Part shown: positions 1-64,000 of the stretch, piece by piece
Layout of the letters: each line of letters begins with the position of its first letter
Position numbering within the stretch: position 1 is the stretch's first letter
NCBI GenBank assembly: GCA_035541215.1
Contig: DATKNV010000013.1
Location: 8,315 to 72,314 of the forward strand
Reading direction: 5' to 3'
Length of the DNA stretch: 64,000 nucleotides
DNA from: Stellaceae bacterium
GTDB lineage: Bacteria; Pseudomonadota; Alphaproteobacteria; ATCC43930; CGMCC-115725
Made by a program: the position numbers and the translations under genes
Notes under the pieces: generated by a model
The model's database searches: none
Seen by the model: the letters and a program-made list of their open reading frames with translations, nothing else
What the model was told of the DNA's origin: nothing

Positions 1-122
1 CGGCCACCTATCCGTGTTAGGTTGATGCTTCAAGCCGCGCAATGTCGTCGCGGCGTCCGCACGACCCTCAGGAGCCCGGCTACGGAGCCGAATCGGGCTC
101 CGCCGGGCGCGGGAGAATAGGA

Positions 123-1301
123 ATGATTTGCGATCTTCCCTCTTTGCTTCAGCCGGCCGGCGAAGAGAAGTTCCTCGAGCATTTCATCGAGAAAAAAAGG
201 CTGCACGTCCGGGCGAGCGATCCGCAGCGGGCGGCGAGCCTCCTGCCCTGGACGACGGTCAACCACCTCATCGAATGCGACGTGCTTCCGCCCGACCGCA
301 TGCGAGTAATACGGGCGAACATTGATGTCGCGACCCTGATGTATCGCCGGCGCGACGAGCACAGGCATCTTCGCGCGGGCGCGCTGCAGCAGCTCCTTGC
401 GCAGGGAGCCAGCGTGATTATCAACGACGTCAGCGATCTCGTGCCGGAGATCGGGCGATTGAGCGACAACATCGAGCGCCGGCTCGCGCATCGCGTCGGC
501 GTCAACGCCTATCTCAGCTTCGGCCGCGGCAGCGCCTTCAAGGCGCATTTCGACTACCATGACGTGATCGTCCTGCAAATTCACGGCCGCAAGCGCTGGC
601 GGAGCCTCGGGACGCCCTTCCCCTTCCCCGTCGAGCAGCCCGGCGGGGAGCCGAGCAAGGAAGCGCCGACCGAAACCGTCTGGGAGGACGTGCTCGAGCC
701 CGGCGACGTTCTCTACCTGCCGCGCGGCGAAGTTCACGAGGCGGCCGTCGAGGGACCTCGTTCGGTGCACCTCACGATCGGCGTTCATGTTCGGCACGGG
801 ATCCACTTTCTCGAGTGGCTCGGCAAGCGGGCCGCGCTCGACCCGCAGCTTCGCATGGACCTCACGCGAGTGGCCGGCGAGGAAGCCCTGCGACGTCACG
901 AGGCGCTGCTGAAGCAGCGGCTCCATGCGCTCATCGATGGATCGAGCGTCGAGCAGTTTCTCGATGCCGAGGACATCGAGCGGCGCCCGCGCGTGTTGCT
1001 CAATATCGGCCTCGATGACCTCCCGGACGACGATACGCTCATTCTGCCGGCTCCGCGGCGCCACCTCTCGCATTCGGCCGATGGCGACCCGGAGCGGCCG
1101 ATCACCATCGGCGACGAACGGTACTCGCTTTCCACGCCTGCACGGCAGGCTTTGAGCCTGCTGCTTGCCAATAACGGCCTGACGTTCAACGAGCTTAGGG
1201 GCGCACTGGCCGCCCAAATGAATCTCGACCTCCTCCGCGAGGCCGTTCGCGAACTCGCGAGGAACGGGCTTGTCGGGCTCAATTCGGTCAAATCGCTTTG
1301 A
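123..1301 (+). CDS. JmjC/cupin-4 family Fe(II)/2-oxoglutarate oxygenase-like protein
   Basis: ORF 42..1301. HxD...H pattern (AHFDYHD ... VHLTIG) and the GDVLYLPRGEVH strand are typical of cupin-4/JmjC ribosomal-oxygenase-like proteins. ATG at 123 is preceded by GGGAGA; the upstream ATG at 42 is possible, so the start is uncertain. Confidence 0.7.
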   Translation: MICDLPSLLQPAGEEKFLEHFIEKKRLHVRASDPQRAASLLPWTTVNHLIECDVLPPDRMRVIRANIDVATLMYRRRDEHRHLRAGALQQLLAQGASVIINDVSDLVPEIGRLSDNIERRLAHRVGVNAYLSFGRGSAFKAHFDYHDVIVLQIHGRKRWRSLGTPFPFPVEQPGGEPSKEAPTETVWEDVLEPGDVLYLPRGEVHEAAVEGPRSVHLTIGVHVRHGIHFLEWLGKRAALDPQLRMDLTRVAGEEALRRHEALLKQRLHALIDGSSVEQFLDAEDIERRPRVLLNIGLDDLPDDDTLILPAPRRHLSHSADGDPERPITIGDERYSLSTPARQALSLLLANNGLTFNELRGALAAQMNLDLLREAVRELARNGLVGLNSVKSL

Positions 1302-1409
1302 CGCTCTCGCGGCGGACCGAGAGCTTTCCTGCCGGAGAAAACGGCAGAGCAAATCGGCTTCCTCTCGACGGACCTTGTCGCCGCAGCGGGGTGCGGCACT
1401 CGCAGCCGT

Positions 1410-2186
1410 TTATCGAGGCTCGCTCAACAGCGTCGAATTTCTCTTGCGCGGGTTACGACGAGACGCCAGAGCGAGACACGCAAGCGCCGCGCCCATCAGG
1501 ATAAAAGACGATGGCTCCGGCACCGTTAGAATCAGCTGGGTGTTTCCATCACCGGGAGTGGGAATAGGTACATAATCGGGAGGCACGGCCGGCGTTCCGG
1601 AATAGGCAAAGACATAGCGCTCATAGCCGCTGGTATCGGGCACACCGGGCAAGCTGCCGCCAAACGCGATCAGCCCACCGACCGCCGCATTCAAGTCCGC
1701 GATTCCGGTGCTGTTCAAGATGATATCGATGAACGAGCCGTCATTCGCGGCCGTCACCGTAAAACTGCCGACAACCGGGCCGGACGCGAGTCCGTCATAG
1801 GCATTCGGCACTGTGCCGCCGCCGTTCAGCGTCGTGACGGCGCTGCCATAGCCATAAACGTAGATCTGCAGGAGCTCGCTATCCGAACCGGGCAACGTCG
1901 CGAAGCCGGAGGCTGGCTCCCAAAGATGTAGCGTAGCGCTCGTTATGGTTCCGCTGACCCCCGAGAGGTCAAAACTAAAGAAATCGTGGTGCCCAGTTGT
2001 GGTTCCGCCATCTGGCCTCACGTTGGTCCCGACGATCTGGCCCGTAATGTAATTATCGTTCGTTGGATCGTAGAAATTGTCGTCCTCGTAATAACCGCGC
2101 TGAATGGTGTCGAGGACCATCGCACCGGCCGAAGGCGCCGAGACCACAGCAAAAAACGCAGCGCATAAAATCGTCCGCCAACGCAT
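1410..2186 (-). CDS. PEP-CTERM sorting-domain secreted protein
   Basis: C-terminus VPEPSSFILMGAALACLALASRRNPRKR (PEP motif, TM helix, basic tail) is a PEP-CTERM signal. A hydrophobic signal-like N-terminus follows the ATG at 2186; the alternative ATG is at 2213. Confidence 0.8.
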   Translation of the reverse strand: MRWRTILCAAFFAVVSAPSAGAMVLDTIQRGYYEDDNFYDPTNDNYITGQIVGTNVRPDGGTTTGHHDFFSFDLSGVSGTITSATLHLWEPASGFATLPGSDSELLQIYVYGYGSAVTTLNGGGTVPNAYDGLASGPVVGSFTVTAANDGSFIDIILNSTGIADLNAAVGGLIAFGGSLPGVPDTSGYERYVFAYSGTPAVPPDYVPIPTPGDGNTQLILTVPEPSSFILMGAALACLALASRRNPRKRNSTLLSEPR

Positions 2187-2319
2187 TACTTCGTCCCCAA
2201 TAAGACGGTGCAATGTTTAAATATTTTTGCATAATTCCCACCGCGATTCATGCACCATTCGTGGAGTTCTTCTGTTCCCCAGGCGTTGTCCGGAATAGGG
2301 ACCGCGATATATAAGATGG

Positions 2320-2331
2320 GTTTAGACGATT
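2320..2331 (+). repeat. 12-bp direct repeat GTTTAGACGATT, copy 1
   Basis: Exact 12-mer read in an AT-rich intergenic stretch. It recurs at 2508..2519. Confidence 0.3.
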
Positions 2332-2507
2332 AATCATTAACGGCGCTCTGCCAGAGAGCACGCTTGAATTCGTGTGGAAAACCGGACCTTTCTTCCATCT
2401 CCTTGCGTTTCTCTTCACCGAATTTGGGAACCCTGCCGCCGATGATCGGCACCGACATTCCCTGTTACGTCCGACGCACAATCTCGAGCCCCGGACGTTG
2501 GGAGCGA

Positions 2508-2519
2508 GTTTAGACGATT
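2508..2519 (+). repeat. 12-bp direct repeat GTTTAGACGATT, copy 2
   Basis: Exact copy of 2320..2331. It abuts a possible -35 (TTGCTG 2518..2523) and -10 (TATGCT 2542..2547) upstream of the candidate precursor ORF. Confidence 0.3.
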
Positions 2520-2606
2520 GCTGCGCATCTCCCCGCGCCGTTATGCTATTTTTACTGTGTGCGTGGCAGGTTTTCGCTGGGGATTCCCTCATGGAGATGC
2601 TCACCG

Positions 2607-2792
2607 ATGCAGTCCGGTAATTCGACCGAGAATCGTCGGGGAACGACGCCGGTTGACGATGTGTCGCGGCCGCCCGCGCGCAAGCCGTGGCATGCGCCCG
2701 TACTCAAAGAGCTCGACATCGCCCTGACCGCCGATGATCGAGGGCACCAACCTCACGACGGCAAAGCGGGCAACGACAAAGATCACTCCTGA
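2607..2792 (+). CDS. candidate RiPP precursor peptide (61 aa; alternative GTG start at 2661 gives 43 aa)
   Basis: In-frame ATG at 2607 with GGAG 10 nt upstream. The peptide contains WHAPVLKELDIALTA, resembling the lasso-leader YxxPxL...Tx recognition motif, followed by the hydrophilic tail DDRGHQPHDGKAGNDKDHS ending in Ser. It is convergent with the HprK-like kinase gene. GC3 is only moderate by hand count. Confidence 0.35.
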   Translation: MQSGNSTENRRGTTPVDDVSRPPARKPWHAPVLKELDIALTADDRGHQPHDGKAGNDKDHS

Positions 2793-2840
2793 GTCCCGTG
2801 ACCGGCCGGCCATGGGCTGTGTGCCGTTGCGGATCGGTCC

Positions 2841-3746
2841 TCAAGTGCGCACGACATCGGACTCGACGAGCGCGGCCAGCTCGTCGACCCGCGTCACGCC
2901 GGAGCGGCGGAACAGACGGCGGACCTCGAGGCCCGACAGAGCTTCCCCGAGCTTTCTGAACAGGGCGGGCTTGCTGTAGAGAATTCGAGCGATCTCGGAG
3001 CGGTATATTTCGGCGCCCAGGCGCTCGAAAACCTCGATCCCGCGGACGTCCGCGATTCTCTCGGGGGTCGCGCGCGGCGCGTCCTCCATCAGGTAGACGC
3101 GCCGCAGCCGAATGGGGGTCGCATCGAACGCGGCGGGTGCCGCGAGAAGATACTTGCCCTCGCCGAACCCGAGCCGAGGGAGCCCCTCCGATGCGATGCC
3201 AAGCGCCTTGAGACTGGCCGATCCGAGCTTCAGAGTGGGAAAGGTCGGCAGCGCCCTGGATTCGTCGTCCGCGCGAAGAACGGGACAGATGTCGTCGGTG
3301 ACGAGAGCGTGACCGCGCCGGATCAGAGCCGCGGCAAGCGTCGATTTACCCGCTCCGGCAGTGCCCGCAATGGCGATCGCATGGGAGCCGATCCGGACGG
3401 CGCTCGCGTGCAGCGGCAGCGTCCCCCGGAGATAGCAAAGAAGCCCGAGAATCGGGCCTAGCAGGAATACCCGCCATTCCGGCGCTTCCGCGGGCAGGCG
3501 AGAGTCCACGATGACGGTCTCGGCCGTGACCAGGAAGCGCGCGTGCGGCCGAGCGTCGTAAAGTATCGCGCCGCCGGGCATCGCTTCGATACGGCGCGGA
3601 GAAGCCGCATTCGTCGCGTCCGGCCCGACGACGGACCCTCGGCGGATTTCTATATCGGGCGCCCGGTCCGGCCCCTCCCAAGGCACGGCCTCGGGCAAAG
3701 GGAGATCGGAACGGACTCGCCAGGTGCAAAGCGTGCGATCAATCAT
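2841..3746 (-). CDS. HprK-related kinase (HPr kinase C-terminal-domain-like)
   Basis: P-loop GTAGAGKST followed by LVTDD, with overall HPr kinase/phosphorylase-like layout. ATG at 3746. This family is typically found next to PqqD-like and nucleotidyltransferase genes. Confidence 0.8.
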   Translation of the reverse strand: MIDRTLCTWRVRSDLPLPEAVPWEGPDRAPDIEIRRGSVVGPDATNAASPRRIEAMPGGAILYDARPHARFLVTAETVIVDSRLPAEAPEWRVFLLGPILGLLCYLRGTLPLHASAVRIGSHAIAIAGTAGAGKSTLAAALIRRGHALVTDDICPVLRADDESRALPTFPTLKLGSASLKALGIASEGLPRLGFGEGKYLLAAPAAFDATPIRLRRVYLMEDAPRATPERIADVRGIEVFERLGAEIYRSEIARILYSKPALFRKLGEALSGLEVRRLFRRSGVTRVDELAALVESDVVRT

Positions 3747-3773
3747 TGCACTGTGGCGCGGCCGCAGCCCCGA

Positions 3774-4217
3774 TCACGCCCTGAACGCCGCGATGGGTGT
3801 GAATTCGGCGGCGGTCTCGGTCCCGATCACGTCGATGTCGCCGCAGCGCAGCCAGGCGTGAGCGGCGAGCCCAACGGCGCCTTCCGGCCGCGCTCCGAGC
3901 TCGAGCACCGAAGGCAAGCCGAGGCGCCGCAGCATCATGCGGCCCGCAATCGCGCGCACCAGACAGCTCGACGTCCAGGGCAAGCGGTTGGCGGCCCGCA
4001 GGAGCGCACGGCCCACGCCGAGTGCCGCCTCACGCTCGGCAGGGCCCAGCGCGATTTCAGGCCGGTCGAGCTGCGACGCGGTTCGGCCGATCAAGGGAGC
4101 GATGGTCCGGAACGGCAGCAGCAGCATGGCGCGCGCGAGGCCGAGGGAAAGGACGGCCTCAAGGAGCGCTCTACGCTCCGCTGGCGTAAGGGCCGAGAAT
4201 TTCTTCAGCAGCGTCAT
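3774..4217 (-). CDS. lasso-peptide B2-type transglutaminase-like cysteine protease
   Basis: SSCL ... AHAWL ... GDIDV matches the Cys-His-Asp arrangement of McjB-C-terminal/B2 leader peptidases. ATG at 4217 is preferred over TTG at 4232. Confidence 0.8.
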   Translation of the reverse strand: MTLLKKFSALTPAERRALLEAVLSLGLARAMLLLPFRTIAPLIGRTASQLDRPEIALGPAEREAALGVGRALLRAANRLPWTSSCLVRAIAGRMMLRRLGLPSVLELGARPEGAVGLAAHAWLRCGDIDVIGTETAAEFTPIAAFRA

Positions 4218-4601
4218 GCCGACGACCTTCAACGATGATCCGCAGCAGCCGGGCCCGGCGAACGGAACATTGAACCCTTCCCATGGTTAACAATTTCCGC
4301 GGCGGCGCCGCCCCACGCATTTCTCTTGCGGCCCTTGAGCCCTCCCGGCGGGCGGGAGTAGGTGGAGCCGGACCGCAGCACTCTCGGCGCGTCGGGCTCG
4401 GAGCCGACCTTATCAGGCCGGCCCTGGGCGGTCGAGCAAGCCGCGCCGCACCCGGCCGGAAAGCAGCCAGACTCGGATCCTCTATAATTAATACGCCTCC
4501 GGCGCTCGCCGGCGCGAACGAACACAGATAGCGGACGATCGGCAGGCTGGGATCGAATTAGACTGGCGGCGTCTCGGCCCGCGAACGACACGGAGGCGCG
4601 C

Positions 4602-5696
4602 TTGTCGGAGGAAGGAATAGAGGCGCTCGTTCGAAAATTCCGATCCGCTGTGCGATCCAAGCCCGATTATCCCAAGCGCCTGCTCGAGCTCGCGGCGGTG
4701 GTGGCGCAGAAGCAAGGGCTGCTGCCGGCTTTCGAGCTCTGCGAGGAGGCTGTTGCAGAAAGCAACGGCGATCCCGAGATCGAAACGCGGGCGCGGCGAA
4801 TCGCCAGCAGACTCGTGGCTCCCTACCACGTGCGCATGATGAACGATGCCACGCGCAGCGCTGCCTGGGATCGCGCGATCAGGCGAGCGATCCGGCCGGG
4901 GGCGCACGTGCTGGAGATCGGAACCGGCGGAGGCATACTCGCGATGATGGCGGCGCGAGCGGGTGCCGGGCGGGTGACGACCTGCGAGCGCGATCCGATA
5001 TTGGCCCATCTCGCGCGAGAGATCGTAGCGCTGAATGGATACGCCGATCGCATCAGGGTCATTGCCAAGCGCTCGGAAGACCTCGCCGTCGGCGTCGATC
5101 TCGAGCGCCCGGCCGAGCTGGTATTCGGCGATATCTTCGGGACGGACCTCTTGAACTTCGAGCCTCTGCGGGCAATCGCCGATGCGCGCCGCCGCTTGCT
5201 TGTGCCCGAGGCAAGATCCGTGCCGTCGGCCGCCACGATAAGCCTGGCGCTCGCGCATTGGCGAGGATACCCGCAGGTGGCGCAGATCGGCCGCGCCGCC
5301 GGCTTCGATGTCACGCCGTTCCGGCGCGTCCTGCCGTCGGATTTCACCCTGGGGCTCGACGATCCCGATCTCACCCTGCGATCGGCCGCGGCCGTGGCTT
5401 TCCGCTTCGACTTCGGCGCGCTCGCGGCGCCCGAGGCCGGCCGCACCACGCTGCTCCTCGAGGCCGGCTCGGACGGAGACGTAAATGGCATTGTCCAGTG
5501 GATCAACCTGCAGCTCGACGACGATACCGCGCTAGAGACGCGGCCGGCGGAGGGCGCGCGATACTTCATGGGATGCCGCTTCTATCCGCTGCGAGCCCCG
5601 CTCGACCTGCGCGAGGGCGAGAAGCTCAGAATTGGGGCGGCACACGATGGAAGGCGGCCGATCGTTTGGCCATACGGGCGCGCGGACGACGTCTAA
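4602..5696 (+). CDS. class I SAM-dependent methyltransferase, protein arginine methyltransferase-like
   Basis: VLEIGTGGGILAMMAARAGAGRVTTCE SAM-binding motif plus the downstream PRMT-like layout (NGYADRIRVI..SEDL). TTG start at 4602 has GGAGG 6 nt upstream. Confidence 0.75.
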   Translation: MSEEGIEALVRKFRSAVRSKPDYPKRLLELAAVVAQKQGLLPAFELCEEAVAESNGDPEIETRARRIASRLVAPYHVRMMNDATRSAAWDRAIRRAIRPGAHVLEIGTGGGILAMMAARAGAGRVTTCERDPILAHLAREIVALNGYADRIRVIAKRSEDLAVGVDLERPAELVFGDIFGTDLLNFEPLRAIADARRRLLVPEARSVPSAATISLALAHWRGYPQVAQIGRAAGFDVTPFRRVLPSDFTLGLDDPDLTLRSAAAVAFRFDFGALAAPEAGRTTLLLEAGSDGDVNGIVQWINLQLDDDTALETRPAEGARYFMGCRFYPLRAPLDLREGEKLRIGAAHDGRRPIVWPYGRADDV

Positions 5697-5980
5697 TGTG
5701 TCGCGGATACCAGCCCCGCCGCGACGAGCCTTTCCAGCAGCGCCAGCACATCGCGCTCGATGATCGCCCGGTCGGCGTCGTATCTAGCGGCCAGCGCGTC
5801 GCAGAGCGCGTCGACGCGTATGGGGCTGCCGAGGCGCTCCCAGATGTCGCTGCCGATATCGTCGAGACCGAAATAGCTTCCGCGCTCGACGCTGAGGATA
5901 ATGACCTCGTCATCGACCGTTGCTGCGATCTGATCCTCGCTGCGCCGCACCATCGAATTGGGGGAAAGAGTCGCGGTCAT
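5693..5980 (-). CDS. PqqD-family protein (RiPP recognition element / lasso B1-like)
   Basis: 95-aa product with VDDEVIILS..GSYFGLDDIGSDIWERL ... ERDVLALLERLVAAGLV, a typical PqqD/RRE fold signature. ATG at 5980. The 3' end overlaps the methyltransferase stop by 4 nt. Confidence 0.85.
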   Translation of the reverse strand: MTATLSPNSMVRRSEDQIAATVDDEVIILSVERGSYFGLDDIGSDIWERLGSPIRVDALCDALAARYDADRAIIERDVLALLERLVAAGLVSATH

Positions 5981-6061
5981 GTGGCCTGATTGGTACCCAT
6001 CTCGCCTTGCCGGCAGTGTTCGAAGCCCTGCGAATTTAGCCCACGCGCTCGTTAAGCAACA

Positions 6062-7276
6062 ATGAAAGGATTCGAGGGCGTTCCCCCTCTCTTCGACCCG
6101 GAGCTGCGGTTCCTGCTGGCTTGCCTGCGGCGGCAATTGGCTGGCGCCGAACCCCAAGACGCGCCGTTGGTGGCGGAGCCGATCGACTGGGAGCGGTTTG
6201 CCAAATGGGTCGAACGGCACGGTGTGGCACCCCTCACTTTTGCGGCACTCCGGCAGGCGGGCGAATCGATGATTCCGTCGGCAGCGAGCGCCCGCCTGCG
6301 AGACGCGGCTGCGCGCAATACGCGCCTCGTTTTGCTGCAGATCGCAGAGGCGCGGCGGCTCGTCGATATCCTCGCGCGCGCGGGAATCCGCTCGATGGTC
6401 GTCAAGGGGCCGGTGCTGGCGATGTTGGCCTTCGGGGATCCCGCCCGACGCGTGAGCCGTGACATCGACCTCCTGGTCGATCCCGAGCGGGTGGTCGAGG
6501 CGGATCGGCTGGTCGCCGGCGCGGGCTACAGGCGCGTCGATCCGAATTTCGAGCTCACCCCGCGCCAATTCGATCGCTATCGCCGCGTGCGCTGCCAATT
6601 CGGGTATCGGGCCGCGCGCGACGATCTGCGCGTGGAGCTGCACTGGCGCCTCACCTCGAACCCGCTGCTATTGGCCTTCGACGAGGCGGACCTCTGGAGG
6701 AGACTCTCGCCGATCTGCGTCGCCGGCACCGAATTCGCGACGCTTCCGGAGAAGGAGTTGCTCCTCTACCTCTGCGTCCACGGCAGCGCCCACGTCTGGT
6801 TTCGCCTGAAATGGCTTGCGGATATCGCCGCGCTGTTGCGACAGATGAAGGCGGACAAGCTCGAAAGCATTGCCGCACTCAGCCGGGCGCTCGACGTCGA
6901 GCGTCCGTTTCATCAGGCGCTGATCCTCGCGCACCGGCTGTTGGGGGCCGCCCTCCCCGCGCCCATTCTTTCCGCGGCGGAGACGGATCGGGCCGCACAG
7001 CGAATGGTTGCAGCCGCGCTGAAAGCGATCGCCTGGCACGGCTCGCCCGAAGAGCCGGCATCGACGCGCTGGTTCAATGCCTGGATTAGTTGGCAGGCCT
7101 ATCGGCTGAAGCCGGGGTGGCGCTATCGCTGGGCCGAATTCAAGGACCAGGCCGCCGCGCCGGAGGATTGGGCGCGCATTCCCCTGCCGGAGTCCCTTGC
7201 CTTCCTCTATTTCCCGCTGCGCCCGCTGTCGTGGCTCGCGCGAAAGCTGGCGCCCGGGCTCCTCCGCGACCGCTGA
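6062..7276 (+). CDS. nucleotidyltransferase family protein (NTP_transf_5-like)
   Basis: VVKGPVLA...RVSRDIDLLVDPE motif and ~400 aa size match the uncharacterised nucleotidyltransferase family that co-occurs with HprK-like kinase and PqqD genes. Confidence 0.75.
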   Translation: MKGFEGVPPLFDPELRFLLACLRRQLAGAEPQDAPLVAEPIDWERFAKWVERHGVAPLTFAALRQAGESMIPSAASARLRDAAARNTRLVLLQIAEARRLVDILARAGIRSMVVKGPVLAMLAFGDPARRVSRDIDLLVDPERVVEADRLVAGAGYRRVDPNFELTPRQFDRYRRVRCQFGYRAARDDLRVELHWRLTSNPLLLAFDEADLWRRLSPICVAGTEFATLPEKELLLYLCVHGSAHVWFRLKWLADIAALLRQMKADKLESIAALSRALDVERPFHQALILAHRLLGAALPAPILSAAETDRAAQRMVAAALKAIAWHGSPEEPASTRWFNAWISWQAYRLKPGWRYRWAEFKDQAAAPEDWARIPLPESLAFLYFPLRPLSWLARKLAPGLLRDR

Positions 7277-9124
7277 TCAGGGCAAGGCGTCGCTCGCCTC
7301 CAGGAGCGCCCTGAAGCGCCCCTCCCTATCGCGGTTGAGCTCGTCCCAGGTTCCGAATTGCAGAAGCGCTCCCGCCTCGAGCACGAATATGCAATCGGCC
7401 CGGCGAATGGTGGACAAGCGGTGCGCGATGATCACGATCGTCCGCGAGCCGTGGAGCCGGTCGATCGCGCCTTGGACCGCGCGCTCGGTCTCGCTGTCGA
7501 GCGCGCTCGTGGCCTCGTCGAGGACCAGAAGCGTAGGGCGATGCAGGAGCGCGCGCGCGAGGGCTAAGCGCTGGCGCTCGCCGCCGGAGAGCCGAATGCC
7601 GCGCTCGCCGATCGGGGTGTCGAGGCCCCGGGGCAGCGCGGCCACGAACCCGTCGGCCGATGCCGCCGCGAGCGCCTCCGCCATCTCGCTCTCGCTCGCG
7701 TCGGGAGCGGCCCAGAGCAGGTTTTGCCGCACGGTGTCGTTGAAGAGAAAGCCGTCCTGCGGCACGTAGCCTACGCTTCGCCGCCAACGCGCGAGCATGT
7801 CGCCGTCGAGGGGCGCGCCGTCGAGGAGGATTCTTCCCTCGCTCGGCTTGACCAATCCGAGCAGCAGGTCGGCGAGCGTGCTCTTGCCGGCGCCCGTGCG
7901 TCCGACGATCGCCACCGTGGTGCCCGCACGGATCTCGAGGTCGAGGTTGCGAAGCGCGGATGAGCCACCGGCATCGCCGTAGCGAAACCCGACGCCCGAC
8001 AGCTTGATCCCCTGCCGAAGCTCGAGGCTCTCCCCCTTCCCGGAGGATGGCTCCGCCGCCGCGAGGCAACGCTCCTGCAGCCGCGCGAGAGAGTCGAAGA
8101 CGGGCAGCATCTGCGCCACCGCCTGCCAGCCGCTCTGGAGCTCCAGGGCAAGGGGCGTTAGCCGCGAGAAGATCACCACCATGACCAGCACGCTCGCCGT
8201 AGAGAGCGTCGCAAGATCCGCCGCGATGTAGACGAAGGCGCCGAGCGTCAGTGCCGCGACGATCTGGACCGCCAGTCGCGCCGCGATCGAGCTCCGGCTC
8301 AGGCTCGCGGTCTCGGCACTTTGACGCGCTACTGCCGCATCGAAGGCCGCGATGTGCCGGGCCTCGGCAGCGTGGCTCTTGGCAAGCTTGAGGGCGTGGA
8401 GAAAGTCGCTGATCTCCGCAAACGCCGCCTGACGGGCGGTCACGAGCCGCTCGCCCCGCCTGTAGCCGCTTCCGAAGCACCGCTGAAATACTGGGATGAG
8501 GAAAGCGCCCCAGCAGAGCACGGCGAGTGTGAGGAGCGGTGAGAGGACGAACGCGACGGCCAATTGGGCTGCGCCCAGCAGTGTCACGGCTGGGATTCGA
8601 AGAAAGAAATAGGTGCCCCGGTCGATCTGTCCGATTTGGGCGGTGACGGCCTCCAGCAACTCCGAGAAGCGCTGGCGCATCAGAAACGGCCAGCTCGCGC
8701 CGGCGATCCCCCGATAAATCTCGCTGCGCCGCCGGTCGACGAAGTCGAGCTCGAGCTGCGCGAGCACGCGGTCGCGCCAGGCGAGGAGCGCCGCGCGAAG
8801 CACGACGAGCCCGATGAATGCGGCGAGCAGCGCCGGGAGTGAGAGCGGCAATCCCGCCGCGGCGAAGGCCGCGCCTACCGCACCGGCGATGCGCCCGCTG
8901 TCGGCTGCGACATCGCCCAACAAGGCCACCAGCGGCACCAGCAGCGTAAGGCCGATACCCTCCGTGGCCGCCGAGATCAGGACCAGGAGCCCTGCCCCCG
9001 CGAGCCTCGGCATGCCTATCGCATCGACGAAGGCACGGGCGAATTCGCCGAGGCGCGCAAGGACGAAACCCACTCCCCGCGCCGACTCCGATCGCGGCGA
9101 TTCACGCTCGAATGCAGGCTTCAT
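7277..9124 (-). CDS. ABC transporter, fused permease/ATPase (exporter type)
   Basis: Walker A GRTGAGKST, signature LSGGERQR and Walker B LLVLDEATS follow an N-terminal six-helix-like hydrophobic domain. ATG at 9124; the longer ORF start at 9247 was rejected. Confidence 0.85.
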   Translation of the reverse strand: MKPAFERESPRSESARGVGFVLARLGEFARAFVDAIGMPRLAGAGLLVLISAATEGIGLTLLVPLVALLGDVAADSGRIAGAVGAAFAAAGLPLSLPALLAAFIGLVVLRAALLAWRDRVLAQLELDFVDRRRSEIYRGIAGASWPFLMRQRFSELLEAVTAQIGQIDRGTYFFLRIPAVTLLGAAQLAVAFVLSPLLTLAVLCWGAFLIPVFQRCFGSGYRRGERLVTARQAAFAEISDFLHALKLAKSHAAEARHIAAFDAAVARQSAETASLSRSSIAARLAVQIVAALTLGAFVYIAADLATLSTASVLVMVVIFSRLTPLALELQSGWQAVAQMLPVFDSLARLQERCLAAAEPSSGKGESLELRQGIKLSGVGFRYGDAGGSSALRNLDLEIRAGTTVAIVGRTGAGKSTLADLLLGLVKPSEGRILLDGAPLDGDMLARWRRSVGYVPQDGFLFNDTVRQNLLWAAPDASESEMAEALAAASADGFVAALPRGLDTPIGERGIRLSGGERQRLALARALLHRPTLLVLDEATSALDSETERAVQGAIDRLHGSRTIVIIAHRLSTIRRADCIFVLEAGALLQFGTWDELNRDREGRFRALLEASDALP

Positions 9125-9336
9125 CGCTCTCAAGCTAGCAGAAGTGCCGCTCGTCCGCGATGCGCTCGACGGTGCGCGAGGTGAAACCGTCGGGCCTCGT
9201 CGCCAAGCATCTTGAATGCCCGGCCGATATTGCACCGTAGTGCGCACTCGGCGGCCAGGAGCCGCACTCTCGCGAGCCTTGGCCTAGAGCTCGGTTGCGA
9301 TGTCTCGAAGAGCCGGCGACGATTGACATCGATCAC

Positions 9337-10284
9337 TCAGTGGCGGCCATAGAAGCGACCGATCGCACTTGCAATGCCGAGGGAGAATCGCGCGACGATC
9401 CTCCTCCGCCTCGACATGACCGGGATCGGCACTCTGACATTGCGCCAATAGAGCTTATGCGCCATATCCGGCCGATACCCCGAGAGCGCGTCGATGAAAT
9501 ACCGGCGTCGCCACGGCTTGGCCCGGCTCACGGCGTGCGACATGACGTAGCCACCCGGCGTGAAGTCCATGCTCGCACCGTCTAATGCGGAGACGGGAAA
9601 TTCTGTCGCCATGAACGCCACGTTGAGCATGTCCTGGTCGGGAAACGCGACCGGGCTGGGGCGGGTACCGTGAGCAAGCTGGGCAAGCGGGACGCCGGAG
9701 CGCTCTATCTGTGCAATCAATGCCTGCCAAATCTCGAGAAGCTCCACCCTGTCCGCAGTCAAACCAAGGAATCCGGCATTGAAATATCCCTCGAGAGGCC
9801 GGCACTCGAAGCCGAGCTCGCCCGCGATCCGCCGCCAATGTTGGCGTAGGGGATGAGTGGCGAGCATTCGAGGTTCGTTGACGTCTGCGCAGACGGCAAT
9901 GCCGCAGGAGACCCATTCCTGGAAAAACTGCCAGGGCGCCTTCACGACGATATCGACGTCGAAGTAAAAGATGCGCCGCGCGCCACTCGCGTCGCGCCGT
10001 AAAATCGAAAGCATGAACGCAGGCTTGTAATTTGTGAGATGGCCCTCGAATTCAATCTTGACGAAGCGAATTACGCACCCCGCGCCCAAATCGTATTCGT
10101 GGTATGGCGGTACCGCGCGTGCAGAGGTCGCCCATGCCGGCAGACGATCCCTGTATCCCGCATAAATCATGCCGGCGAAGCCGGCATTGAATAACGAATT
10201 TACCAGCGCACCGAATCCGAGATGATAGTCGCCATCGAACAATACAAACACTACATCGTCGACCGGTGTCTCTGGTGTGCTCAT
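9337..10284 (-). CDS. GT8-like glycosyltransferase
   Basis: FYFDVDIVV (DxD), YFNAGFLGL and PDQDMLN motifs resemble GT8 family signatures. ATG at 10284. Confidence 0.6.
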   Translation of the reverse strand: MSTPETPVDDVVFVLFDGDYHLGFGALVNSLFNAGFAGMIYAGYRDRLPAWATSARAVPPYHEYDLGAGCVIRFVKIEFEGHLTNYKPAFMLSILRRDASGARRIFYFDVDIVVKAPWQFFQEWVSCGIAVCADVNEPRMLATHPLRQHWRRIAGELGFECRPLEGYFNAGFLGLTADRVELLEIWQALIAQIERSGVPLAQLAHGTRPSPVAFPDQDMLNVAFMATEFPVSALDGASMDFTPGGYVMSHAVSRAKPWRRRYFIDALSGYRPDMAHKLYWRNVRVPIPVMSRRRRIVARFSLGIASAIGRFYGRH

Positions 10285-10490
10285 GCTCTTGCGTCCTCGA
10301 ACGCTCCATTCTGCGCAATTCTTGGCATATGCCTTCGCGGACACCGAAGCGGTAACGGAGACTCAATCGCCGCACCCCGATCGCGGTACGCCGCCGCGAA
10401 ACGCATGTGCGACGCGCAAGCTTGGTGATGACCACGAGATTCTGCCATGCTCAGATTGGAACTACCGAGCGAAATGGACGCTGCGAGCCC

Positions 10491-11300
10491 ATGCCAGAGA
10501 CTAGTCGCCTCCGTCGCTTATTCACCGGCTCCCGGGCCGATCGCGCGATCGCGTTTCGTGCGCTGAAGAGACAAATCGGCGGCATCCTTCTATTTCGAAT
10601 TCTCGGCGGGATCGTCAACCGGGCCAACTCCCCGTTCCTCGTCACTTACAGGCCGGATTTCGACTACGACTTCCGTCGATTTCCCCAATACCGTACACTC
10701 TACGAGACATGGGGAGCTGGGGGCCAGTTCGAGAATCGCGGCGACATCGGCCGCCTCAATCTACTTTGCCTCAATCTGATGCAAGTCTTGCGCGAGGGCG
10801 TGCCCGGCGACGCCGTCGAAGTGGGGGTTTACAAGGGCAACACGGCGAAAGTTCTGAAGGAGCTGCTTCGAGGGACGGGTCGCAGGCTCTTTCTATTCGA
10901 TACTTTTGCCGGCTTCGATCGTTCGGACATCGCCGGCGTGGACGCGCACGTAACGCACACCGGCTTTGCGGATACCTCGCTGGATTCGGTTCGCGACTTC
11001 GTCGGGAGCGACGACACGATATTCGTCCCTGGATATTTCCCCGATAGCGCAAGGGGCGCTGCGCTTCCGCAGACGGTCGCCGTTTTGCACATCGACTGCG
11101 ATCTCTACGCCCCCATGAAAGCGGCCCTCGAGATGTTCTATCCGCGTATGCAACGGGGTGCGTTGATCGTGCTGCACGATTATGCGTCCGGACATTGGCC
11201 GGGCGCCACGCAGGCGATCGACCAGTTCTTCTCCGACAAGGCCGAGACGGTCGTGATAATGCCGGACAAATCCGGCACCGCCGTCGTGCGCAAAGTCTGA
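10491..11300 (+). CDS. TylF/MycF-family class I SAM-dependent O-methyltransferase-like protein
   Basis: VEVGVYKGNTAKVL ... LFDTFAGF ... LHIDCDLY ... ALIVLHDY resembles the macrocin-O-methyltransferase-like family. ATG at 10491. Confidence 0.75.
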   Translation: MPETSRLRRLFTGSRADRAIAFRALKRQIGGILLFRILGGIVNRANSPFLVTYRPDFDYDFRRFPQYRTLYETWGAGGQFENRGDIGRLNLLCLNLMQVLREGVPGDAVEVGVYKGNTAKVLKELLRGTGRRLFLFDTFAGFDRSDIAGVDAHVTHTGFADTSLDSVRDFVGSDDTIFVPGYFPDSARGAALPQTVAVLHIDCDLYAPMKAALEMFYPRMQRGALIVLHDYASGHWPGATQAIDQFFSDKAETVVIMPDKSGTAVVRKV

Positions 11301-11329
11301 CGCCGATCCCCGGCTCATGCGCCGACCGA

Positions 11330-13075
11330 TCACGTGCGCCGCAGAATGAAATTCCCGATCGCCAGCACATCCATCTCGGTTCTGAGGAAGCAATCGAGCG
11401 CCTCCTCCGGGCGGCACACGATGGGCTCGTTCTCGTTGAAGGAGGTGTTGAGCACGATCGGCACGCCCGTGATGTCGCGGAACGCCGAGATCGCGCGATG
11501 GTATCTCGGATTGGCTCCGGCGGTGACGGTCTGTAGCCGGCCCGAGCCGTCCACGTGCGTCACCGCCGGGATTTGCGCGCGGCGCTCCGGGCGGATCTGA
11601 AACACCTTCATCATGAAGGGAACGTCGTCGTCGGTCTCGAACCACTCGCCGACGCTTTCGCGCAGGATCGCGGGCGCAAAGGGCCGGAAGGACTCCCGGC
11701 GCTTGATCTTGAGATTGAGGATGTCCTTCATGTCCGCCCGGCGGGGATCGCCGAGGATCGAGCGATTGCCGAGCGCGCGCGGTCCCCACTCCATCCGGCC
11801 CTGGAACCAGCCGATCACCTTGCCTTCCGCGATCCCCGAAGCGACCTCGCGGCAATAGGCTACCTCGTCATCGATGCGCCGCAGCGCGATCGAGCGCTCT
11901 CCGGCCGATGCAAGACCCGCGGATAGGACGCGCTCGATCTCCGCGTCCGAGTATTCCGGCCCCCAGGAGGCATGCTCCATTACGAAGCTGCGGCGCCCTC
12001 CCGCGACTTCGTGCCAGGTATCGAATGCCGCGCCTACCGCGCCGCCGGCATCGCCCGCCGCAGCCTGGATGTAGCAGCTCTCGAACGGCGTCTCCCGGTG
12101 GATCTTGCCGTTCGCGACGGAGTTGAAGGCGCAGCCCCCCGCCAGCACGAGGCGCGGCAGCCGATAACGCTCATGGAGACGGCTCAGCAGGTTGAAGAAC
12201 GCCTCCTCATAGAGGCGCTGGACCGACCGGGCGATGTCCTTGTGGCGCTGTTCCAGCGGGGCATCCGGCTCGCGCCGCGGCCCCAGCAATCGCTCCAATT
12301 CGTCGCCGGCGAGACGGCCGGAGCTCGGCGCGCAGTCGTTCCATTCATAAAGACGGCGCTCCCGGTGGAAGCGGAAGTAACGGAGATCGAGACGGAAGGT
12401 TCCGTCGCGCCGCAAATCGACGATCTCGCGGAGCTTGCCGAGATAGGCGGGCTCGCCATAGGGAGCGAGGCCCATCACCTTGTATTCGTCGCCGTAATGA
12501 GGAAATCCCAGGTGCTGGGTCATGGCCTCGTAGAAGATGCCGAGGGAATGCGGGAACGGCACGCGTCCGTGAATCTCGACCTGCGTGCCCTTGCCCAGAC
12601 CCCAAGCGGCGCTTGCGAAATCGCCTGAGCCATCGACCGAGACCGCAACCGCCTCGTCGAACGGCGAAACGTAGAAGGCGGAAGCCAAATGCGCGCGATG
12701 ATGCTCGACGTGGCGTATCGAGGCGCGCAAGGCGGCGCCGGGGAAGCAACGCCGGAACTCGTCCTCGATGGAAGCCCAGCGCGCTGCGTGGCGCATCCGG
12801 TCGATGACAAAGCGGGGGGCCGGGCGCTGGCGGAGAGTGAACAGCGCCTTACGCCAGAGATTGGCACGGGGATCGCGGTTGATGGCGACATGATCGACGT
12901 CGGCGAGCGCAATCCCGGCCGCCTCTAGGCAATATTTAATGGCGAGCTCCGGGAACCCCGCCCAATGCTTAACGCGCCGAAACCGCTCCTCTTCCGCCGC
13001 CGCCGACAGCATACCATCGCGCAGGATGCACGCCGACGAGTCGGCGTGGTAAGCGTTAAGACCGAGGATGTACAA
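11330..13075 (-). CDS. carbamoyltransferase (NodU/CmcH family)
   Basis: N-terminus MYILGLNAYHADSSACILRDG...EEERFRRVKH and ~580 aa length are characteristic of NodU/CmcH carbamoyltransferases. Confidence 0.9.
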   Translation of the reverse strand: MYILGLNAYHADSSACILRDGMLSAAAEEERFRRVKHWAGFPELAIKYCLEAAGIALADVDHVAINRDPRANLWRKALFTLRQRPAPRFVIDRMRHAARWASIEDEFRRCFPGAALRASIRHVEHHRAHLASAFYVSPFDEAVAVSVDGSGDFASAAWGLGKGTQVEIHGRVPFPHSLGIFYEAMTQHLGFPHYGDEYKVMGLAPYGEPAYLGKLREIVDLRRDGTFRLDLRYFRFHRERRLYEWNDCAPSSGRLAGDELERLLGPRREPDAPLEQRHKDIARSVQRLYEEAFFNLLSRLHERYRLPRLVLAGGCAFNSVANGKIHRETPFESCYIQAAAGDAGGAVGAAFDTWHEVAGGRRSFVMEHASWGPEYSDAEIERVLSAGLASAGERSIALRRIDDEVAYCREVASGIAEGKVIGWFQGRMEWGPRALGNRSILGDPRRADMKDILNLKIKRRESFRPFAPAILRESVGEWFETDDDVPFMMKVFQIRPERRAQIPAVTHVDGSGRLQTVTAGANPRYHRAISAFRDITGVPIVLNTSFNENEPIVCRPEEALDCFLRTEMDVLAIGNFILRRT

Positions 13076-13234
13076 GAGGCTGACCTCCCCAATATCGCGA
13101 CACTAACATGTCATGAGCACTTTCTTGGTTCTGTTCTTTCGAGCGTCGAACGATCGCGAGAAGCAGCGGAGAAATCGCTCGGAACCGGATGGGTCGCCGG
13201 CGCTCTCGCCCAAGCAAGCAATGCGTCGCGTCGC

Positions 13235-14410
13235 ATGAACATCTTGTGGCTGCCGCATGCCCCGCTGCGAACGGGCCGCACGCGGAGCGATCATTTGATC
13301 GAGAGGCTCGCGGGCCGCCATCGCGTCACCGTCGTGAGTTTCCGCACCCATGCGCGAGCGCATGCATGGCGGTATCTCGGCGACCTCTTCAGTCATCGTT
13401 CCCGCTACGGCGCCACTTACGCCGAGCTTGCGGTTTGCCGATTTCCGAGGGCGACCTCGCTGAACGGCTGGCTGCTCAATCGGGCAATCCGGCGAGAGCT
13501 CGGCCGAGTCCGCCAAGACGTCCTCGTCGTCGCACCGGCCCCCTATCTCACGGGATATCTCGATTTCGCGGCACTACGGGGAAAAATTCCCGTCGTCTGC
13601 GACTATCTCGATGGCGGCGATTGGACGCAGACGCCCGAGGTCACTGAATTCGAGCGCCGGTACATCGCCGCTGCCGATGCCGTAATGTGCGTCTCAAAGG
13701 GACTTTTGCGTCAGGCCTCATCGCTGAACCCGCGCTCGTTCTACGTCCCGAACGGGGTCGAGCTCGATCGCTACCGGACCTTTCGCGCCTCGCACTCGGT
13801 CCGGGAGTGCAAGACGCGGCTGGGCATCGACCCCGACGCATTCGTCGTCTCGATCATCGGAATGACCTGCAGCCCGCGGCTCTATTTCGTGGACGCGATA
13901 GTCGAGCTCGCGAGCAAAGGCAGGAACGTCGTTCTCCTGCTCGTGGGAGACAGTCCGCTCCTGGAGGAAATTCGAAGCCGAGCGGGCGGCGCGAGCCGAG
14001 CGGTCCGTATCGCCGGACCAATTCCCTACGCGGAGATCATGCCCTACTTCATGGCAACGGATCTCGGTCTCTCCGCCGTCGACGAGCATCCCTACTATCA
14101 CTTCCAGTCGCCCCTGAAGATCTTCGAGTACGGCGCCATGGGAAAGCCGGTGCTGGCCTCGCCGCGTGTCGAGGAAGTCGCGGAAACGGCCTTGTCTCAC
14201 GTGCAGTTCTGCGAGGCCGACGCCGAAAGCCTGGCGCGCCACATAGAACGGGCAATGACCGCTGCGGCGCCTGCGCCGGAGCCGGATTTGGAGCGCTATG
14301 ATTGGGATCGCATCGCGCGGACGGTCGAGGAGATTCTCATGGACACGGCCCAGCGATACGCCTCCGAGGCGCCGGGACCCGCCGGGATGCCGGCCGGCCG
14401 AATGCCGTGA
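13235..14410 (+). CDS. glycosyltransferase family 4 (GT-B)
   Basis: C-terminal EYGAMGKPVLAS-type GT1/GT4 motif. ATG at 13235 (MNILWLPH...). Confidence 0.8.
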   Translation: MNILWLPHAPLRTGRTRSDHLIERLAGRHRVTVVSFRTHARAHAWRYLGDLFSHRSRYGATYAELAVCRFPRATSLNGWLLNRAIRRELGRVRQDVLVVAPAPYLTGYLDFAALRGKIPVVCDYLDGGDWTQTPEVTEFERRYIAAADAVMCVSKGLLRQASSLNPRSFYVPNGVELDRYRTFRASHSVRECKTRLGIDPDAFVVSIIGMTCSPRLYFVDAIVELASKGRNVVLLLVGDSPLLEEIRSRAGGASRAVRIAGPIPYAEIMPYFMATDLGLSAVDEHPYYHFQSPLKIFEYGAMGKPVLASPRVEEVAETALSHVQFCEADAESLARHIERAMTAAAPAPEPDLERYDWDRIARTVEEILMDTAQRYASEAPGPAGMPAGRMP

Positions 14411-15459
14411 ATATCCTCATCTCGTCCTATCCCTTCCATCCGAGCATCGGCGGCATCGAGACCGTGACGGAGCTCCTTGCGGGGGAGTTTGTCGCACAAG
14501 GCCACTCCGTAAAGGTCGTGACGATGACGCCGTCGAGCGCGATCGACCCGTTTCCCTACGAGGTCGTTCGACGACCGTCGCCGCGACAGCTCATCAATTT
14601 GGTCCGCGGGTGCGACGTCTACCTACAGCAGAACCTGAGCCTACGGCTCGCCTGGCCGCTCCTGCTGGTCCGTCGGCCGTGGGTCGTAGCGATGCAAACC
14701 TACCTTGGCGACGAAGGCAATCGCGTGAGTTGGGGTCGGCGCCTCAAGTCTGCCGCTCTGCAACTGACAACGAGACTGACGGCGTGCAGTCGAGCGCTCG
14801 CCGACCAAATAGGCGGCGACATCAGCGTGATTCCGAACCCCTATCGCGAGTCGGTCTTCCGTCGCTACAACGACGCCAGCCGGGAATACGATCTCGTATT
14901 CCTGGGACGCCTCGTCTCCGACAAGGGCGTCTCTATTCTATTCGAGGCATTGAGGAGACTCCGCGATGGAGGCCTCGCACCAACTTTGCTGATTATCGGC
15001 AGCGGCCCCGAGGAATGGCGGCTTCGGTCGCAATGCGCGGCGCTCGGGCTGGCGAATCAGGTTGGGTTCTGTGGCGCGCTGCGTGAGAACGAATTGTCGA
15101 AGCGGTTGAACGTATGTCGAATCATGGTCATCCCGTCGATTTGGGATGAGCCATTCGGGATCGTAGCGCTGGAGGGAATCGCGTGTGGTTGCGCAATCGT
15201 GGCATCGAATGCGGGAGGATTGCCCGAGGCGGTAGGACCATGCGGCGTGACGTTCCCCAAGGGCGATGCTGCCGCCTTGGCCGATCGCCTTGTCGAGCTT
15301 CTCGGCGATCCGCGTTCTCTCGCCGCAATGCGCGCCCGCGCCGCGGAACATTTGCTCCGGCATAGGCCGGCCACCGTGGCAGGCGCCTACCTTGAGATAC
15401 TCGGCCGAGCCGTCGATCCTCGAGGCAGAAAGTCCCTTCGCTCGCAGCGCCGTCAATGA
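14407..15459 (+). CDS. glycosyltransferase family 4
   Basis: VNILISSYPFHPSIGGIE N-terminus and EPFGIVALEGIACGCAIVAS motif. The GTG start overlaps the upstream stop (GTGA), suggesting translational coupling. Confidence 0.85.
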   Translation: MNILISSYPFHPSIGGIETVTELLAGEFVAQGHSVKVVTMTPSSAIDPFPYEVVRRPSPRQLINLVRGCDVYLQQNLSLRLAWPLLLVRRPWVVAMQTYLGDEGNRVSWGRRLKSAALQLTTRLTACSRALADQIGGDISVIPNPYRESVFRRYNDASREYDLVFLGRLVSDKGVSILFEALRRLRDGGLAPTLLIIGSGPEEWRLRSQCAALGLANQVGFCGALRENELSKRLNVCRIMVIPSIWDEPFGIVALEGIACGCAIVASNAGGLPEAVGPCGVTFPKGDAAALADRLVELLGDPRSLAAMRARAAEHLLRHRPATVAGAYLEILGRAVDPRGRKSLRSQRRQ

Positions 15460-15497
15460 TCCAAATAGGGCGATGGCATCCGCGATTTGCGGCACGC

Positions 15498-16910
15498 TCA
15501 GGCCCCGGCGCCTTTCGGCACGCTCGACGGGCTTTGGTCTCCGACCATGACGGCTCCGCGCTCCGCCGCTCGACCGAAGGCGGAAGCCACTCCGAGGGTC
15601 AGCCAAAAGAAGACGTTCGTCGGGTCCGTATCGAGCGCCGCGCCCTTCAGGGAGGTGATGATGACGTAAACGACATATATTGCGAGAGGGGCCAGGATCC
15701 GATTGCTGTCCCGCCCCCAATGCCGCACCGCAAGCAAGCTTGCATGGACGGCGATGATGAGCAGCAACGCCGCAACGACGACGAAGCCGACGGTGCCCAG
15801 CTCCGCCGCGGCTTTGGCGAAATAGGATTCGAATCCGAGGCGCGTCTCCGGATCAGCGGCGATCGCCGCAAATCGCGCAGCACTGGTGGAGCTGCCGATG
15901 CCCTCGCCAAACGCCCCATGTCGAACCGCTTCGTCTACCTGTTGAAAGACGAAGCCTCTCCCGTACATCTGCGCCTGCTCCGCGCCGAATGACGCGAGGC
16001 CGAGGGGATCCAACCCCGCCAAGGAAATCGCCCAGAGAGTGGCGGCAATGGCGATCGGCGCCGCGACCAAGAGGCGGCCCCTTATCAAGCCGAACGCCGC
16101 AAACGCGAGGCCATAGAGGGGAAACATGAGGAACGCGCCCTTCGTCCCGCTGAACAGTCCCGCGAGAAGGCCGACGTAGAAGGCGATCCGGCCCATCCGC
16201 TGGTACCGCGGATCCGGGTCCGAGTTGGAGACGATCACCGCCGCCGACAAGAACAGAAACAGGAACGCGACGTATTGCGACGTGAACGAGAAAGTTCCGG
16301 GAATGCGATAAATGCCGCCGCCCACATTGAACGCGCTATATCCCTGCGTCACCGACCTACCGGCCTCACCGAAGAATAGGTCGATGGCCGCGTGATAGCC
16401 GATCAGGCGAATCAACGTCGCCTGCAGCAGCCCGACGCCGCACGCGACGAACCCGCAGAGCAGCAGCGCGCGAAGCACGCGAAAGAGCGCCTCGGGGCGC
16501 TGGGCAAGCGCAATCCCCACGAAGAAGAATGGGATATAGAAGGCCCACACCTTGAGCCCGATGAGCATTCGCAACGCGGCCACCCCGTTCGGATTGAACA
16601 GGCAGATCCCGAGCCACGCCGCAAAGACGCAGAGGCCCAGCGCCAAATCCGCGGGAACCGCCCGCAGCGCCCGGGATCCGGCTTTGGTCAGAAGAAACAC
16701 GGCATATAGCGGCAGGACGATGGCGACGTCGCGGAAGGCGATCGGAAACGGCGTGCTGCCCAGGCGCGCGCCCACGATGCCGCCGAACAGCACCACGACG
16801 ATCAGAAGCTGGAGCCCCTTGACCCAGCTGGTGAACGTCCTCAGTGCGCAAAAAACCCCGACCGCGAGGACGAGGCCGATCAGCACTGAAGAGTGGAAGG
16901 CCTGGGGCAT
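15498..16910 (-). CDS. O-antigen polymerase/ligase-like (Wzy-type) polytopic membrane protein
   Basis: About 10-12 hydrophobic helices with a large loop, located in the EPS operon next to the flippase. Confidence 0.7.
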   Translation of the reverse strand: MPQAFHSSVLIGLVLAVGVFCALRTFTSWVKGLQLLIVVVLFGGIVGARLGSTPFPIAFRDVAIVLPLYAVFLLTKAGSRALRAVPADLALGLCVFAAWLGICLFNPNGVAALRMLIGLKVWAFYIPFFFVGIALAQRPEALFRVLRALLLCGFVACGVGLLQATLIRLIGYHAAIDLFFGEAGRSVTQGYSAFNVGGGIYRIPGTFSFTSQYVAFLFLFLSAAVIVSNSDPDPRYQRMGRIAFYVGLLAGLFSGTKGAFLMFPLYGLAFAAFGLIRGRLLVAAPIAIAATLWAISLAGLDPLGLASFGAEQAQMYGRGFVFQQVDEAVRHGAFGEGIGSSTSAARFAAIAADPETRLGFESYFAKAAAELGTVGFVVVAALLLIIAVHASLLAVRHWGRDSNRILAPLAIYVVYVIITSLKGAALDTDPTNVFFWLTLGVASAFGRAAERGAVMVGDQSPSSVPKGAGA

Positions 16911-17000
16911 GATTAGGCGATGACGAGCGCGGTGAATGAAAGCCGCGGAGCGGCGTCCGAATGAATCCCCATCGACAGTATCACGACCATCGGCGCCTCA

Positions 17001-18296
17001 TCACGTCAGTGCCTTCGGGTCGCGCTGGAATCGGCGGATGAATACGACCGATATCGAGACGTTGGCCGCCAGCATGATCAGTCCCGAGCAAATTGCGACC
17101 CAGAGCACTTGACCCACGGTGGAGACGCCGATCAGGAGCACCATGACGATTTGCGCCGAGAGCTCGAGGGGAATCCAAATGTGGGATGGCGGGAACCACG
17201 CCCGGTTTGCGTTGAGCATCCAAGCCAGACCCACCAGCGATCCGATCGACGTGCTCAGCACCGCGAGCACGAGCTCGGCGGGCAGATGGGCGTATTGCGG
17301 CCCCAGAATCCAAAGGACCGGCTGCGGCGCCATCGCGACGAGCGCGACCGGCGCCAGCACCAAGACCGCAAATCCCGCGAGAATCTGGAAACAAAGTCGG
17401 CCCACTCGTCGCGGATCCTGGCAGCGGGCGTAGCGCGGCACGATGACGTTTTGCATTGTCGCCATGAGCACGGCGAAGATGGCGCCGATGCGGGTGACCG
17501 CGCCGAGATCGGCGACGCCGCCGGAAGAGCCGAAAATGCTCAGCAGCCAAATACTGATCTGCGCCTGAAACACGTAATTCAGGCTGTTGGGGAATTGCCG
17601 GATCGCGACCGACTTCAGCTCGGCGGCGGCCGAGCGATCGCCCGGCGGGTTGCGGCTGACCTTCCCGCGCAGCCAGCGTGCGGTCGCCCAGTATTGCGCG
17701 CCCGATGCGACAACGATCGCGACTATTGCCGTCCCCACCCGCAATCCGAACGCCGCCGCCACCGCGGTCAGAGCGAGGCGCAATGCGCTGCCCGCGAGAC
17801 TGAGGAGCTGAATGAAGCGCGTGGCACCGCTGAGGCGCGCGGCGACGAGATCGACGGAATTGAAGACGGCCAAGCCGCTGCCGGCGACCAGGAGCACGGT
17901 GAGGGTCGCAGCCTCGCCGGCGCTCGCACCGTGTCTGCTCAGCAGCAATACGAACGCCAGCGCCGCTGGGATCAGGATCGATGCTCCCACGGCTCTCATG
18001 GTCGCGCGCGCGGCGTCCAGCACCTGGCCCAGGCGAATCGGGTCTTGCCAGACCCGCCCTCCGATGCCGACCGCCGCGCTCGCCACGCCGCTATCGGCAA
18101 GGACGATCAGGGCGCCGAGCATGGAGTTTGCGATCGTATAGATCGCGTAATCCTGGACCGTGAGCAGGCGCACGATCACGACCCCCGTGACGAAGCCGAT
18201 GAGCTGCGCCAATCCCTGAACGAAGCTGAATTCGACGAAGACGACGGCCCATCGGCGCAAGCGGCCGAATTCGTGGTGCTGCAGCAGACTGCGCAT
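17001..18296 (-). CDS. polysaccharide flippase (MOP/Wzx family)
   Basis: Polytopic membrane protein with a Wzx-like N-terminus (FVQGLAQLIGFVTGVVIVRLL..DYAIY). ATG at 18296. Confidence 0.75.
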   Translation of the reverse strand: MRSLLQHHEFGRLRRWAVVFVEFSFVQGLAQLIGFVTGVVIVRLLTVQDYAIYTIANSMLGALIVLADSGVASAAVGIGGRVWQDPIRLGQVLDAARATMRAVGASILIPAALAFVLLLSRHGASAGEAATLTVLLVAGSGLAVFNSVDLVAARLSGATRFIQLLSLAGSALRLALTAVAAAFGLRVGTAIVAIVVASGAQYWATARWLRGKVSRNPPGDRSAAAELKSVAIRQFPNSLNYVFQAQISIWLLSIFGSSGGVADLGAVTRIGAIFAVLMATMQNVIVPRYARCQDPRRVGRLCFQILAGFAVLVLAPVALVAMAPQPVLWILGPQYAHLPAELVLAVLSTSIGSLVGLAWMLNANRAWFPPSHIWIPLELSAQIVMVLLIGVSTVGQVLWVAICSGLIMLAANVSISVVFIRRFQRDPKALT

Positions 18297-18312
18297 CGGG
18301 GAGCCACCCAAA

Positions 18313-19569
18313 TCAGCGACCGCTCGCGACCATGCGATTTCGCAAGGTCGCAATCAAGAGCCGCTCGCGATTCGCCCATGACATTTGCGCAGCCTTCACC
18401 AAAGCGGCCGCGCTCATCTCCGCGAGCCGGTCGCGGTCGCGCGCGAGCTCCGCGACGCGCGAGACGATCGCCTCCGCGTCGCGAATCGGCACGATGAAGC
18501 CATCTACGCCGTCGGAAACCATCATTCCGGCGCCGCTATTGGGGGTCGCAATCACGGGCAAGCCCTCCGACATCGCCTCCGGGATCACCAATGCCATGCC
18601 CTCGAAGAGCGAGGGGAAGACGAAAACGTCATGCGCGCTCATGATCTCGAGCACTCGCCTTTGCGGCACCGCCCCGAGCCACTCGTGGTGCTGCAGCTCT
18701 CTTTCGAGTGCGGGGCATTCGCTGTCGGATTTGGGCCCGACCAGCGTCAAGGTCGCCAAACCCTCGAGCCGATGCATGGCTTCGAACAGGTAGGACACGC
18801 CCTTTCTTTGGCTCAGATGACCCACGTAGAGGACGCGCAGCCTCTCCTTAAGGGGCTTGCGCGCCAGCGCCTGCGGTCTCGGCGCGGGGGCTCCATAGGG
18901 AATCACGTCTATGCTCGCGCCGAAGCCCGGATGCTCGCGCAACGTTGCCCGCACGAAGTCGCTTGGCACGATGACGTGATCGGCCGCGGAGAGCTCCGCG
19001 TCCTTGCGCGCGTGCTTCTCGCCGCTGTCGCGGAGAACGTCGAGCGTCGGAGCCCATTCCGGCTTGAGCTCCCGCTCTTCCGACAGGATCCGCAACCCCG
19101 CCCGCCAGTAACCGATCGTCAATTCATAGATCCGGCGCATCCCCATCTCGGCGGCGGCCCGGAAGCTTTCGCCCGCGGAATGCTCGTAACCGTAGAAGGC
19201 GGAGGCGTCGGCGGCGCCCCGTCGAATGAGAGCGGCAACGCGCGCGTCGAGAGCTCGCGCGACCGCATCCATCGAGGCCCACCCGGTCTCGTGGCGAGTG
19301 AGCGAGGTCAGCCCCAGGCGCCGAGCCGCCTGGCGCACCAGCTCCCGTGCCGGAAAGGTTCGAATCCGGCGGGGATCGACGCCCTCGAAGACCCGGCGTT
19401 CCAGCTCCGAGCGAATGCCGGCCGGCAGCATTCCCATGATGCGGGACCCGCGACTGAGCGCGATCGTCGTGCAGAAGAGCGCCAGCATGTCCTCGCGCTG
19501 AAGCGCCAGCAGGTCCGCGAGCACGTTCTGGTTGTTGCCGGGATAAGCGAGCAGGACGCTCGGCTGCAT
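18313..19569 (-). CDS. glycosyltransferase family 4
   Basis: VFVFPSLFEGMALVIPEAMSEGLPVIAT motif (E-x7-E type). Confidence 0.85.
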   Translation of the reverse strand: MQPSVLLAYPGNNQNVLADLLALQREDMLALFCTTIALSRGSRIMGMLPAGIRSELERRVFEGVDPRRIRTFPARELVRQAARRLGLTSLTRHETGWASMDAVARALDARVAALIRRGAADASAFYGYEHSAGESFRAAAEMGMRRIYELTIGYWRAGLRILSEERELKPEWAPTLDVLRDSGEKHARKDAELSAADHVIVPSDFVRATLREHPGFGASIDVIPYGAPAPRPQALARKPLKERLRVLYVGHLSQRKGVSYLFEAMHRLEGLATLTLVGPKSDSECPALERELQHHEWLGAVPQRRVLEIMSAHDVFVFPSLFEGMALVIPEAMSEGLPVIATPNSGAGMMVSDGVDGFIVPIRDAEAIVSRVAELARDRDRLAEMSAAALVKAAQMSWANRERLLIATLRNRMVASGR

Positions 19570-19572
19570 CGC

Positions 19573-20793
19573 CTAAGCCTCCGGGCCGAGCGTGGCCGCA
19601 AGGGCGGCCCGGAGTCCGGCGATGTCCTCGGCGAAGCTCCATCCCGCGAGGATCGAGCGGGATTGGAGCCCCATGCGAGCGGCCCGGTCGCGATCCCGCA
19701 GGATCTCTCCGAGAGCGTCCGCGAGCGCCCTCGCGTCTCCCGCGGGATAGACGAACCCGTTGATGCCGGTTCTCACCAAATCCCGCGCGCACCCGACGCG
19801 GTCGCTGACCACGATCGGCCTGCCGACCGCCATCACCTCGTTCACGACGAGGCCCCAGGGCTCGCTCGTGGACGGCAGCACGAATGCGTCGCAGAGATCG
19901 TAGAGCGCCGGCAGCTCCGTCTGATTGCGGAAGCCGAGAAAGCGCACGTCGCTCAGTCCCTTGGCACGCGCTTCGGCCTCGAGGCCGGCGCGCAGCGCGC
20001 CGTCTCCCACGAACAGGAGATAGGGTCTCGCCTCCGCGCGGGATTGCGGGACCAGATGCTCGTAAGCGCGCAGCAGCTCGTCCGGGCGCTTGCGCGCCTC
20101 GAATTTGGAAGCGTAGAGCACGACCGGGCGGCCGGGGTCGAGATCAAGTGCGCGGCGGCGCTCCTCGCGCGAGGGCGCGGCCGCGCGGGCCCGCTCGGCG
20201 AAGAATTCGTTGTCGACGCAATAGGGCATCCAGAAAATTCGCTCGGCCGCGATGCCGTGCGCGAGATAGTAGCTGCGATTGGCGCTGCCGATCGCGAGGA
20301 ACCCATCGACGATCCCGGAGAGCGACCGAAAGAAGAGCCGCTTCGCCTGCCGACGAAACCGCGAGCGCTCGGCGCTGAAAGCGGTCGCTTCGTCCCGCAA
20401 CAGGACCTTGAGGCCGGATGCCTTGGCGCAGAGCATCGCGGCCCAATTCACGCACCGCGCATATCCATGCACCCAGAGCGCGTCGAAGTTTCGCCGCCGG
20501 AGCCGTCTTGCGAATCCCCAGCTCACGGGCCGCTGCGCCGTCACGGGACCGTGGCGCCAGAGACCGGGAAGAAACTCGTATCGATAGCCCTCGAGCAGCG
20601 GCACGTCCCATCGAAGCGTATGCCCGAAGCCTCGATCGGCATAGGGTCCGAGGGAAAGGTCCGACTGGAAGAGCACCGTCAAGTCGATGTCGGGCTGCGC
20701 TGCGATCTGCCTCAGCATCGGCGCCTGGTATTGGATCGGATGGCTTACGAGATAGGCCACCCTCCACTTCTGCCGCGAGCTTCTTTCCGGCAT
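19573..20793 (-). CDS. glycosyltransferase family 4
   Basis: AFVLPSTSEPWGLVVNEVMAVGRPIVVS motif. ATG at 20793; 3-4 nt gaps to neighbouring genes. Confidence 0.85.
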   Translation of the reverse strand: MPERSSRQKWRVAYLVSHPIQYQAPMLRQIAAQPDIDLTVLFQSDLSLGPYADRGFGHTLRWDVPLLEGYRYEFLPGLWRHGPVTAQRPVSWGFARRLRRRNFDALWVHGYARCVNWAAMLCAKASGLKVLLRDEATAFSAERSRFRRQAKRLFFRSLSGIVDGFLAIGSANRSYYLAHGIAAERIFWMPYCVDNEFFAERARAAAPSREERRRALDLDPGRPVVLYASKFEARKRPDELLRAYEHLVPQSRAEARPYLLFVGDGALRAGLEAEARAKGLSDVRFLGFRNQTELPALYDLCDAFVLPSTSEPWGLVVNEVMAVGRPIVVSDRVGCARDLVRTGINGFVYPAGDARALADALGEILRDRDRAARMGLQSRSILAGWSFAEDIAGLRAALAATLGPEA

Positions 20794-20797
20794 CGGC

Positions 20798-21964
20798 CTA
20801 CTCCAGCACCGGCAAAAGTTTCTCGCAGGCGGCCCTCGCGTACATCCCTTCATATTCCGCGGCGAGCCCCTGCCAGCTGAAACGCGCGCGTACCAGCGCC
20901 CCTCCCCGCCGCCCCATCTCCGCGGCCGCCTCCGGATGAGAAATGAGGTATCGCAGGTGGGTCGTGAAATCCGCGGCAGTGGGTGGCGCCGTCAGGCCGG
21001 CCCCTGCCTCTCGAATCTCCCTCCATATGTTGACGCGATCGGATATCACCACGGGAATTCCGCACGCGGCGGCCTCGACGACGGAGAGGCCGAAATTCTC
21101 GCTTTGAGAGGGCAGCAGGAAGACGTCGCTGCCGGCGAGCACCGCGCGCTTTTCCTCGCCCGCGATCATGCCCGTGAGCAAAGCCCGCTTGGTGAGATCG
21201 CGCTCGCGGATCAGTGCCTCGGCATCGCTCCGAACGCCATCGTCGGGCCCGGCGATGAGCAAGAAGAGATCGTCGCGCCCTCGCGCGGCCTCCGCGAATG
21301 CCTCGATGACGACGTCGACCCCCTTTTTCCGGCTCAACCGCCCCAGGAACAGGACGACCTTCCGGTCCCCGATCTTCGGGTAAAGGGCGCGCAGGGCGGA
21401 GCGCGAGGGAAGCCGCTCGAGCTCCTCGAGGTCGACGCCTATCGGAATGATGGCGCCGCGAGAATTCCGAGCCCGCGCGCGCGCGAGCCGCCATTCCTCC
21501 TCCGCCGTGTAGTGCAATCCGGCCGCCCGTCGCAGAACGCGGTTTTGAAACAGGATGTCGACGACCGATTTGCGCCAGCGGTGTCGATCGTAGATGTAGG
21601 GATCGAGCGTACCGTGCGGCTCGACGATGTACGGCCTGTCATGGCACCAGCAGTAATGCGCGCAGACCCAGTCGTGAAACAAGTAGAGGGAGTGAAGGTG
21701 CACCACATCGGCTTCGCGCACGACTTCGGCGAGCCGGCGCCGCAACCCCCAGGAGGTCCCGAAGAAGGCGGGCCAGCTTCCGGGATAGACCTCGATCTCG
21801 ACCCCCGGCGTACGCGCCATCTCGCCCGGTGCAAATCCGCGATCCGTCGCGACGATCCGCACCTCGTGCCCGCGGTGCGCCATGACCTCCGCGAGCCCCA
21901 GACACGCGACGGCGGGGCCTCCCTTTCTGCGGTCGAGATCCGCGAGGGCGTGCAAGATTCTCAT
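20798..21964 (-). CDS. glycosyltransferase family 4
   Basis: VFLLPSQSENFGLSVVEAAACGIPVVIS motif. ATG at 21964 (MRILHAL...). Confidence 0.85.
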   Translation of the reverse strand: MRILHALADLDRRKGGPAVACLGLAEVMAHRGHEVRIVATDRGFAPGEMARTPGVEIEVYPGSWPAFFGTSWGLRRRLAEVVREADVVHLHSLYLFHDWVCAHYCWCHDRPYIVEPHGTLDPYIYDRHRWRKSVVDILFQNRVLRRAAGLHYTAEEEWRLARARARNSRGAIIPIGVDLEELERLPSRSALRALYPKIGDRKVVLFLGRLSRKKGVDVVIEAFAEAARGRDDLFLLIAGPDDGVRSDAEALIRERDLTKRALLTGMIAGEEKRAVLAGSDVFLLPSQSENFGLSVVEAAACGIPVVISDRVNIWREIREAGAGLTAPPTAADFTTHLRYLISHPEAAAEMGRRGGALVRARFSWQGLAAEYEGMYARAACEKLLPVLE

Positions 21965-22012
21965 CCCAAGGATCCCGGGTCCCGGCCATTCCATCCGGCA
22001 AGGCCGATCGGC

Positions 22013-23458
22013 TCAAGCATTGGAGCTCGTACGGACCGATTGCGCGACGGCCATCCCCAGGAGCGCCGCGTAGAGCGTCGCGACGCCCGGCATCTCCAGG
22101 CTGAAATCCACGGCGGAATGGACCGCCGCCAGCACCGATGCGCCGACGCCGACGCAAGCGAAGATCGCATTCCGCCGTCGCCCGATGACACCGAGGCCGC
22201 AACGTACCGTCAGCGCCGCAGGGATCGCGAAAAAAAGCAGCACCATCGGAATCCCGAGCTCGAGCATGGCTTGCAGATATTCGTCATGCGCGTACTCCAC
22301 GCGCTTCGTCTCCGACTGCGATTGATGGGCCGGAAAGACGTACTCGAAGGTTCCTAGACCCGTTCCCAGGACCGAGTGCTCCCGGATTGCCGCAACCGTC
22401 CCGGCATAGATTTCGGCGCGACCGATCGCGTCCTCGTTGCTACCGCCCAATCGCTCGAGCGCGCCGCTCCCGGCGACGACGATCATGACGGCCGCGCCAG
22501 CGGAGGCGAGCGCCGTCATCGGCCAGCGCCAGGGACCGCGCAAGGACGGCGCGCACAGCGCCGCCACGACCAATGCAGCGACGCCGCAGAGCGTCGCGAT
22601 CATGCCGCCGCGGGAATGCGTGAGCAGCAGCGCCGAGGCCGTCAGCGTCGAGCCGAGCAGCGGCCAGATACCGTGCCGCAGCGCGGCCTCGACCGAGGAA
22701 TGGAAGAGCGTACGCCACGTCCGCGCGTCGATGCGCTCGGCGAGAATCTGCGCCATCACGCCGACATTCGCGACGAGGCAGAGTCCCAGGAACGTCGCGA
22801 ATGAATTGCGATTTACGAAGCTTCCCGTGAGGTCCTCAGTGTAGGCGGTCTTCCGATACCAGAGGACGTATTCATTGCCGGAGAAGTAGGCCGCCAGGCC
22901 GTAAAGCGCATATCCCGCCCCGATGAAGGCAACCGCCCGCAGCACCGCCTGGGCCCCCTGGCTGCGCCGTCCCACGGCCCAGGCCACCAGAAAGACCGCC
23001 GCATAAGTCAACAAGCGCAAGAGGTGCCCAAGGGAGCGCTCGCGCGCGAGGCTGATGGAGCGCTCCACGGGCGCGCCCAGGGCGCGCGCCGCCTGGTCCC
23101 AAAGCGCCGCATTCCAATCCGCGAACATCGCCGGGAACTGCTGGAGCACGATCCAGGCGGTGACGAAGGCGGCCATGATCGCCGGCAGGCGCAGGACTCG
23201 CAGCTGCTCCCTCGGAGCGGGATCGGCGAGCTCGCCCGCGAAGGCGAGAATCAGCAGCACGCCGCTCGAAATTCCGAGCACGGACCATGCCGTGGCGTTC
23301 ACCGACGCCAGCGGCAACGGTGCCAATCCCAGAACGAGGAGCAGGCCTCCGCGAAGCACGAGCCGCAAGGAATGGCCCGAGCCTCGCGCATTCTCGGCTC
23401 GACGATCCGATGCCATGACCCCCGGGGTCGTCATCGCCGGATGCTCGGGAACCGCCAT
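22013..23458 (-). CDS. O-antigen ligase family (Wzy_C-like) membrane protein
   Basis: Polytopic, with LLTHSRGGMIA and a periplasmic-loop pattern typical of the O-antigen ligase/polymerase family. Confidence 0.75.
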   Translation of the reverse strand: MAVPEHPAMTTPGVMASDRRAENARGSGHSLRLVLRGGLLLVLGLAPLPLASVNATAWSVLGISSGVLLILAFAGELADPAPREQLRVLRLPAIMAAFVTAWIVLQQFPAMFADWNAALWDQAARALGAPVERSISLARERSLGHLLRLLTYAAVFLVAWAVGRRSQGAQAVLRAVAFIGAGYALYGLAAYFSGNEYVLWYRKTAYTEDLTGSFVNRNSFATFLGLCLVANVGVMAQILAERIDARTWRTLFHSSVEAALRHGIWPLLGSTLTASALLLTHSRGGMIATLCGVAALVVAALCAPSLRGPWRWPMTALASAGAAVMIVVAGSGALERLGGSNEDAIGRAEIYAGTVAAIREHSVLGTGLGTFEYVFPAHQSQSETKRVEYAHDEYLQAMLELGIPMVLLFFAIPAALTVRCGLGVIGRRRNAIFACVGVGASVLAAVHSAVDFSLEMPGVATLYAALLGMAVAQSVRTSSNA

Positions 23459-23464
23459 TGCGGC

Positions 23465-24250
23465 TCAGCGCGGCTCGTGGTTCACGAGGCGATCCTCGAT
23501 CAGGTAGAGCGAGAGCAATAGCTCGGCGACCACTCTCTGATAGGTGTAGTACCAGCCCGCCGGACCCGCCAGGAGCATGCGCTTCGCGAAGAGGCAATAG
23601 AGAAGGACCGCAATCGGCGCGAGGACGCGCCGCAAGCGGATTCGGTCGGCACGGCCGAGCTCTCGCGCGGAAGAAGCGAGCAGCTTGTCGCGCTCGAGCC
23701 TCGCATAGGCGTCCTGCGCCCCGACCCAGCGCGTCAGGGATTTGCGGTCGTCATGATCGACCAGGTGGCGCAGCGATCGCACGCGACCGGAGACGGAGAG
23801 GCGCTGCGTGTGCCCGTCCTGTACGTAGCTCGCCTGCGTCGGCCGGAAGAGGACGATACGCGGAGGATAAATCGAGCGGGGTAGCGGGTGGCCAAGGACG
23901 CAATAGCGAAACGCCGCCTCGTATCCCGCGGTGTCCGGCTCGGGGACGAGGCCTTCGATCTCCCGGACCAATTCGCCGGAAACGATGTAATCGGCATCGA
24001 GACCCAATACCCAGGACGTCGAGATGGAGGTCGCGTTCAGGGCATAGCGCCATTGCTCCGCATGCTCACGGAACGGGTGCTGAAAAACCCGCACGGAGGG
24101 AAATCGCCGCAGTATCTCCAGCGTCCCATCGTCGCTGCCGCTATCGACCACGACGATGTCCTTGGCCCATCCGAGACGTTCGAGCGTGCGCCCGATGTTC
24201 GGTTCCTCGTTGCGGGTGAGGATCACGGGCGTGATGTCATCGAGCCGCAA
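23465..24250 (-). CDS. glycosyltransferase family 2
   Basis: PVILTRNEEPNIGRTLE...VVVDSGSDDGT...LDADY GT2 motifs. Confidence 0.85.
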   Translation of the reverse strand: MRLDDITPVILTRNEEPNIGRTLERLGWAKDIVVVDSGSDDGTLEILRRFPSVRVFQHPFREHAEQWRYALNATSISTSWVLGLDADYIVSGELVREIEGLVPEPDTAGYEAAFRYCVLGHPLPRSIYPPRIVLFRPTQASYVQDGHTQRLSVSGRVRSLRHLVDHDDRKSLTRWVGAQDAYARLERDKLLASSARELGRADRIRLRRVLAPIAVLLYCLFAKRMLLAGPAGWYYTYQRVVAELLLSLYLIEDRLVNHEPR

Positions 24251-25319
24251 GATTCGCCTCCCCGCTCACGGACTGTCGTTGGCCCCTTTGCTCCAGCGCA
24301 CGCAATACGGATGCGGCGACGATGGAAGGCGCTATCGATTCCATCCCGCTCGTAGGCGTGCTGGGCCGGTGCACGACATGATCCCTGCCAAAGGGATACC
24401 ATCTCCCCGGCGCGTCCTTGTTGCTGAAGACGGCGACGCAGCGGGTGCCGACCGCGGCTGCCAAATGCATGGGGCCGCTGTCGTGACACATCAGGAGCTC
24501 GGCGCGCCGAACCGCGGCCGCGCTCAGGCGCGGCGAGAGCCGTCCGCAGAGATTGAGTACGGGACCTCCCCAGTGCTCCGCGATCTGCTGCGAGCGCTCG
24601 CGATCCTCCGCGGCTCCAAGCAGCATCAGGCGCAGGTCCGGGCGCGCAAGGAGGTCCAGGACCTGCCGCCAGTTGGAATCCCCCCAATCGTTGATGGGCT
24701 GCTTGGTCCCTACGCTCAGGCCGACCATCGACATGTCGCGCGCGCCACGCGGCGTCGCCTCCTCGACGATGCGATCGGCCTCCAGCCGCTCCGCATGCGA
24801 GAGGGCAAGATCCCAGCTTCGCGGATCGTCGCAATCGATCGTGCCGAGCGGCGCCAAGCAGCGCGCCAATCGCTCTGCCTCCCGCTCGCACAAGCCCTCG
24901 TCGGATTCCACGGCCCGGGGCCGGCGCAAGTCTCGTGCAAACGGAAAGCCCACCGAGCCTCGAACGCCGCAGAGACGGAAGAACATGTAATCACGCCATA
25001 CCGCGAGAGCGCTCGGCCGATCCACGAGGTAGACGAGACGGTCGGGCGCCTCCGCCCGAATCTTCCGAGCGAGAGCGCCGATCTCCCGGATATCGTGGCT
25101 GCCGGCGCGAAACTCGACGTATCGATCGACGAGTCCGGTTCCCTGCAAGACGCTCGAGGCCGCAGCCGCCCTGCGCTCGACGGGCGCGTTGGTCAGCAGC
25201 ACGATCTCGGCGGAAGGGTGCCGTCCGCGCAGGAAATGCAAGCATGGCAGCGCCACCACGAAATCCCCGATGCTGCCGAGCCGAAAAATCAAGAGCCGCT
25301 CGATCCCCGCGCTAGGCAT
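24237..25319 (-). CDS. glycosyltransferase family 9 (heptosyltransferase-like)
   Basis: RLLIFRLGSIGDFVVALP N-terminus and LLMCHDSGPMHLAAAVG motif. ATG at 25319; the long upstream extension was rejected. Confidence 0.8.
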   Translation of the reverse strand: MPSAGIERLLIFRLGSIGDFVVALPCLHFLRGRHPSAEIVLLTNAPVERRAAAASSVLQGTGLVDRYVEFRAGSHDIREIGALARKIRAEAPDRLVYLVDRPSALAVWRDYMFFRLCGVRGSVGFPFARDLRRPRAVESDEGLCEREAERLARCLAPLGTIDCDDPRSWDLALSHAERLEADRIVEEATPRGARDMSMVGLSVGTKQPINDWGDSNWRQVLDLLARPDLRLMLLGAAEDRERSQQIAEHWGGPVLNLCGRLSPRLSAAAVRRAELLMCHDSGPMHLAAAVGTRCVAVFSNKDAPGRWYPFGRDHVVHRPSTPTSGMESIAPSIVAASVLRALEQRGQRQSVSGEANLAAR

Positions 25320-25372
25320 CGGATCGCTCCATGCCGCCCGAGCCCGGTCGAAGCGGTGAGTGCGATTTGAGA

Positions 25373-26032
25373 CTATCGACTCTTGGCAAGCTCCGCCTCG
25401 AATCTTAGGAGCTCGTCCGGGCTGGAGGCGAGCAGGATGCGCGCGATCCGCGCGGCACCGCGCGCGGTCACGATCCGGACCAAGGAAGAGACCGAGCGCT
25501 GCGCCTCGAGCCGAAACTGACCCTTCATGAGCTCCCTGCCCTCCTCGTCGAGCCGGTGAAAGAGGTCGATTCCTAGGCCGCAGCGCCAAGTTACGAGCGA
25601 CGGCGACCACGGCGTCGCCAGGATCGAAGCCTCGAGCGCAGCGGCGGCGCGGCGCCCGTCCCCGCGGGCGAGCTCGGCGGAGGCGAGGCCGGCCCACGCG
25701 GCTCCGTCGCCGGGCACTCGCGAGACGTAGGCGCGAAATTCCTCCGCCGCACGGGAAATCAGGGCCGCTCTGTCGCTCTCAGGGATCGACGCGCCGTCGG
25801 CGGCGCTGAGCAAGGCGAAGGCGAGATCGATCCGCTCCGAATCGGACCAGGCGGCCTCGCGCAGCAGCCGGGCGGCACCCTCGGGTGTGACGCGCCGTTC
25901 GGTCGCAGGCCCGAGCCGCTCGTCGAAGGCCGATTTGTGGAACGCGCTCACGGCGATCGGCGCACCGAGCGCGATGACTGCGACGGACAGCGACAGTTCG
26001 ATCAGTGCAAGCCTGGACACCCGCAGCGCCAT
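25373..26032 (-). CDS. hypothetical membrane-anchored protein
   Basis: Single N-terminal TM (LALIELSLSVAVIALGAPIAV), then an Ala/Arg-rich helical region. Sits within the EPS operon; no family recognised. Confidence 0.5.
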   Translation of the reverse strand: MALRVSRLALIELSLSVAVIALGAPIAVSAFHKSAFDERLGPATERRVTPEGAARLLREAAWSDSERIDLAFALLSAADGASIPESDRAALISRAAEEFRAYVSRVPGDGAAWAGLASAELARGDGRRAAAALEASILATPWSPSLVTWRCGLGIDLFHRLDEEGRELMKGQFRLEAQRSVSSLVRIVTARGAARIARILLASSPDELLRFEAELAKSR

Positions 26033-26041
26033 CGCCCGACT

Positions 26042-28261
26042 TCAGGCCCTGTTGTAATAGCCCTTGTCCCGCCCGTAATAGTACGCGGAATCCGCGTAAT
26101 TGTAGGATCTGTGCCGGCGCGTGTTCACTCGCGACAGCACGGCGCCGGCGAGGTGGCCGCCGTTCGCCCGCAACTGCTTGACGGCGCCGATCACCGCCTG
26201 GCGCGGGGTACGCTCCCAGCGCACGATGTACATGGTCGTGTCCACGATATGCGACAGCACGATTGCGTCGGAGACCGCGAGCACGGGGGGCGAGTCGATC
26301 ACGATGAGGTCGTAGTGCGCCCGCATTCCCTCGAGGAAGGATCGCATGTGCTGCGATCCCAGGAGATCCTGCGGGTTGGCGGTTCCGCCCTTGGCGGAGA
26401 TGAAATGCATTCCCGAGCCCTCGTCCACCCGCACGACGGACTCCGGCGTCGCGCTCCCCTCGAAGAGGTCGACGAGCCCGGGCCCTTCCGCCGCACTCAG
26501 CATCTTCGCCACCCCCGGGCGGCGCAGGTCGCAATCGACCAGCAGGGCGCGCCCGCCGGAGCGCGCAACGCTGCGCGCGAGCGAGGCCGCAAACACCGTC
26601 TTGCCTTCGGAGGGCAGCGAGGAGGTCACCAGCACGAGCTTCGGCGGATTGTCGACGTCCGAGAACCGGAGCGCCGTTCGGACCGATCGGATCGCCTCGG
26701 AGTATTGCGAGACGGGCTCCGCCACGACGACGCGTTCCGGCCGCTTGCCGCGCGCAAGCTGCGGCACCATGCCGAGGGTCGGCAAGGCCAGCGATTTTTC
26801 CAGCTGGTCCGAGGTCCTGAATCCGTTGTCGAGCCGCTCGAGCATGAGCGCTATCAAGACGCCGCAGAACAGCGCCGCCGCCGCCGCGACGCTCAGATAG
26901 AGCGATTTGTTCGGATAGGACGGACCCGCCGGCGGGGTCGCCACCGCGACCGCGCGCGCGTCCGGTTGCTGGATATCCTCTTGCACGCTGGTCTGCTGGA
27001 ACCGCTTGAGGAAATCCTCATAGAGCGCCTTGCTCGCCTGCGCCTCGCGCTCGAGCTCGGCGAGCTGCACCTGGGCCTTGTCCTGCTCGGTGGTGGATTG
27101 CTGCAGCTTCGCGAGCGCGGCCTTGATCGATTCCTCGCGAGCGCGCGCGACGTTCAGCTGATCGACCAGGGTACGATTGGCCGCGGCAATTTCCTGCCCG
27201 ATCTTGGCGCGCACGTCGCGAATCTGCGCGGCCAGATTGATCATCGTGGGATGCTCCGACTTGTAGCGGGTCGCGAGCTCCGCCTGGTGCCGCAGCAGCT
27301 CCGCCTCCTGCTCCTTGAGCTTGTCGAGCAAGGGCGAGCTCGCGCTGCCGCGCATTTCTCGCACCGCGGCCTCTTTCTGCTGGCGGTCGGCCGTCGCGAT
27401 GATCAGCTGCGAGTTGAGCTCCGCGAGCTGCTGGCTGGTCCCGGTGGTGCCGGATTGCGAGAGGTTGTGCTCCTGCTTGAAGAGCTGGACCGCGCGCTCC
27501 GCGGTCTGCACCTTCTCCCTTAGATCGGTCAGGTGGTCGTTGAGCCACGCGCTCGCGCGCCGCGTCGCCTCGAACTTGGCCTCGAGCTGATCCGTGAGAT
27601 AGGCCTCGACATAGGCGTTGGCGATCTTGGCCGCGAGCTCCGGGCTCTCGGACTGCGCGCTGATCTTGATGATGTATGAGGTGCCGTCGTTGAAGGCCGC
27701 GACCCTGCCGCCGAGGGCGGGCGCGACGTCGGCCGGCGTGAGCTGACGCGGCGGCGAGGCGCCGGCGGGAGCATCGGCGGAATCGTCCCCGAGCAGCGCC
27801 GAGACCTGACGTCCGATCCAGGCCATCGGTGCGAACTTCGGAGGACGGGCGAGATAGGGGTTGAATTCGGGCTCGTTCTCGAGGCGCAGCGCGGTCGCCA
27901 CGCGCTCGGCGATCCTAGGAGAAGTGATGAGCTGAACCTGGGTCGCGATCAGCATCGAGCTGTCCCCTTCGCCCGACAGCACGCTCTTGATGTCGAGCAG
28001 TTGCAGCCTCTGCTGCTCGAGCATCAGCGTGGCTTGGGCCGTGTAGCGCGGGGTCAGTTGGTAGACGTACACCGTCGCGAGCGACATGATGACGGCGGCG
28101 AAGCCGGCGATCACGGCGATCCTCCGCCGGAGCATGGAGACGATCTCACGGAGATCGATCCCCTCGGACTCCATCTCGCGCGCGGCGACGCCGGGAAACA
28201 GCCGCTGCAGCCGCTTCGGATCTGCCTCCGCAGGAGGGCGCGCGTGCATGGTGTCGTTCAT
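26042..28261 (-). CDS. polysaccharide co-polymerase / tyrosine autokinase (Wzc/ExoP/GumC-like)
   Basis: N-terminal Wzz-like segment and long coiled coil, P-loop SSLPSEGKT, VIDSPPV Walker B-like motif, and a Tyr-rich C-terminal tail (YNYADSAYYYGRDKGYY). Confidence 0.9.
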   Translation of the reverse strand: MNDTMHARPPAEADPKRLQRLFPGVAAREMESEGIDLREIVSMLRRRIAVIAGFAAVIMSLATVYVYQLTPRYTAQATLMLEQQRLQLLDIKSVLSGEGDSSMLIATQVQLITSPRIAERVATALRLENEPEFNPYLARPPKFAPMAWIGRQVSALLGDDSADAPAGASPPRQLTPADVAPALGGRVAAFNDGTSYIIKISAQSESPELAAKIANAYVEAYLTDQLEAKFEATRRASAWLNDHLTDLREKVQTAERAVQLFKQEHNLSQSGTTGTSQQLAELNSQLIIATADRQQKEAAVREMRGSASSPLLDKLKEQEAELLRHQAELATRYKSEHPTMINLAAQIRDVRAKIGQEIAAANRTLVDQLNVARAREESIKAALAKLQQSTTEQDKAQVQLAELEREAQASKALYEDFLKRFQQTSVQEDIQQPDARAVAVATPPAGPSYPNKSLYLSVAAAAALFCGVLIALMLERLDNGFRTSDQLEKSLALPTLGMVPQLARGKRPERVVVAEPVSQYSEAIRSVRTALRFSDVDNPPKLVLVTSSLPSEGKTVFAASLARSVARSGGRALLVDCDLRRPGVAKMLSAAEGPGLVDLFEGSATPESVVRVDEGSGMHFISAKGGTANPQDLLGSQHMRSFLEGMRAHYDLIVIDSPPVLAVSDAIVLSHIVDTTMYIVRWERTPRQAVIGAVKQLRANGGHLAGAVLSRVNTRRHRSYNYADSAYYYGRDKGYYNRA

Positions 28262-28370
28262 CTCGCCTATTCCTCTCGGTCGACGCGGACTAGGCCCTGC
28301 GCCGCTGGAATCGAAGAAATAGCAGCCGGTGTGGTTAAGAAGGTCTTACGCGGCCCTTCGCACGCGATCG

Positions 28371-28910
28371 TCAAAAGAACCGTTCGTGAATCCGGATCAC
28401 GTCGCCGGGCAGGACGACGGTGTCCTCCTGCACCTCTACTTCGCTGCCTTGCGGGTTTGCTGCCCGTTTCGCCGTAATGTTATTCCTGTTGGCACGGGGC
28501 GTATAGCCGCCCGCCAGGGCCACCGCGTTGAGCACCGTCATCCCGCTGACGTAGGGGTAACTGCCGGGATTCTTGACCTCCCCCAGGATGAAGAACGGCC
28601 GATAGTTCAGCACTTCGACATTGACCCGTGGATTGACGAGATAGTCTTTCCCGTATTTCTGGGTGATCAGTTCCTGGGCCTCGCTGATCGTGAGTCCGCC
28701 GACCTTCACCTGTCCGATTAGGGGCAATGCCACCAACCCCTGGTCGTTGACGTCGAAGTCGCCGGAAAGGTCCTTCTCGTTGAAGACCGTGACCCGCAGC
28801 TTGTCGCCGCTGCCGAGGCGATAGCCCGCGACATCCGCCAGGGCGCAGGATGACCACAGGCCGCAGAAACCGAATATGAGCAGCCCAGCCAGCCAAAGGC
28901 GCTTCAGCAT
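28371..28910 (-). CDS. polysaccharide export protein (Wza/ExoF-like, Poly_export + SLBB)
   Basis: YRLGSGDKLRVTVF...GQVKVGGLT..E...I and LPGDVIRI motifs. ATG at 28910; the alternative start is 28943. Confidence 0.9.
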   Translation of the reverse strand: MLKRLWLAGLLIFGFCGLWSSCALADVAGYRLGSGDKLRVTVFNEKDLSGDFDVNDQGLVALPLIGQVKVGGLTISEAQELITQKYGKDYLVNPRVNVEVLNYRPFFILGEVKNPGSYPYVSGMTVLNAVALAGGYTPRANRNNITAKRAANPQGSEVEVQEDTVVLPGDVIRIHERFF

Positions 28911-28962
28911 CGCGCTGCAGCGGTCACTCATTCGAGGCTCCACCTCTCATACCCGGCAGCCG

Positions 28963-30366
28963 TCAGTAGGCCAGTTTCACGGCGAAGAGCGCTTGGAGGC
29001 GGTTATAGCCGCTGTTGGCCACGTTCGAGTTGCGCTGGCTGTAATTGAGGTCCGCAGTGGCGGTCCAGCGTCGGCTCAGCAGGTATTTGACGCCCGCATC
29101 GACGCCGAAGGTTCCATCGACGCGGGGATTGCCTTGGTAGGCGTCGTGCACGTAGCCGACGGAGCCAAGCAAGAGCAGGTTTCGCAGCAATTCGTGCTGG
29201 ACCGTCAATTGAGCGCCCGTCTCGAGCGAGCTCGACGCGGCCGGGTTCTCGAGCGTGGTCTCCGCGACGGACTCCGAGAACGACCCGATGACGGACGTAA
29301 GCGGGGTCGCATTCCAGATCAAGTTGCCGCCGAAGGAGATGCCGCTGGGCGACTTGAGAAGCGGATTCTCGTAATGCTGCCGCAGATAGCCCACATAAAC
29401 TTCGCCGGCCAGGATGCGCGTGATCTCGATCGCGGTACCGGCGTCGACCTCCCAGCCATGCGAGTTTCGCCGAATACCCTGCGAGGCAGGCGTGCAGGGG
29501 CTGGGCGTGCATTCCTGGCTGAAGTACTGCCGCTCGTTGCCGACCAGGCGAATGAAGGCGTTGTAGCCCGGCTGGATTTCGTATTGCAGGCGCGGTGCGA
29601 TCACGTACTCGTTGCGATCGCGGAATTGCTGATTGATCGTCGCGCCGGTGACGCCGTTCACGGCATTGTTGAAATCGTAGGACGTGAAGGTGGTGTCGAC
29701 ACGCAGCCCGAGCACGCCGACCATGTGCACGTAGGAGAGGTCCGCCCCCATGACCACGTATTGCGTGGGGTTCTTGCCGAAGACCGCGTTCGGAGAGGAG
29801 CGGTCCTCGTGCTGGAGCTGATAGAGCGCGTCGGCCGCGAAATACTCCCCGTTCGAGATGTCGTAGCGACCGCCCACATCGGTCGAGAAGTTGTTCACGT
29901 TCTCCGTCGTGTGGGTGGCGTATTGGCGAAAGTCGCCGCCGACGGTGGCCCCGAGCGCGTGCCTGCTCCAATCCGACTTTATGCCCACGGCCGGTATCTC
30001 GTGGACGAAGAAGTCGCTCAGCGCGCCGGTCTCGGTCGCAAAGATATTGCTGTCGTAAGTGCCCGCGAGCGAGAGGCTCGGGTTGACGATGAAGGATCCC
30101 CACCGAATTCCCAGCGGGTCGTAATCGGGCCGAGCGCGATTGAATACCGTCTCGCTCCGGGGCCCGACGGCCGCTGGTTCCAATGAATTGCCCGGCCAAG
30201 CCGGGAAGGGGCCGACTACCGGGGTCTGGGCGACGGCCATGCCGCCGGTCAGTGCGAGCGCCAACGCCCCGGCCGCGGCGACCAGGCTTCGTGCTCGTGG
30301 CCAGCCCCTTCTACGAGGATATGCGTTCCGGCTGCGCGTAAGGAAGCTGGGCCGAGTATGTGCCAT
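28963..30366 (-). CDS. outer-membrane beta-barrel protein of EPS loci (BBP2-like)
   Basis: Signal peptide (AAAGALALALTGGMAVAQ), alternating beta-strand pattern, and a C-terminal ...FAVKLAY aromatic end. Start uncertain (30366 or 30426). Confidence 0.7.
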   Translation of the reverse strand: MAHTRPSFLTRSRNAYPRRRGWPRARSLVAAAGALALALTGGMAVAQTPVVGPFPAWPGNSLEPAAVGPRSETVFNRARPDYDPLGIRWGSFIVNPSLSLAGTYDSNIFATETGALSDFFVHEIPAVGIKSDWSRHALGATVGGDFRQYATHTTENVNNFSTDVGGRYDISNGEYFAADALYQLQHEDRSSPNAVFGKNPTQYVVMGADLSYVHMVGVLGLRVDTTFTSYDFNNAVNGVTGATINQQFRDRNEYVIAPRLQYEIQPGYNAFIRLVGNERQYFSQECTPSPCTPASQGIRRNSHGWEVDAGTAIEITRILAGEVYVGYLRQHYENPLLKSPSGISFGGNLIWNATPLTSVIGSFSESVAETTLENPAASSSLETGAQLTVQHELLRNLLLLGSVGYVHDAYQGNPRVDGTFGVDAGVKYLLSRRWTATADLNYSQRNSNVANSGYNRLQALFAVKLAY

Positions 30367-30511
30367 TGCTGCCAGGCGCGCCGAGGGAGAAGGCGCAGTA
30401 GCAGCCGTCGAACTCGCAATGTGCACGATAAATGCTCCCCGACCTCTCGACCCGACAATCCTCTAACCTCATGGTTAATACTATAACAACGAGGCGGATT
30501 GACCCGGCACT

Positions 30512-31057
30512 TTAGGGAGTCGTGGTCTGGCTCGAGGGTGGATCGGTGTGCGGGGCCACCAGCGGTGCCCCGATATTCGACCGCCCGCCGGTACCGAGGT
30601 TAGGACCGGGATTGAAAGCCAACTGGGTGATCGCACTCGTGATCTGAGCGCCTGCCTCGGGAACGGCATTCTCGAGGGCGGCGACGATTCCTGGCGCAGC
30701 ATTTTCTTGCTGCCCCGGGGGTAAGGCTTCGATGACCGCGATGAGAATGGCCGCCACCTGGGTCGGCGAGGCAGAAGCCGCGGTCGCCGCGACGTCCGCG
30801 GCGTCGCCTGGGCAGCGGCTCACCGCAAGACCGGCGATATCGCCCGCGAGATCCTGATGCGCGGCGACCTGCTGCTTGACCACGGCATCGAGCGCGGCGG
30901 AATCGCAACTCGACTGAGTGATCGCGCTGACGACGTCTTGCGGAAGCGGTTGCGGCGTCTCCTGCGCCTGGGCAACTTGCGCGGCATGACTAATGGAGGC
31001 ACCGAGCATCACACCGGTACCGATGACTAAGGCCGCGAGCGCCCGGGAGCCGAACAT
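30512..31057 (-). CDS. secreted hypothetical protein (Ala-rich)
   Basis: Signal peptide ALAALVIGTGVMLGASISHAAQ. GGAGG lies 7 nt before the ATG at 31057. No family recognised. Confidence 0.55.
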   Translation of the reverse strand: MFGSRALAALVIGTGVMLGASISHAAQVAQAQETPQPLPQDVVSAITQSSCDSAALDAVVKQQVAAHQDLAGDIAGLAVSRCPGDAADVAATAASASPTQVAAILIAVIEALPPGQQENAAPGIVAALENAVPEAGAQITSAITQLAFNPGPNLGTGGRSNIGAPLVAPHTDPPSSQTTTP

Positions 31058-31160
31058 CAAGGTACCTCCGTGAGCCGGGGATCAAATCGATGGAGAAACT
31101 TTGTGCAAAAATACAGTCAAGGCGCGATCTCGCGCCATCGCCCAAAAAGGGCGTCCGAGT

Positions 31161-31187
31161 GAATATAAAACCGCCTCATGAGGGCGG
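31161..31187 (-). terminator. rho-independent terminator candidate downstream of the metallophosphoesterase gene
   Basis: The minus-strand RNA reads CCGCC-CUCAUGA-GGCGG followed by UUUUAUAUU. A second palindrome, GGCGCGA/TCGCGCC, lies at 31121..31136. Confidence 0.45.
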
Positions 31188-31257
31188 AGAAATTTACTAT
31201 GATCAAAGCCTTAACGGCATGGCCCGGCGCGGGCAGCGCTTCTGCGCTCCCGCCGCA

Positions 31258-32010
31258 TCAGAGGAACCGGATTTCATCCCCTTCGAGGACGAGGCAGGTT
31301 AGCCTGCCGGTCGCGTAGGCCCCCGTATCGATCCCAATTCGGTTCGGCAGGATTTCCGGCTCGGTCCCGAAGGAATGGCCGTGGACGATCACCTTGCCAT
31401 GGAAAGCGGTCGATTCCAGGAATTCCCTGCGGATCCATATGAGGTCGGCATCGTTTTGGCGCTCGAGCGGAACGCCTGGGCGGACCCCGGCATGCACGAA
31501 CATGTAATCGCCGACGACGATGGAACGAGGAAGGCCCGCTAGGAACCTGCGGTGCACCTCGGGGAGCCTCTGGCGGAGCCTCTGCTGTGCGGCAAGCAGT
31601 CGCTCCTCGTACCGGCCGGTCCCGGCGCTGGCGACCCCGTAGCTCAGCAGCGTCTCGAGCCCGCCAAACGCAAGCCACTCCGGACCGCAGGCAGCGTCGT
31701 CCAAGAATTGCAGGAGCATCGCCTCGTGATTGCCGAGGAGATGCGTCGCCGTGACCCCCGCCAGCGGGCGGGATAGCAGCATCTCCACGACCTCCCGGCT
31801 CGAGGGACCGCGATCGATGTAGTCGCCGAGATAGATGACGTGCTTGCGCGGCTGCGGGGCTCGACTTGCGTCTGCCTCGATCCTCGCATGCAGCGCCGCC
31901 AATAGATCCGCGCGGCCGTGCACGTCGCCGATTGCATAGACCCTGAGGTCGCGCGGCAGGGCTGCCGCTCTCCGCTCCCGCCTTCTCGATGCCGCGAAGA
32001 AGCGAAACAT
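31258..32010 (-). CDS. metallophosphoesterase (PrpA/ApaH-like Ser/Thr phosphatase family)
   Basis: GDVHGR ... GDYIDRGP ... GNHE ... VHGH motif series. ATG at 32010. Confidence 0.85.
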   Translation of the reverse strand: MFRFFAASRRRERRAAALPRDLRVYAIGDVHGRADLLAALHARIEADASRAPQPRKHVIYLGDYIDRGPSSREVVEMLLSRPLAGVTATHLLGNHEAMLLQFLDDAACGPEWLAFGGLETLLSYGVASAGTGRYEERLLAAQQRLRQRLPEVHRRFLAGLPRSIVVGDYMFVHAGVRPGVPLERQNDADLIWIRREFLESTAFHGKVIVHGHSFGTEPEILPNRIGIDTGAYATGRLTCLVLEGDEIRFL

Positions 32011-32260
32011 CGGCCTATCCCGCCCCCTGCGCGTTCCCACGACGAGCCCGCGCAGACGCCGGCCTCGGCTCGCCGCAGCCGTGCCTCGACGACACCTCCT
32101 CGCGTCGCGCATCGGGCCGAACGGAGGCGCTTCGACCCAATTGAGCGCCTCCATGAACCGGCAGCCGATTCGGCCCGTCTAATGCAATGCGCAGGGGCGG
32201 GAGGACGCAGCGCCGACCGCCCCCGTGACGCGAAGAAGAAGAAGAACCTTGAGGGGCGCG

Positions 32261-32872
32261 ATGAGGTCCGGACTTTGCCTTGCCGCCGTCGCGCTGAGCG
32301 CCATTGGCTTCGCGGTTTTCGACCCCGCCTCGGCGGGGACGCGCATGGAGACCGCCGCCCCCGCGGTGCCGCCGGCGGGGTTTCTCGGCTTCTGCCTCAA
32401 GCACCTCCCGGATTGCACGGGCAGGACGAGCGGCGGCGGAGTCGAGCTCACGCCCGAGCGGCTGCGTCTGCTGCAGTCCGTGCAGGCCCAGGTCAACGCC
32501 GCCATAGCGCCGTGCGAGGATCCCACGCACAGCTGGGACTATCCGACCGATGGGACCGGCGATTGCAACAGATACGCTCTGGAGAAACGACGAGAGCTCA
32601 TCGAGCGCGGCTGGCCCCGAGGGTCTGCGTTGCTGGCGACGGCGATCACCGAGACCGGCGAAGACCATCTGGTCGTCGTCGCCAGGACCGATCGCGGAGA
32701 CCTCGTCCTGGACAATCGCGTGGCGCCCGTCGTGGATTGGGCGGAATTGCCGTATCGGTGGATATCGATTCAAAGTGACCGGAGCCCGGTCCAGTGGCTC
32801 AGCGTCGTCAGCAGCCCGGCGGCCGCCGGCGGAACGTCGACACCGCGCCGCGCGCCATCCGCGGCTCGCTAG
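32261..32872 (+). CDS. bacterial transglutaminase-like cysteine proteinase (BTLCP, LapG-like family)
   Basis: Signal peptide, then GDCNRYA (Cys), EDHLVVV (His) and LVLDN (Asp) in BTLCP order. Confidence 0.8.
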   Translation: MRSGLCLAAVALSAIGFAVFDPASAGTRMETAAPAVPPAGFLGFCLKHLPDCTGRTSGGGVELTPERLRLLQSVQAQVNAAIAPCEDPTHSWDYPTDGTGDCNRYALEKRRELIERGWPRGSALLATAITETGEDHLVVVARTDRGDLVLDNRVAPVVDWAELPYRWISIQSDRSPVQWLSVVSSPAAAGGTSTPRRAPSAAR

Positions 32873-32901
32873 TCGCACCTCGCCGGGAACGAGCGTCGGA
32901 T

Positions 32902-33489
32902 CTAGCTGCACGCGAGCCCTCCGCTCTGCAACCCGAGGCCGATCGCGCGAAAGAGCGTTTCCGCGTGGAGTTGGCGCCCGTGAAACACGACGAGCACCAG
33001 CGCTGCCGCGAGGAGGAGTGTGCTGACGGGCAGACCGGCTCGTGACCTCGGAAAATTGCGCAAGGTCAGCACCGCGAGCGCGCCCGCCCCGATCAGGAGA
33101 CCGAAAGCCACCTCGGTGAAGGTATGGCTGCTCAGGAGGACGCGCGATGCCGCGATCCCCGCAACCCCTGCGATTGCAGCGAGGACGATCGCAAGGCGAC
33201 GCCAGCCCTCTGTCTCCGCTGCGGCGAGGAGCGCGAGGCTGCCGTAAATCAGCGTGCTCAGGCTGGTGTGGCCGCTCGGACTATGGAGCGTATGGGCCGG
33301 CGGGCAGACGAAGAACGCGACCTTCAGCAGCGCGGTCCCACCCATGCAGAATCCCGCGGCCATCGCCCAGCACAGCGCGTCCTGCCTCGTGCGCGCAAAG
33401 CGCAGCCACAACAGGACCAAGACCGTCAGCGGAAGGAGCACCGCCAGATCGCCGAAATCCGTGAGTGCTATGAGGGCGTCTTGGGCCAT
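32902..33489 (-). CDS. PAP2-family membrane phosphatase
   Basis: Polytopic, with PSGH and SRVLLSSHTFTEV motifs (acid phosphatase motifs 2 and 3). Confidence 0.75.
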   Translation of the reverse strand: MAQDALIALTDFGDLAVLLPLTVLVLLWLRFARTRQDALCWAMAAGFCMGGTALLKVAFFVCPPAHTLHSPSGHTSLSTLIYGSLALLAAAETEGWRRLAIVLAAIAGVAGIAASRVLLSSHTFTEVAFGLLIGAGALAVLTLRNFPRSRAGLPVSTLLLAAALVLVVFHGRQLHAETLFRAIGLGLQSGGLACS

Positions 33490-33511
33490 GATGTCCCGCG
33501 CGCTTCGGGTC

Positions 33512-34780
33512 TCAGAGTGGATTACCCTGCGCTCGCAGGCCCGCCTGCGCCGCCTTGCCGCTCAACGAGGCGAGCCGCGCCTCCAGCTCCTGCAGGATCG
33601 TCTCGGAGTGCATCGACTTCCTTGCGAGCCGTGCCGCAGCCTCCCCCATCGCCCGGCGCCGTCCCGGGTCCGCCGCCAAATCGCGGATCGCAGCCGCGAG
33701 CGGCACGGGATCCTCGGGCGGAGTGACGACACCGGCCTCGACGAGCGCGCGGTCGAGCTCCGACTCGCGCGGAGCCATCGCGATGACCGGCCGGCCCGAG
33801 GCCAGCATGGCCAGGAGCTTGGAGGGCATGACGAGATCGCTCGCCTCGCGCCGCTGCGGCAGCAGGTGAATATCCGCGACGTTGAGGAACTCGTTGAACC
33901 GCGCCGCCGGCTGCAGCGGCAGGAACCTGACGTTCCCGAGCTCTCGCGCGGAGGCTTCGAGCTCCGCGCGCGCGGGCCCCGCGCCCGCCAATAGGAAGAG
34001 CGGTGAGCTCTCGCCGCTGCCCACGAGCGACCGCGCCGCCGCTATCACGTGCTCGAGCCCTTGCTTGCGACCCATGCTTCCGGAATAGAGGACACAGCAG
34101 CGATCCTCGGGAATGCCGAGCTCGCGCCGGAGCGCCACCGGGCACGAGAGCGGCTTGAAGGCGTCGGTGTCGACCCAGTTCGGGAACAGGAGGAGACGCT
34201 CGCGCGGCACGCCCTTGCGCTCGATCGCCTCGAGCATGCGCGAGGAGATCGTGGAGACGCGATCGAAGCGTCGCATCAGCCAGCGCTCGAGCCGGCGCCC
34301 GAGCGCGACGGCCGGGCGATTGCGGATGAATCCGAGCTCGAAGGCGGCATCGAGCTCGAGGTCGAGCACGTGCAGCCAGGCCTTCGCGCGCATGAGACGC
34401 GCAGCGAGCCACGCCGCGGGGGCCGAGAACTGCGTCGGGGCCATCACCATGACGACGTCGGCCCGGCCGCGCGGAATCTGCGCGAGGGCGGCGGGGATGC
34501 AGGAAAGGCCGAAGGACGAAAGATGCAGGATTCGCCGGAGCCCGGTCTGCCGGCGCGGCACGTAGAGCGGACAGCGGACGACGCGACAACCCTCCCAGGT
34601 CTCGGAACGCCAGGTCCAGCCGGCCCATCCCGGCCGCTTCCATTCGGGATAATAGGGGCGCGTCGTGACGACGGTGACGTCGTGGCCGCGCCGAGCGAGC
34701 CAAGCGGCCATCTCGCCGGTGTACTTGCCGATCCCCGTGAGCTCGGGCGCGAAGTTCAAGCCGATGATCAGCAGACGCAT
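33512..34780 (-). CDS. WcaI-like glycosyltransferase family 4
   Basis: MRLLIIGLNFAPELTGIGKYTGEM N-terminus is typical of WcaI-type GTs. ATG at 34780; the rest of the 1000-aa ORF is out-of-frame shadow. Confidence 0.85.
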   Translation of the reverse strand: MRLLIIGLNFAPELTGIGKYTGEMAAWLARRGHDVTVVTTRPYYPEWKRPGWAGWTWRSETWEGCRVVRCPLYVPRRQTGLRRILHLSSFGLSCIPAALAQIPRGRADVVMVMAPTQFSAPAAWLAARLMRAKAWLHVLDLELDAAFELGFIRNRPAVALGRRLERWLMRRFDRVSTISSRMLEAIERKGVPRERLLLFPNWVDTDAFKPLSCPVALRRELGIPEDRCCVLYSGSMGRKQGLEHVIAAARSLVGSGESSPLFLLAGAGPARAELEASARELGNVRFLPLQPAARFNEFLNVADIHLLPQRREASDLVMPSKLLAMLASGRPVIAMAPRESELDRALVEAGVVTPPEDPVPLAAAIRDLAADPGRRRAMGEAAARLARKSMHSETILQELEARLASLSGKAAQAGLRAQGNPL

Positions 34781-34818
34781 GCTCGCAATGCTCCCCAGCC
34801 CCTGTTCGAGCGCGGGAC

Positions 34819-36387
34819 TCAGTATGCGTTCTGCTGCCGCAGGACGACGATCGCGGTCATGAAGAGGACCTTTAGATCGAGCCAGATCGACCAGTTGTCG
34901 ATGTACCAGAGATCGTATTCGACGCGCTCCCGCGCGCGCTGTGGCGTGTCGATCTCGCCGCGCAAGCCGTGCACCTGAGCCCAGCCGGTCACACCCGGCT
35001 TCACGCGATGCCGCTGGAAATATTCGCCGACGGCCTCGTGATAGAGCCGGTCGCCGGCCTTCATCGCCATTACGTGCGGCCGCGGCCCCACCAGCGACAT
35101 GTCGCCGAGCATGACGTTGAGGAGCTGGGGAAGCTCGTCGATGCTCAGGCGGCGGAGAATGCGGCCCACCCGCGTCACCCGGAGATCGCCGGGCACCGTC
35201 CGATTGGCGCCGCTCGCGTCGGTCTCGCCCTCGCGCATCGTCCGGAACTTGAAGACGCGGATGACGTTGTTGTTGAAGCCGAAGCGCTCCTGAACGAAGA
35301 ACGCTGGCCCCTTGCTGTCGAGCCGGATCGCCACCGCGACGAGCGCCATCAGCGGCGCGGTCAAGGCCAGGAGGAAGGCGGCGAGGACCTTGTCCTCGAC
35401 CCATTTCGCGACGCCGCTCCAGTGCTTGAGCGGGCGGTCGACGATCTCGATCATCCGCACCGACGCGGTCTCGCTGATGCCGCGCATCGGGAAGACGCCC
35501 GCGATGGGATCGAGGCTGAGGCGGAGATCCACCGGGAGCGGGCGAAGCTTGGCGACGAGCTCGCCGATCCGCGCCTCCGCCCGGAGTGGCAGCGCGATGA
35601 CGACCTCGTCGATCAGCGACTGACGCACCTGCGCGACGAGATCGTCGGTGGTTCCGACGACTGGATAGCCCGCGACTTCCGACGGCACGCGCGTCATCCG
35701 GTCGTCGAAGATGCCGGCGATCCTGATCTGGGCGTCGTTGACCGATCGAATCTTGGCGACGATTTGCTGACCCAGCTCGCCCGCTCCGACGACGGCGATC
35801 GCGCGCGTGAGCCGGCCCGTCCGGGTCCAGTAGTCGATCATCAGGCTCGCGCCGATTCGCACCATGGTGAGCGCGGCGAAGCAGACCAACGCAAAGAGCA
35901 GGGTCCAGACGCGGGAGTAGTTCTGCACCACCCGCGCGGCGAAGCCCACGCTCGTCAGCACCGAGAGCGTGCCGCCCCAGACCAATGCGACCCTGCCGAC
36001 TTGCCAGGCCAAAGGGGAGAGACGCTGAATCCTGTAGCCGCCGAACCTCCGATGGGCATAGACGAAGCCGCCCGCCGCGAGAACGATGGCGACCAAATAA
36101 AGCTCGTAGAACGTGACGCCGGAGCCGAGCGCCTGGACGAAGAGCTCGAGCGAGCCGAGACCGCCGATGAGGATCGCCAGCGCGTCCGCGACTTGAACCG
36201 TCCCGCAGATCACCTCCGCCGAGACCGATGCCCGCGCGGCGCTGCGCGCCGGGCTCGCCGCCGTTTCCGCGCTTCCCGTGGCCGGCGTCGCCTGCGTTCG
36301 GCGGCCGCGGACGCGCGGCGGCGCGGCGAGGCCGAACTCGCGCTCGCTCCATTGATGATCGCCCGGGGGTTGGGGGATCGCGGTCAT
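34819..36387 (-). CDS. polyprenyl-phosphate glycosyl-1-phosphate transferase (WcaJ/ExoY-type priming enzyme)
   Basis: N-terminal TM helices, central Rossmann-like region, and the C-terminal bacterial sugar transferase domain (RPLKHW...ERFGFNN..F.V.KFRTM...DELPQL.NV..GDMSLVGPRP). Confidence 0.9.
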   Translation of the reverse strand: MTAIPQPPGDHQWSEREFGLAAPPRVRGRRTQATPATGSAETAASPARSAARASVSAEVICGTVQVADALAILIGGLGSLELFVQALGSGVTFYELYLVAIVLAAGGFVYAHRRFGGYRIQRLSPLAWQVGRVALVWGGTLSVLTSVGFAARVVQNYSRVWTLLFALVCFAALTMVRIGASLMIDYWTRTGRLTRAIAVVGAGELGQQIVAKIRSVNDAQIRIAGIFDDRMTRVPSEVAGYPVVGTTDDLVAQVRQSLIDEVVIALPLRAEARIGELVAKLRPLPVDLRLSLDPIAGVFPMRGISETASVRMIEIVDRPLKHWSGVAKWVEDKVLAAFLLALTAPLMALVAVAIRLDSKGPAFFVQERFGFNNNVIRVFKFRTMREGETDASGANRTVPGDLRVTRVGRILRRLSIDELPQLLNVMLGDMSLVGPRPHVMAMKAGDRLYHEAVGEYFQRHRVKPGVTGWAQVHGLRGEIDTPQRARERVEYDLWYIDNWSIWLDLKVLFMTAIVVLRQQNAY

Positions 36388-36992
36388 CGACGTGGGCTCG
36401 ATTGGGCTCCCCGATGCGTGCGCCAAAGCGACGCGTCTTGCCGGCCGCCCCCCAACTCGCCGACGGAGGAACCGGCTTCGAGCCAACGGAGGTTCCGGCG
36501 AAGCGTCGCCGCACAGATTGCCCACTATTGTGGAAAATTCTTTAAACGGCCTATCCGTACAAAAGAGGCAGATGCCCGCACAGCACGCGGCGCGGGCCTT
36601 GAGCTCGTCCAAAGGAAGTGGGAGCCGGCCCTCCCCGGTGTCGATCCGGCCGTCGCAGATCCCTTCAATTGCGCGATTTTCAGCGTGAATTTCCTGAGAG
36701 TGGCGCGGACCGGTGTCGGTCTTCTGGACCCCGCGAGGTCGGGATCGTGGTTAAGGGACTAGTCAGAAATGGAGAGCTATTGCCCATGCGCCGGATCGTC
36801 GCATCTCCTCGAAATGATGGGCTCCGGTCGCGCCGCGTCCGATGCGCTCCTCTACGGATTTCCGAAGGAGCGCTTCGCGAAGCCGCGCAAGAGCCTTCGC
36901 GGGCTCGCGGCACGGGGGGGTGCGGCTTCTCGCGGGCCGGCCGAAAGACCTCGTCCGGGCCATCACGAGCTTCTTCGGCCTTTGATACGCGC

Positions 36993-38894
36993 TCAGCTCA
37001 GCTCCACCGTCTTCACGTCGAAGAGCGCAACCCAGTCCTCGACGTCCGCGATCATCATGGCGCCGGCCCCGTAGATCTCCTCCACCAGCCGCTCCGTGCT
37101 CAGCGGGCCCGCGAGCGGCAGGTGAGAAAGCCGCTCCGCGATCTGCCGAAGGCGCCGGTGCAGGCGCTCGGAATTCTTCGCGACGATCTCGAATTCCGCC
37201 TGGGCGCGGAGCGCAAAGGCCGCGGCCGAGAGCGCGGGCAGCGCCACTCCGAGGACGGCGAGCGCCTCGATCGCGCGATGCGCGACGGAGCACGCGGATT
37301 GATCGGCGGCGAAGACGAGGAGCGCGATCTTCGTGAGCGCGGCGAGGAAGGTGCCGGCGAAGCAGAGGAGACCGAGCGTTCCTAGTCGGCGCGCGACGGT
37401 GCCGGCGCGCGATGCGTTGAGCTCGTGAAACTCGATCTGCTCCGCGAGCAGCCCATCGACGTAGCGCCCGCGCACCGAGCGCAGGTACTCTGCCTCGTAG
37501 CGGGCGGCGGGGACGCCGATCTCGCGCACCGCGGCGCTGAAGTACCAAAGCACCCAATCCTGCCGCCGCGCGGTGCGGGCCCCGTGCGTCGAGAGGATCG
37601 CCGCGCGGTTGATCGGCAGCGTCCGCCCCAGCAGGACCAGATAGGCCATCTGCCGCATGAGTTCCGCGAGGATGCGATAATCGATCCAGCGGTCGTGCCA
37701 GCGCCGGATGCGGTCCATGGCGACGAGCCCGCCGATCGCCGCGAGCGAGGCGATCTCGAGCAGCACGAAGGGCCAGCCGGGATCCACGGCGAAGGCGAGC
37801 CCGGCGCAAGTGAGCGCCGCCGCGCCCAGGACGAAGAGCGCGAGGAAGGTCGACCGGTGACAGTGCGAGTAGAAGAGCGCAACCGCGTCGGCGCGATCGC
37901 GGATGCGCTCATAGGCCGCGATCTTCTCGAGCTGCGGTGGCGTCAGCGCCTGGCGCACGGTGTAGGAGGGCGCGACGGCCGCGTGCCGCTGCGAGCCGCC
38001 GCGTGGGAGCGTGAAGAGCCTGCGGAAGCGCTCGAAGGCGAGCATCGGCCCCTTCGAGGGCCGCACCCGCTCGTCGTAGAACTGCTGCAGCGGCGAGCCC
38101 GCCTGGTAAGGAAGACGCCGCAGGCGCCCCCTGAGGCCGCGCCAGATGCCGACCGCCACGGTCTCGTCCTCGGGCAGCGCCGCAGGCGGCTCCAGCAAGG
38201 CCTTCAGGTGATCGGCCAGGTCGTCGAGCGCATCCGCGGTCGACGGCATCGGAAGCTCCAGCGCATCGCGCTCGACCAGCAGCCGCATCGCCGCGGGGGC
38301 GTCGGCCGGGATCCAAAGCACGGGAACGCCGGTCCGCAACGCGAAGGTCACGATGTCGGCGGTGCCGCCGAGCCCGGCCGGGCGGTCGCGCTGCCAGACC
38401 GCGATCACGACGTCGGCGCTCCGGACGACGAAGCGGCCCACCGCGTAATAGCTTTGGTCGCCCGTCGCCTTTCCGCGGCCGCCGTCGAGGGCGATCGTCC
38501 CCTCCTCCGCATCGGCACGCGCCAGCAGGCGCCGGAATTCCGTCTTGCTCTCCTCCGTCTCGAAATCCTTCTCGTATTCCGGCTGCGCGAAGGGCAGCGG
38601 CGCGAGCAGCCGGTATCCGAGCCGCGAGGCCTCCTCGGCGGCGAGGCGGTCGGCCCCCTCCGCAAGCGGCGAGATCATCCGCAGCAATGGCGGCTCCTCG
38701 CGATAGGCTCTGCTCTCGCGGTTCACTGCGGCGACCGCGTTGGCGGCATCGCGGATCGCCGCGAGCGCAACGGCGATCTGCGACCTTATTGCCGCGCCGT
38801 TCTCGGCGTAGGCCGTGAAGATGTCGCGATGGCCCGTGATCCCCACGCGGATCGCGATGCGCGGCCGCGGGTCCGGGCCGGCTCCTGCGCTCAA
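36993..38894 (-). CDS. SLOG-domain protein fused to two SLATT-like 2TM modules
   Basis: aa ~12-200 show a SLOG/YpsA-like pattern (IRVGITGHRD ... SPLAEGADRLAAEEA ... ADVVIAVW...GGTADIV). aa ~320-425 and ~445-600 each have two TM helices followed by helical motifs (W..W.DYR.LAE.MR; Q.EFHE...). Proposed TTG start at 38894 overlaps the upstream stop (TTGA); start uncertain. Confidence 0.7.
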   Translation of the reverse strand: MSAGAGPDPRPRIAIRVGITGHRDIFTAYAENGAAIRSQIAVALAAIRDAANAVAAVNRESRAYREEPPLLRMISPLAEGADRLAAEEASRLGYRLLAPLPFAQPEYEKDFETEESKTEFRRLLARADAEEGTIALDGGRGKATGDQSYYAVGRFVVRSADVVIAVWQRDRPAGLGGTADIVTFALRTGVPVLWIPADAPAAMRLLVERDALELPMPSTADALDDLADHLKALLEPPAALPEDETVAVGIWRGLRGRLRRLPYQAGSPLQQFYDERVRPSKGPMLAFERFRRLFTLPRGGSQRHAAVAPSYTVRQALTPPQLEKIAAYERIRDRADAVALFYSHCHRSTFLALFVLGAAALTCAGLAFAVDPGWPFVLLEIASLAAIGGLVAMDRIRRWHDRWIDYRILAELMRQMAYLVLLGRTLPINRAAILSTHGARTARRQDWVLWYFSAAVREIGVPAARYEAEYLRSVRGRYVDGLLAEQIEFHELNASRAGTVARRLGTLGLLCFAGTFLAALTKIALLVFAADQSACSVAHRAIEALAVLGVALPALSAAAFALRAQAEFEIVAKNSERLHRRLRQIAERLSHLPLAGPLSTERLVEEIYGAGAMMIADVEDWVALFDVKTVELS

Positions 38895-41284
38895 GGAGAA
38901 TTTTCCGACAGAAGCGCGAAAACGGCGATGCGCCCGCCGCCGCCGACGGCGCCGACCTTCCCCGCGAATTCCGTCTCGCCCTCGTAGCCCGAGAGCAGCA
39001 GCTCGCAATGGAACGGCTCGGTCGCGTAGACGCCGCGGCGGGAGACCGCGGGCCGGCGCGGCGCCAGCATCGCCTGCTGGAGCGCGAGGCTCGCCGCGCG
39101 CGGCTCCGTCACCGGAGCGAGATCGCAGGTGACGCAGGCCTCCGCCTTTTGCGCGAGACGCGCGGCGAAGGCTGCCGCCTCGAGCGCGCTCGCGACGAGC
39201 CAGACCCGGCATCCGCCCTCTAGCGTCACGGGCCTCCCCAGCGCATTGGCCGCCGCGTCGCCCGCCGCACCGGCATCGCCGTCGAGACACACGAAGGCCG
39301 GCGGAACGGGCCCCGCGGGGCCTCGCTGCTCCGCGAGCCGCGCGGGATCGACGGTATCGGGCCCGGCGACGATCCGTTGTCCGGCCGCGCGCCAGGTTCG
39401 CATCGCCGCCCCCGCGACCGAGGTGCCGCCGCCGTCCCAGCCGAGGCAGAGCTGGATGCTCTCGCTCTCGAGCTCGCGTGCCCGCTGGATCGCCTGTCCC
39501 ATTGCGAGACGCGAGGTCAGATAGCGGTCGTCGCCGGTTCCGGCCGACGTCTCCTGGCCGAAAGCGGCGATGCGGGCCGCGCGGTCGAGACAGGCGGCGC
39601 TGCGCCGCGCCCATTCGGCATGTCCCGGCAGCTTCACGCGGCCGGATTGCGCGATCACCCGGTCCGGCAGCACCGCGTTGAATTCGGCACCCGCTTCGAT
39701 CAGCGTCTCCGCGGCGACGATCTCCGCGGGATTGGCGAGGCCGCCGAAGATCCAGGCGGGCTCCGCGCGCCCCGCAAGCGCACGCAGACCCGCCGCGAAT
39801 CTCCCCTCGTCGAAGGGCTCCGAGAATCCGCCATCGGCGATGAAATGCGCGACCGGCGGCTGACGGAGCGCATCGAGGATGCGGCGCTCCGGCACCTCCA
39901 GGAGGCCGCAGAGCATGCGCATTTGCCGCCGCGTGCTCGCGATCTTGCCGCGATCGGCGTCGTTGCACTGGCGCGCGCGCTCGAGGAGCTGTGCGGCGCG
40001 CTCGACCTTGCCGAGGACGAGCGCCGCCTCGGCCGCGCTCGCGATCTCGTAATAGGAGCCGGGATCGTCGCCCAAATGGCGGAGGACCTCCGTCGCGACC
40101 TCGCGCGCACGCGCGCGGTCACCCGCCGCGATGAACATCGTGGCGGCGTTGATGGCGGCGTAATAGCCGCCGAACTTCTTGTGGACGGCCTCGTAGCATT
40201 CCGCCGACCCAAGCGCCAAGGCGCGCTTGGCGGAGCGGTCGCGCTCCTGAGCCCAAAGGTCCTTCCTCAGCCGCGCCTCGAGCGCCGCCGCGTCCTCGTC
40301 CGCCGCATTCTCCGCGAGGTCGAACTCCCGGAGCATCCGCCAGGCCTCGTGCACGGCGCCGGAACGCGCGCTCGCGAGCACCGCGCGATGCCGGATCAGA
40401 GGATCGCGCGCGAGCGAGGGCCGGCGCAGCGCCTCGAGCGCGAGCTCCCAGGCCTCGAGGTTGCAGCCGCGGGCGAGCGCGAGGTCGATCTGGTCGAGCC
40501 AGGTGGCGGCGTTCCAGCCGCCGCGGCTCCCGCGCCGCATCTTCGCGAAGATGCGGAGGCGGTCGAGCTGAAGGATGGTGAGGCGCTGCTGCTTGTCGAC
40601 GGCGATGATGCCGCCGTCCTGCCAGAGGTTGAGCGCCTCGAGGACGCTCCGGCGGTCGACCCCGAGGGCGAGCGCGAGCTTGCCGTGGGTGAGGCGCTCG
40701 GGGATCTGAATTTGCGCGCCCTCGCGCACGCCCAGATGCTCCGCGCGGCGCAGCAGATAGCGCGCGAGGCGGATCTCCACGAGCCCCGCGAAGGCGAGCC
40801 CGTCGATGAGCGAGAGCAGCTCCGCCATCTCGCCCGCGAGCTTGGCGCCGACGGCCTGCGCCACCGCCGGCTCCTCCGCGACGAAGGCGCGGAACTCCGC
40901 GGCGGGGATCTCGATGATCGCGGAATTGGTGACGGAGACGGCGCGCAGCGAGGCGAGCGCGCCCGGCGCGCCCTCGCGGGCGCTCGCCATCGTCATCGCC
41001 TCGCCGAAACTGTCGCCGCGGCCGAGGAGCGCCACCGAGAGGCTCTGATCGCCCTCCTCGGAGGTCGCGAAGATCTCGGAGACGCCGTGCTCGACGACGC
41101 AGACGATGCGCTGGGCGCGCTCGGTGGTCGCGATGACCTCGCCCGCGGCATAGGCGCGGAGCCGCGAGGCCTGCGCGAGCGCGTCGATCCGCTCGGGCGC
41201 CGCCGGCTTGAAGACGCGCGAGGCCCGCATCACCGCCGCCATGAAGCCGCGGTCGATGCTGGGCGCGCGCGTGTTTGCCGGCAT
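38891..41284 (-). CDS. Crp-like cNMP-binding + HTH regulator fused to TPR (DUF4071-like), SLOG-like and degenerate cyclase-homology regions
   Basis: aa ~25-135: cNMP-binding beta-barrel (LLGRGDSFGE). aa ~170-235: Crp-type HTH (LTHGKLALALGVDRRSVLEALN). YYAAINAATM TPR block. GGLANPAEIVAAE...LGWDGGGT is SLOG-like. The C-terminus aligns with the cyclase of the upstream gene, but the metal-Asp motifs are altered (FVCLDGDAG; LEGGCRVWLV). The ATG overlaps the upstream stop (TGATG). Confidence 0.75.
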   Translation of the reverse strand: MPANTRAPSIDRGFMAAVMRASRVFKPAAPERIDALAQASRLRAYAAGEVIATTERAQRIVCVVEHGVSEIFATSEEGDQSLSVALLGRGDSFGEAMTMASAREGAPGALASLRAVSVTNSAIIEIPAAEFRAFVAEEPAVAQAVGAKLAGEMAELLSLIDGLAFAGLVEIRLARYLLRRAEHLGVREGAQIQIPERLTHGKLALALGVDRRSVLEALNLWQDGGIIAVDKQQRLTILQLDRLRIFAKMRRGSRGGWNAATWLDQIDLALARGCNLEAWELALEALRRPSLARDPLIRHRAVLASARSGAVHEAWRMLREFDLAENAADEDAAALEARLRKDLWAQERDRSAKRALALGSAECYEAVHKKFGGYYAAINAATMFIAAGDRARAREVATEVLRHLGDDPGSYYEIASAAEAALVLGKVERAAQLLERARQCNDADRGKIASTRRQMRMLCGLLEVPERRILDALRQPPVAHFIADGGFSEPFDEGRFAAGLRALAGRAEPAWIFGGLANPAEIVAAETLIEAGAEFNAVLPDRVIAQSGRVKLPGHAEWARRSAACLDRAARIAAFGQETSAGTGDDRYLTSRLAMGQAIQRARELESESIQLCLGWDGGGTSVAGAAMRTWRAAGQRIVAGPDTVDPARLAEQRGPAGPVPPAFVCLDGDAGAAGDAAANALGRPVTLEGGCRVWLVASALEAAAFAARLAQKAEACVTCDLAPVTEPRAASLALQQAMLAPRRPAVSRRGVYATEPFHCELLLSGYEGETEFAGKVGAVGGGGRIAVFALLSENSP

Positions 41285-43056
41285 CACTCGCCCGGCCGCG
41301 AGCGGCGCAGCGAGTACATGCGGCACGCGCCGTATCCCTTGGCCATCGGCTGAATCCCCACGTACTCGCAGCGGAACTCGCCGCCGGCCTCGCAATAGAG
41401 CGTCGCCGCGAATTGCTCCGTGACGTAGATCGCGCCCACTTCGGTCACGGGCTCGATGCGCGCGGTCCGGATGATCTCGGTGCCGAAGAACTTGTTGCGC
41501 TTGGTGACGCGGTCGTAGCCGCGGCTCACCGGCCCCACATGAGCGCCGACGCGAAGCCCCTGCACCGTCGGCAGCCCCACCCGCTTCAGCCGCTCCGGCC
41601 GCATCGTCTCCTGGAGCGCAAGGCAGCAGCGTGCCGCGGTCGAGACGCCGGAGACCACGAGATAGATGCCGTCCCCCGCGGTCTCCGCATATTCGACGGC
41701 GGCGCCGAAGGGCTCGAGCGCGTCGCCGAAGCCGCCGATGACGTGATCCAGAAAGCCCGCCATGTCGCGCTCGGCGAGCGTGCTGAAGCCCTTGACGTCG
41801 CCGAAGACGAGCGCGCGCTTGACGCGCACCGGAGGCGGCGGGTCCTGGGGCGGTGCCCCGACGCGGCCGGGCTTGCGCGCGAGGAGCGCTGCCGGCGTTA
41901 AGATGAGCGCGGACCGCTGCGCCTCGATCGCTATCCGGCGCGCCGGCGCGTCGAGTGCCTCCGCGCGCAGCAAGGTGAGCCCCATCATCTGCTCGAGGCA
42001 AAGCGAGAGCGAGGTCGGCTCATCCGCCTCGCCGGACTCGGTGACGACGCTCACGGAGCTCCTGCGGTCGAGGCAGCGTTGGTAGGGCTCTTTCCACCGC
42101 GGCGCCGCCGCCTCCAGCGCCTCGAGGCAGGTCTTCTCGCTCGCCGACAGCACCAGGTTGAGCTGCGCCTTCCTGGCGATGAGCGCCTCGGCGAGGCAGA
42201 TGTCCAGGGGATCGAGGAGGGTCACGTAGACGGCGGCGCCCTCGGCCCGTGGCAGCACGCGATCGAGCTCCCGCTCGAGATTGGCCCGCGCCGCGTCGCT
42301 CCCGTCGAAAGCCGGCGCGGCCGCTCCGCGATCCCGGAGGAAGCACGCGACCTCGGGCTCGCCCAGCGCGTCGATCAGCTCGCGGCCCAGCCCCTTTGCC
42401 TTGCTGAGCCAGCGCATCTGCTTGCGCGTCGCGGCGATCTCGTCTTGCGCGGCCTTGGGCAATTTTGCCGCGCGCCACAGCGTCGCGGCCGCCGCAGCAA
42501 TGTCGTCGAGCAGGACCAGCGCCTCGCCTTGGGTCGCGAGCGTCCAGTAATTCTCGGCCTCGCCCCGCGCGAGGCGCAGCGCCTCGCCCGCCATCGTCTT
42601 GGAGCGCTCGACGTCTCCCGCGAGGAACCACATGCTCGCGGCGTTGATGGCGGGGTAATAGCTGTCGCCGCCGCGCCGGAACACCGCCTCGTAGGCGGCC
42701 GCGGACGCCCTGAGGAGCCGGGTCTGCTCCTCGCCCGAGGCCTCGACGGCGCGGTCCTTGAAGAGGCGCGCCTCCAACGCCCCGAATTCGTTGACGAGAT
42801 GGCCGCTCGCGATCACCGCGATCCTGCCCTTCGCCTCGAGGTCGGCGAGCCGCGCCTGCGCGCGATTGGTGGCGCCCGCGCGCGCCAGCGCGAGCAGCGC
42901 CTGGTATTCGAGCTCCATCGCCTCCGGATGCTCGGCGAGGCCGCGCCGGGCCAAATCGAACATCTTGAAGTAGTCGGCCTCTTTCTTCCGGACCTCGTTG
43001 ACCCGCTGCAGCCAGGTCTCGACGGGCGTCTTCTCGGCCGTGCTGCCCGTGTCCAT
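41284..43056 (-). CDS. TPR (DUF4071-like) + class III adenylate/guanylate-type nucleotide cyclase
   Basis: SYYPAINAASMWF TPR block. The C-terminal cyclase domain has VFGDVKGFS and ETAGDGIYLVV (two metal-binding Asp motifs) and GTEIIRTARIE. ATG at 43056 lies 10 nt after the upstream stop. Confidence 0.8.
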   Translation of the reverse strand: MDTGSTAEKTPVETWLQRVNEVRKKEADYFKMFDLARRGLAEHPEAMELEYQALLALARAGATNRAQARLADLEAKGRIAVIASGHLVNEFGALEARLFKDRAVEASGEEQTRLLRASAAAYEAVFRRGGDSYYPAINAASMWFLAGDVERSKTMAGEALRLARGEAENYWTLATQGEALVLLDDIAAAAATLWRAAKLPKAAQDEIAATRKQMRWLSKAKGLGRELIDALGEPEVACFLRDRGAAAPAFDGSDAARANLERELDRVLPRAEGAAVYVTLLDPLDICLAEALIARKAQLNLVLSASEKTCLEALEAAAPRWKEPYQRCLDRRSSVSVVTESGEADEPTSLSLCLEQMMGLTLLRAEALDAPARRIAIEAQRSALILTPAALLARKPGRVGAPPQDPPPPVRVKRALVFGDVKGFSTLAERDMAGFLDHVIGGFGDALEPFGAAVEYAETAGDGIYLVVSGVSTAARCCLALQETMRPERLKRVGLPTVQGLRVGAHVGPVSRGYDRVTKRNKFFGTEIIRTARIEPVTEVGAIYVTEQFAATLYCEAGGEFRCEYVGIQPMAKGYGACRMYSLRRSRPGE

Positions 43057-43066
43057 CTCCGCCCCC

Positions 43067-44206
43067 TCAGTGCTGCGCTGTAGCCCAGGCCGGAAACGGG
43101 TCGGGGAGCTGCGCCCAGCCCTTGGGCCCGAGCGCGAGCTCCGCCTCGCTGAGCGCGCAGGCGTCGAGCGCGCCTCGAATCTCGCCGGCGTCGAAGCCAT
43201 GCCCGATGAACACGAATTCCTGCTGGCGATCTCCGAAGGGCTCCCGCCAGCGCCGCTCGATCGCCGCGGCCGCGGCCGTGGGCCAGCGGTCCCGCGGCAT
43301 GCTCGCCCACCAGAGTCCGACGGGATGAGCGACGCTCAGCGTTCCGCAGCGCGACCACGCGCAGACGAGATCAGGACGCGTCGCGAGCCAGAATTGCCCG
43401 ACCGCGCGATAGACGCCGTCGAAATCGCGGCGCATGAGCTCGGCCAAGCGCGCGCCGCTGAACGGGGTCCGCGTCCGGTGGATGAGAGCCTCGAGCCCTA
43501 GCGTCGCAAATTCCGGCGGCCGATGGCCCGCCTGCAGCATCTGCCAGGCGGGCACGCCGTCGTGCCCCGGCGGAAGCGCCGCAAGGTCGCGTGCGAGCTC
43601 CGTCGGATCGGTGTGGAGGACGATCTCGGCGCCGCCGTTCAAGGATCGCAGCATCCTGCGCAACCGCAGCAGCTCATCCGCGCCGAGCTCCCGCGCGTCG
43701 ACGACGAGGCGGTCCGCATACTCGATCGACGCGAAGAGCGCCGCGCGGGCCATGGCGTGCGACTGCCGGTGATCGTGGGCGTGATCGTGATGCTCGTGGC
43801 CGTGGTCGTGGCCGCAAGCCTCGCCGTGGTGATGATGGCGGTGATGATCGTGCTCATCTCCGCAGCAGGCCTGCGCGGACGGCCCGGCCGTCGCGCCCTC
43901 GGCGAGAGCCGCGAAGAGCGCCGCGGGCTCGATCGCAGCGATGGCGCGCGTCCTTCCGGCGGCGTGCAGCTCCGCGAGGCCCGGCGGCATCTGGTCCGGC
44001 GGCATCTGCGCGAGCGCGGGACCGGAGGGGCCGCCGGTTACGTCGAGCAAGAGGTCCGGGCCCTCCGACGCGGCCGGGAGCCGCGGCAGCGCGCCCCCGC
44101 TCGCCTCGGGCCAATCGAGAAGGCGCGGGCCGGTCCCGCGCACGAGTTCCGTCCGGCAACGCTCGCGCAACGCGTCGCCGACGAAATAAATCAAGCCCAG
44201 CGACAT
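43067..44206 (-). CDS. CobW C-terminal-domain (COG0523-like) protein with a His-rich tract; no Walker A seen
   Basis: CobW_C-like C-terminus (RTPFSGARL...YRAVGQFWLATRP...QEFVFIGHGFD) and His-rich CCGDEHDHHRHHHHGEACGHDHGHEHHDHAHDH. No GxxGxGK[ST] appears in the N-terminus. ATG at 44206 is preceded by GGGAGGG. Confidence 0.7.
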   Translation of the reverse strand: MSLGLIYFVGDALRERCRTELVRGTGPRLLDWPEASGGALPRLPAASEGPDLLLDVTGGPSGPALAQMPPDQMPPGLAELHAAGRTRAIAAIEPAALFAALAEGATAGPSAQACCGDEHDHHRHHHHGEACGHDHGHEHHDHAHDHRQSHAMARAALFASIEYADRLVVDARELGADELLRLRRMLRSLNGGAEIVLHTDPTELARDLAALPPGHDGVPAWQMLQAGHRPPEFATLGLEALIHRTRTPFSGARLAELMRRDFDGVYRAVGQFWLATRPDLVCAWSRCGTLSVAHPVGLWWASMPRDRWPTAAAAAIERRWREPFGDRQQEFVFIGHGFDAGEIRGALDACALSEAELALGPKGWAQLPDPFPAWATAQH

Positions 44207-44288
44207 TCTCGCCCTCCCTCGGTCTTTGTAGCCGATCCGTCGCACGGCCGCATCTGCGATCGAGATGGCGTCGCGCCGGGGCTGGCGC

Positions 44289-44304
44289 TGTGAATCGCAT
44301 CACA
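44289..44304. promoter_or_regulatory. perfect Crp-type palindrome TGTGAATCGCATCACA in the divergent intergenic region
   Basis: Read directly. It matches TGTGA-N6-TCACA at 10/10 specified bases. The centre lies ~84 bp upstream of the first small-protein ATG and ~90 bp upstream of the CobW_C-like ATG on the other strand. Confidence 0.55.
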
Positions 44305-44379
44305 TTTCCGGTCATCGCGGGGACCAGGTGTAATAGTGTATCTGGTCGAGCCACGCCCTCCCTGCGCTCCGGAGGATTC

Positions 44380-44616
44380 ATGACCAATCCCAAGCAGCCG
44401 AGAGCCGGCATCAAGCTCCAGAGGCGCACCGCCGAGCCGCTCGACACGGCCAAGGTCCCCGTCGCCGCCAAGGAGGAGGTGTCGGAGGTGAGCGGACAGT
44501 ACGATGCCTGGGTCCGCTGCCCCCATTGCGATGCCAGGGGATTCGTCGGCGGTCTCGAGCACCGCCATTACATCGCCGTGCGCTGCTGGGCCTGCGGCGA
44601 GGCCTTCCTCGCGTGA
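44380..44616 (+). CDS. 78-aa Cys4 (CPxC-x18-CWxCG) small protein, paralogue 1
   Basis: ATG at 44380 with GGAGG 4 nt upstream. Aligns without gaps to two downstream paralogues. Conserved KEE..VSGQYD.W.RCP.C ... CW.CG..FLA. Confidence 0.75.
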   Translation: MTNPKQPRAGIKLQRRTAEPLDTAKVPVAAKEEVSEVSGQYDAWVRCPHCDARGFVGGLEHRHYIAVRCWACGEAFLA

Positions 44617-44637
44617 CGCGCCCCGGCGCGAGCGGGG

Positions 44638-44653
44638 TGTGAATCGGATCACG
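44638..44653. promoter_or_regulatory. Crp-type box TGTGAATCGGATCACG
   Basis: 9/10 match to TGTGA-N6-TCACA. GGCGCATAGA lies downstream, with its CATAGA hexamer starting ~50 bp from the box centre, the same spacing as in the 45147 copy. If CATAGA acts as a -10, the box centre falls near -61.5. Confidence 0.5.
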
Positions 44654-44765
44654 AAAAAGCGACACCGAGACTGGCTTATCCTCGGAGGCCGGCGCATAGA
44701 GAAGGCGGGCGGGAACCGCGCCATCGTGCCGCGCGGTACTGGTAGTCGGCCCGGAAGGAGGTCAC

Positions 44766-45002
44766 ATGACGGCGCCAAAGCAAATGCGAGAGGGTATCGG
44801 TCTCGACAAGGCAACCGCGGACAAGCTCGACAAGAAGCGGATCGCGGCCACCCAGAAGGAAGAGCCCGCTGAGGTCAGCGGCCAGTACGACGCCTGGGTC
44901 CGCTGCCCCAGCTGCGGAGCGGCCTGTTACGTGCGCGGCCTCAGCACCAACTATTACGTCCCGCGCCAGTGCTGGAACTGCGGCTACGTATTCCTCGCCT
45001 GA
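44766..45002 (+). CDS. 78-aa Cys4 small protein, paralogue 2
   Basis: ATG at 44766 preceded by GGAAGGAGG. Same length and conserved motifs as paralogues 1 and 3, plus one extra Cys. Confidence 0.8.
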   Translation: MTAPKQMREGIGLDKATADKLDKKRIAATQKEEPAEVSGQYDAWVRCPSCGAACYVRGLSTNYYVPRQCWNCGYVFLA

Positions 45003-45146
45003 GCCCCTCGGGATCGAGCCGCCGCCCTCCCCGCCCGACCGGCCGGAGGCGGTGGTTCCATTTCAAGCCAGAAAATATCGATGGAAGGCGCTGGGCATGC
45101 CGTACCGGGCCGATTTGTCGCACCGGCCCGCATTCCGCGCCCGGGA

Positions 45147-45162
45147 TGTGAAGCGGATCACG
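45147..45162. promoter_or_regulatory. Crp-type box TGTGAAGCGGATCACG
   Basis: 9/10 match. Followed at the same spacing by GGCGCATAGA (45200..45209), so it looks like a duplicated promoter unit. Confidence 0.45.
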
Positions 45163-45336
45163 CCGGAACCGAAGCCGGCCTCGCATATCTGCGGCTAGCG
45201 GCGCATAGAACCTCGCGAGCCCCCGGCGGTTGGAGCGTCGGCGCCACTAAGGTCCCCAGGGAGCAGTTGAGAAGAGATCAGGGAACGAAAGGAGAAATGC
45301 TGCGGAAATCTCAGGCCGACTAAGGTCTCTCGGTTC

Positions 45337-45366
45337 GCGACAGGCGAAAAATTCTTCTGTATATTT
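45337..45366 (+). promoter_or_regulatory. sigma70-like promoter candidate with extended -10 (GCGACA - 18 bp - TGtTATATT)
   Basis: Local AT-rich island in otherwise GC-rich DNA, ~75 bp upstream of the paralogue-3 ATG. Confidence 0.35.
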
Positions 45367-45395
45367 TTTTGTGAAATCGCATGGGCGCTTTCACG

Positions 45396-45415
45396 CAGCG
45401 GCTGATGCCGCTGCT
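45396..45415 (+). other. 5'-UTR stem-loop (GCAGCGGC-TGAT-GCCGCTGC) just upstream of the paralogue-3 RBS
   Basis: Perfect 8-bp inverted repeat with a 4-nt loop, read directly. The RBS AAAGGAGG follows about 12 nt later. Confidence 0.35.
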
Positions 45416-45439
45416 GCATCGAAACCTAAAGGAGGTACC

Positions 45440-45676
45440 ATGCCGGCACCGAAGGAAGTGAAAGAGGGCATCAAGCTCGAGAAGTCGACCTCGGACAAAC
45501 TCGACAAGAAGAAGGTCGCCAAGGGCCTCAAGGAAGAGCCCTCCCAGGTCAGCGGCCAGTACGACGGCTGGCGCAGGTGTCCGTATTGCGGCGCCAACAA
45601 TTTCTGCGTCGGGATGCGGTCCGACGTCTATCTCACCTACTACTGCTGGAGCTGCGGCGGCGCGTTCCTCGCCTAG
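45440..45676 (+). CDS. 78-aa Cys4 small protein, paralogue 3
   Basis: ATG at 45440 preceded by AAAGGAGG. Same conserved motifs, plus one extra Cys. Confidence 0.8.
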   Translation: MPAPKEVKEGIKLEKSTSDKLDKKKVAKGLKEEPSQVSGQYDGWRRCPYCGANNFCVGMRSDVYLTYYCWSCGGAFLA

Positions 45677-45692
45677 CCAGTTCCGACGGGCT

Positions 45693-45739
45693 GCCGCCGC
45701 CGCCCGCGCGCTTGCCCGAGCGCAGCGGGCGGCGGCGGC
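45693..45739 (+). terminator. strong GC stem-loop (15-bp perfect arms) between the third small gene and the ABC transporter; attenuator/terminator candidate
   Basis: GCCGCCGCCGCCCGC (45693..45707) pairs with GCGGGCGGCGGCGGC (45725..45739) across a 17-nt loop, followed by GCATTT. There is no long U-tract. Confidence 0.45.
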
Positions 45740-45764
45740 GCATTTCGCGCCGAGAACCTTGCGA

Positions 45765-47720
45765 ATGACCGCCGCCTCCGCTCCTCAGGAGTTCTCGCTG
45801 CGCCAGCTCCTGCGCTGGACGTGGCAGGTCATACGCCCCGCACCCTGGCTGATCGCCGCAGCGGCGGGAGCCGATCTCGTGGTGACGCTCGGCAACCAGG
45901 CCCAGGCGCAGCTCTTCGCGCGGGTCCTCGACCAGATCCGCGCGCTCGCGGGGCCTTCCGCCGCCGGCGCGCACCCGTCATTCGGGCTCGCCTATCTGCT
46001 AGTCGTCACGGTCGTGCTCCTGCCGCTATTCGCCTTCGCGGCACGGACGATCTCGGCTTTCGCCGACAGCCGCATGCTGGAGCAGCTGCAGCTCTCGCTG
46101 CACGACAAGCTGCTGCGCCTCGGCGTCGAATGGCACGACCGGCACGACACCGCGACGAGCGTCCAGCTCGTCGATCGCATCGCCCGCGGCGCCCAGCCCG
46201 CGCTCTCGATGGCCGCGAAATATCCGCTGGTCCAGGCGATCGGACTCTGCACCGGCTCGGGCCTCCTGTCGCTCAACCTCGGGCAGTCGCTCAAAACGCC
46301 CTGGGAAATTCAGGCGATCGGCTTCGCGCTGCTGCTGGGACTGCCCTTCGTGGCTTGGCGGCTCTCGAACCGCGTGCGCGCGAGCAATGCCGCGGTCCAG
46401 GCCGCGGAGACCAGCGTTTCCGCGGAGGTGCTGAACTCGCTCAGCCTCCCCGGCGACATCCAGACCATCGGCGCCGCGCCGCAGCGCTCGCTCCGCATGG
46501 CGGAGCGCCTGCGCGCCGCCGCAAAGGCGCGCTTCATGATGGCGGTGAACATAGAATTGCCGAACCAGCTCTCCCAAGCGCTGCCGACGCTGCTGCAGGC
46601 CCTCTTCCTGGTCTATGCGGTGCTCGCGGTCGCGACCGCCTCGACGATCGACCCCAATGCCATCGGCGCCATCGTCGCGATCTACCTCCTCGTGCCGATG
46701 GTCGTGAATCCCCTGATTTCGCTCATCAACTTCTTCACCGGCCTCAATGCGCAGTGGCCGATGTTCCAGATGTTCGGGGAGGTGCTGGATGCCGAGCCGC
46801 GGACGATGGACCGGCCCGATGCGAGCGACTGGCCCGCGAACGGATCGCAGGTGTCGCTCGTCGGCGTGCGCTTCTCCTACGCGCCCGGTGCCGCGAAGAT
46901 TCTCGACGGCGTCGATTACCGCTTCGAGCCCGGCAAGCTCACGGCGATCGTGGGCCGCTCCGGCTCCGGCAAGAGCACCATTATCCGGCTGCTCACGCGG
47001 CTCAGGGAGCCCACCGCGGGCGAGATCCGCATGGGCGACGTTCCCCTCGGCCGCATCAAGCTCGACGCGCTCCGGCGCAACGTCGCGATCGTCGGGCAGA
47101 AGGCGCTCTTCATCAGCGACACCGTCCGCGCGAACTTCAAGCTCGCCGATCCCGGCGCGAGCGACGCCGACATCGAGGCGATGTGCAAGAAGACGAAATT
47201 CTGGAACATCCTCCTCGATAAGCAGCCGAGCGCGCCGCTCGATCTCACGATGTCGCGCGACGGCGAGCCCTTCTCTGGCGGCCAGTGCCGCATCTTCGCG
47301 GTGACGCGCGCCCTGCTGCGCCGGCCCGCGGTCATGCTCCTCGACGAGCCCACGACCGGCGTCAATCCGCTGCAGCTCGAGGAGCTCGCGGCGCAGATCC
47401 GCGAGGCCTGCAGCGGCATCACCACCATCGCCGTCGAGCACGACTGCGATTTCATCCTGGGTCTCGCCGACCAGGTCTGCGCGCTCGACGCCGGGCGCTT
47501 CGCGCAGGTGGGCGAGCCCAGCCGGCTCGCGGCGGAGCCCGGCGTCTTCCACGACATGCTGGAGGCGCGGCGGCGCCTCGCCGCGAGCGGCGTCCAGATG
47601 AAGACCGAGGCCTTCCCCGCGCCCACCATCGGCGGGAAGGCGATACCGGCGCCGATGGCCGCGCAGGCGGGGGCGCTCAAGATCGCGGCGGGATCACCCA
47701 TGAAGAGTATGCCCACATGA
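45765..47720 (+). CDS. ABC transporter, fused permease/ATPase (no C39 peptidase domain seen)
   Basis: Walker A GRSGSGKST, signature FSGGQCR, Walker B MLLDEPT, and a hydrophobic N-terminal half. Start ATG 45765 or TTG 45759. Confidence 0.85.
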   Translation: MTAASAPQEFSLRQLLRWTWQVIRPAPWLIAAAAGADLVVTLGNQAQAQLFARVLDQIRALAGPSAAGAHPSFGLAYLLVVTVVLLPLFAFAARTISAFADSRMLEQLQLSLHDKLLRLGVEWHDRHDTATSVQLVDRIARGAQPALSMAAKYPLVQAIGLCTGSGLLSLNLGQSLKTPWEIQAIGFALLLGLPFVAWRLSNRVRASNAAVQAAETSVSAEVLNSLSLPGDIQTIGAAPQRSLRMAERLRAAAKARFMMAVNIELPNQLSQALPTLLQALFLVYAVLAVATASTIDPNAIGAIVAIYLLVPMVVNPLISLINFFTGLNAQWPMFQMFGEVLDAEPRTMDRPDASDWPANGSQVSLVGVRFSYAPGAAKILDGVDYRFEPGKLTAIVGRSGSGKSTIIRLLTRLREPTAGEIRMGDVPLGRIKLDALRRNVAIVGQKALFISDTVRANFKLADPGASDADIEAMCKKTKFWNILLDKQPSAPLDLTMSRDGEPFSGGQCRIFAVTRALLRRPAVMLLDEPTTGVNPLQLEELAAQIREACSGITTIAVEHDCDFILGLADQVCALDAGRFAQVGEPSRLAAEPGVFHDMLEARRRLAASGVQMKTEAFPAPTIGGKAIPAPMAAQAGALKIAAGSPMKSMPT

Positions 47721-48382
47721 CCGCAGACACCTCCTCCCCTCTCGCCTATTTCGGCGTCGCGCCGGAATCGAAGGAGGCGCAGCTCCTGCGCTTCCTGCTG
47801 CAAACCGCCGTCGACGCGATCGGCGGCGACGAGGGCTCGCTCCTCGTCTACGACCCGAAGGCGAACGATCTCGCCTGGGCCATGACGGTCGGCAACGCGG
47901 AGTCCGAGCGGAAGCTCCTGGGAGCCCGGCTTCCCATGGGCAAGGGCCTCACGGGGCTCGCCGCCGCCACGCACGAGGTGCAAGTGGGAGCGCCCATCTA
48001 TCACGACGTCGAGCAGACCAAGCGTAAGAGCTCCGATCCCGAGGCCGTCGTCGCGGCGCCGATGCTCACGGACGAGAAGCTCATCGGCGTCATCACCACC
48101 GTGAGCTTCGAGAAGGGCCGGCGCTTTGGCGCCAAGGAAGCGAACATCTGCGGCCGCTTCGCGAAGCTCGCGGCGGTCATCGTGGAGCAGCATCAGAAGA
48201 TCTCCGCCCTCGATAGCCGCGCCATGCTGCCGATCAGCGGCAAGGACCCCGAGACCAACGCGCGGCTCCAGGAGATCGACACCTCGCTCAAGAACATCGT
48301 CGAGCATCATCCGGAGACGCTGAAGCAGGTCTCCGCGATCATCGCGAGCCTCGAGCTCGCGCTCGGCCGCCCGCGGCGCTAG
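47717..48382 (+). CDS. stand-alone GAF-domain protein
   Basis: GSLLVYDP...GKGLTGLAAATHEVQVG...AAPML.DEKLIGVITTVSF is a GAF-like pattern. The ATG overlaps the transporter stop (ATGA). Confidence 0.8.
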   Translation: MTADTSSPLAYFGVAPESKEAQLLRFLLQTAVDAIGGDEGSLLVYDPKANDLAWAMTVGNAESERKLLGARLPMGKGLTGLAAATHEVQVGAPIYHDVEQTKRKSSDPEAVVAAPMLTDEKLIGVITTVSFEKGRRFGAKEANICGRFAKLAAVIVEQHQKISALDSRAMLPISGKDPETNARLQEIDTSLKNIVEHHPETLKQVSAIIASLELALGRPRR

Positions 48383-48387
48383 CCGCC

Positions 48388-49197
48388 ATGGCGAAGAGCC
48401 CCCTGCTGGAGGCGCTGTCGACGCCGCTCGACGACTGGTGGAAGCGCGATCTCGCGCCCGTCGAGGTCGCCGTCCTCGACAGCGGGATCGACGCCACGCA
48501 CAAGGACCTGCAAGGGCGCGTCGCCGCGTCCTTCGCCGTCGAGCCCGGCGAGGGCGGGCCGCAGCTCCGCGAGATTCCCCTCGGCACCAACAACGACGTC
48601 TACGGCCACGGCACCGCGGTCGGCGGGATCGTCGCGCGGCTCGCGCCGAACGCGCGGCTCATCGACCTGCGCATTCTCGGCACCGACAACGGCGGCAGCT
48701 CCGAGTGCCTCGTGCGCGGCCTCAAGGAGGCGGTGCAGCGGAAATGGCCGGTGCTCAACCTGAGCCTCGCGCTCAAGCGCCAATACGCCGACCTCGTGCG
48801 GCCGCTCTGCGAGGTCGCCTGGCATCAGGGCCAGACCATCGTGAGCGCCATGCGCAACTACCCCGTGAGCGACTACGGTCTTCCTGCGGAGTTCGCGACC
48901 TCGATCAGCGTCGAGACCGACACGTTTCCCGACACGCATCACATCCGCTTCCAGCCCGGCGAGATCATCGAGTTCGTGGCGCTCGGCGACAACGTGACGG
49001 TGCCGGCGCCCGGCGGCGGCTACACCCAGCGCGAGGGAACCAGCATGGCGACCCCGGTGATCTCCGGGCTTTGCGCCGTGCTGCTCGGCGCCTTCCCGGG
49101 ACTCCTCCCCTTCGAGGTCCGCACCGTCCTCAAGCACCACGCGGAGATCGCGAAGCCCGCGCCGGCGCGCGAGGTTGACAGCGCCGCTCCGGCCTGA
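48388..49197 (+). CDS. S8 subtilisin-like serine peptidase, short form without signal peptide or prodomain
   Basis: Catalytic motifs VLDSGID (Asp), GHGTAVGG (His) and GTSMATP (Ser). The N-terminus is not hydrophobic. Confidence 0.85.
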   Translation: MAKSPLLEALSTPLDDWWKRDLAPVEVAVLDSGIDATHKDLQGRVAASFAVEPGEGGPQLREIPLGTNNDVYGHGTAVGGIVARLAPNARLIDLRILGTDNGGSSECLVRGLKEAVQRKWPVLNLSLALKRQYADLVRPLCEVAWHQGQTIVSAMRNYPVSDYGLPAEFATSISVETDTFPDTHHIRFQPGEIIEFVALGDNVTVPAPGGGYTQREGTSMATPVISGLCAVLLGAFPGLLPFEVRTVLKHHAEIAKPAPAREVDSAAPA

Positions 49198-49238
49198 GCC
49201 AAATCGGGGCTCGGGATTTATTGCACGAGGAGAATGCG

Positions 49239-50033
49239 ATGCGCGCGAACCGGGTGCGGGAAATCTGGCGCGAGGGCGGCTCGGTCATCAACGGCTGGTG
49301 CGGCATCCCCAGCGGCTTCGCCGCGGAGGTGATGGCGCATATGGGCTGGGATTCCCTCGTCGTCGACACGCAGCACGGCGTCGTCGATTACCAGACCATG
49401 GTCGCGATGCTGCAGGGCATCTCCACGACGTCGGTCGTGCCGATGGTGCGCGTCCCCTGGAACGATCCCGCCGCCGTCATGAAGGCGCTCGATGCCGGCG
49501 CCTACGGCATCATCTGCCCCATGATCAACAGTCGCGCGGAGTGCGAGGCCTTCGTCCAAGCCTGCCGCTACCCGCCGCGGGGCTATCGCAGCTCGGGCCC
49601 CATCCGCGCCTCGCTCTATGGCGGCGCCGACTATCACGAGAAGGCGAACGACACGATCCTCGCGATGGCCATGATCGAGACCGCGGAGGCGGTGGAGCAT
49701 CTCGACGAGATCCTCTCGACGCCCGGCCTCGACGGCATTTACGTGGGCCCCTCCGATCTCTCGCTCTCCTACGGGCTCCCGCCCGGCCTCGACAAGAGCG
49801 ACGAGCGCATGCTGGGCGCGCTCGCGAAGATCGTCGAGGGCTGCAAGCGCCACAAGGTCGTGCCGGGCATCCACACCGGCAGCAGCGCCTACGCCAAGAA
49901 GGCAATCGCCATGGGCTTCCGCTTCGTGACGCTCCTGGGCGATGCACGGCTCCTCACCATGGCGGGCCAGCAGGTCGTGCGCGAGATGCGCGAGGGCGCG
50001 CCCGCCCCCGCGAAGCCCTCGGGGCCTTACTGA
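49239..50033 (+). CDS. HpcH/HpaI-family aldolase
   Basis: Family-typical sequence (GW..IPS...AE..A..G.D...VD.QHG ... RVP ... GA.GII.P ... YPP.G.R). ATG at 49239 after GAGGAG. Confidence 0.85.
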   Translation: MRANRVREIWREGGSVINGWCGIPSGFAAEVMAHMGWDSLVVDTQHGVVDYQTMVAMLQGISTTSVVPMVRVPWNDPAAVMKALDAGAYGIICPMINSRAECEAFVQACRYPPRGYRSSGPIRASLYGGADYHEKANDTILAMAMIETAEAVEHLDEILSTPGLDGIYVGPSDLSLSYGLPPGLDKSDERMLGALAKIVEGCKRHKVVPGIHTGSSAYAKKAIAMGFRFVTLLGDARLLTMAGQQVVREMREGAPAPAKPSGPY

Positions 50034-50040
50034 GAGAGGC

Positions 50041-51021
50041 TCAGCCCAGCACTTCCTTATTGATGACGTTCTCGCGGATGGGCTTGCCGTCGAGCATGCT
50101 CAGGATGTTGCGGACGGTCGTGATCGCCATGCGGTCGCGGGATTCAACCGTGACGCCCGCGACGTGCGGCGACACCACGACGTTCGGGAGCTTGAGGAGC
50201 GGGTGATCGACGGCGGCGGGCTCGCGCGCGAAGACGTCGATCCCCGCGCCCGCGATCTGCCCCGCCTTGAGCGCCGCCTCGAGCGCCGCCTCGTCGACGA
50301 TGCCGCCGCGGGCGGTATTGACGAGATAGGCCGTGGGCTTCATGCGCGAGAGGCGCGCGGCGTCGATGATGCCGGTCGTCTCCTTCGTCTTCGGGCAATG
50401 GAGCGTGACGAAATCCGCCCGCGCGAGCGCCGCGTCGAGATCGCTCACGGGCTCGCAGCCGGCGGCGCGGATCGCATCGGCGGAGACGTAGGGGTCGTAG
50501 ATGAGGACGTTCATCTCCATGCCGAGGCAGCGCTTCGCGGTGCGCGTGCCGATGCGGCCGAAGCCCACGACGAGCACGGTCTTCTGCCAGAGGTCGACGG
50601 GCACGTTCTTGAACTTGTCCCACCAGCGGCCCTCGCGGACCAGCGCATCCATGGTGGCGGCGCGCTTCGCCAGCGCCAGCATCAGGAACATCGCCTTCTC
50701 CGCGACCGAGACGGAGTTGGCGGTGCCGGAGACGAAGAGGGGCACTCGTCTCCTCGTGAGTGCCGGCACCTCGACGGCGTCGTAGCCGACGCCGATGCGC
50801 GCGACCACCTCGAGCTTCGGCGCCGCATCGAGCTCGGCGGCGGTGAAGGGCGTGGCGCTCAGCGCGATCCCCACGGCGTCTCCCAGAATGGCCCGCAGCT
50901 CCTCCGGCTTGATCGTGTTCGAGAACGCGACTGCCTCGATGTCGTCGCGGCCCTGGAGCTGGTCCCACCCCGCGCGCGCGAGGTTTTCCGGCAACAGAAT
51001 CTTCTTCCGGTTCGTGGTCAT
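50041..51021 (-). CDS. D-isomer-specific 2-hydroxyacid dehydrogenase family protein
   Basis: NAD motif VLVVGFGRIGTR and catalytic-region pattern (NTARGGIVDE ... SPHVAG). Confidence 0.85.
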   Translation of the reverse strand: MTTNRKKILLPENLARAGWDQLQGRDDIEAVAFSNTIKPEELRAILGDAVGIALSATPFTAAELDAAPKLEVVARIGVGYDAVEVPALTRRRVPLFVSGTANSVSVAEKAMFLMLALAKRAATMDALVREGRWWDKFKNVPVDLWQKTVLVVGFGRIGTRTAKRCLGMEMNVLIYDPYVSADAIRAAGCEPVSDLDAALARADFVTLHCPKTKETTGIIDAARLSRMKPTAYLVNTARGGIVDEAALEAALKAGQIAGAGIDVFAREPAAVDHPLLKLPNVVVSPHVAGVTVESRDRMAITTVRNILSMLDGKPIRENVINKEVLG

Positions 51022-51142
51022 CCCCTGAGATCTCCGATGGTTCGTCGGCACGATGCTAGCGCATCCCCGCCGGCCCTGGACAGCCGTCTCTCCTTATAAT
51101 ACCTATCCGCGGCCGTTATTTCCCTTCCAGGCGCAGTGCCGG

Positions 51143-52954
51143 ATGTCCCCCACTCCCCTTGCGACCGAGCTGGGCGCCCCAGAGGCGCGGAGGCTGTTCC
51201 GCCGCCGCGCGGCCTATGCCGCGCTCACGCTCTCGACCTCGGCCGGGCTGCTGGTGACGATGGCGCTGGCGCTCGGGAGACCCTTCGGGATCCTCGACGG
51301 CGTCATGCTCGCGTGCTTCGCGGTGACGGTGCCCTGGACCGTGATCGGATTCTGGAACGCCTTCATCGGCCTCACGCTGATGACCTTCTCGCGCGACCCC
51401 GTGGCGGCGGTGGCGCCCTTCGCCAGAAGCGGCGATCCCGAGGGCCCTATCGCCTCGCGCGTCGCGCTCCTGGCCTGCATCCGGAACGAGGATCCCACCC
51501 CGCTCGCGCGCCGCCTCGCCGCCATGCTCGACGATCTCATCGCGAGCGGCGCCGCGGACCGCTTCCATCTTTACATCCTCAGCGACAGCAGCTTTCCCGA
51601 GGTCGTGCGCGAGGAGGCGGAGATGGCGGAGCGGCTAGGGCGCGAGTACGGCAGCCGCCTTCCCGTGACCTACCGGCGGCGCGAGAAGAACGCCGGGTAC
51701 AAGGCCGGCAACGTCCGCGACTTCTGCGAGCGCTGGGGCCGCGAGCACGATTTGGCGCTCATCGTCGACGCCGACAGCCTGATGTCCGCGCGCGCGATGC
51801 TGCGCGTCCTCCGCATCATGGAGCGCAATCCCGGGATCGGCATCCTGCAGACGCTCGTGACGGGCATGCCCACCGGGAGCGCCTTCGCGCGCATCTTCCA
51901 GTTCGGCATGCGCCTGGGGATGCGCTCCTACACGCTCGGCAGCGCCTGGTGGCAGGGCGACTGCGGTCCCTATTGGGGCCACAATGCCGTGCTTCGCCTC
52001 GCTCCCTTCATCGAGCATTGCCACCTGCCGCTGCTGCCGGGGAAGCCCCCGCTCGGCGGGCACATCCTCAGCCACGACCAGGTGGAGGCCGTGCTGATGC
52101 GCCGCGCAGGCTACGAGGTGCGCGTGCTGCCGGAGGAAGGCGACAGCTTCGAGCAGAACCCGCCGACGCTCCTCGAGTTCATCCGCAGGGATCTCCGCTG
52201 GTGCCAGGGCAACATGCAGTATTGGCGGCTCCTTGCATTGCCGGGATTGCGGCCGATGAGCCGTATCCAGCTCGCGCTTGCCATACAAATGTACCTGGGA
52301 TCGCCGGCCTGGATGGGATTCCTTCTCCTGGGTGTCGCCCGCGCGACGCTGCCATTCCTGCCGCCGATGCATTTCGATCCCGAGATCGGTCCCGCCATGT
52401 TCCTGGTCGTGCTGTTCATGACCTTTGCGCCGAAGATCGCGACCGCGGTCGACGTCTTCCTGCGCTCGGGGCTCCGCCGCGGCTTCGGCGGGGGGCTGCG
52501 GTTTGCCGCGAATCTCCTCTCCGAGATTGTTTTCTCGGCGCTGCTCGCGCCGGTCGTGGCGCTCGCCAACACCATCTTCATGACGGGACTGCTTTTCGGC
52601 CGCACCATCGGCTGGACCGCGCAGCGCCGCGACGATCACGCCGTGAGCCTCGTCGACGCGGCCCGCCGCCTCTGGCCGCAGACCGCGCTCGGCATCCTGC
52701 TGGGCGTCATCGCCTGGCGCGGCGGCTATTTCCTGATCTCGCTTCCGATGACGCTGGGCTTCGCGATCGCAATTCCCTTTGCGATGGCGACCTCGCTCCC
52801 GGGCCTCGGCCGCGCCTTCATTCTTCTGGGCCTCGGCCGCATCCCCGAGGAGACGCATGCGCCCGCGATCCTGCACGCACTCGAGCTCCCCGCGCTCGCG
52901 GGACGGCTGCGTCCGGCCGGGACGCGCGATCCCGCGCTCGACGCCGCGGACTGA
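51143..52954 (+). CDS. opgH: glucans biosynthesis glucosyltransferase H
   Basis: YRRREKNAGYKAGNVRDFCERWG, DADSLM, WQGDCGPYWGHNAVLR and RDLRWCQGNMQY are OpgH/MdoH hallmarks, with flanking TM helices. Confidence 0.9.
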   Translation: MSPTPLATELGAPEARRLFRRRAAYAALTLSTSAGLLVTMALALGRPFGILDGVMLACFAVTVPWTVIGFWNAFIGLTLMTFSRDPVAAVAPFARSGDPEGPIASRVALLACIRNEDPTPLARRLAAMLDDLIASGAADRFHLYILSDSSFPEVVREEAEMAERLGREYGSRLPVTYRRREKNAGYKAGNVRDFCERWGREHDLALIVDADSLMSARAMLRVLRIMERNPGIGILQTLVTGMPTGSAFARIFQFGMRLGMRSYTLGSAWWQGDCGPYWGHNAVLRLAPFIEHCHLPLLPGKPPLGGHILSHDQVEAVLMRRAGYEVRVLPEEGDSFEQNPPTLLEFIRRDLRWCQGNMQYWRLLALPGLRPMSRIQLALAIQMYLGSPAWMGFLLLGVARATLPFLPPMHFDPEIGPAMFLVVLFMTFAPKIATAVDVFLRSGLRRGFGGGLRFAANLLSEIVFSALLAPVVALANTIFMTGLLFGRTIGWTAQRRDDHAVSLVDAARRLWPQTALGILLGVIAWRGGYFLISLPMTLGFAIAIPFAMATSLPGLGRAFILLGLGRIPEETHAPAILHALELPALAGRLRPAGTRDPALDAAD

Positions 52955-52955
52955 C

Positions 52956-53903
52956 ATGCGACGACACCTGATGCTTCTGGCAGCGGCGGTGGGGCTTTCC
53001 ATCGCCACGCTGACCCACGCCGCGCAGGCCGGCGAGAACGTCCAGGTCGAGAACGTCCCACGCAGCACCCGATGCGCGGAGGAAGACAACGTCTACGTCA
53101 GGATCTCGGGCCGCGGCATCGTGCATTTCGCGATCGAGGCCCTGCCGCCCGCCTATCTCGCGACGCTCCGGAAGGACAACACCGCGCCCAATTTCGCGAA
53201 TTGCGACATGTCGCACGACGTGACCTACCCGTTCAAGCGCCGCGATCTCCTGCTCTACGAGGACCGGAACTACCGGCTCATGGGCCACACCTACGACCGC
53301 TTCTGGCGGCCCGAGCGCGTGCCCTTCCGCGTGGGCAAGAAGGTCGTGAGCGGCCTCCACCTCGTGCAGCTCCTGCGCAAGACCAACGGGCATTGGATCG
53401 AGGTGCTCGTCCTCTATCCCTCCGACGGCTATTGGCGGGCAAAGCCGCTGCCGCCCCCGCAATTCGCGGATACCGCCTATGGCAGCTCCTTCCTGGTCGG
53501 CCCCATCGAGGAGGACGGCCGTCCCTTCGTGCCGATCAACTCCATCGAATTCGTTCCGGGCAGGCTGGAGTTCCACCTCGTCTTCAAATCCGGAGCAGCG
53601 ACGCTTCGGCTCGCCGAGGCTTCGCCGGCGCGCACGCGGCTCGAGGTCTCCTTCTCGCCCGCGGCCGGCAATGCCCCCTTCGCGGCGCTGCGCTCGATGT
53701 TCGTCTCGCCGCTCGAGGCGGACACGGCGGAGGCGGTGATCGCCTCGCCGGGCTTCACGCCCGTGACGATACCCGTGCCGAATCTCGCCTTGGCGGAGAC
53801 CGGCGACATCACCTTCGCGCGCTCCGTCCCCTCGCAGCACAACACCAGCGCGCCCGACATGCGCTTCGCCGATTTCGTGCGCGCGCCGGGATCTTCCGAT
53901 TGA
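52956..53903 (+). CDS. secreted hypothetical protein downstream of opgH
   Basis: Signal peptide MRRHLMLLAAAVGLSIATLTHAAQA. The start lies 1 nt after the opgH stop. No family recognised. Confidence 0.65.
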   Translation: MRRHLMLLAAAVGLSIATLTHAAQAGENVQVENVPRSTRCAEEDNVYVRISGRGIVHFAIEALPPAYLATLRKDNTAPNFANCDMSHDVTYPFKRRDLLLYEDRNYRLMGHTYDRFWRPERVPFRVGKKVVSGLHLVQLLRKTNGHWIEVLVLYPSDGYWRAKPLPPPQFADTAYGSSFLVGPIEEDGRPFVPINSIEFVPGRLEFHLVFKSGAATLRLAEASPARTRLEVSFSPAAGNAPFAALRSMFVSPLEADTAEAVIASPGFTPVTIPVPNLALAETGDITFARSVPSQHNTSAPDMRFADFVRAPGSSD

Positions 53904-53968
53904 TTTGTGCGGGAAGCGCGCGATACTTCTCCGGTGGGACAGTAGCGGGTGTCGTAGTGGCGGTTCGG

Positions 53969-54631
53969 ATGGGCGAGCCGGGAATGCCCGGCTTTTACAG
54001 CGACAGCGAGTTAAAGAGCGATCGGGTGGTGCACGCGATCGGCACCTCCGCAGCGCCCATCGCCGTCGCGGTGCTCCTGGGCATCGCGATCCACCGCGGC
54101 GACGAGGCGCTGCTCCCCGCGATCCTCGTTTACTCCGCCGGGCTTCTGACCATGCTCGGCTTTTCCGCCGCCTACAATCTCGCGCGCCATCCGGACCGCC
54201 GTGAGCTCCTGCGGCGCTTCGATCACGCCGCGATCTTCCTCATGATCGCTGGCACCTATACGCCCTTCATCGCGAACGTCGCCGACCCCGCCTGGCGCTG
54301 GGGCTTGATGGCCGCCGTCTGGCTCATCGCGTCCACGGGGATCGCGGCCAAGCTCGCCCTGCCCCGCCGGCTCGACGGGTTCTCCGTGCTCGTCTACCTC
54401 GGTCTCGGCTGGATCGCGGTAATGGCGCCGGGGCCCTTGCTCGGCGACCTCGCGACGCCCGTCATTGTCCTGCTGGCGGTCGGCGGGGCGCTCTACACGC
54501 TCGGCGTCGCCTTCCATCTCTGGAACGGCCTCCGCTTCCACAACACGATCTGGCACGCCGCGGTCGTGGCCGCAGCAGGCCTCCACTATTCCGCGATCCT
54601 CCTAGGCGTGGTCCTGGTTCCGGGCGGCTAA
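53969..54631 (+). CDS. hemolysin III / PAQR-family membrane protein
   Basis: Seven-TM pattern with SA.YN, FDHAAIFLMIAGTYTPF and HL..A.G...H motifs. The start may instead be at 53984. Confidence 0.85.
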   Translation: MGEPGMPGFYSDSELKSDRVVHAIGTSAAPIAVAVLLGIAIHRGDEALLPAILVYSAGLLTMLGFSAAYNLARHPDRRELLRRFDHAAIFLMIAGTYTPFIANVADPAWRWGLMAAVWLIASTGIAAKLALPRRLDGFSVLVYLGLGWIAVMAPGPLLGDLATPVIVLLAVGGALYTLGVAFHLWNGLRFHNTIWHAAVVAAAGLHYSAILLGVVLVPGG

Positions 54632-54695
54632 TCCCCCGGAAGGGCTTGCCGCCGCGCGTCGGCCCTCGGCAGAATGGCCGCAGGAGGCCCCGCCC

Positions 54696-56492
54696 ATGGC
54701 CGAGCGCTACGACCCCATCGCCTTCGAGCTTTTCAAGAACGCCATCTTCTCGATCGCCGACGAAATGGCGCTGACGGTCTTCCGCACGACCTATTCGGGC
54801 GTGCTCAAGGACAACATGGATTATTCCACGGGCTTCGCCGACGCCGAGGGGAAGCTCGTGGCGCAGGGACTGACGCTTCCGGGACATCTGGGCTCCGTGC
54901 CGACCGCGATGGAAGCGATCATGCGGCACTACCGCGATGACATGCGGCCCGGCGACGTCTTCATCATGAACGACCCCTTCGACGGCGGGATGCACCTCCC
55001 GGACATCTTCGTCTTCAAGCCGCTCTATCACGGCGAAGAGCGCATGGGCTTCGCCGCGACCGTTTGCCACCACACCGACGTCGGCGGCCGCGTCGCGGGC
55101 TCGAACGCCTCGGACTCCACCGAGATCTATGCCGAGGGCCTGCGCATCGCACCGCTCAAGCTCTACGAGGCGGGAAAGCTCAACAAGACCATCATGACCT
55201 TCATCGAGAAGAACGTGCGGCTTCCGGTGCAGGTCTTCGGCGATCTCCGCGCGCAGCTCGCGGCCTGCCACATCGCCGAGCGGCAATTCGCGGAGCTCGT
55301 CGCGAAGTATGGGCCCGCCCAGACCAAGTTCTTCATGCAGGAGACGGTCGACTACGCCGAGCGCCTGACGCGAGCGGCGCTCCGCAACCTCCCGGACGGA
55401 GAATGGAGCTTCGAGGACTGGATCGATGACGACGGCATCGACTACGGCAGGCCCATCCGGCTCTTCGTCACGATCAAGAAGCGCGGCGACGGCATGATCG
55501 TGGACTGGACCGGCACCGCGCCGCAGGTGAAGGGCGCCATCAACAACACGCTCTCCTACACCAAGGCCGCCTCTTACACCGGCGTGCGCTCGGTGCTGCC
55601 GCCGGGAATTCCCAACAACGAGGGTGTCTTCCGCGCGATCGAGGTGATCTGCCCGCCCGGGACAGTCGGGAACGGCGTGCTGCCCGCGGCCTGCGCCGCG
55701 CGCGGGCTCACGGGCTTCCGCATGACCGACTGCATGTTCGGCGCGCTCGCGATGATGCTGCCCGAGAAGGTGAAAGCGGCGGGGGACGGCGGCAATTCCG
55801 GCGTCTCCATCGGCGGCTACTACAGGGACCGCCGCCCCTTCATCTTCGTCGATTTCATCTGCGGGGCCTGGGGCGCGCGTCCCTTCGCTGACGGACTCGA
55901 CGGCAACTCCCACATGTTCGCGAACATGGCCGCGCCCTCGGTCGAGGTGCTGGAGGCCGAGCATCCGATCCAGCTCCTCGCCTACGAATACGTCGCGGAC
56001 AAGGCCGGCGCGGGCAAGTATCGCGGCGGCGTCCCCTTCCGCCGGGATTACCGCTTCCTCGAGGAGGAGGCGACGCTCCAGGTGCGCACCGACCGCAGGG
56101 ATCACCGCCCCTTCGGCCTCTATGGCGGCAGCCCGGGCCGGCCCTCCGAGAACTATCTCAATCCCGCGGGCGAGAACCGCACGCTCCCGAGCAAGCCCAC
56201 GATGATCATCCGGCGCGGGGACGTGTTCCGGCACGTCCTCGCCGGCGGCGGCGGCTGGGGCGATCCGCTGGAGCGCGATCCCCTGGCAGTGCTGAAGGAC
56301 GTCCGCAACGAGCTGCTCTCGCCCGCGAAAGCGCTCGCGGATTACGGCGTCGCGATCGACCTCGCGGAGTGGAAGGTCGATGCCGAGGAGACCCGGCGCC
56401 GGCGCGAGGAGATGCGCCGCGTCCGCGGCTGGCGCGAGGTGCCGAAGGTGCAGTGGCACGATCCCGCCATGCTCGCACGCGCCGCGGAGTGA
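54696..56492 (+). CDS. hydantoinase B / oxoprolinase family protein
   Basis: N-terminus DPIAFELFKNAIFSIADEM...RT..S..... and ~600 aa length are typical of HyuB-type subunits. Confidence 0.9.
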   Translation: MAERYDPIAFELFKNAIFSIADEMALTVFRTTYSGVLKDNMDYSTGFADAEGKLVAQGLTLPGHLGSVPTAMEAIMRHYRDDMRPGDVFIMNDPFDGGMHLPDIFVFKPLYHGEERMGFAATVCHHTDVGGRVAGSNASDSTEIYAEGLRIAPLKLYEAGKLNKTIMTFIEKNVRLPVQVFGDLRAQLAACHIAERQFAELVAKYGPAQTKFFMQETVDYAERLTRAALRNLPDGEWSFEDWIDDDGIDYGRPIRLFVTIKKRGDGMIVDWTGTAPQVKGAINNTLSYTKAASYTGVRSVLPPGIPNNEGVFRAIEVICPPGTVGNGVLPAACAARGLTGFRMTDCMFGALAMMLPEKVKAAGDGGNSGVSIGGYYRDRRPFIFVDFICGAWGARPFADGLDGNSHMFANMAAPSVEVLEAEHPIQLLAYEYVADKAGAGKYRGGVPFRRDYRFLEEEATLQVRTDRRDHRPFGLYGGSPGRPSENYLNPAGENRTLPSKPTMIIRRGDVFRHVLAGGGGWGDPLERDPLAVLKDVRNELLSPAKALADYGVAIDLAEWKVDAEETRRRREEMRRVRGWREVPKVQWHDPAMLARAAE

Positions 56493-56496
56493 GGGC

Positions 56497-58584
56497 ATGA
56501 CGGACTACCGCGTCGGCGTCGACATCGGCGGCACCTTCACCGACATCGTGCTTCTGGGCTCCGACGGCAGCATCCACACCAAGAAGATCTCCTCGAGCGT
56601 CGACAATTACGCGCGCGCGATCGTCGAGGGGCTCCGCGAGGTCTTCGCGGAGACCGGGATCGAGGCTCGCGCCCTCTCGGAAATCCGGCACGGCACCACC
56701 GTCGCCTCGAACGCGATCCTCGAGCACAAGGGCGCGCGGGTGGGACTGATCACGACCAAGGGCTTCCGCGACGTGCTGGAGATCCGCACGCTCCGGATGC
56801 CGCGGCTCTACGATATCGGCTGGATGAAGCCGCCGCCGCTGGTCGAGCGCTATCTTCGCCAGGTCGTGGACGAGCGCGTCGATGCCGCGGGCAAGATCGA
56901 GCGCGCGCTCGATCCGGCGGATGCCGAGCGCGCGGTCGAGGCGCTGCTGCGCGAGAAGGTCGAGGCGATCGCGATCTGCCTTCTCAACTCCTACGCCAAT
57001 CCCGCGCACGAGCGCGCCATCGCCGAGATCGTCAGGCGCAAGTCGCCTGCCATGACCCTCAGCGTCTCCTGCGAGGTGCTGCCGGAAATCCGGGAGTACG
57101 AGCGCACCTCCACGACCGTGATCAACGCCTACGTCATGCCGATCGTCGCGCGCTATCTGCGGGCGCTGCGCGCGGATCTCGACCGGGCCGGCGTCACCGC
57201 GCGGCTTCTGCTCATGCAATCGAACGGCGGGCTCACCACGGATGCCGCGGCGGCAGAGCGTCCCATGCACATCATCGAGTCCGGTCCGGCCGCGGGCGTG
57301 ATCGGGGCGCAGGCGCTGGCGCGGGCGAAAGAGCTCCCGAAGATCATCACCTTCGACATGGGCGGCACCACCGCCAAGGCCGCGATCGTCGAGGGCGGCG
57401 AGGTCGCGCGCGCCGCGGAATACGCCGTTGGCGCCGGCATCGTCATCGGCTCGCGCCTGCTAACGGGTGCGGGCTACACGCTCAAGGTGCCCGCGATCGA
57501 CTTGGCGGAGGTCGGCGCCGGCGGCGGCTCGCTGGTCTGGATCGACGCCGGCGGCTCGCTCCAGATCGGGCCCGAGAGCGCGGGCGCCTCTCCGGGGCCC
57601 GTTTGCTACGACTTTGGCGGCACGACGCCCACGATCACCGACGCCAATCTCATCCTGGGCTACCTGAACCCGCGCTACCTCGTGGGCGGCGCGCTCGCCC
57701 TCAATGCGGAGAAGGCGAAGCGGGCCTTCGAGGAGAAGATCGCGCGGCCCCTCGGAATGCCGCTCGAGGCAGCCGCCTTGGGCGCGCACGAGATTGCGGC
57801 CTCCAACATGATCCGCGCGATCCGCGCGGTCTCGACCGAGCGCGGGCGCGATCCCCGGGAGTTCGCGCTCTTTGCCTTCGGCGGCAACGGGCCGCTCTTC
57901 GCCTGCGGCATGGCCCGCGCCCTCGGCATCCGCCGCATCGTGGTCCCGCCGGCGGCCGGGCTCTTCTCGTCCTTCGGCCTTCTCTACGCGGGCGTGGAGC
58001 ATCACCTCTCGCGCACCTTCCGCCGGCTTCTGCGCGGCGCCGATCTCCGCGAGATCGATCGCGCCTGGACCGCGCTCGCGGAGGAGGCACGGGCGCAGCT
58101 CGCGAGCGAGGGCTTCGCACCCGGCCGCATGCGCGTCGTCCGCTCCGCGGCGCTCCACTATCGCGGCCAGAGCTACGAGCTCACCGTGCCGGTTCCCGAC
58201 GGCCCCATCGACGCCGCCATGGTCGCGCATCTCGAGGCCGCCTTTGGCGCCGAGCACGAGCGGACTTACGGCCATCGCGCCGGTCCCGACGAGCCCGTCG
58301 AGCTCGTCTCGATCCAGGTCGTGGGACATGGCTTGCGCGAGGGCGCGGGCGTTCCCGAGCGCGTGCGCTCGAGCCGCGCCGAGCCCGAGCCGCCACCGCC
58401 CCGCCCGGCCTATTTCGGCCGCGAGCACGGCTGGGTCGAGACGCCCGTCCTCCGCCGCTCGGACCTGCGCATGCCGAGGTCCGGTCCCCTCATCATCGAG
58501 GAGTACGACTCTACCTGCCTCATCGCCCCTGGCACCGCCGCAAGCCTCGACAGCGGCGGCAATATCGCGATCGAGCTGGGCTAG
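56497..58584 (+). CDS. hydantoinase A / oxoprolinase family protein
   Basis: MTDYRVGVDIGGTFTD N-terminus and FDMGGTT motif. ATG at 56497, 2 nt after the subunit B stop. Confidence 0.9.
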   Translation: MTDYRVGVDIGGTFTDIVLLGSDGSIHTKKISSSVDNYARAIVEGLREVFAETGIEARALSEIRHGTTVASNAILEHKGARVGLITTKGFRDVLEIRTLRMPRLYDIGWMKPPPLVERYLRQVVDERVDAAGKIERALDPADAERAVEALLREKVEAIAICLLNSYANPAHERAIAEIVRRKSPAMTLSVSCEVLPEIREYERTSTTVINAYVMPIVARYLRALRADLDRAGVTARLLLMQSNGGLTTDAAAAERPMHIIESGPAAGVIGAQALARAKELPKIITFDMGGTTAKAAIVEGGEVARAAEYAVGAGIVIGSRLLTGAGYTLKVPAIDLAEVGAGGGSLVWIDAGGSLQIGPESAGASPGPVCYDFGGTTPTITDANLILGYLNPRYLVGGALALNAEKAKRAFEEKIARPLGMPLEAAALGAHEIAASNMIRAIRAVSTERGRDPREFALFAFGGNGPLFACGMARALGIRRIVVPPAAGLFSSFGLLYAGVEHHLSRTFRRLLRGADLREIDRAWTALAEEARAQLASEGFAPGRMRVVRSAALHYRGQSYELTVPVPDGPIDAAMVAHLEAAFGAEHERTYGHRAGPDEPVELVSIQVVGHGLREGAGVPERVRSSRAEPEPPPPRPAYFGREHGWVETPVLRRSDLRMPRSGPLIIEEYDSTCLIAPGTAASLDSGGNIAIELG

Positions 58585-58666
58585 CGCGGCGACGGGATGG
58601 TTGCCAGGCCCATACGGTGGCAGTATGTGCTGAGGGCGTCAGTGTGCGGTTCATAAGGGAAAGTCC

Positions 58667-60754
58667 ATGAGCGTCGAGTATTCGCAGCAGGGCTCCGTCG
58701 CCATCCTCACCGTCGACAATCCGCCGGTGAACGCGCTCAGCACCGCCGTGCGCCAGGGATTGGTGGATGGGGTCGCGCGTGCGATTGCGGATACGGGGGT
58801 GACGGCGATCGTCGTCATCGGCAAGGGCAAGACCTTCATCGCTGGTGCCGACATCCGCGAGTTCGGGAAGCCGCCGCAGCCGCCGCGCCTCACCGCGGCG
58901 ATAGCCGCTCTGGAGTCGAGCCCGAAGCCCGTGATCGCCGCGATCGACGGCGTGGCCCTGGGCGGCGGCCTCGAAGTGGCGCTGGGCTGCCATTTCCGGA
59001 TCGCGACGCCCCGGGCGCAGATGGGCCTTCCGGAGGTGCGGATCGGCATCGTCCCCGGTGCCGGCGGGGTCGAGCGGCTGCCGCGCCTCATCGGGATCGC
59101 GCCCGCGCTCAAGATGATCGTCTCGGGCGATCCCATGCGCGCCGCGCGCGCGGCGGAGCTCGGCATCGTGGACACCGTCATCGAAGGCGATCTCCTGGAG
59201 GAAGCCGTCACCTTCGCCGACCGAGCCGTGCGCCGGCAATTACCGCTGCGGCGGCTGAGCCATGTGCCGCTCAACACGAACAACGGCGAGTGGCGGAAGC
59301 TCCTCGCGGACGCCCGCGCGACAGCGGCGAGGCAGAACCGCGGCCAGATCTCGCCGCAGAAGGCGATCGACTGCCTCGAGAACGCGATCACCCTCCCCTT
59401 CGACGAGGCGCTCGCGGCGACCGTCAAGATCATCGGCGAGCTCATTCCCTCGGAGCAGGCGAAGGCGCTCCGCTATGCCTTCTTCTCCGAGCGCGAGGCA
59501 GCGAAGGTCCCGGACATCGATCAGAGCGTCGCCGCTCGCCCCATCGCGAGCGCCGCCGTCATCGGCGCGGGCACCATGGGCGCGGGCATCGCCATGTGCT
59601 TCGCCGATGTCGGCATTCCCGTGCGCGTTCTCGAGAGCTCGCCCGAGGCGCTCGACAAGGGTCTCGCGCGCATCGACGCGCTCTACGAGGAGATGGTGCA
59701 GAAGGGCCGCATCGACGCGGACACCAAGGCGAAGCGCCTCTCCTTCATCGGCAAGGCGCCCGATTACTCCATCCTCGCCGAGGCCGACATCGTGATCGAG
59801 GCGGCATTCGAGGAGATGGGCGTGAAGCGCGACGTCTTCGCGAAGCTCGACGCCCACTGCAAGCCCGAGGCCATCCTCGCCACCAACACCTCCTCGCTCG
59901 ACGTGAACGAGATCGCGAGCGCGACGAAGCGCCCGGAGAGTGTGATCGGCCTCCACTTCTTCAGCCCCGCGAACGTCATGCGCCTTCTCGAGATCGTCCG
60001 CGGCACGGAGAGCGCCAAGGACGTGGTCGCGACCTCGCAATGGCTCGCAAAGCGCATCGGCAAGGTCGGCGTCGTCTGCGGCGTCTGTCACGGCTTCGTC
60101 GCCAACCGCAGCCGCGGCGCGATGACGCGCGAGGCATCCTTCCTGGTCGACGAGGGCGCCTCGCCGCAGCAGGTGGACAAGGTGCTCTACGACTTCGGCA
60201 TGCCCATGGGACCCTTCGCGGTCGCGGACCTCGCGGGGATCGACGTGGGCTGGCGCGTGCGCCGCTCGCTCGATGCGACGCGGCCCAAGGGCCAGCGCTA
60301 CTCGCCCACCGCCGACCGGCTCTACGAGCTCGGCCGCTACGGGCAGAAGACCGGCAAGGGCTGGTACCGCTACGAGGCCGGGAGCCGCACCCCGCTCCCC
60401 GATCCCGAGGTCGACGCGGTGATCCTGCAATCCGCGCGCGATCAGGGCATCACGCGCCGGCCCGTCTCCGATGAGGAAATCCTCGCGCGCTGCATCTATG
60501 CCGCCGTGAACGAGGGCGCCAAGATCCTCGAGGAGGGGATCGCGCTCCGCGCCAGCGACATCGACGTGATGTGGCTTTACGGCTTCGGCTTCCCGCGCTG
60601 GCGCGGCGGGCCGATGTTCTATGCGGACAGCGTGGGCCTCGCGAAGGTCCACGAGGCGGTCCAGGGATTCCACCGGGAGCACGGCGTGCTCTGGACGCCG
60701 GCGCCGCTGCTGCAACGCCTCGCCGAGAGCGGCGGGAGCTTCACCGGCCGCTGA
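58667..60754 (+). CDS. bifunctional enoyl-CoA hydratase / 3-hydroxyacyl-CoA dehydrogenase (FadB/FadJ-like)
   Basis: Crotonase N-terminal half (NPPVNAL...GADI.EF...AAIDG.ALGGGLE) plus the NAD motif [13 protein letters not shown]. Confidence 0.9.
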
Positions 60755-60785
60755 ACGGCCGCTTCGGACCAGGGGAGGACCGTCC

Positions 60786-61985
60786 ATGGATCTTCGCTTC
60801 ACACCGGAGGAGACTGCCTTCCGCGCGGAGATACGCGCCTTCTTCCGCTCGGCGCTCCCCGAGCCGATCCGGCGCAAGATGGTCGAGGGGCGGCATCTCG
60901 CCAAGGCCGACATCGTGACCTGGCAGCGCATCCTCAACGCCAAGGGTTGGGCGGTGCCGCACTGGCCGGTCGAGTGGGGCGGCACGGGCTGGACCCCGGT
61001 GCAGCACTACATCTTCAGCGAGGAGATGCAGCAGACACCGGCGCCGCAGACCCTCGCCTTCGGGACGCACATGGTGGGCCCCGTCATCATCGCCTTCGGC
61101 AACGAGGAGCAGAAGCGGCACTACCTCCCGCGCATCCGCAACATCGATGACTGGTGGTGCCAGGGCTTCTCCGAGCCCGGCTCCGGCTCCGATCTCGCCT
61201 CGCTCAAGACCAGCGCCAAGCGCCAAGGCGATCACTATGTCGTCAACGGGCAGAAGACCTGGACTACCCTCGCGCAGCACGCGGACATGATGTTCTGCCT
61301 CGTGCGCACCGATCCCGCCGCGAAGAAGCAGGAGGGCATCTCCTTCCTCCTCATGGACATGAAGAGCCCCGGCATCACCGTGCGCCCCATCACCACCATC
61401 GACGGCAGCGCCGAGGTGAACGAGGTCTTCTTCGACGACGTAAAGGTGCCGGTCGCAAATCGCGTCGGCGACGAGAACAAGGGCTGGGACTACGCGAAGT
61501 ATCTGCTCGGGCACGAGCGCACGAGCATCGCGCGCGTCGGCGTCTCCAAGGAGCGCATCCGGCGCCTCAAGGAGCTCGCGGCGCTGGAGCCCGCGGGCGG
61601 CGGCGGGCGCATGATCGACGATCAGCGCTTCCGCGAGCGCATTGCCGAGGTCGAGATCGAGCTCAAGGCACTGGAGATGACGCAGCTCCGCGTGGTCGCC
61701 GCCGAGCGCCACGGCCGCTCGAAGAAGCCCGACCCCGCCTCCTCGATCCTCAAGATCAAGGGCTCCGAGATTCAGCAGGCGATCTCGACCCTCCTCATGG
61801 AGGTCGTCGGTCCCTATGCGATGCCCTACCGGCCAGACATCGAGGGCGTGAACGAGCCGCCGGTCGGCCCGGACTACGCGGGCCCGCTCGCCCCCACCTA
61901 TTTCAACTGGCGCAAGATCTCGATCTATGGCGGCTCCAACGAGATCCAGCGGAACATCATCTCCAAGGCGATCCTGGGGCTCTGA
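60786..61985 (+). CDS. acyl-CoA dehydrogenase
   Basis: FSEPGSGSDLASL, WTT.A..AD and GGSNEIQRNII motifs. Confidence 0.9.
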   Translation: MDLRFTPEETAFRAEIRAFFRSALPEPIRRKMVEGRHLAKADIVTWQRILNAKGWAVPHWPVEWGGTGWTPVQHYIFSEEMQQTPAPQTLAFGTHMVGPVIIAFGNEEQKRHYLPRIRNIDDWWCQGFSEPGSGSDLASLKTSAKRQGDHYVVNGQKTWTTLAQHADMMFCLVRTDPAAKKQEGISFLLMDMKSPGITVRPITTIDGSAEVNEVFFDDVKVPVANRVGDENKGWDYAKYLLGHERTSIARVGVSKERIRRLKELAALEPAGGGGRMIDDQRFRERIAEVEIELKALEMTQLRVVAAERHGRSKKPDPASSILKIKGSEIQQAISTLLMEVVGPYAMPYRPDIEGVNEPPVGPDYAGPLAPTYFNWRKISIYGGSNEIQRNIISKAILGL

Positions 61986-61990
61986 CGCAG

Positions 61991-63142
61991 ATGGATTTCG
62001 ATCTCAGCGAGGAGCAGCGGCTGCTCCAGGAATCCGTCGGCAAGCTCATCGCGGACGAATACGAATTCGAGAAGCGCAAGGCATATGCGAAAGAGCCCGC
62101 GGGCTACAGCGCCGCGCGCTGGGCGCAATTCGCGGAGCTGGGATTGCTGGGCATCCCCTTCCCCGAAACCCTCGGCGGGAGCGGCGGCTCCGCGGTCGAG
62201 ACCATGATCGTGATGGAGGCCTTCGGCCGCGGCCTCGTGCTCGAGCCCTATCTCGCGACGGTCGTGCTCGCCGGCGGCATCCTCCGCCGCGCCGGCAGCG
62301 CCGGGCAGCAGCGCGAGCTCATTCCCTCGGTGATCGCCGGGAAGCTCCGCCTCGCCCTCGCTCACGGCGAGCGGCAGGCGCGCTACGACCTCGCGGATGT
62401 CGCGACCTCCGCGCGCTCCGCGGGCGAGAGCTGGGTGCTCAGCGGCCGCAAGGCCGTGGTGATCCACGGCGACAGCGCGGACCGGCTCATCGTCTCCGCG
62501 CGCACGGCCGGCGATCAGCGCGACAAGGTTGGCATCAGCCTATTCCTCGTCGACGCCAAGGCGCCGGGCCTGACGGTGCAGGGCTATCCGACGGTGGACG
62601 GGCTTCGCGCGGCGGAGATCCAGCTCGAGAACGTGAAGGTGGGGCCGGATGCGCTGATCGGCGAGCGCGATCGCGGCCTCGCGATCGTCGAGCAAGCGGT
62701 CGATGCGGGGATCGCGGGACTCGCGGCCGAGGCCGTCGGCGCCATGACCGCGATGCACGAGATCACGGTCGACTACCTCAAGACGCGCAAGCAGTTCGGC
62801 GTCGCCATCGGCTCCTTCCAGGCCTTGCAGCACCGCGCGGTCGACATGCTCGTCTCCCTGGAGCAGGCACGCAGCATGGCCTATCTCGCGACCATGATGG
62901 CCGAGGAGCCCGATACGGCCGAGCGACGCCGCGCGATCTCCGCGGCCAAGGTCCAGATCGGCCGCTCCGCGCGCTTCGTCGGGCAGCAATCGATCCAGCT
63001 CCACGGCGGCATCGGCATGACCATGGAGTACAAGATCGGCCACTACTTCAAGCGCGTGAGCATGATCGACATGCTCTTCGGCGACGCCGAGCATCACCTC
63101 AAGCTGGTGGCGGAAGCGGGCGGACTCGTCGATCCCCTCTGA
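61991..63142 (+). CDS. acyl-CoA dehydrogenase
   Basis: ACAD-like layout (MDFDLSEEQ...; FGV.IGSFQALQHR; LHGGIGMT.EY). Confidence 0.9.
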   Translation: MDFDLSEEQRLLQESVGKLIADEYEFEKRKAYAKEPAGYSAARWAQFAELGLLGIPFPETLGGSGGSAVETMIVMEAFGRGLVLEPYLATVVLAGGILRRAGSAGQQRELIPSVIAGKLRLALAHGERQARYDLADVATSARSAGESWVLSGRKAVVIHGDSADRLIVSARTAGDQRDKVGISLFLVDAKAPGLTVQGYPTVDGLRAAEIQLENVKVGPDALIGERDRGLAIVEQAVDAGIAGLAAEAVGAMTAMHEITVDYLKTRKQFGVAIGSFQALQHRAVDMLVSLEQARSMAYLATMMAEEPDTAERRRAISAAKVQIGRSARFVGQQSIQLHGGIGMTMEYKIGHYFKRVSMIDMLFGDAEHHLKLVAEAGGLVDPL

Positions 63143-63730
63143 TCAGCGGCCCGCGAACCTAGTGCAGGGCGCGGGCTTGTCGCCGAGGTGGCGGCCGGTG
63201 TAGCTGTCGATCACCTGATCGACGCAGCTGCCGTTCGAGAGCTGCACGCGCCGGATCACCTGGCTTCCGTCCTTTCTCACGTCGATCACGCGCTCGGGCT
63301 GGGCGGTGCCCGGCCTCGGCGGCGGGGTCTGCGCGAGCGCCGAGGGGATCCAGGCCGATCTCGCCGGCGCCTGAAAGAGCTTGTTCGTGATGATCCAGCG
63401 CGAGACTGCTTGGGTCGACGCATTGAGCGGCTTCACCGTCAGCAGGATGTCGCCGGAGGGACAGGTCAGGAGATCGATCGCGTAGGGCGTCTCGGATGGC
63501 GGCGTGACGTGGTCGATGCGCGCGAGGCAATCGAGATTTTGCTGCCACGCCGAATCCTGGTCCTGCAGCTCCGTGACGTTGCTGCCGAGCGGGATGCCCC
63601 GGACGAGCGCCCAGAACCATTGCTGATACTGCGGCACTGCGCCGACGATCGTCACCGCGAGCGTCGGATACATCAGGATCCATTGCCACCAGGGCCGTTT
63701 CGGCTTCGACGAGCGGGACGACGTTTTCAT
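63143..63730 (-). CDS. hypothetical membrane-anchored protein
   Basis: Basic N-terminus plus one TM helix (WWQWILMYPTLAVTIVGAV). Convergent with, and abutting, the ACAD stop. No family recognised. Confidence 0.5.
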   Translation of the reverse strand: MKTSSRSSKPKRPWWQWILMYPTLAVTIVGAVPQYQQWFWALVRGIPLGSNVTELQDQDSAWQQNLDCLARIDHVTPPSETPYAIDLLTCPSGDILLTVKPLNASTQAVSRWIITNKLFQAPARSAWIPSALAQTPPPRPGTAQPERVIDVRKDGSQVIRRVQLSNGSCVDQVIDSYTGRHLGDKPAPCTRFAGR

Positions 63731-64000
63731 GGCTCGACCCCGTGAGAGAGGAGACACGGCGCGCGGTCACCGATTCGAACACTATTCGCATGCCCTGCGG
63801 CATCGCAGCTGTGACTGCACTCACAAGGTCATGCGGCGGCCGGCATTCATTAATTCTACCCCAAGGCGGGCTGCCACAGCGGCCTCTTTTGTCGAGAGAG
63901 CGCGCGATATTTGCGGGGATTTCGCCCGCTACGCCGCGCATACCCATTTTTGCCACAGGCGTCTCAGGTCTCCGGACGGGCGAATTCGCGCCGCAACTCC

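Follow-up and report, generated by a model that had tools for sequence, protein, structure and literature searches.

The paeninodin cluster of Paenibacillus dendritiformis comprises padeA, C, B1, B2, D and K, and the SyanK cluster, which is proteobacterial, derives from Sphingobium yanoikuyae (PMC8498205, PMC9266682). In the pseudomycoidin system, the nucleotidyltransferase PsmN places one or two hexoses on phospho-Ser (PMC8498205, PMC9266682). The locus described here, in a 64-kb stretch of DNA (the window) from an uncultured Stellaceae-like soil alphaproteobacterium, is of this known phosphorylating kind. It shares with the paeninodin and SyanK clusters a split B1/B2 pair, a cyclase resembling Asn synthetase, an ABC exporter, an HprK-homologous kinase bearing the His-Lys-Asp-Asp residues and a precursor with a W/Y-x-x-P-x-L...T-x leader and obligatory C-terminal Ser. 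With the pseudomycoidin cluster of Bacillus pseudomycoides (psmK, psmN) it shares a kinase paired with an NTP_transf_5-type 'nucleotidyltransferase'. We consider it highly probable that most of a complete split-B kinase-type lasso-peptide gene cluster lies in this region, with its cyclase gene directly upstream of the window. Its only unusual parts are two extra, uncharacterised putative tailoring enzymes, a JmjC oxygenase and a PRMT-like methyltransferase.

Results

The kinase, B2, PqqD, methyltransferase, NTP_transf_5 and exporter genes are all present and apparently intact in the window (Table 1). The families to which a sequence-only reading had assigned them were borne out by HMM matches, at coordinates identical to its own or differing by a few codons; the end at 9124 that it gave for the exporter corresponds to another ATG in the same frame. 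Given E-values of 1e-9 to 1e-56 and synteny kept in relatives, the family matches are not due to chance. The methyltransferase and PqqD genes overlap by 4 nt at their 3' ends (5693-5696), and the N and exporter genes abut at 7276/7277; both features, reported previously, were confirmed. Gene orientation alternates along the cluster, which is built of convergent and divergent units, and a search of the cluster for promoter or terminator signals found none; both points weigh against the lasso cluster reading.

Table 1 Features of the locus, numbered from window position 1.
Feature	Position	Strand	Evidence
Lasso cyclase (C), Asn-synthetase-like, 645 aa	about -1956 to -19 (off-window)	+	overlapping contigs
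Spacer, cyclase gene to JmjC gene	1..122	+	overlapping contigs
JmjC_2 ribosomal-oxygenase-type Fe(II)/2OG oxygenase	123..1301	+	PF08007 82.5 bits
PEP-CTERM sorting-signal protein	1410..2186	-	PF07589/TIGR02595 at residues 230-254
Lasso precursor (A), 61 aa	2607..2792	+	leader motif, conserved core, public gene calls
HprK-like lasso precursor kinase (K)	2841..3746	-	PF07475 35.9 bits (cutoff 33.3)
Lasso B2 leader peptidase, transglutaminase-like Cys protease	3774..4217	-	NF033537 82.2 bits (cutoff 33); PF13471 87.4 bits
PRMT-like SAM-dependent methyltransferase, candidate tailoring enzyme	4602..5696	+	PF06325
PqqD-family RRE (B1), putative leader-binding chaperone	5693..5980	-	PF05402 72.7 bits
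NTP_transf_5 nucleotidyltransferase-fold protein (N)	6062..7276	+	PF14907 191 bits
ABC exporter (D), permease-ATPase fusion, 598 aa by public gene call	7277..9073	-	PF00005 121 bits
Possible cluster extension or start of neighbouring EPS locus	9337..13075	.	Pfam
TylF-type O-methyltransferase	10491-11300	+	Pfam
NodU/CmcH-type carbamoyltransferase	11330-13075	-	Pfam

The cassette had been described as having no cyclase in view. This is literally true of the 64-kb window, since tblastn with the cyclase as query found no Asn-synthetase or cyclase homologue in it, whereas immediately beyond its edge the description fails: a 645-aa Asn_synthase gene ends 19 nt before position 1 on contigs 99.86-100% identical to the window. 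The apparent absence of the cyclase is thus a window-edge effect, as an accompanying caveat that the gene could lie upstream had anticipated and inspection of the upstream contigs confirmed. Contig L001, read in reverse complement, shows 19 mismatches to window positions 1-13746; contig L174 is 100% identical over positions 1-2326 and reaches 195 nt further upstream, a segment coding for the C-terminal 57 aa of the cyclase. The gene itself lies outside the window, and it is assigned to the window's own genome through these identical and near-identical overlapping contigs. Of the NCBIfam models, NF033535 for lasso cyclases fits it best (311 bits, E 1e-92, below the curated cutoff of 525 bits), against 160 bits for Asn synthase. 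The PP-loop SGGLDS is kept, with G265, D267 and S268 invariant, and the N-terminus, MTAIAG, is without the glutaminase catalytic Cys2, a residue that cyclases from other kinase-type lasso loci also lack.

Cyclase, precursor, kinase, B2 and PqqD genes are all kept in the related loci L086, L089, L006 (the closest genome relative) and L087/88, whose kinases are 73%, 51%, 51% and 49% identical to that of the window, respectively. The NTP_transf_5 gene is present in the last three, and the L086 contig stops beside its PqqD gene. Of 80 genome loci carrying a related kinase, 63 have a cyclase homologue no more than 10 kb away. Values of dN/dS between 0.15 and 0.27 for the six genes compared (cyclase, JmjC, precursor, kinase, B2 and methyltransferase) point to purifying selection on every one of them.

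The 61-aa precursor ORF is an annotated gene on all five public contigs, and GGAG stands 10 nt 5' of its ATG. Its 42-aa leader, ending WHAPVLKELDIALT-A, carries the motif WHAPxLKxLDxxLT-A common to paeninodin-type precursors; the 19-aa core, DDRGHQPHDGKAGNDKDHS, contains Asp9 and ends in Ser, with cleavage assumed to follow the Thr(-2) rule. Precursors of L086, L087, L089, L006 and L095-99 retain the leader motif, Thr(-2), Asp8/9 and the terminal Ser, as do the paeninodin-like Firmicutes precursors of L022, L054 and L058. The dN/dS value against L086 is 0.15. Judged by these features, the ORF is a real lasso precursor and, with the cyclase directly upstream and the gene set kept in relatives, it argues strongly for a complete kinase-type lasso cluster. 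Lasso peptides normally begin with Gly, Ala, Ser or Cys; the predicted core position 1 is Asp, an unusual N-terminus that counts against a lasso reading.

Within the kinase, the P-loop reads GTAGAGKST. All 28 homologues compared keep H113, K134 and D152, and nearly all keep D151, in agreement with the His-Lys-Asp-Asp motif described in lasso kinases (PMC9266682). By analogy, its predicted substrate for phosphorylation is the C-terminal Ser of the precursor, and the earlier proposal of a kinase-type lasso system acting on such a precursor stands. C85 and H120 of B2 are invariant across 16 homologues. The best NCBIfam match of the PqqD protein is lasso_PqqD_Bac, at 66.6 bits under the cutoff of 80. 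Kinase-type lasso loci of both proteobacteria and Firmicutes contain homologues of the N protein (26-53% identity), and for this protein a role in the decoration of phospho-Ser is predicted by analogy with PsmN. The exporter gave full-length matches to MsbA/HepA-type exporters, and its homologues in paeninodin-type loci are 35-40% identical.

An apparently unrelated gene, encoding a PEP-CTERM protein, splits the cluster, which counts against a lasso cluster reading. L086 and L094, the 72-73% relatives, have it at the equivalent position (45% aa identity), and it is absent from L087, L089 and L006; it is probably a passenger inserted between the JmjC and precursor genes. At the other border, the 315-aa ORF at 9337-10284 (minus strand) had no significant family match. 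A carbamoyltransferase homologue adjoins the cluster in L087 (69%) and lies between the N and JmjC genes in L116 (32%), while in L047 unrelated genes stand between this homologue and the cluster. A large Wzx/Wzy EPS locus occupies about 13 to 36 kb of the window.

The metal triad of the JmjC protein (H142, D144, H216) is invariant, its top Foldseek matches are NO66, MINA53 and YcfD, and its C-terminal domain is RRE-like. From fold and synteny it is predicted to hydroxylate a side chain of the core, with Arg3 or a His the likeliest target. The best solved-structure matches of the methyltransferase are PRMT7 (E 4e-28), PRMT9 and PRMT1 (range 4e-28 to 6e-12); its double-E loop is imperfect, with the first Glu replaced by Asp and the second shifted by one residue. 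It is a less certain member of the cluster, with a weaker link than the JmjC enzyme.

A plain phosphorylated, possibly glycosylated, lasso cluster, in which the methyltransferase and perhaps the JmjC enzyme have no part in the peptide and act on cellular substrates, ribosomal proteins for example, is an unlikely alternative, albeit one with several observations on its side. Structurally, the JmjC protein is related to ribosomal oxygenases, L006 is without both genes, other genes stand in the methyltransferase's place in L087, methyltransferase family members of 43-48% identity occur outside lasso loci in unrelated Sphingomonas neighbourhoods (L090, L092), and the PEP-CTERM passenger is already tolerated inside the cluster. 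Against it, the JmjC gene is present in L086, L089 and L087/88, directly downstream of the cyclase gene in L086 and L087 and separated from it by only a 49-aa ORF in L089, and lasso partner genes lie beside about 15 of 19 informative JmjC relatives (at least 35% identity). A single co-directional operon in L110 holds JmjC, cyclase, precursor, methyltransferase, kinase, PqqD and B2 genes, and L023 likewise has a methyltransferase homologue within a co-directional lasso operon. The methyltransferase gene, besides its 3' overlap, sits between the B2 and B1 genes and keeps this position in L086 (dN/dS 0.21), and Arg occupies position 3 or 4 in most JmjC-associated cores. Association of JmjC-RRE proteins with RiPP-like contexts has also been noted (PMC12710340).

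The cyclase-less, HPr-rel-A-like cassette first proposed, with a linear, leader-cleaved, phosphorylated or decorated peptide as its product, is very improbable. Beyond the lack of an Asn-synthetase homologue inside the window and the unusual Asp1, it could draw on three Bacteroidales loci (L013, L014, L020) that apparently have kinase, B2, PqqD and NT genes with no detectable cyclase. It is refuted on its own terms because the cyclase gene stands directly upstream; this gene, moreover, keeps its synteny with the cassette in every close relative, and the acidic residue that a macrolactam needs is kept at core position 8/9. The locus resembles HPr-rel-A in having an HprK-like kinase beside a small PqqD-family protein, but both models that define that system are far under cutoff (TIGR04352, HprK-related kinase A, 33 bits against 200; TIGR04353, PqqD_rel_X, 17 against 35), and the window system has a lasso cyclase, B2 protease and precursor. 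We give hardly any credence to the upstream gene being an XrtA-associated amidotransferase of the neighbouring PEP-CTERM/EPS system, as the PEP-CTERM protein, the EPS locus and a partial TIGR03108 match might suggest, since that match (141 bits) is well under the cutoff of 817 and the lasso cyclase model scores higher, the Cys2 needed in glutamine hydrolysis is absent, the gene accompanies kinase, B2, PqqD and precursor genes in EPS-less relatives such as L006 and L089, and the EPS locus lies on the other side of the cassette.

Discussion

The reading of the locus as a complete kinase-type lasso cluster is supported by gene presence, intactness, conservation and synteny, cyclase included, together with a lasso-type precursor; the pathway chemistry is predicted. 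From its family membership, PqqD/B1 would first bind the 61-aa precursor via the leader motif. With the peptide still linear, the kinase would phosphorylate the Ser19 hydroxyl, as the precedent of PadeK, ThcoK and SyanK and the conserved C-terminal Ser suggest, and the NTP_transf_5 protein would extend this phosphate, the precedent being the hexose of PsmN. The JmjC oxygenase, acting through its own RRE-like domain, would hydroxylate a core side chain and, in what is the weakest step of the scheme, the PRMT-like enzyme may N-methylate Arg3. B2 would then cut after Thr(-2)-Ala(-1), and the cyclase would adenylate Asp9 and link it to the new Asp1 alpha-amine. The result would be a 9-residue macrolactam with a 10-residue tail threaded through it, for export by the ABC transporter.

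Homologous loci of Paenibacillus, Cohnella and Robertmurraya were found with the window kinase as query, though this kinase is only 26-37% identical to those of Firmicutes paeninodin-type loci. Unlike the single operons of paeninodin and SyanK, the window genes are arranged in more than one transcriptional direction; the predicted core begins with Asp rather than Ala or Gly, and the JmjC and PRMT-like genes, along with the inserted PEP-CTERM gene, are additions. The pseudomycoidin cluster differs in that the present cluster is proteobacterial and has extra oxygenase and methyltransferase genes, the activity of its N protein being predicted.

SAM-dependent methyltransferase genes have precedents within lasso clusters. 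StspM and the lassomycin enzyme are lasso methyltransferases that O-methylate the C-terminal carboxyl, and the enzymes of cellulonodin-2 and lihuanodin (LihM) are of the PIMT type and form aspartimide. The window enzyme is PRMT-like and neither an O-methyltransferase nor a PIMT, and Arg N-methylation is therefore expected; no lasso precedent for a PRMT-like methyltransferase or for Arg N-methylation was found in the literature searched, and the enzyme counts, with its weaker tie to the cluster, as one of two new elements beside the JmjC protein.

Lasso hydroxylation by an Fe/2OG enzyme is represented by CanE of canucin A. BpmG and PbsQ are JmjC/cupin hydroxylases of biphenomycin-type RiPPs (PMC12257519). 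Like these three, the window enzyme is an Fe(II)/2OG oxygenase of a RiPP cluster, expected to act on the linear precursor by hydroxylating one of its side chains. No description of a JmjC_2-type enzyme in a lasso cluster was found in the literature searched. In contrast to CanE, BpmG and PbsQ, it is of the JmjC_2 ribosomal-oxygenase type, with the NO66/MINA53/YcfD fold and an RRE-like C-terminal domain of its own, and such a JmjC hydroxylase is a new element that recurs in lasso loci.

A predicted lasso cyclase gene ends immediately upstream of the window

Searching for the exact kinase sequence identified five public metagenome contigs, the longest being L001 (ena:ERZ27256510:k141_4010470, 83 kb). 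L001 matches window positions 1-13746 in reverse complement with 19 mismatches, and the contig L174 is 100% identical to window positions 1-2326 and runs 195 nt further upstream. This extension encodes the last 57 residues of a 645-aa Asn-synthetase-like protein possessing GATase_6/7 and Asn_synthase domains. On contigs 99.9-100% identical to the window, its gene ends 19 nt before position 1 and has the same orientation as the JmjC gene at the start of the window.

Among NCBIfam models, this protein scores best against NF033535 (lasso isopeptide-forming cyclase; 311 bits, E 1e-92; below the curated cutoff of 525), compared with 160 bits for Asn synthase and 141 bits for the XrtA/PEP-CTERM amidotransferase. 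Glutamine-hydrolysing enzymes use Cys2 as the nucleophile. The upstream protein begins MTAIAG and therefore lacks this nucleophile, as do the cyclases of other kinase-type lasso loci, Firmicutes included, which begin M[ST]AIAG. The PP-loop SGGLDS is kept, with G265, D267 and S268 invariant. Judged on its NF033535 score, the missing Cys2 and the retained PP-loop, the 645-aa gene is thus a lasso cyclase. Its identity as an XrtA/EPS amidotransferase is ruled out by the scores, the missing Cys2 and synteny. A solved-structure sequence search with the cyclase returned just AsnB-type and hydroxyamidotransferase chains, with no lasso cyclase among them, and hence does not discriminate between these families.

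A tblastn search with the lasso cyclase found no homologue in the whole 64-kb window. The statement that no lasso cyclase was in view consequently holds inside the window but not for the sequence just upstream of it. Because a lasso cyclase is identified immediately upstream, the cyclase-less cassette proposed in the sequence-only reading falls by the condition which that reading had itself set, and the apparent cyclase-less RiPP system is an artefact of the window edge. Its genes make up an entire lasso peptide cluster of the kinase type, with a lasso as the predicted product.

It had also been suggested that the cassette belongs to the HPr-rel-A system. The kinase scores 33.2 bits against TIGR04352 (HprK_rel_A; cutoff 200), over the P-loop segment only, and the PqqD protein 17.3 bits against TIGR04353 (PqqD_rel_X; cutoff 35), with lasso PqqD models scoring far higher. 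Both defining models being far under cutoff, membership is ruled out. Separately, three Bacteroidales/Rikenellaceae loci (L013, L014 and L020) carry homologues of the kinase, B2, PqqD and NTP_transf_5 genes with no cyclase homologue detected by tblastn within up to 20 kb. Bacteroidales may have cyclase-less cassettes like the one proposed in the sequence-only reading.

The core enzymes retain their catalytic residues

A six-frame ORF listing and profile searches confirmed all of the genes previously named (kinase, B2 protease, methyltransferase, PqqD, NTP_transf_5 and ABC exporter). The methyltransferase and PqqD genes do overlap convergently by 4 nt (5693-5696), and the NTP_transf_5 and ABC exporter genes do abut at 7276/7277.

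Features of the lasso cluster and its surroundings (window positions)
Feature	Position	Strand	Details
JmjC oxygenase gene	123-1301	+
PEP-CTERM sorting-signal protein gene	1410-2186	-	inside the cluster, between JmjC and precursor
Predicted lasso precursor ORF	2607-2792	+	61 aa; gene call on all five contigs
HprK-like kinase	2841-3746	-	PF07475; P-loop GTAGAGKST
B2 protease	3774-4217	-	NF033537, 82.2 bits (cutoff 33)
PRMT-like methyltransferase	4602-5696	+	annotated PrmA
PqqD (B1)	5693-5980	-	95 aa; PF05402, 72.7 bits (cutoff 23.4)
NTP_transf_5	6062-7276	+	191 bits
ABC exporter	7277-9073	-
315-aa ORF	9337-10284		upstream of and co-directional with ABC exporter
Three genes between ABC gene and EPS locus	9337-13075		315-aa ORF, TylF-type O-methyltransferase, NodU/CmcH carbamoyltransferase
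Wzx/Wzy-type exopolysaccharide (EPS) locus	13235-36612		several GT4 and GT2 glycosyltransferases
Polysacc_synt flippase	17001-18353		in EPS locus
Wzy_C polymerase	22013-23458		in EPS locus
Wzz/GNVR chain-length protein	26042-28261		in EPS locus
BBP2_2 outer-membrane barrel (porin)	28963-30426		in EPS locus
Bac_transf priming transferase	34819-36612		in EPS locus

Across 28 homologues, kinase residues H113, K134 and D152 do not vary and D151 is retained in at least 90%, matching the His-Lys-Asp-Asp motif of the PadeK-type lasso kinases (PMC9266682). This motif is reported to be essential in these enzymes, of which SyanK is a proteobacterial example. Their target is the C-terminal Ser of the linear precursor, which they phosphorylate or even polyphosphorylate (PMC9266682, PMC8498205). 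A solved-structure search with the kinase matched only HprK P-loop segments. In the B2 protease, C85 and H120 are invariant, with Asp127/129 downstream of them. The top NCBIfam model for the PqqD protein is lasso_PqqD_Bac (66.6 bits, under its cutoff of 80). The NTP_transf_5 protein is the counterpart of PsmN, the pseudomycoidin enzyme that attaches one or two hexoses to phospho-Ser (PMC9266682, PMC8498205). A scan of positions 1-10500 returned 0 promoter-like sites, and terminator-like sites were at shuffle expectation.

A 61-aa ORF encodes a precursor of the kinase class

The 61-aa ORF, with GGAG 10 nt upstream of its ATG, encodes the leader MQSGNSTENRRGTTPVDDVSRPPARKPWHAPVLKELDIALTA followed by the core DDRGHQPHDGKAGNDKDHS. 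The predicted cleavage region, WHAPVLKELDIALT-A/DDRGHQPHD..., places Thr at position -2 and Asp9 in the core, within the 7-9 range in which a lasso macrolactam needs Asp or Glu. The leader block (K/R)xWHAPxLKxLDxxLT-x recurs in orthologues from relatives, whose cores are 16-20 residues long. Asp or Glu occupies core position 8 or 9 in most of them, including L086, L087, L089 and L095-99; L006 has its first acidic residue at position 10, counting by the Thr(-2) rule.

Predicted cores of orthologous precursors in related loci
Locus	Core
L086	DNRGHAPHDGKAGNDKDHS
L087	GNRRNSNDPPVGQSHHLNS
L089	SGGTPIPDDNYGDHRHS
L006	AGLHSHAAVDAQHARS
L095	GNARTSNEPPTGQNQFGGAS
L097-99	GNKRNSNDAPTSQNLFLNS

Ser is the last residue of every window-clade precursor (DHS, DHS, LNS, RHS, ARS and GAS). 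In the wider kinase-anchored precursor scan, ORFs were retained only if their final residue was Ser, and the terminal Ser of most precursors recovered there is therefore no test of this feature. Paeninodin-like precursors from Paenibacillus and Robertmurraya loci, retrieved with the window kinase, likewise combine a W/Y-x-x-P-x-L...(L/M)-T-x leader with a Ser at the end, as exemplified by that of L022 (MKKEWKAPQLEELNVSMTM followed by AGPGIKTPDAVQPDPD...HYS). The precursor has a dN/dS of 0.15 between the window lineage and L086, and the two cores differ at only two residues. By these features the ORF encodes a kinase-class lasso precursor; the only unusual trait is the atypical Asp predicted at core position 1. 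A 42-aa ORF at about 2330-2458(-) is a gene call on some contigs, with nothing further in its support.

The cluster is conserved and maintained in relatives

Eighty genome loci were fetched with the kinase profile, with up to 10 kb of flank per side. A cyclase homologue was found in 63 of them, most of which also carry B2, PqqD, NTP_transf_5 and ABC homologues. The closest genome relative is L006 (identities of 51% for the kinase, 56% cyclase, 59% B2, 64% PqqD and 53% NTP_transf_5 protein). Closer metagenomic relatives, by kinase identity, are L086 (73%), L089 (51%) and L087/88 from a Stellaceae MAG (49%). All three keep a unit of Asn_synthase, JmjC_2 and small precursor genes facing the kinase and B2 genes, and all carry PqqD. 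NTP_transf_5 is present in L087/88 and L089, and L087/88 also has the ABC exporter; in L086 the contig stops next to the PqqD gene. Relatives of the kinase and methyltransferase are mostly alphaproteobacterial, and NCBI assigns a protein 100% identical to the JmjC protein to a Stellaceae bacterium MAG.

The odd gene orientations of the window are explained by L087, in which PqqD, TPR-GT41, 2OG oxygenase, B2 and kinase genes form one co-directional unit, convergent with a second comprising the cyclase, JmjC and precursor genes. In the window lineage the PRMT-like gene, in the opposite orientation, stands in place of the two middle genes of the former. This slot seems to gain and lose tailoring genes. 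In L087/L088 the slot (6874-9400) holds a TPR/GT41 (O-GlcNAc-transferase-like) gene and a 2OG-FeII_Oxy_3 gene, and a second 2OG oxygenase gene flanks the cyclase. Comparison of six cluster genes of the window lineage with those of L086 gives dN/dS values of 0.15-0.27, indicating that the cluster is being maintained.

A ribosomal-oxygenase-like JmjC protein probably acts on the precursor

The longest JmjC ORF is 419 aa, and the public gene call begins at position 123. Its iron triad HxD...H (H142, D144 and H216) is invariant. Foldseek comparison of the AlphaFold model (pLDDT 90.7) identified the ribosomal oxygenases NO66, MINA53 and YcfD as the closest solved structures, over the full length and with E values of 2e-20 to 1e-14. 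NO66 and MINA53 hydroxylate His, and YcfD hydroxylates Arg. The protein shares with ROX-type JmjC 2OG oxygenases the triad and an architecture of JmjC, dimerisation and C-terminal domains, the last of these being RRE-like. A recent survey of RREs noted fusions of RRE-like domains to PF08007, and bacterial homologues in RiPP-like contexts (PMC12710340), and a JmjC/cupin hydroxylase is known from biphenomycin-type RiPPs (PMC12257519).

Lasso genes are present at about 15 of 19 metagenomic loci of JmjC relatives (at least 35% identity, with usable flank). In L110, the JmjC, cyclase, precursor, methyltransferase homologue, kinase, PqqD and B2 genes form a single co-directional operon. Arg occupies core position 3 or 4 in most precursors linked to a JmjC gene, L089 being an exception. 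On this synteny, the JmjC substrate is probably the lasso precursor and not a ribosomal protein.

Two loci have features of their own. The apparent lasso precursor of L110 (about 5365-5772(+); 135 aa) combines a classical leader, YQRPTLTEYGSVAAIT-G, with a Peptidase_S74 domain (endosialidase intramolecular chaperone; 23.1 bits, cutoff 22) at its C-terminus, an odd fusion for a RiPP precursor. L091 contains a lasso-like locus (12766-20175) with JmjC_2, sulfotransferase, two ScmC/HprK-like kinase, Asn_synthase and PqqD genes, and a PRMT-like gene and a PEP-CTERM protein gene lie within 8 kb of it.

The methyltransferase resembles PRMTs

The best solved-structure relatives of the methyltransferase are PRMT7, PRMT9 and PRMT1 (E 4e-28 to 6e-12, residues 31-306). 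Motif I, VLEIGTGGG, is aligned, and the protein has a class I SAM-binding fold with PRMT-specific similarity. The double-E loop, which in PRMTs binds the guanidinium of the substrate, is imperfect: SEIFGTMMLGE of TbPRMT7 aligns with GDIFGTDLLNFE, the first Glu being Asp and the second displaced by one residue. The gene occupies the same position in L086, and homologues reside inside lasso operons in L110 and L023. Family members at 43-48% identity occur in unrelated neighbourhoods, and lasso specificity of the family is ruled out by the standalone genes of L090 and L092. The case for the methyltransferase as a lasso tailoring enzyme is less strong than that for the JmjC protein. In the literature searched, we found no description of a JmjC or PRMT-like enzyme as a lasso tailoring enzyme.

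Inserted and flanking genes

The PEP-CTERM gene stretch is lower in GC (0.56-0.58 versus 0.66-0.70). The gene is found at the same spot in 72-73% relatives (45% aa identity, dN/dS 0.31) and is absent from L087, L089 and L006; it has been inserted between the JmjC and precursor genes in the lineage of the window.

On the other side of the cluster, the 315-aa ORF had no Pfam, NCBIfam or solved-structure match and gave a faint GT8 hint (E 0.22). A carbamoyltransferase homologue is adjacent to the cluster in L087 (69%) and inside it, between the N and JmjC genes, in L116 (32%); in L047 it is separated from the cluster by unrelated genes. The three genes between the ABC exporter and the EPS locus may either act on a phospho-linked sugar as tailoring enzymes or form part of the EPS locus. 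Elsewhere in the window are a TPR-S and adenylate/guanylate cyclase domain protein (41284-43200(-)) and a second ABC exporter (45759-47720(+)), the ATPase half of which is 31% identical to the lasso ABC protein.

Proposed pathway and comparison with known systems

Gene content, catalytic residues, synteny and selection are established directly; all of the pathway chemistry we infer from characterised homologues. By this analogy, B1 would bind the leader first, and the kinase and then the N protein would act on Ser19 of the linear precursor. The JmjC protein, and possibly also the methyltransferase, would modify core side chains in a leader-dependent manner. B2 would cut after Thr-Ala, the cyclase would join Asp9 to the Asp1 amine and the ABC protein would export the product.

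We tentatively propose, as a possibility that we rate somewhat below even, that the lasso peptide of this Stellaceae clade is multiply tailored. Its scaffold would be an Asp1-Asp9 macrolactam with a phospho(glycosyl)ated C-terminal Ser. The JmjC protein would install Arg/His side-chain hydroxylation via its own RRE-like leader-binding domain, the window lineage would add PRMT-type arginine N-methylation, and the sugar might receive O-methyl and carbamoyl groups from the products of the neighbouring TylF and NodU-type genes. If true, Arg/His hydroxylation and arginine N-methylation would be modifications not yet described for lasso peptides.

The value of the locus lies in natural-product mining. 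It defines a sub-family of kinase-type lasso clusters, found repeatedly in soil Alphaproteobacteria, in which the cyclase is accompanied by a ROX/JmjC oxygenase with an RRE-like domain. It also offers a specific candidate enzyme for PRMT-type methylation of a RiPP in bacteria. The small, highly charged 19-residue core is open to direct testing by heterologous expression. Its calculated monoisotopic masses are 2084.901 for the linear core and 2066.890 for the lasso (minus H2O), rising with successive addition of phosphate to 2146.857, of hexose to 2308.909, of oxygen to 2324.904 and of methyl to 2338.920. The main result is a correction: the locus opens no new RiPP class and is of the known kinase-tailored lasso type, its novelty being confined to accessory tailoring, the unusual Asp1 and a split gene organisation.

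Follow-up and report, generated by a model that had tools for sequence, protein, structure and literature searches.

Two adjacent genes on the minus strand of a Stellaceae bacterium contig encode proteins with a common TPR, SLOG-like and cyclase layout, the first ending in what looks like a catalytic class III cyclase domain and the second in a degenerate one, joined to a Crp module, and the question raised by this locus is what such a pair may do together. A preliminary description of the DNA proposed an active cyclase paired with a pseudo-cyclase that serves as receptor; its observation is confirmed here and its interpretation is partly supported. The window (the whole stretch of DNA analysed, 64,000 nucleotides) holds the two genes, A and B, and their neighbours in the following order:

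43067..44245, minus strand: protein resembling the C-terminal half of ZigA/CobW, with a His-rich stretch, 11 bases upstream of A
41284..43056, minus strand, stop included: gene A, protein of 590 aa with TPR-S repeats, a degenerate SLOG domain and a class III cyclase domain
38891..41284, minus strand, stop included: gene B, cNMP-binding / Crp helix-turn-helix / TPR-S / SLOG / pseudo-cyclase protein, 797 aa
36993..38894, minus strand: gene C, membrane protein of 633 aa with SLOG and SLATT-like parts, starting with a TTG that overlaps the stop of B

Without their stops, A and B span 41287-43056 and 38894-41284 (both minus), and the start of A is backed by homologues that open with MDT. The TGA stop of A shares one base with the ATG of B, and C follows next downstream. 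Given the stop/start overlaps of A with B and of B with C, and the conservation of the complete A-B-C order in locus L001, the three genes appear to form one minus-strand operon, which probably also includes the ZigA-like gene. The product of the latter scores 56.2 bits with Pfam CobW_C and 143 bits with NCBIfam ZigA (cut-off 600), over profile positions 166-390 only, and its gene adjoins an A-like gene in L001 only.

The blocks by which the two proteins had been likened, YYPAINAASMWF with YYAAINAATMFI and LDPLDICLAEALIARKAQLNLVL with LANPAEIVAAETLIEAGAEFNAVL, are present in the two minus-strand open reading frames, as is the C-terminal pair IYVTEQF..CEYVG (A) and VYATEPF..TEFAG (B). The proposed paralogy has statistical backing: BLASTP aligns A 14-370 with B 261-607 over ~360 residues (identity 32%, E 7e-27), and a profile comparison of the middle domains with hhalign gives a probability of 99.3% and an E of 3.4e-20. 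On sequence comparison, A and B are true paralogues, far beyond chance. Toward the C-terminus the likeness is weak in sequence, as hhalign covers the last 43 columns only (P 0.0025) and BLASTP aligns B 651-797 with an intact relative over 46 residues (E 6e-5); the family cyclase HMM scores 6.6-16.0 bits on all five B-like C-termini, the maximum in 1000 shuffles being 5.2. The homology of these domains is supported by the weak sequence likeness taken together with the predicted fold. The origin of B as a recent tandem duplicate of A was considered and rejected, as the B-like proteins form a clade on their own long branch, which falls outside the 27-row clade containing A in the tree of the TPR-S and SLOG region, and B is nearer to the other subfamily (38% identity to P0060, versus 32% to A).

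The domains of A are arranged as follows:

42382..43017, minus strand: residues 14-225, helical repeats of the TPR-S type (placed by Pfam at 30-142; pairs with B 261-470)
41872..42369, minus strand: residues 230-395, SLOG-type domain without ligand loop, by homology to the SLOG-fold domain of B
41287..41844, minus strand: residues 405-590, cyclase homology domain, aligned to the solved cyclases 3et6, 3mr7 and 5o5k

Protein A scores 45.3 bits with Pfam TPR-S, against a cut-off of 27.6, and 40.1 bits with Guanylate_cyc, against one of 21.9, and belongs to a family of 757 representative proteins at E<=1e-30, with 55 homologues of ~590 aa. The motifs quoted for it (VFGDVKGFS, AGDGIYLV and GTEIIRTARIE) are in place; its metal-binding aspartates are D420 and D462, and its catalytic (transition-state) arginine is R533. 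Across 81 family cyclase domains, Asp1 and Asp2 are each found in 80, and the Arg in 79. In the comparison with L001, the single genome pair from which all dN/dS figures given here derive, the cyclase domain is the most constrained part of A (0.053, with 0.24 for TPR-S and 0.28 for SLOG). Given the Guanylate_cyc match above cut-off, the family-wide Asp/Asp/Arg and this constraint, A looks catalytically competent and would be an active enzyme.

The transition-state Asn had been described as replaced in A, and Ile529 does stand at the position of the Asn of solved cyclases, with the Arg kept. The replacement is, however, not peculiar to A: the position is occupied by Ser in 34 of the 81 domains, Ile in 23, Thr in 15, Val in 5, and Asn, Ala, Gly and Asp in one each, so that 80 lack the canonical residue, and the family has an invariant Arg one residue further on. 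The base-specifying pair of A is Glu458/Lys522, and the absent Asn combined with this odd pair could result in low or different activity. The Glu/Lys pair is shared by the subfamily of A, which has also lost the SLOG ligand loop, the WDG..GT..D loop being missing from A in the alignment and from all 12 E-type loci. The SLOG-type domain of A had no Pfam match at E<=10, and Pfam SLOG models recognised the internal domain in none of 39 family members; an extra N-terminal C-type SLOG is carried by 4 of 237 family proteins, and the internal ligand motif is absent from all four.

Protein B is organized differently at its N-terminus:

40874..41158, minus strand: residues 43-137, cyclic-nucleotide-binding domain (Pfam PF00027)
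40553..40771, minus strand: residues 172-244, Crp-type helix-turn-helix (Pfam PF13545)
39875..40510, minus strand: residues 259-470, helical repeats of the TPR-S type (placed by Pfam at 279-383; BLASTP to A and P0060)
39350..39862, minus strand: residues 475-645, SLOG-fold domain with GGGT loop (AlphaFold2 model, structure match)
38900..39307, minus strand: residues 660-795, degenerate cyclase homology domain, or pseudo-cyclase (structure match, MAFFT alignment)

The Pfam matches cNMP_binding (33.6 bits), HTH_Crp_2 (40.2 bits) and TPR-S (29.8 bits) are all over cut-off, and the layout shared by A and B is supported. Full-length close relatives of B are few, comprising only four proteins of 79-93% identity and locus L001. 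A phosphate-binding cassette, FGE...LRA, can be read in the sequence and is invariant in the five B-like proteins. The helix-turn-helix is strongly constrained (dN/dS 0.052), and its recognition positions read R-R-S-V-L-E. Those of CRP are R-E-x-x-x-R in the excerpt of PMC10187061, and of the three positions that contact bases, B departs from that excerpt at two.

The SLOG domain is kept better in B than in A. The SLOG-like motif attributed to B was borne out in its loop (WDGGGT), whereas the GHR motif and the acidic residue following GT are lost in the alignment. The domain matches YpsA (2nx2) with a Z of 15.5 and an rmsd of 2.8 over 153 residues, and further matches include DprA, ShosA, the MoCo carrier, LOG and TRPM2; both SLOG and TPR-S of B have a dN/dS of 0.12. 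The AlphaFold2 model containing the SLOG and pseudo-cyclase domains reaches a pLDDT of 86, but its confident cyclase fold was obtained from an alignment that included true cyclases, and a model from the five B-like sequences alone has a pLDDT of 50 and matches only generic ferredoxin-like folds (E>0.6). In the former model, the pseudo-cyclase matches the sGC beta chain (Z 13.2 over 128 residues) and Rv1264, Ma1120 and Rv1900c (Z 11-12.5).

As had been described, B carries FVCLDGDAG and LEGGCRVWLV, and its degeneracy goes further in the MAFFT alignment: Asp2 is Gly in all five B-like proteins, and deletions of 17 and 21 residues have taken out the FxGxxVxRTA segment. No Pfam match to this domain was found at E<=10, and none of the five B-like proteins matched Guanylate_cyc at E<=0.05. 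The first metal Asp is retained (D668, five of five) and the Arg possibly corresponds to R743. The domain is the least constrained of B (dN/dS 0.45). Judged from the missing Guanylate_cyc match, the Gly at Asp2, the two deletions and this relaxed constraint, the cyclase domain of B is dead. The contrast drawn between a catalytic-looking A and a degenerate B fused to a Crp module therefore stands, and the receptor role assigned to the pseudo-cyclase sits most plausibly in the cNMP-binding domain of B instead.

The downstream protein C falls below the cut-offs of NCBIfam SLATT_1 (34.5 bits, cut-off 41) and Pfam DUF4231 (20.5 bits, cut-off 24.7), and 24 of 50 members of its family match DUF4231, six SLATT_1 and one YpsA. 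With hhalign, its N-terminal domain pairs with the SLOG of the cyclase family at a probability of 97.9% (E 3.4e-13). The C-type SLOG is linked to the cyclase by gene order too, as the cyclase has a SLOG gene next to it in five of the 12 E-type loci and in none of the 68 N-type loci.

The history of the Crp fusion can be approached through other loci. For example, in genome G001 a separate Crp gene ends 22 bases before a gene for a 565-aa TPR-S/SLOG/cyclase protein with both Asp and the Arg intact, and in P0291 an intact TPR-S/SLOG/cyclase has independently been fused to a cNMP-binding domain and a DNA-binding module of the SARP type. Crp genes lie near the cyclase in 4 of 12 E-type loci versus 1 of 68 N-type loci, and the fusion and the complete A-B-C order are seen in one narrow lineage only.

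Given a cyclase-like A and a dead B that is nevertheless fused to a cNMP-binding DNA regulator, the pair is probably a small signalling circuit. The observations set out above show how the genes are built and related, which folds and residues their products have, how the family is distributed and how strongly the domains are constrained relative to one another. The reading that we hold to be fairly probable is a cyclic-nucleotide signalling module composed of a producer (A), a receptor and regulator (B) and a membrane effector (C). Across A, B and C, this module would contain a YpsA-like SLOG domain in three diverged versions. Its producer A would be a class III cyclase under TPR-S control and a member of a large, uncharacterised family. 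B probably arose when a TPR-S/SLOG/cyclase paralogue, long since diverged, was fused to a Crp-type cNMP-binding transcription factor, formerly its operon partner, followed by the decay of the cyclase domain and the loss of nucleotide synthesis. The product of A would most likely be bound by the cNMP-binding domain of B, which would control transcription through DNA binding, with TPR-S/SLOG as a second input, and in C an intact SLOG sensor would be coupled with a SLATT-type effector that has two helices and acts at the membrane.

A second reading, for which we see some chance although a clearly smaller one, is suggested by the neighbouring genes. The subfamily of A usually lies beside a small-peptide/ABC/GAF/subtilase cassette, which in the window encodes small four-Cys proteins, an ABC exporter, a GAF protein and an S8 subtilase. 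Instead of standing on its own, the module may be the regulatory arm of this cassette in a developmental or cell-to-cell circuit like that of Rhodospirillum centenum cGMP/CgrA, where the TPR-S of A would sense a peptide or processing state and the nucleotide signal would tune cassette expression. The subtilase of the window has a homologue close to the cyclase in six of the 12 E-type loci and in three of the 68 N-type loci. This homologue ends <=~240 bases from the cyclase start on the same strand in L003, L004, L007, L011 and L012, and it comes together with homologues of the ABC, GAF and small-protein genes in L001, L004 and L012. The cassette and the operon of the window point away from each other, and CRP-type palindromes lie in the space that separates them:

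44289..44304, no strand assigned: CRP-type palindrome without mismatch, TGTGA-N6-TCACA, in the intergenic region between the divergent genes
44638 and 45147: two one-mismatch copies

These three sites are clustered ahead of the small-protein genes; across the window, palindromes with <=2 mismatches are not above chance (8 found versus 8.2 expected). In the available portion of PMC4681086, the operator of the R. centenum CRP homologue likewise precedes an operon of cyclase-subunit genes and cgrA, with a divergent small ORF. On the other hand, the palindromes are conserved in L001 only, the other E-type loci having none near the cassette, peptide binding by TPR-S is conjectural, and the recognition helix of B is not CRP-like; three further CRP-like genes in the genome, with helices RE...K or RE...R, would suit the TGTGA-N6-TCACA sites better.

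That the module is an anti-phage or kin-conflict system is doubtful. An invader would activate A, whose product would open the SLATT pore of C and stop the cell, with B as an accessory regulator. As far as the excerpt of PMC7159879 (citing Burroughs 2015) goes, SLATT is a predicted nucleotide-responsive pore-forming effector of conflict systems, and to this may be added the DUF4231/SLATT matches in the family of C, the naming of TPR-S in Pfam as a sensor repeat, and the nSTAND1 NTPase genes that flank E-type cyclases in L003, L004, L006 and L009, among 11 loci whose neighbours were scanned. C itself, however, is under the curated SLATT cut-offs, the window flanks hold exopolysaccharide and metabolic genes rather than a defence island, and most family members stand alone, the cyclase being without a paralogue in 68 of 80 loci. 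A search of A, B and C against the PADLOC families gave no match at E<=0.1, which leaves a defence role without direct support.

Still less probable is a pairing of A and B through their cyclase and pseudo-cyclase domains, the idea of the preliminary description, after the manner of soluble guanylate cyclase or the C1/C2 halves of the mammalian adenylate cyclase. The dead domain would then either control its live partner or contribute to a single, asymmetric active site. Class III cyclase domains work as dimers and degenerate partners are known; in addition, A and B are adjacent with overlapping stop and start, a cyclase fold is predicted for the C-terminus of B, D668 and possibly R743 are retained, and dN/dS over the final 50 residues is 0.23, a fair degree of constraint. 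Against this, the residue set of A suffices for a two-site homodimer, so complementation by B is not required, and most loci, as noted, have no paralogue at all. The 21-residue deletion of B hits the strand hairpin (the "arm") and the Asn helix region, the model placing a helix straight after strand 4, and the N-terminal two-thirds of the domain are nearly unconstrained (dN/dS 0.58); this loss of the arm segment and the relaxed constraint make an sGC-like heterodimer less likely. Finally, the relaxed pseudo-cyclase and the narrow spread of the fusion might suggest that the TPR-S/SLOG/pseudo-cyclase tail is a functionless decaying remnant of a plain Crp-type regulator lying next to A by lineage-specific accident, which is improbable given that TPR-S and SLOG are more constrained in B than in A and that Crp and cyclase have become associated independently in G001 and P0291 as well.

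The proposed signalling module can be compared with several known systems. In the mammalian adenylate cyclase C1/C2 and the soluble guanylate cyclase alpha/beta pairs, a single active site is made up from two complementary halves. Here too a catalytic cyclase-type domain (A) lies beside a paralogous domain of the same fold without catalytic residues (B), for which the sGC beta chains are the best structural matches (Z 12-13). Unlike those pairs, A has a full residue set, B is without the second metal Asp and the arm/Asn segment, both proteins carry TPR-S and SLOG, and B has a Crp module as well.

The coupling of a class III-type cyclase (A) with a membrane effector (C) recalls Pycsar, and the odd residues at the base-specifying pair of A make one ask whether the product might be other than a purine. 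PADLOC includes Pycsar models, and neither A nor C matched; the effector here is SLOG plus SLATT, and to our knowledge Pycsar systems have no TPR-S, SLOG or Crp parts. Burroughs et al. reportedly predicted nucleotide-centric SLOG/SLATT systems by comparative genomics in 2015. As in those systems, the genes for a nucleotide-generating enzyme, SLOG sensors and a two-helix SLATT membrane protein lie together, but the generator here is a class III cyclase with internal SLOG and TPR-S, and a Crp-fused pseudo-cyclase paralogue is present.

The R. centenum system, within the excerpts of PMC4681086 and PMC10187061, also encodes a CRP-type cNMP receptor with cyclase-subunit genes described as non-catalytic, and a perfect TGTGA-N6-TCACA operator lies in the divergent region beside a small ORF. 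Its CRP homologue is, however, a separate protein with a canonical recognition helix. Finally, YpsA (2nx2), the best structural match of the middle domain of B, is a stand-alone protein, whereas the SLOG domain of B is embedded between TPR-S and the cyclase domain.

Four minus-strand genes, of which two adjacent ones (A and B) encode paralogous proteins with TPR-S, SLOG and cyclase-type domains, are arranged in the window as follows:

43070-44245, minus strand: ZigA/CobW_C-like gene, which heads the apparent operon
41287-43056, minus strand: A, 590 aa; the start at 43056 matches that of homologues beginning MDT...
38894-41284, minus strand: B, 797 aa
36996-38894, minus strand: C, 633 aa, with a TTG start

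One base is common to the TGA stop of A and the ATG of B, the start of C overlaps the stop of B, and 11 bases lie between the end of the ZigA/CobW_C-like gene and A, and given these overlaps and this gap, the four genes appear to form a single operon. Small-protein genes beginning at about 44381 diverge from it and belong to a small-peptide cassette on the opposite strand (44.3-49.2 kb) that comprises small four-Cys proteins, an ABC exporter, a GAF protein and an S8 subtilase. The ZigA/CobW-like protein has a long His-rich stretch and no P-loop was seen in it; the ZigA model is matched only in the C-terminal half (143 bits, against a cut-off of 600), and L001, the locus of a Stellaceae MAG, is the only one in which a gene of this type lies next to an A-like gene. 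Long plus-strand ORFs antisense to C and B (37425-38984 and 39377-41350) get higher scores than the genes themselves from a crude gene caller based on GC3 minus GC2, and they are probably a high-GC artefact, given that homology backs the minus-strand genes. Two such crude GC3-based callers put genes on the wrong strand in high-GC loci, and homology and hand-picked ORFs were used. Directly downstream of C lies a large exopolysaccharide cluster (25376-36612), which contains a Wzz/GNVR tyrosine-kinase, Poly_export, a beta-barrel porin, a GT4 glycosyltransferase and a Bac_transf priming transferase.

The paralogy of A and B, which the preliminary description had proposed from short strings, all of which are found in the two proteins, is borne out by BLASTP (E 7e-27, 32% identity, A 14-370 against B 261-607) and by the comparison of profiles of the middle domains, which are homologous with a probability of 99.3% and an E of 3.4e-20. 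The likeness proposed for the C-termini fared less well, as BLASTP returned no alignment between them, although three weaker signals connect the domains. In hhalign, B 640-797 aligned with the cyclase domain of the A family only over the last 43 columns (probability 12%, P 0.0025), and BLASTP of B 651-797 against an intact relative from the genome G001 had an E of 6e-5 over the final 46 residues. An HMM of the cyclase domains of 81 family members gave 6.6-16.0 bits to the C-termini of all five B-like proteins, with 10.3 bits for B, and the maximum of 1000 shuffles of the C-terminus of B was 5.2 bits, below every B-like.

The cyclase domain of A is predicted to be catalytic. Pfam recognizes TPR-S (45.3 bits) and Guanylate_cyc (40.1 bits, cut-off 21.9) in this protein, residues 405-590 match the PDB sequences 3et6, 3mr7 and 5o5k, and the alignment to solved cyclases places D420, D462 and R533 at the two metal-binding aspartates (Asp1 and Asp2) and at the transition-state Arg. 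The transition-state Asn is considered a standard active-site residue of class III cyclases, and its suspected replacement in A was confirmed in the same alignment, where Ile529 lies opposite the Asn of 3et6 and 3mr7. Across the 81 family cyclase domains, Asp1 is D in 80, Asp2 is D in 80 and Arg is R in 79, while the Asn position is occupied by S (34), I (23), T (15), V (5), N, A, G or D (one each), and the following residue is R in 67. As Asn is present in a single domain out of 81, its loss is, on these alignments, a trait of the whole family. In the canonical specificity pair, Lys with Asp or Thr specifies ATP, and Glu with Cys, Ser or Gly specifies GTP. The pair in A, Glu458 at the Lys/Glu site and Lys522 at the Asp/Cys site, is non-canonical, and E+K was counted in 23 of the domains, E+R in five, the canonical K+T in four, and N with a small or polar residue in most of the others.

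In B, Pfam places cNMP_binding (33.6 bits, cut-off 27.5), HTH_Crp_2 (40.2, cut-off 27) and TPR-S (29.8), all above their cut-offs, and no Pfam model matched the C-terminal 198 residues at E<=10. B 471-797 was modelled with AlphaFold2 from 39 aligned sequences, true cyclases among them, at a pLDDT of 86 and a pTM of 0.90, and the structural alignment divides the model into residues 5-175 (B 475-645) and 190-325 (B 660-795), the second of which resembles class III cyclase domains, with Z 13.2 over 128 residues for sGC beta and Z 11-12.5 for Rv1264, Ma1120 and Rv1900c. When B 656-797 was folded with only the five B-like sequences, the pLDDT fell to 50 and the matches were generic ferredoxin-like ones (PII-like, RRM) with E>0.6, which is not evidence against the cyclase fold. 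The cyclase fold of the tail of B is thus tentatively assigned from the pLDDT-86 model, the collinearity with A and the weak sequence signals. That this domain is degenerate, as previously proposed, is upheld by the MAFFT alignment, in which all five B-likes have Gly at Asp2 and keep Asp1 (D668 in B); the same alignment has a deletion of 17 residues after the first strand and another of 21 residues that spans the FxGxxVxRTA segment. B R743 may be aligned with the catalytic Arg, in a placement that is uncertain, and the model has a helix immediately after strand 4, so that the hairpin arm is apparently absent.

The first part of the model, B 475-645, has the SLOG fold, matching YpsA 2nx2 (Z 15.5, rmsd 2.8, 153 residues) as well as DprA (Z 13.1), ShosA, the MoCo carrier protein, LOG and the N-terminus of TRPM2. 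The fold was modelled for B, and A is tied to it by hhalign at 99.3% and C at 97.9%, this last value (E 3.4e-13) coming from the N-terminal domain of C against the SLOG profile of the cyclase family. There was no Pfam match at E<=10 in the middle domains of A and B or in the N-terminal 298 residues of C, and the Pfam SLOG models matched none of 39 cyclase-family members. LOG-type SLOG domains have a glycine-rich ligand loop, GT..(D/E), where a helix starts. Four motifs (GHR, G.LA.GADI..AE, VLPF and WDG..GT..D..W) mark the middle domain of N-type members, the other subfamily of these cyclases. A has lost GHR and the WDG..GT..D..W loop, and C keeps all the motifs (GITGHR, LAEGADRLAAE, LPF and WQ..GGTAD). 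The SLOG-like WDGGGT motif reported for B is there, GWDGGGT being kept at a strand-to-helix turn, and the acidic residue and GHR are lost. An HMM of the C-type SLOG detects the internal domain in 164 of 237 family proteins. Residues 332-633 of C, compared with the SLATT two-helix effectors, score below the cut-offs of both NCBIfam SLATT_1 (34.5 bits, cut-off 41) and Pfam DUF4231 (20.5, cut-off 24.7), and among 50 members of the C family DUF4231 was matched by 24, SLATT_1 by six and YpsA by one (E 0.0036).

A recent tandem duplication of A as the source of B was rejected, given that B is nearer to N-type members and lies outside the clade of A. The TPR-S/SLOG part of B is closer to the N-type protein P0060 (38% identity, E 4e-48) than to A, and in a FastTree tree of the TPR-S/SLOG region (86 rows) the B-like sequences form a clade with 100% support, on a branch of length 1.55 and outside the E-type clade that holds A (27 rows, 99% support). 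The full architecture of B was found in only four clusters, 79-93% identical. In G001, a separate Crp gene is followed after 22 bases by a TPR-S/SLOG/cyclase gene, the 565-aa product of which keeps Asp1, Asp2 and Arg, and this pair is an unfused form of B. An independent fusion is found in P0291, a metagenomic protein of 968 aa that joins Trans_reg_C, BTAD (SARP-type), cNMP-binding, TPR-S and SLOG domains to an intact cyclase (224.8 bits with the family HMM), and P0079, P0081, P0085 and P0262 carry an extra N-terminal C-type SLOG, with the internal loop motif absent from all four. These fusions support functional links between the parts of the module.

dN/dS by domain (Nei-Gojobori), window against L001, a single pair of genomes
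A, cyclase: 0.053
A, TPR-S: 0.24
A, degenerate SLOG: 0.28
B, HTH: 0.052
B, cNMP-binding: 0.23
B, TPR-S: 0.12
B, SLOG: 0.12
B, pseudo-cyclase, whole: 0.45
B, pseudo-cyclase, first 84 codons: 0.58
B, pseudo-cyclase, last 51 codons: 0.23

In this one genome pair, catalysis appears to be conserved in A, and the regulator and sensor parts in B. The locus would provide a clear natural case of complementary decay following divergence, in which A retains catalysis and drops the sensor loop, and B retains the sensor, gains a Crp module and drops catalysis.

With regard to DNA recognition, the CRP recognition helix is given as R-E-x-x-x-R/K in PMC10187061. B lacks this pattern, its helix being R-R-S-V-L-E; that of the cyclase-linked Crps of other loci is T-R-S-I-I-T, and three other CRP-like genes of the same genome have RE...K or RE...R helices. 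TGTGA-N6-TCACA sites are present in the window at 44289, 44638 and 45147, and those other CRP-like proteins would fit the three putative sites better than B. The palindromes were rejected as a conserved feature, being present only in the window and L001.

The family of A is large. A has 55 close homologues with a length near 590 aa, E<=1e-30 is reached by 757 representative proteins, and species-representative genomes contain at least 559 loci, which are distributed across several phyla (Alpha- and Gammaproteobacteria, Actinomycetota, Nitrospinota and others). No characterisation of the TPR-S/SLOG/cyclase family was found in the libraries searched, nor anything relevant in the literature on TPR-S with SLOG, SLATT or cyclase, in a search whose scope did not include Burroughs 2015, Marden 2011, Roychowdhury 2015 and Gomelsky 2011. 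The PADLOC library includes models of PycC, the cyclase of Pycsar systems, and none of its families matched A, B or C at E<=0.1. P0072, P0073 and P0082 are fusions in which a RyR domain precedes the TPR-S/SLOG(/cyclase) scaffold at the N-terminus.

Eighty loci were kept, of which 12 are E-type, i.e., A-like (ET[AS]GD, no WDG..GT..D), and 68 are N-type (N[TS]WGD), and the WDG..GT..D loop is present in 54 of the 68 N-type loci vs. none of the 12 E-type ones. Across the 80, the complete A-B-C order was found only in L001.

Neighbours of the cyclase gene in E-type and N-type loci
Adjoining SLOG gene: E-type 5/12 (L001, L002, L009, L010, L012); N-type 0/68
Crp-type gene nearby: E-type 4/12; N-type 1/68
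S8 subtilase like that of the window: E-type 6/12; N-type 3/68

The subtilase gene is usually the one immediately before the cyclase gene, in the same orientation, and homologues of the ABC, GAF and small proteins accompany it in L001, L004 and L012. In five loci, the E-type cyclase directly follows a same-strand ABC exporter / GAF / S8 subtilase cassette, of which it looks like the last gene:

L003, 6511-9734: cassette and cyclase
L004, 4411-9689: cassette and cyclase
L007, 7095-9663: cassette and cyclase
L011, 5477-9725: cassette and cyclase
L012, 4709-9735: cassette and cyclase

An MbnB/TglH/ChrH-type RiPP enzyme is encoded upstream in L011. Among the 11 loci whose neighbours were scanned, large nSTAND1 NTPase genes, some with DUF4062, TPR or WD40 parts, flank the cyclase in four:

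L003, 9750-17017: nSTAND1 NTPase gene
L004, 9744-13106: nSTAND1 NTPase gene
L006, 9725-13165: nSTAND1 NTPase gene
L009, 11578-16197: nSTAND1 NTPase gene

In L006 (5912-6346) and L008 (5857-6375), the E-type cyclase is closely preceded by the gene of a stand-alone cNMP-binding protein of 145-173 aa, which has an ABC transporter gene on one side and a divergent Crp gene on the other. In L002, the SLOG gene that follows the cyclase (9778-10464) is split into ORFs of 106 and 113 aa and lacks a SLATT part, and it may be a broken gene or a MAG assembly error.

The reading that the sequences support best is that of a producer, a receptor and an effector. In this arrangement, A would produce a cyclic nucleotide, B would act as its receptor/regulator, having arisen through the fusion of a Crp partner to the paralogous scaffold and the subsequent decay of the cyclase, and C would be a SLOG-gated membrane effector. 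A-B-C offers a tractable three-gene set for asking which nucleotide the TPR-S/SLOG/cyclase family makes, what embedded SLOG domains sense and whether SLATT proteins respond to cyclase products. The family is a large one, with a SLOG domain unseen by Pfam and an active site that lacks the standard Asn.

The role of such a module could be the control of the adjacent peptide cassette. A further and improbable reading is that the E-type enzymes (TPR-S / dead-SLOG / cyclase) read out a peptide system in the cytoplasm, in which TPR-S would sense the four-Cys peptides or their processing by the GAF/subtilase/ABC cassette, next to which the genes of these enzymes are conserved, and the Asn-less, Glu/Lys site would make a cyclic nucleotide, possibly other than cAMP or cGMP, that in this lineage would be read twice, by the Crp-fused pseudo-cyclase (transcription) and by the SLOG-gated SLATT membrane protein. 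If true, such a bacterial circuit, for peptide-to-nucleotide signalling or for kin conflict, would be of a new kind.

Finally, the module could be a developmental circuit like the cGMP/CgrA circuit of R. centenum (PMC4681086), or it could serve in biological conflict, with SLATT as the effector (PMC7159879).
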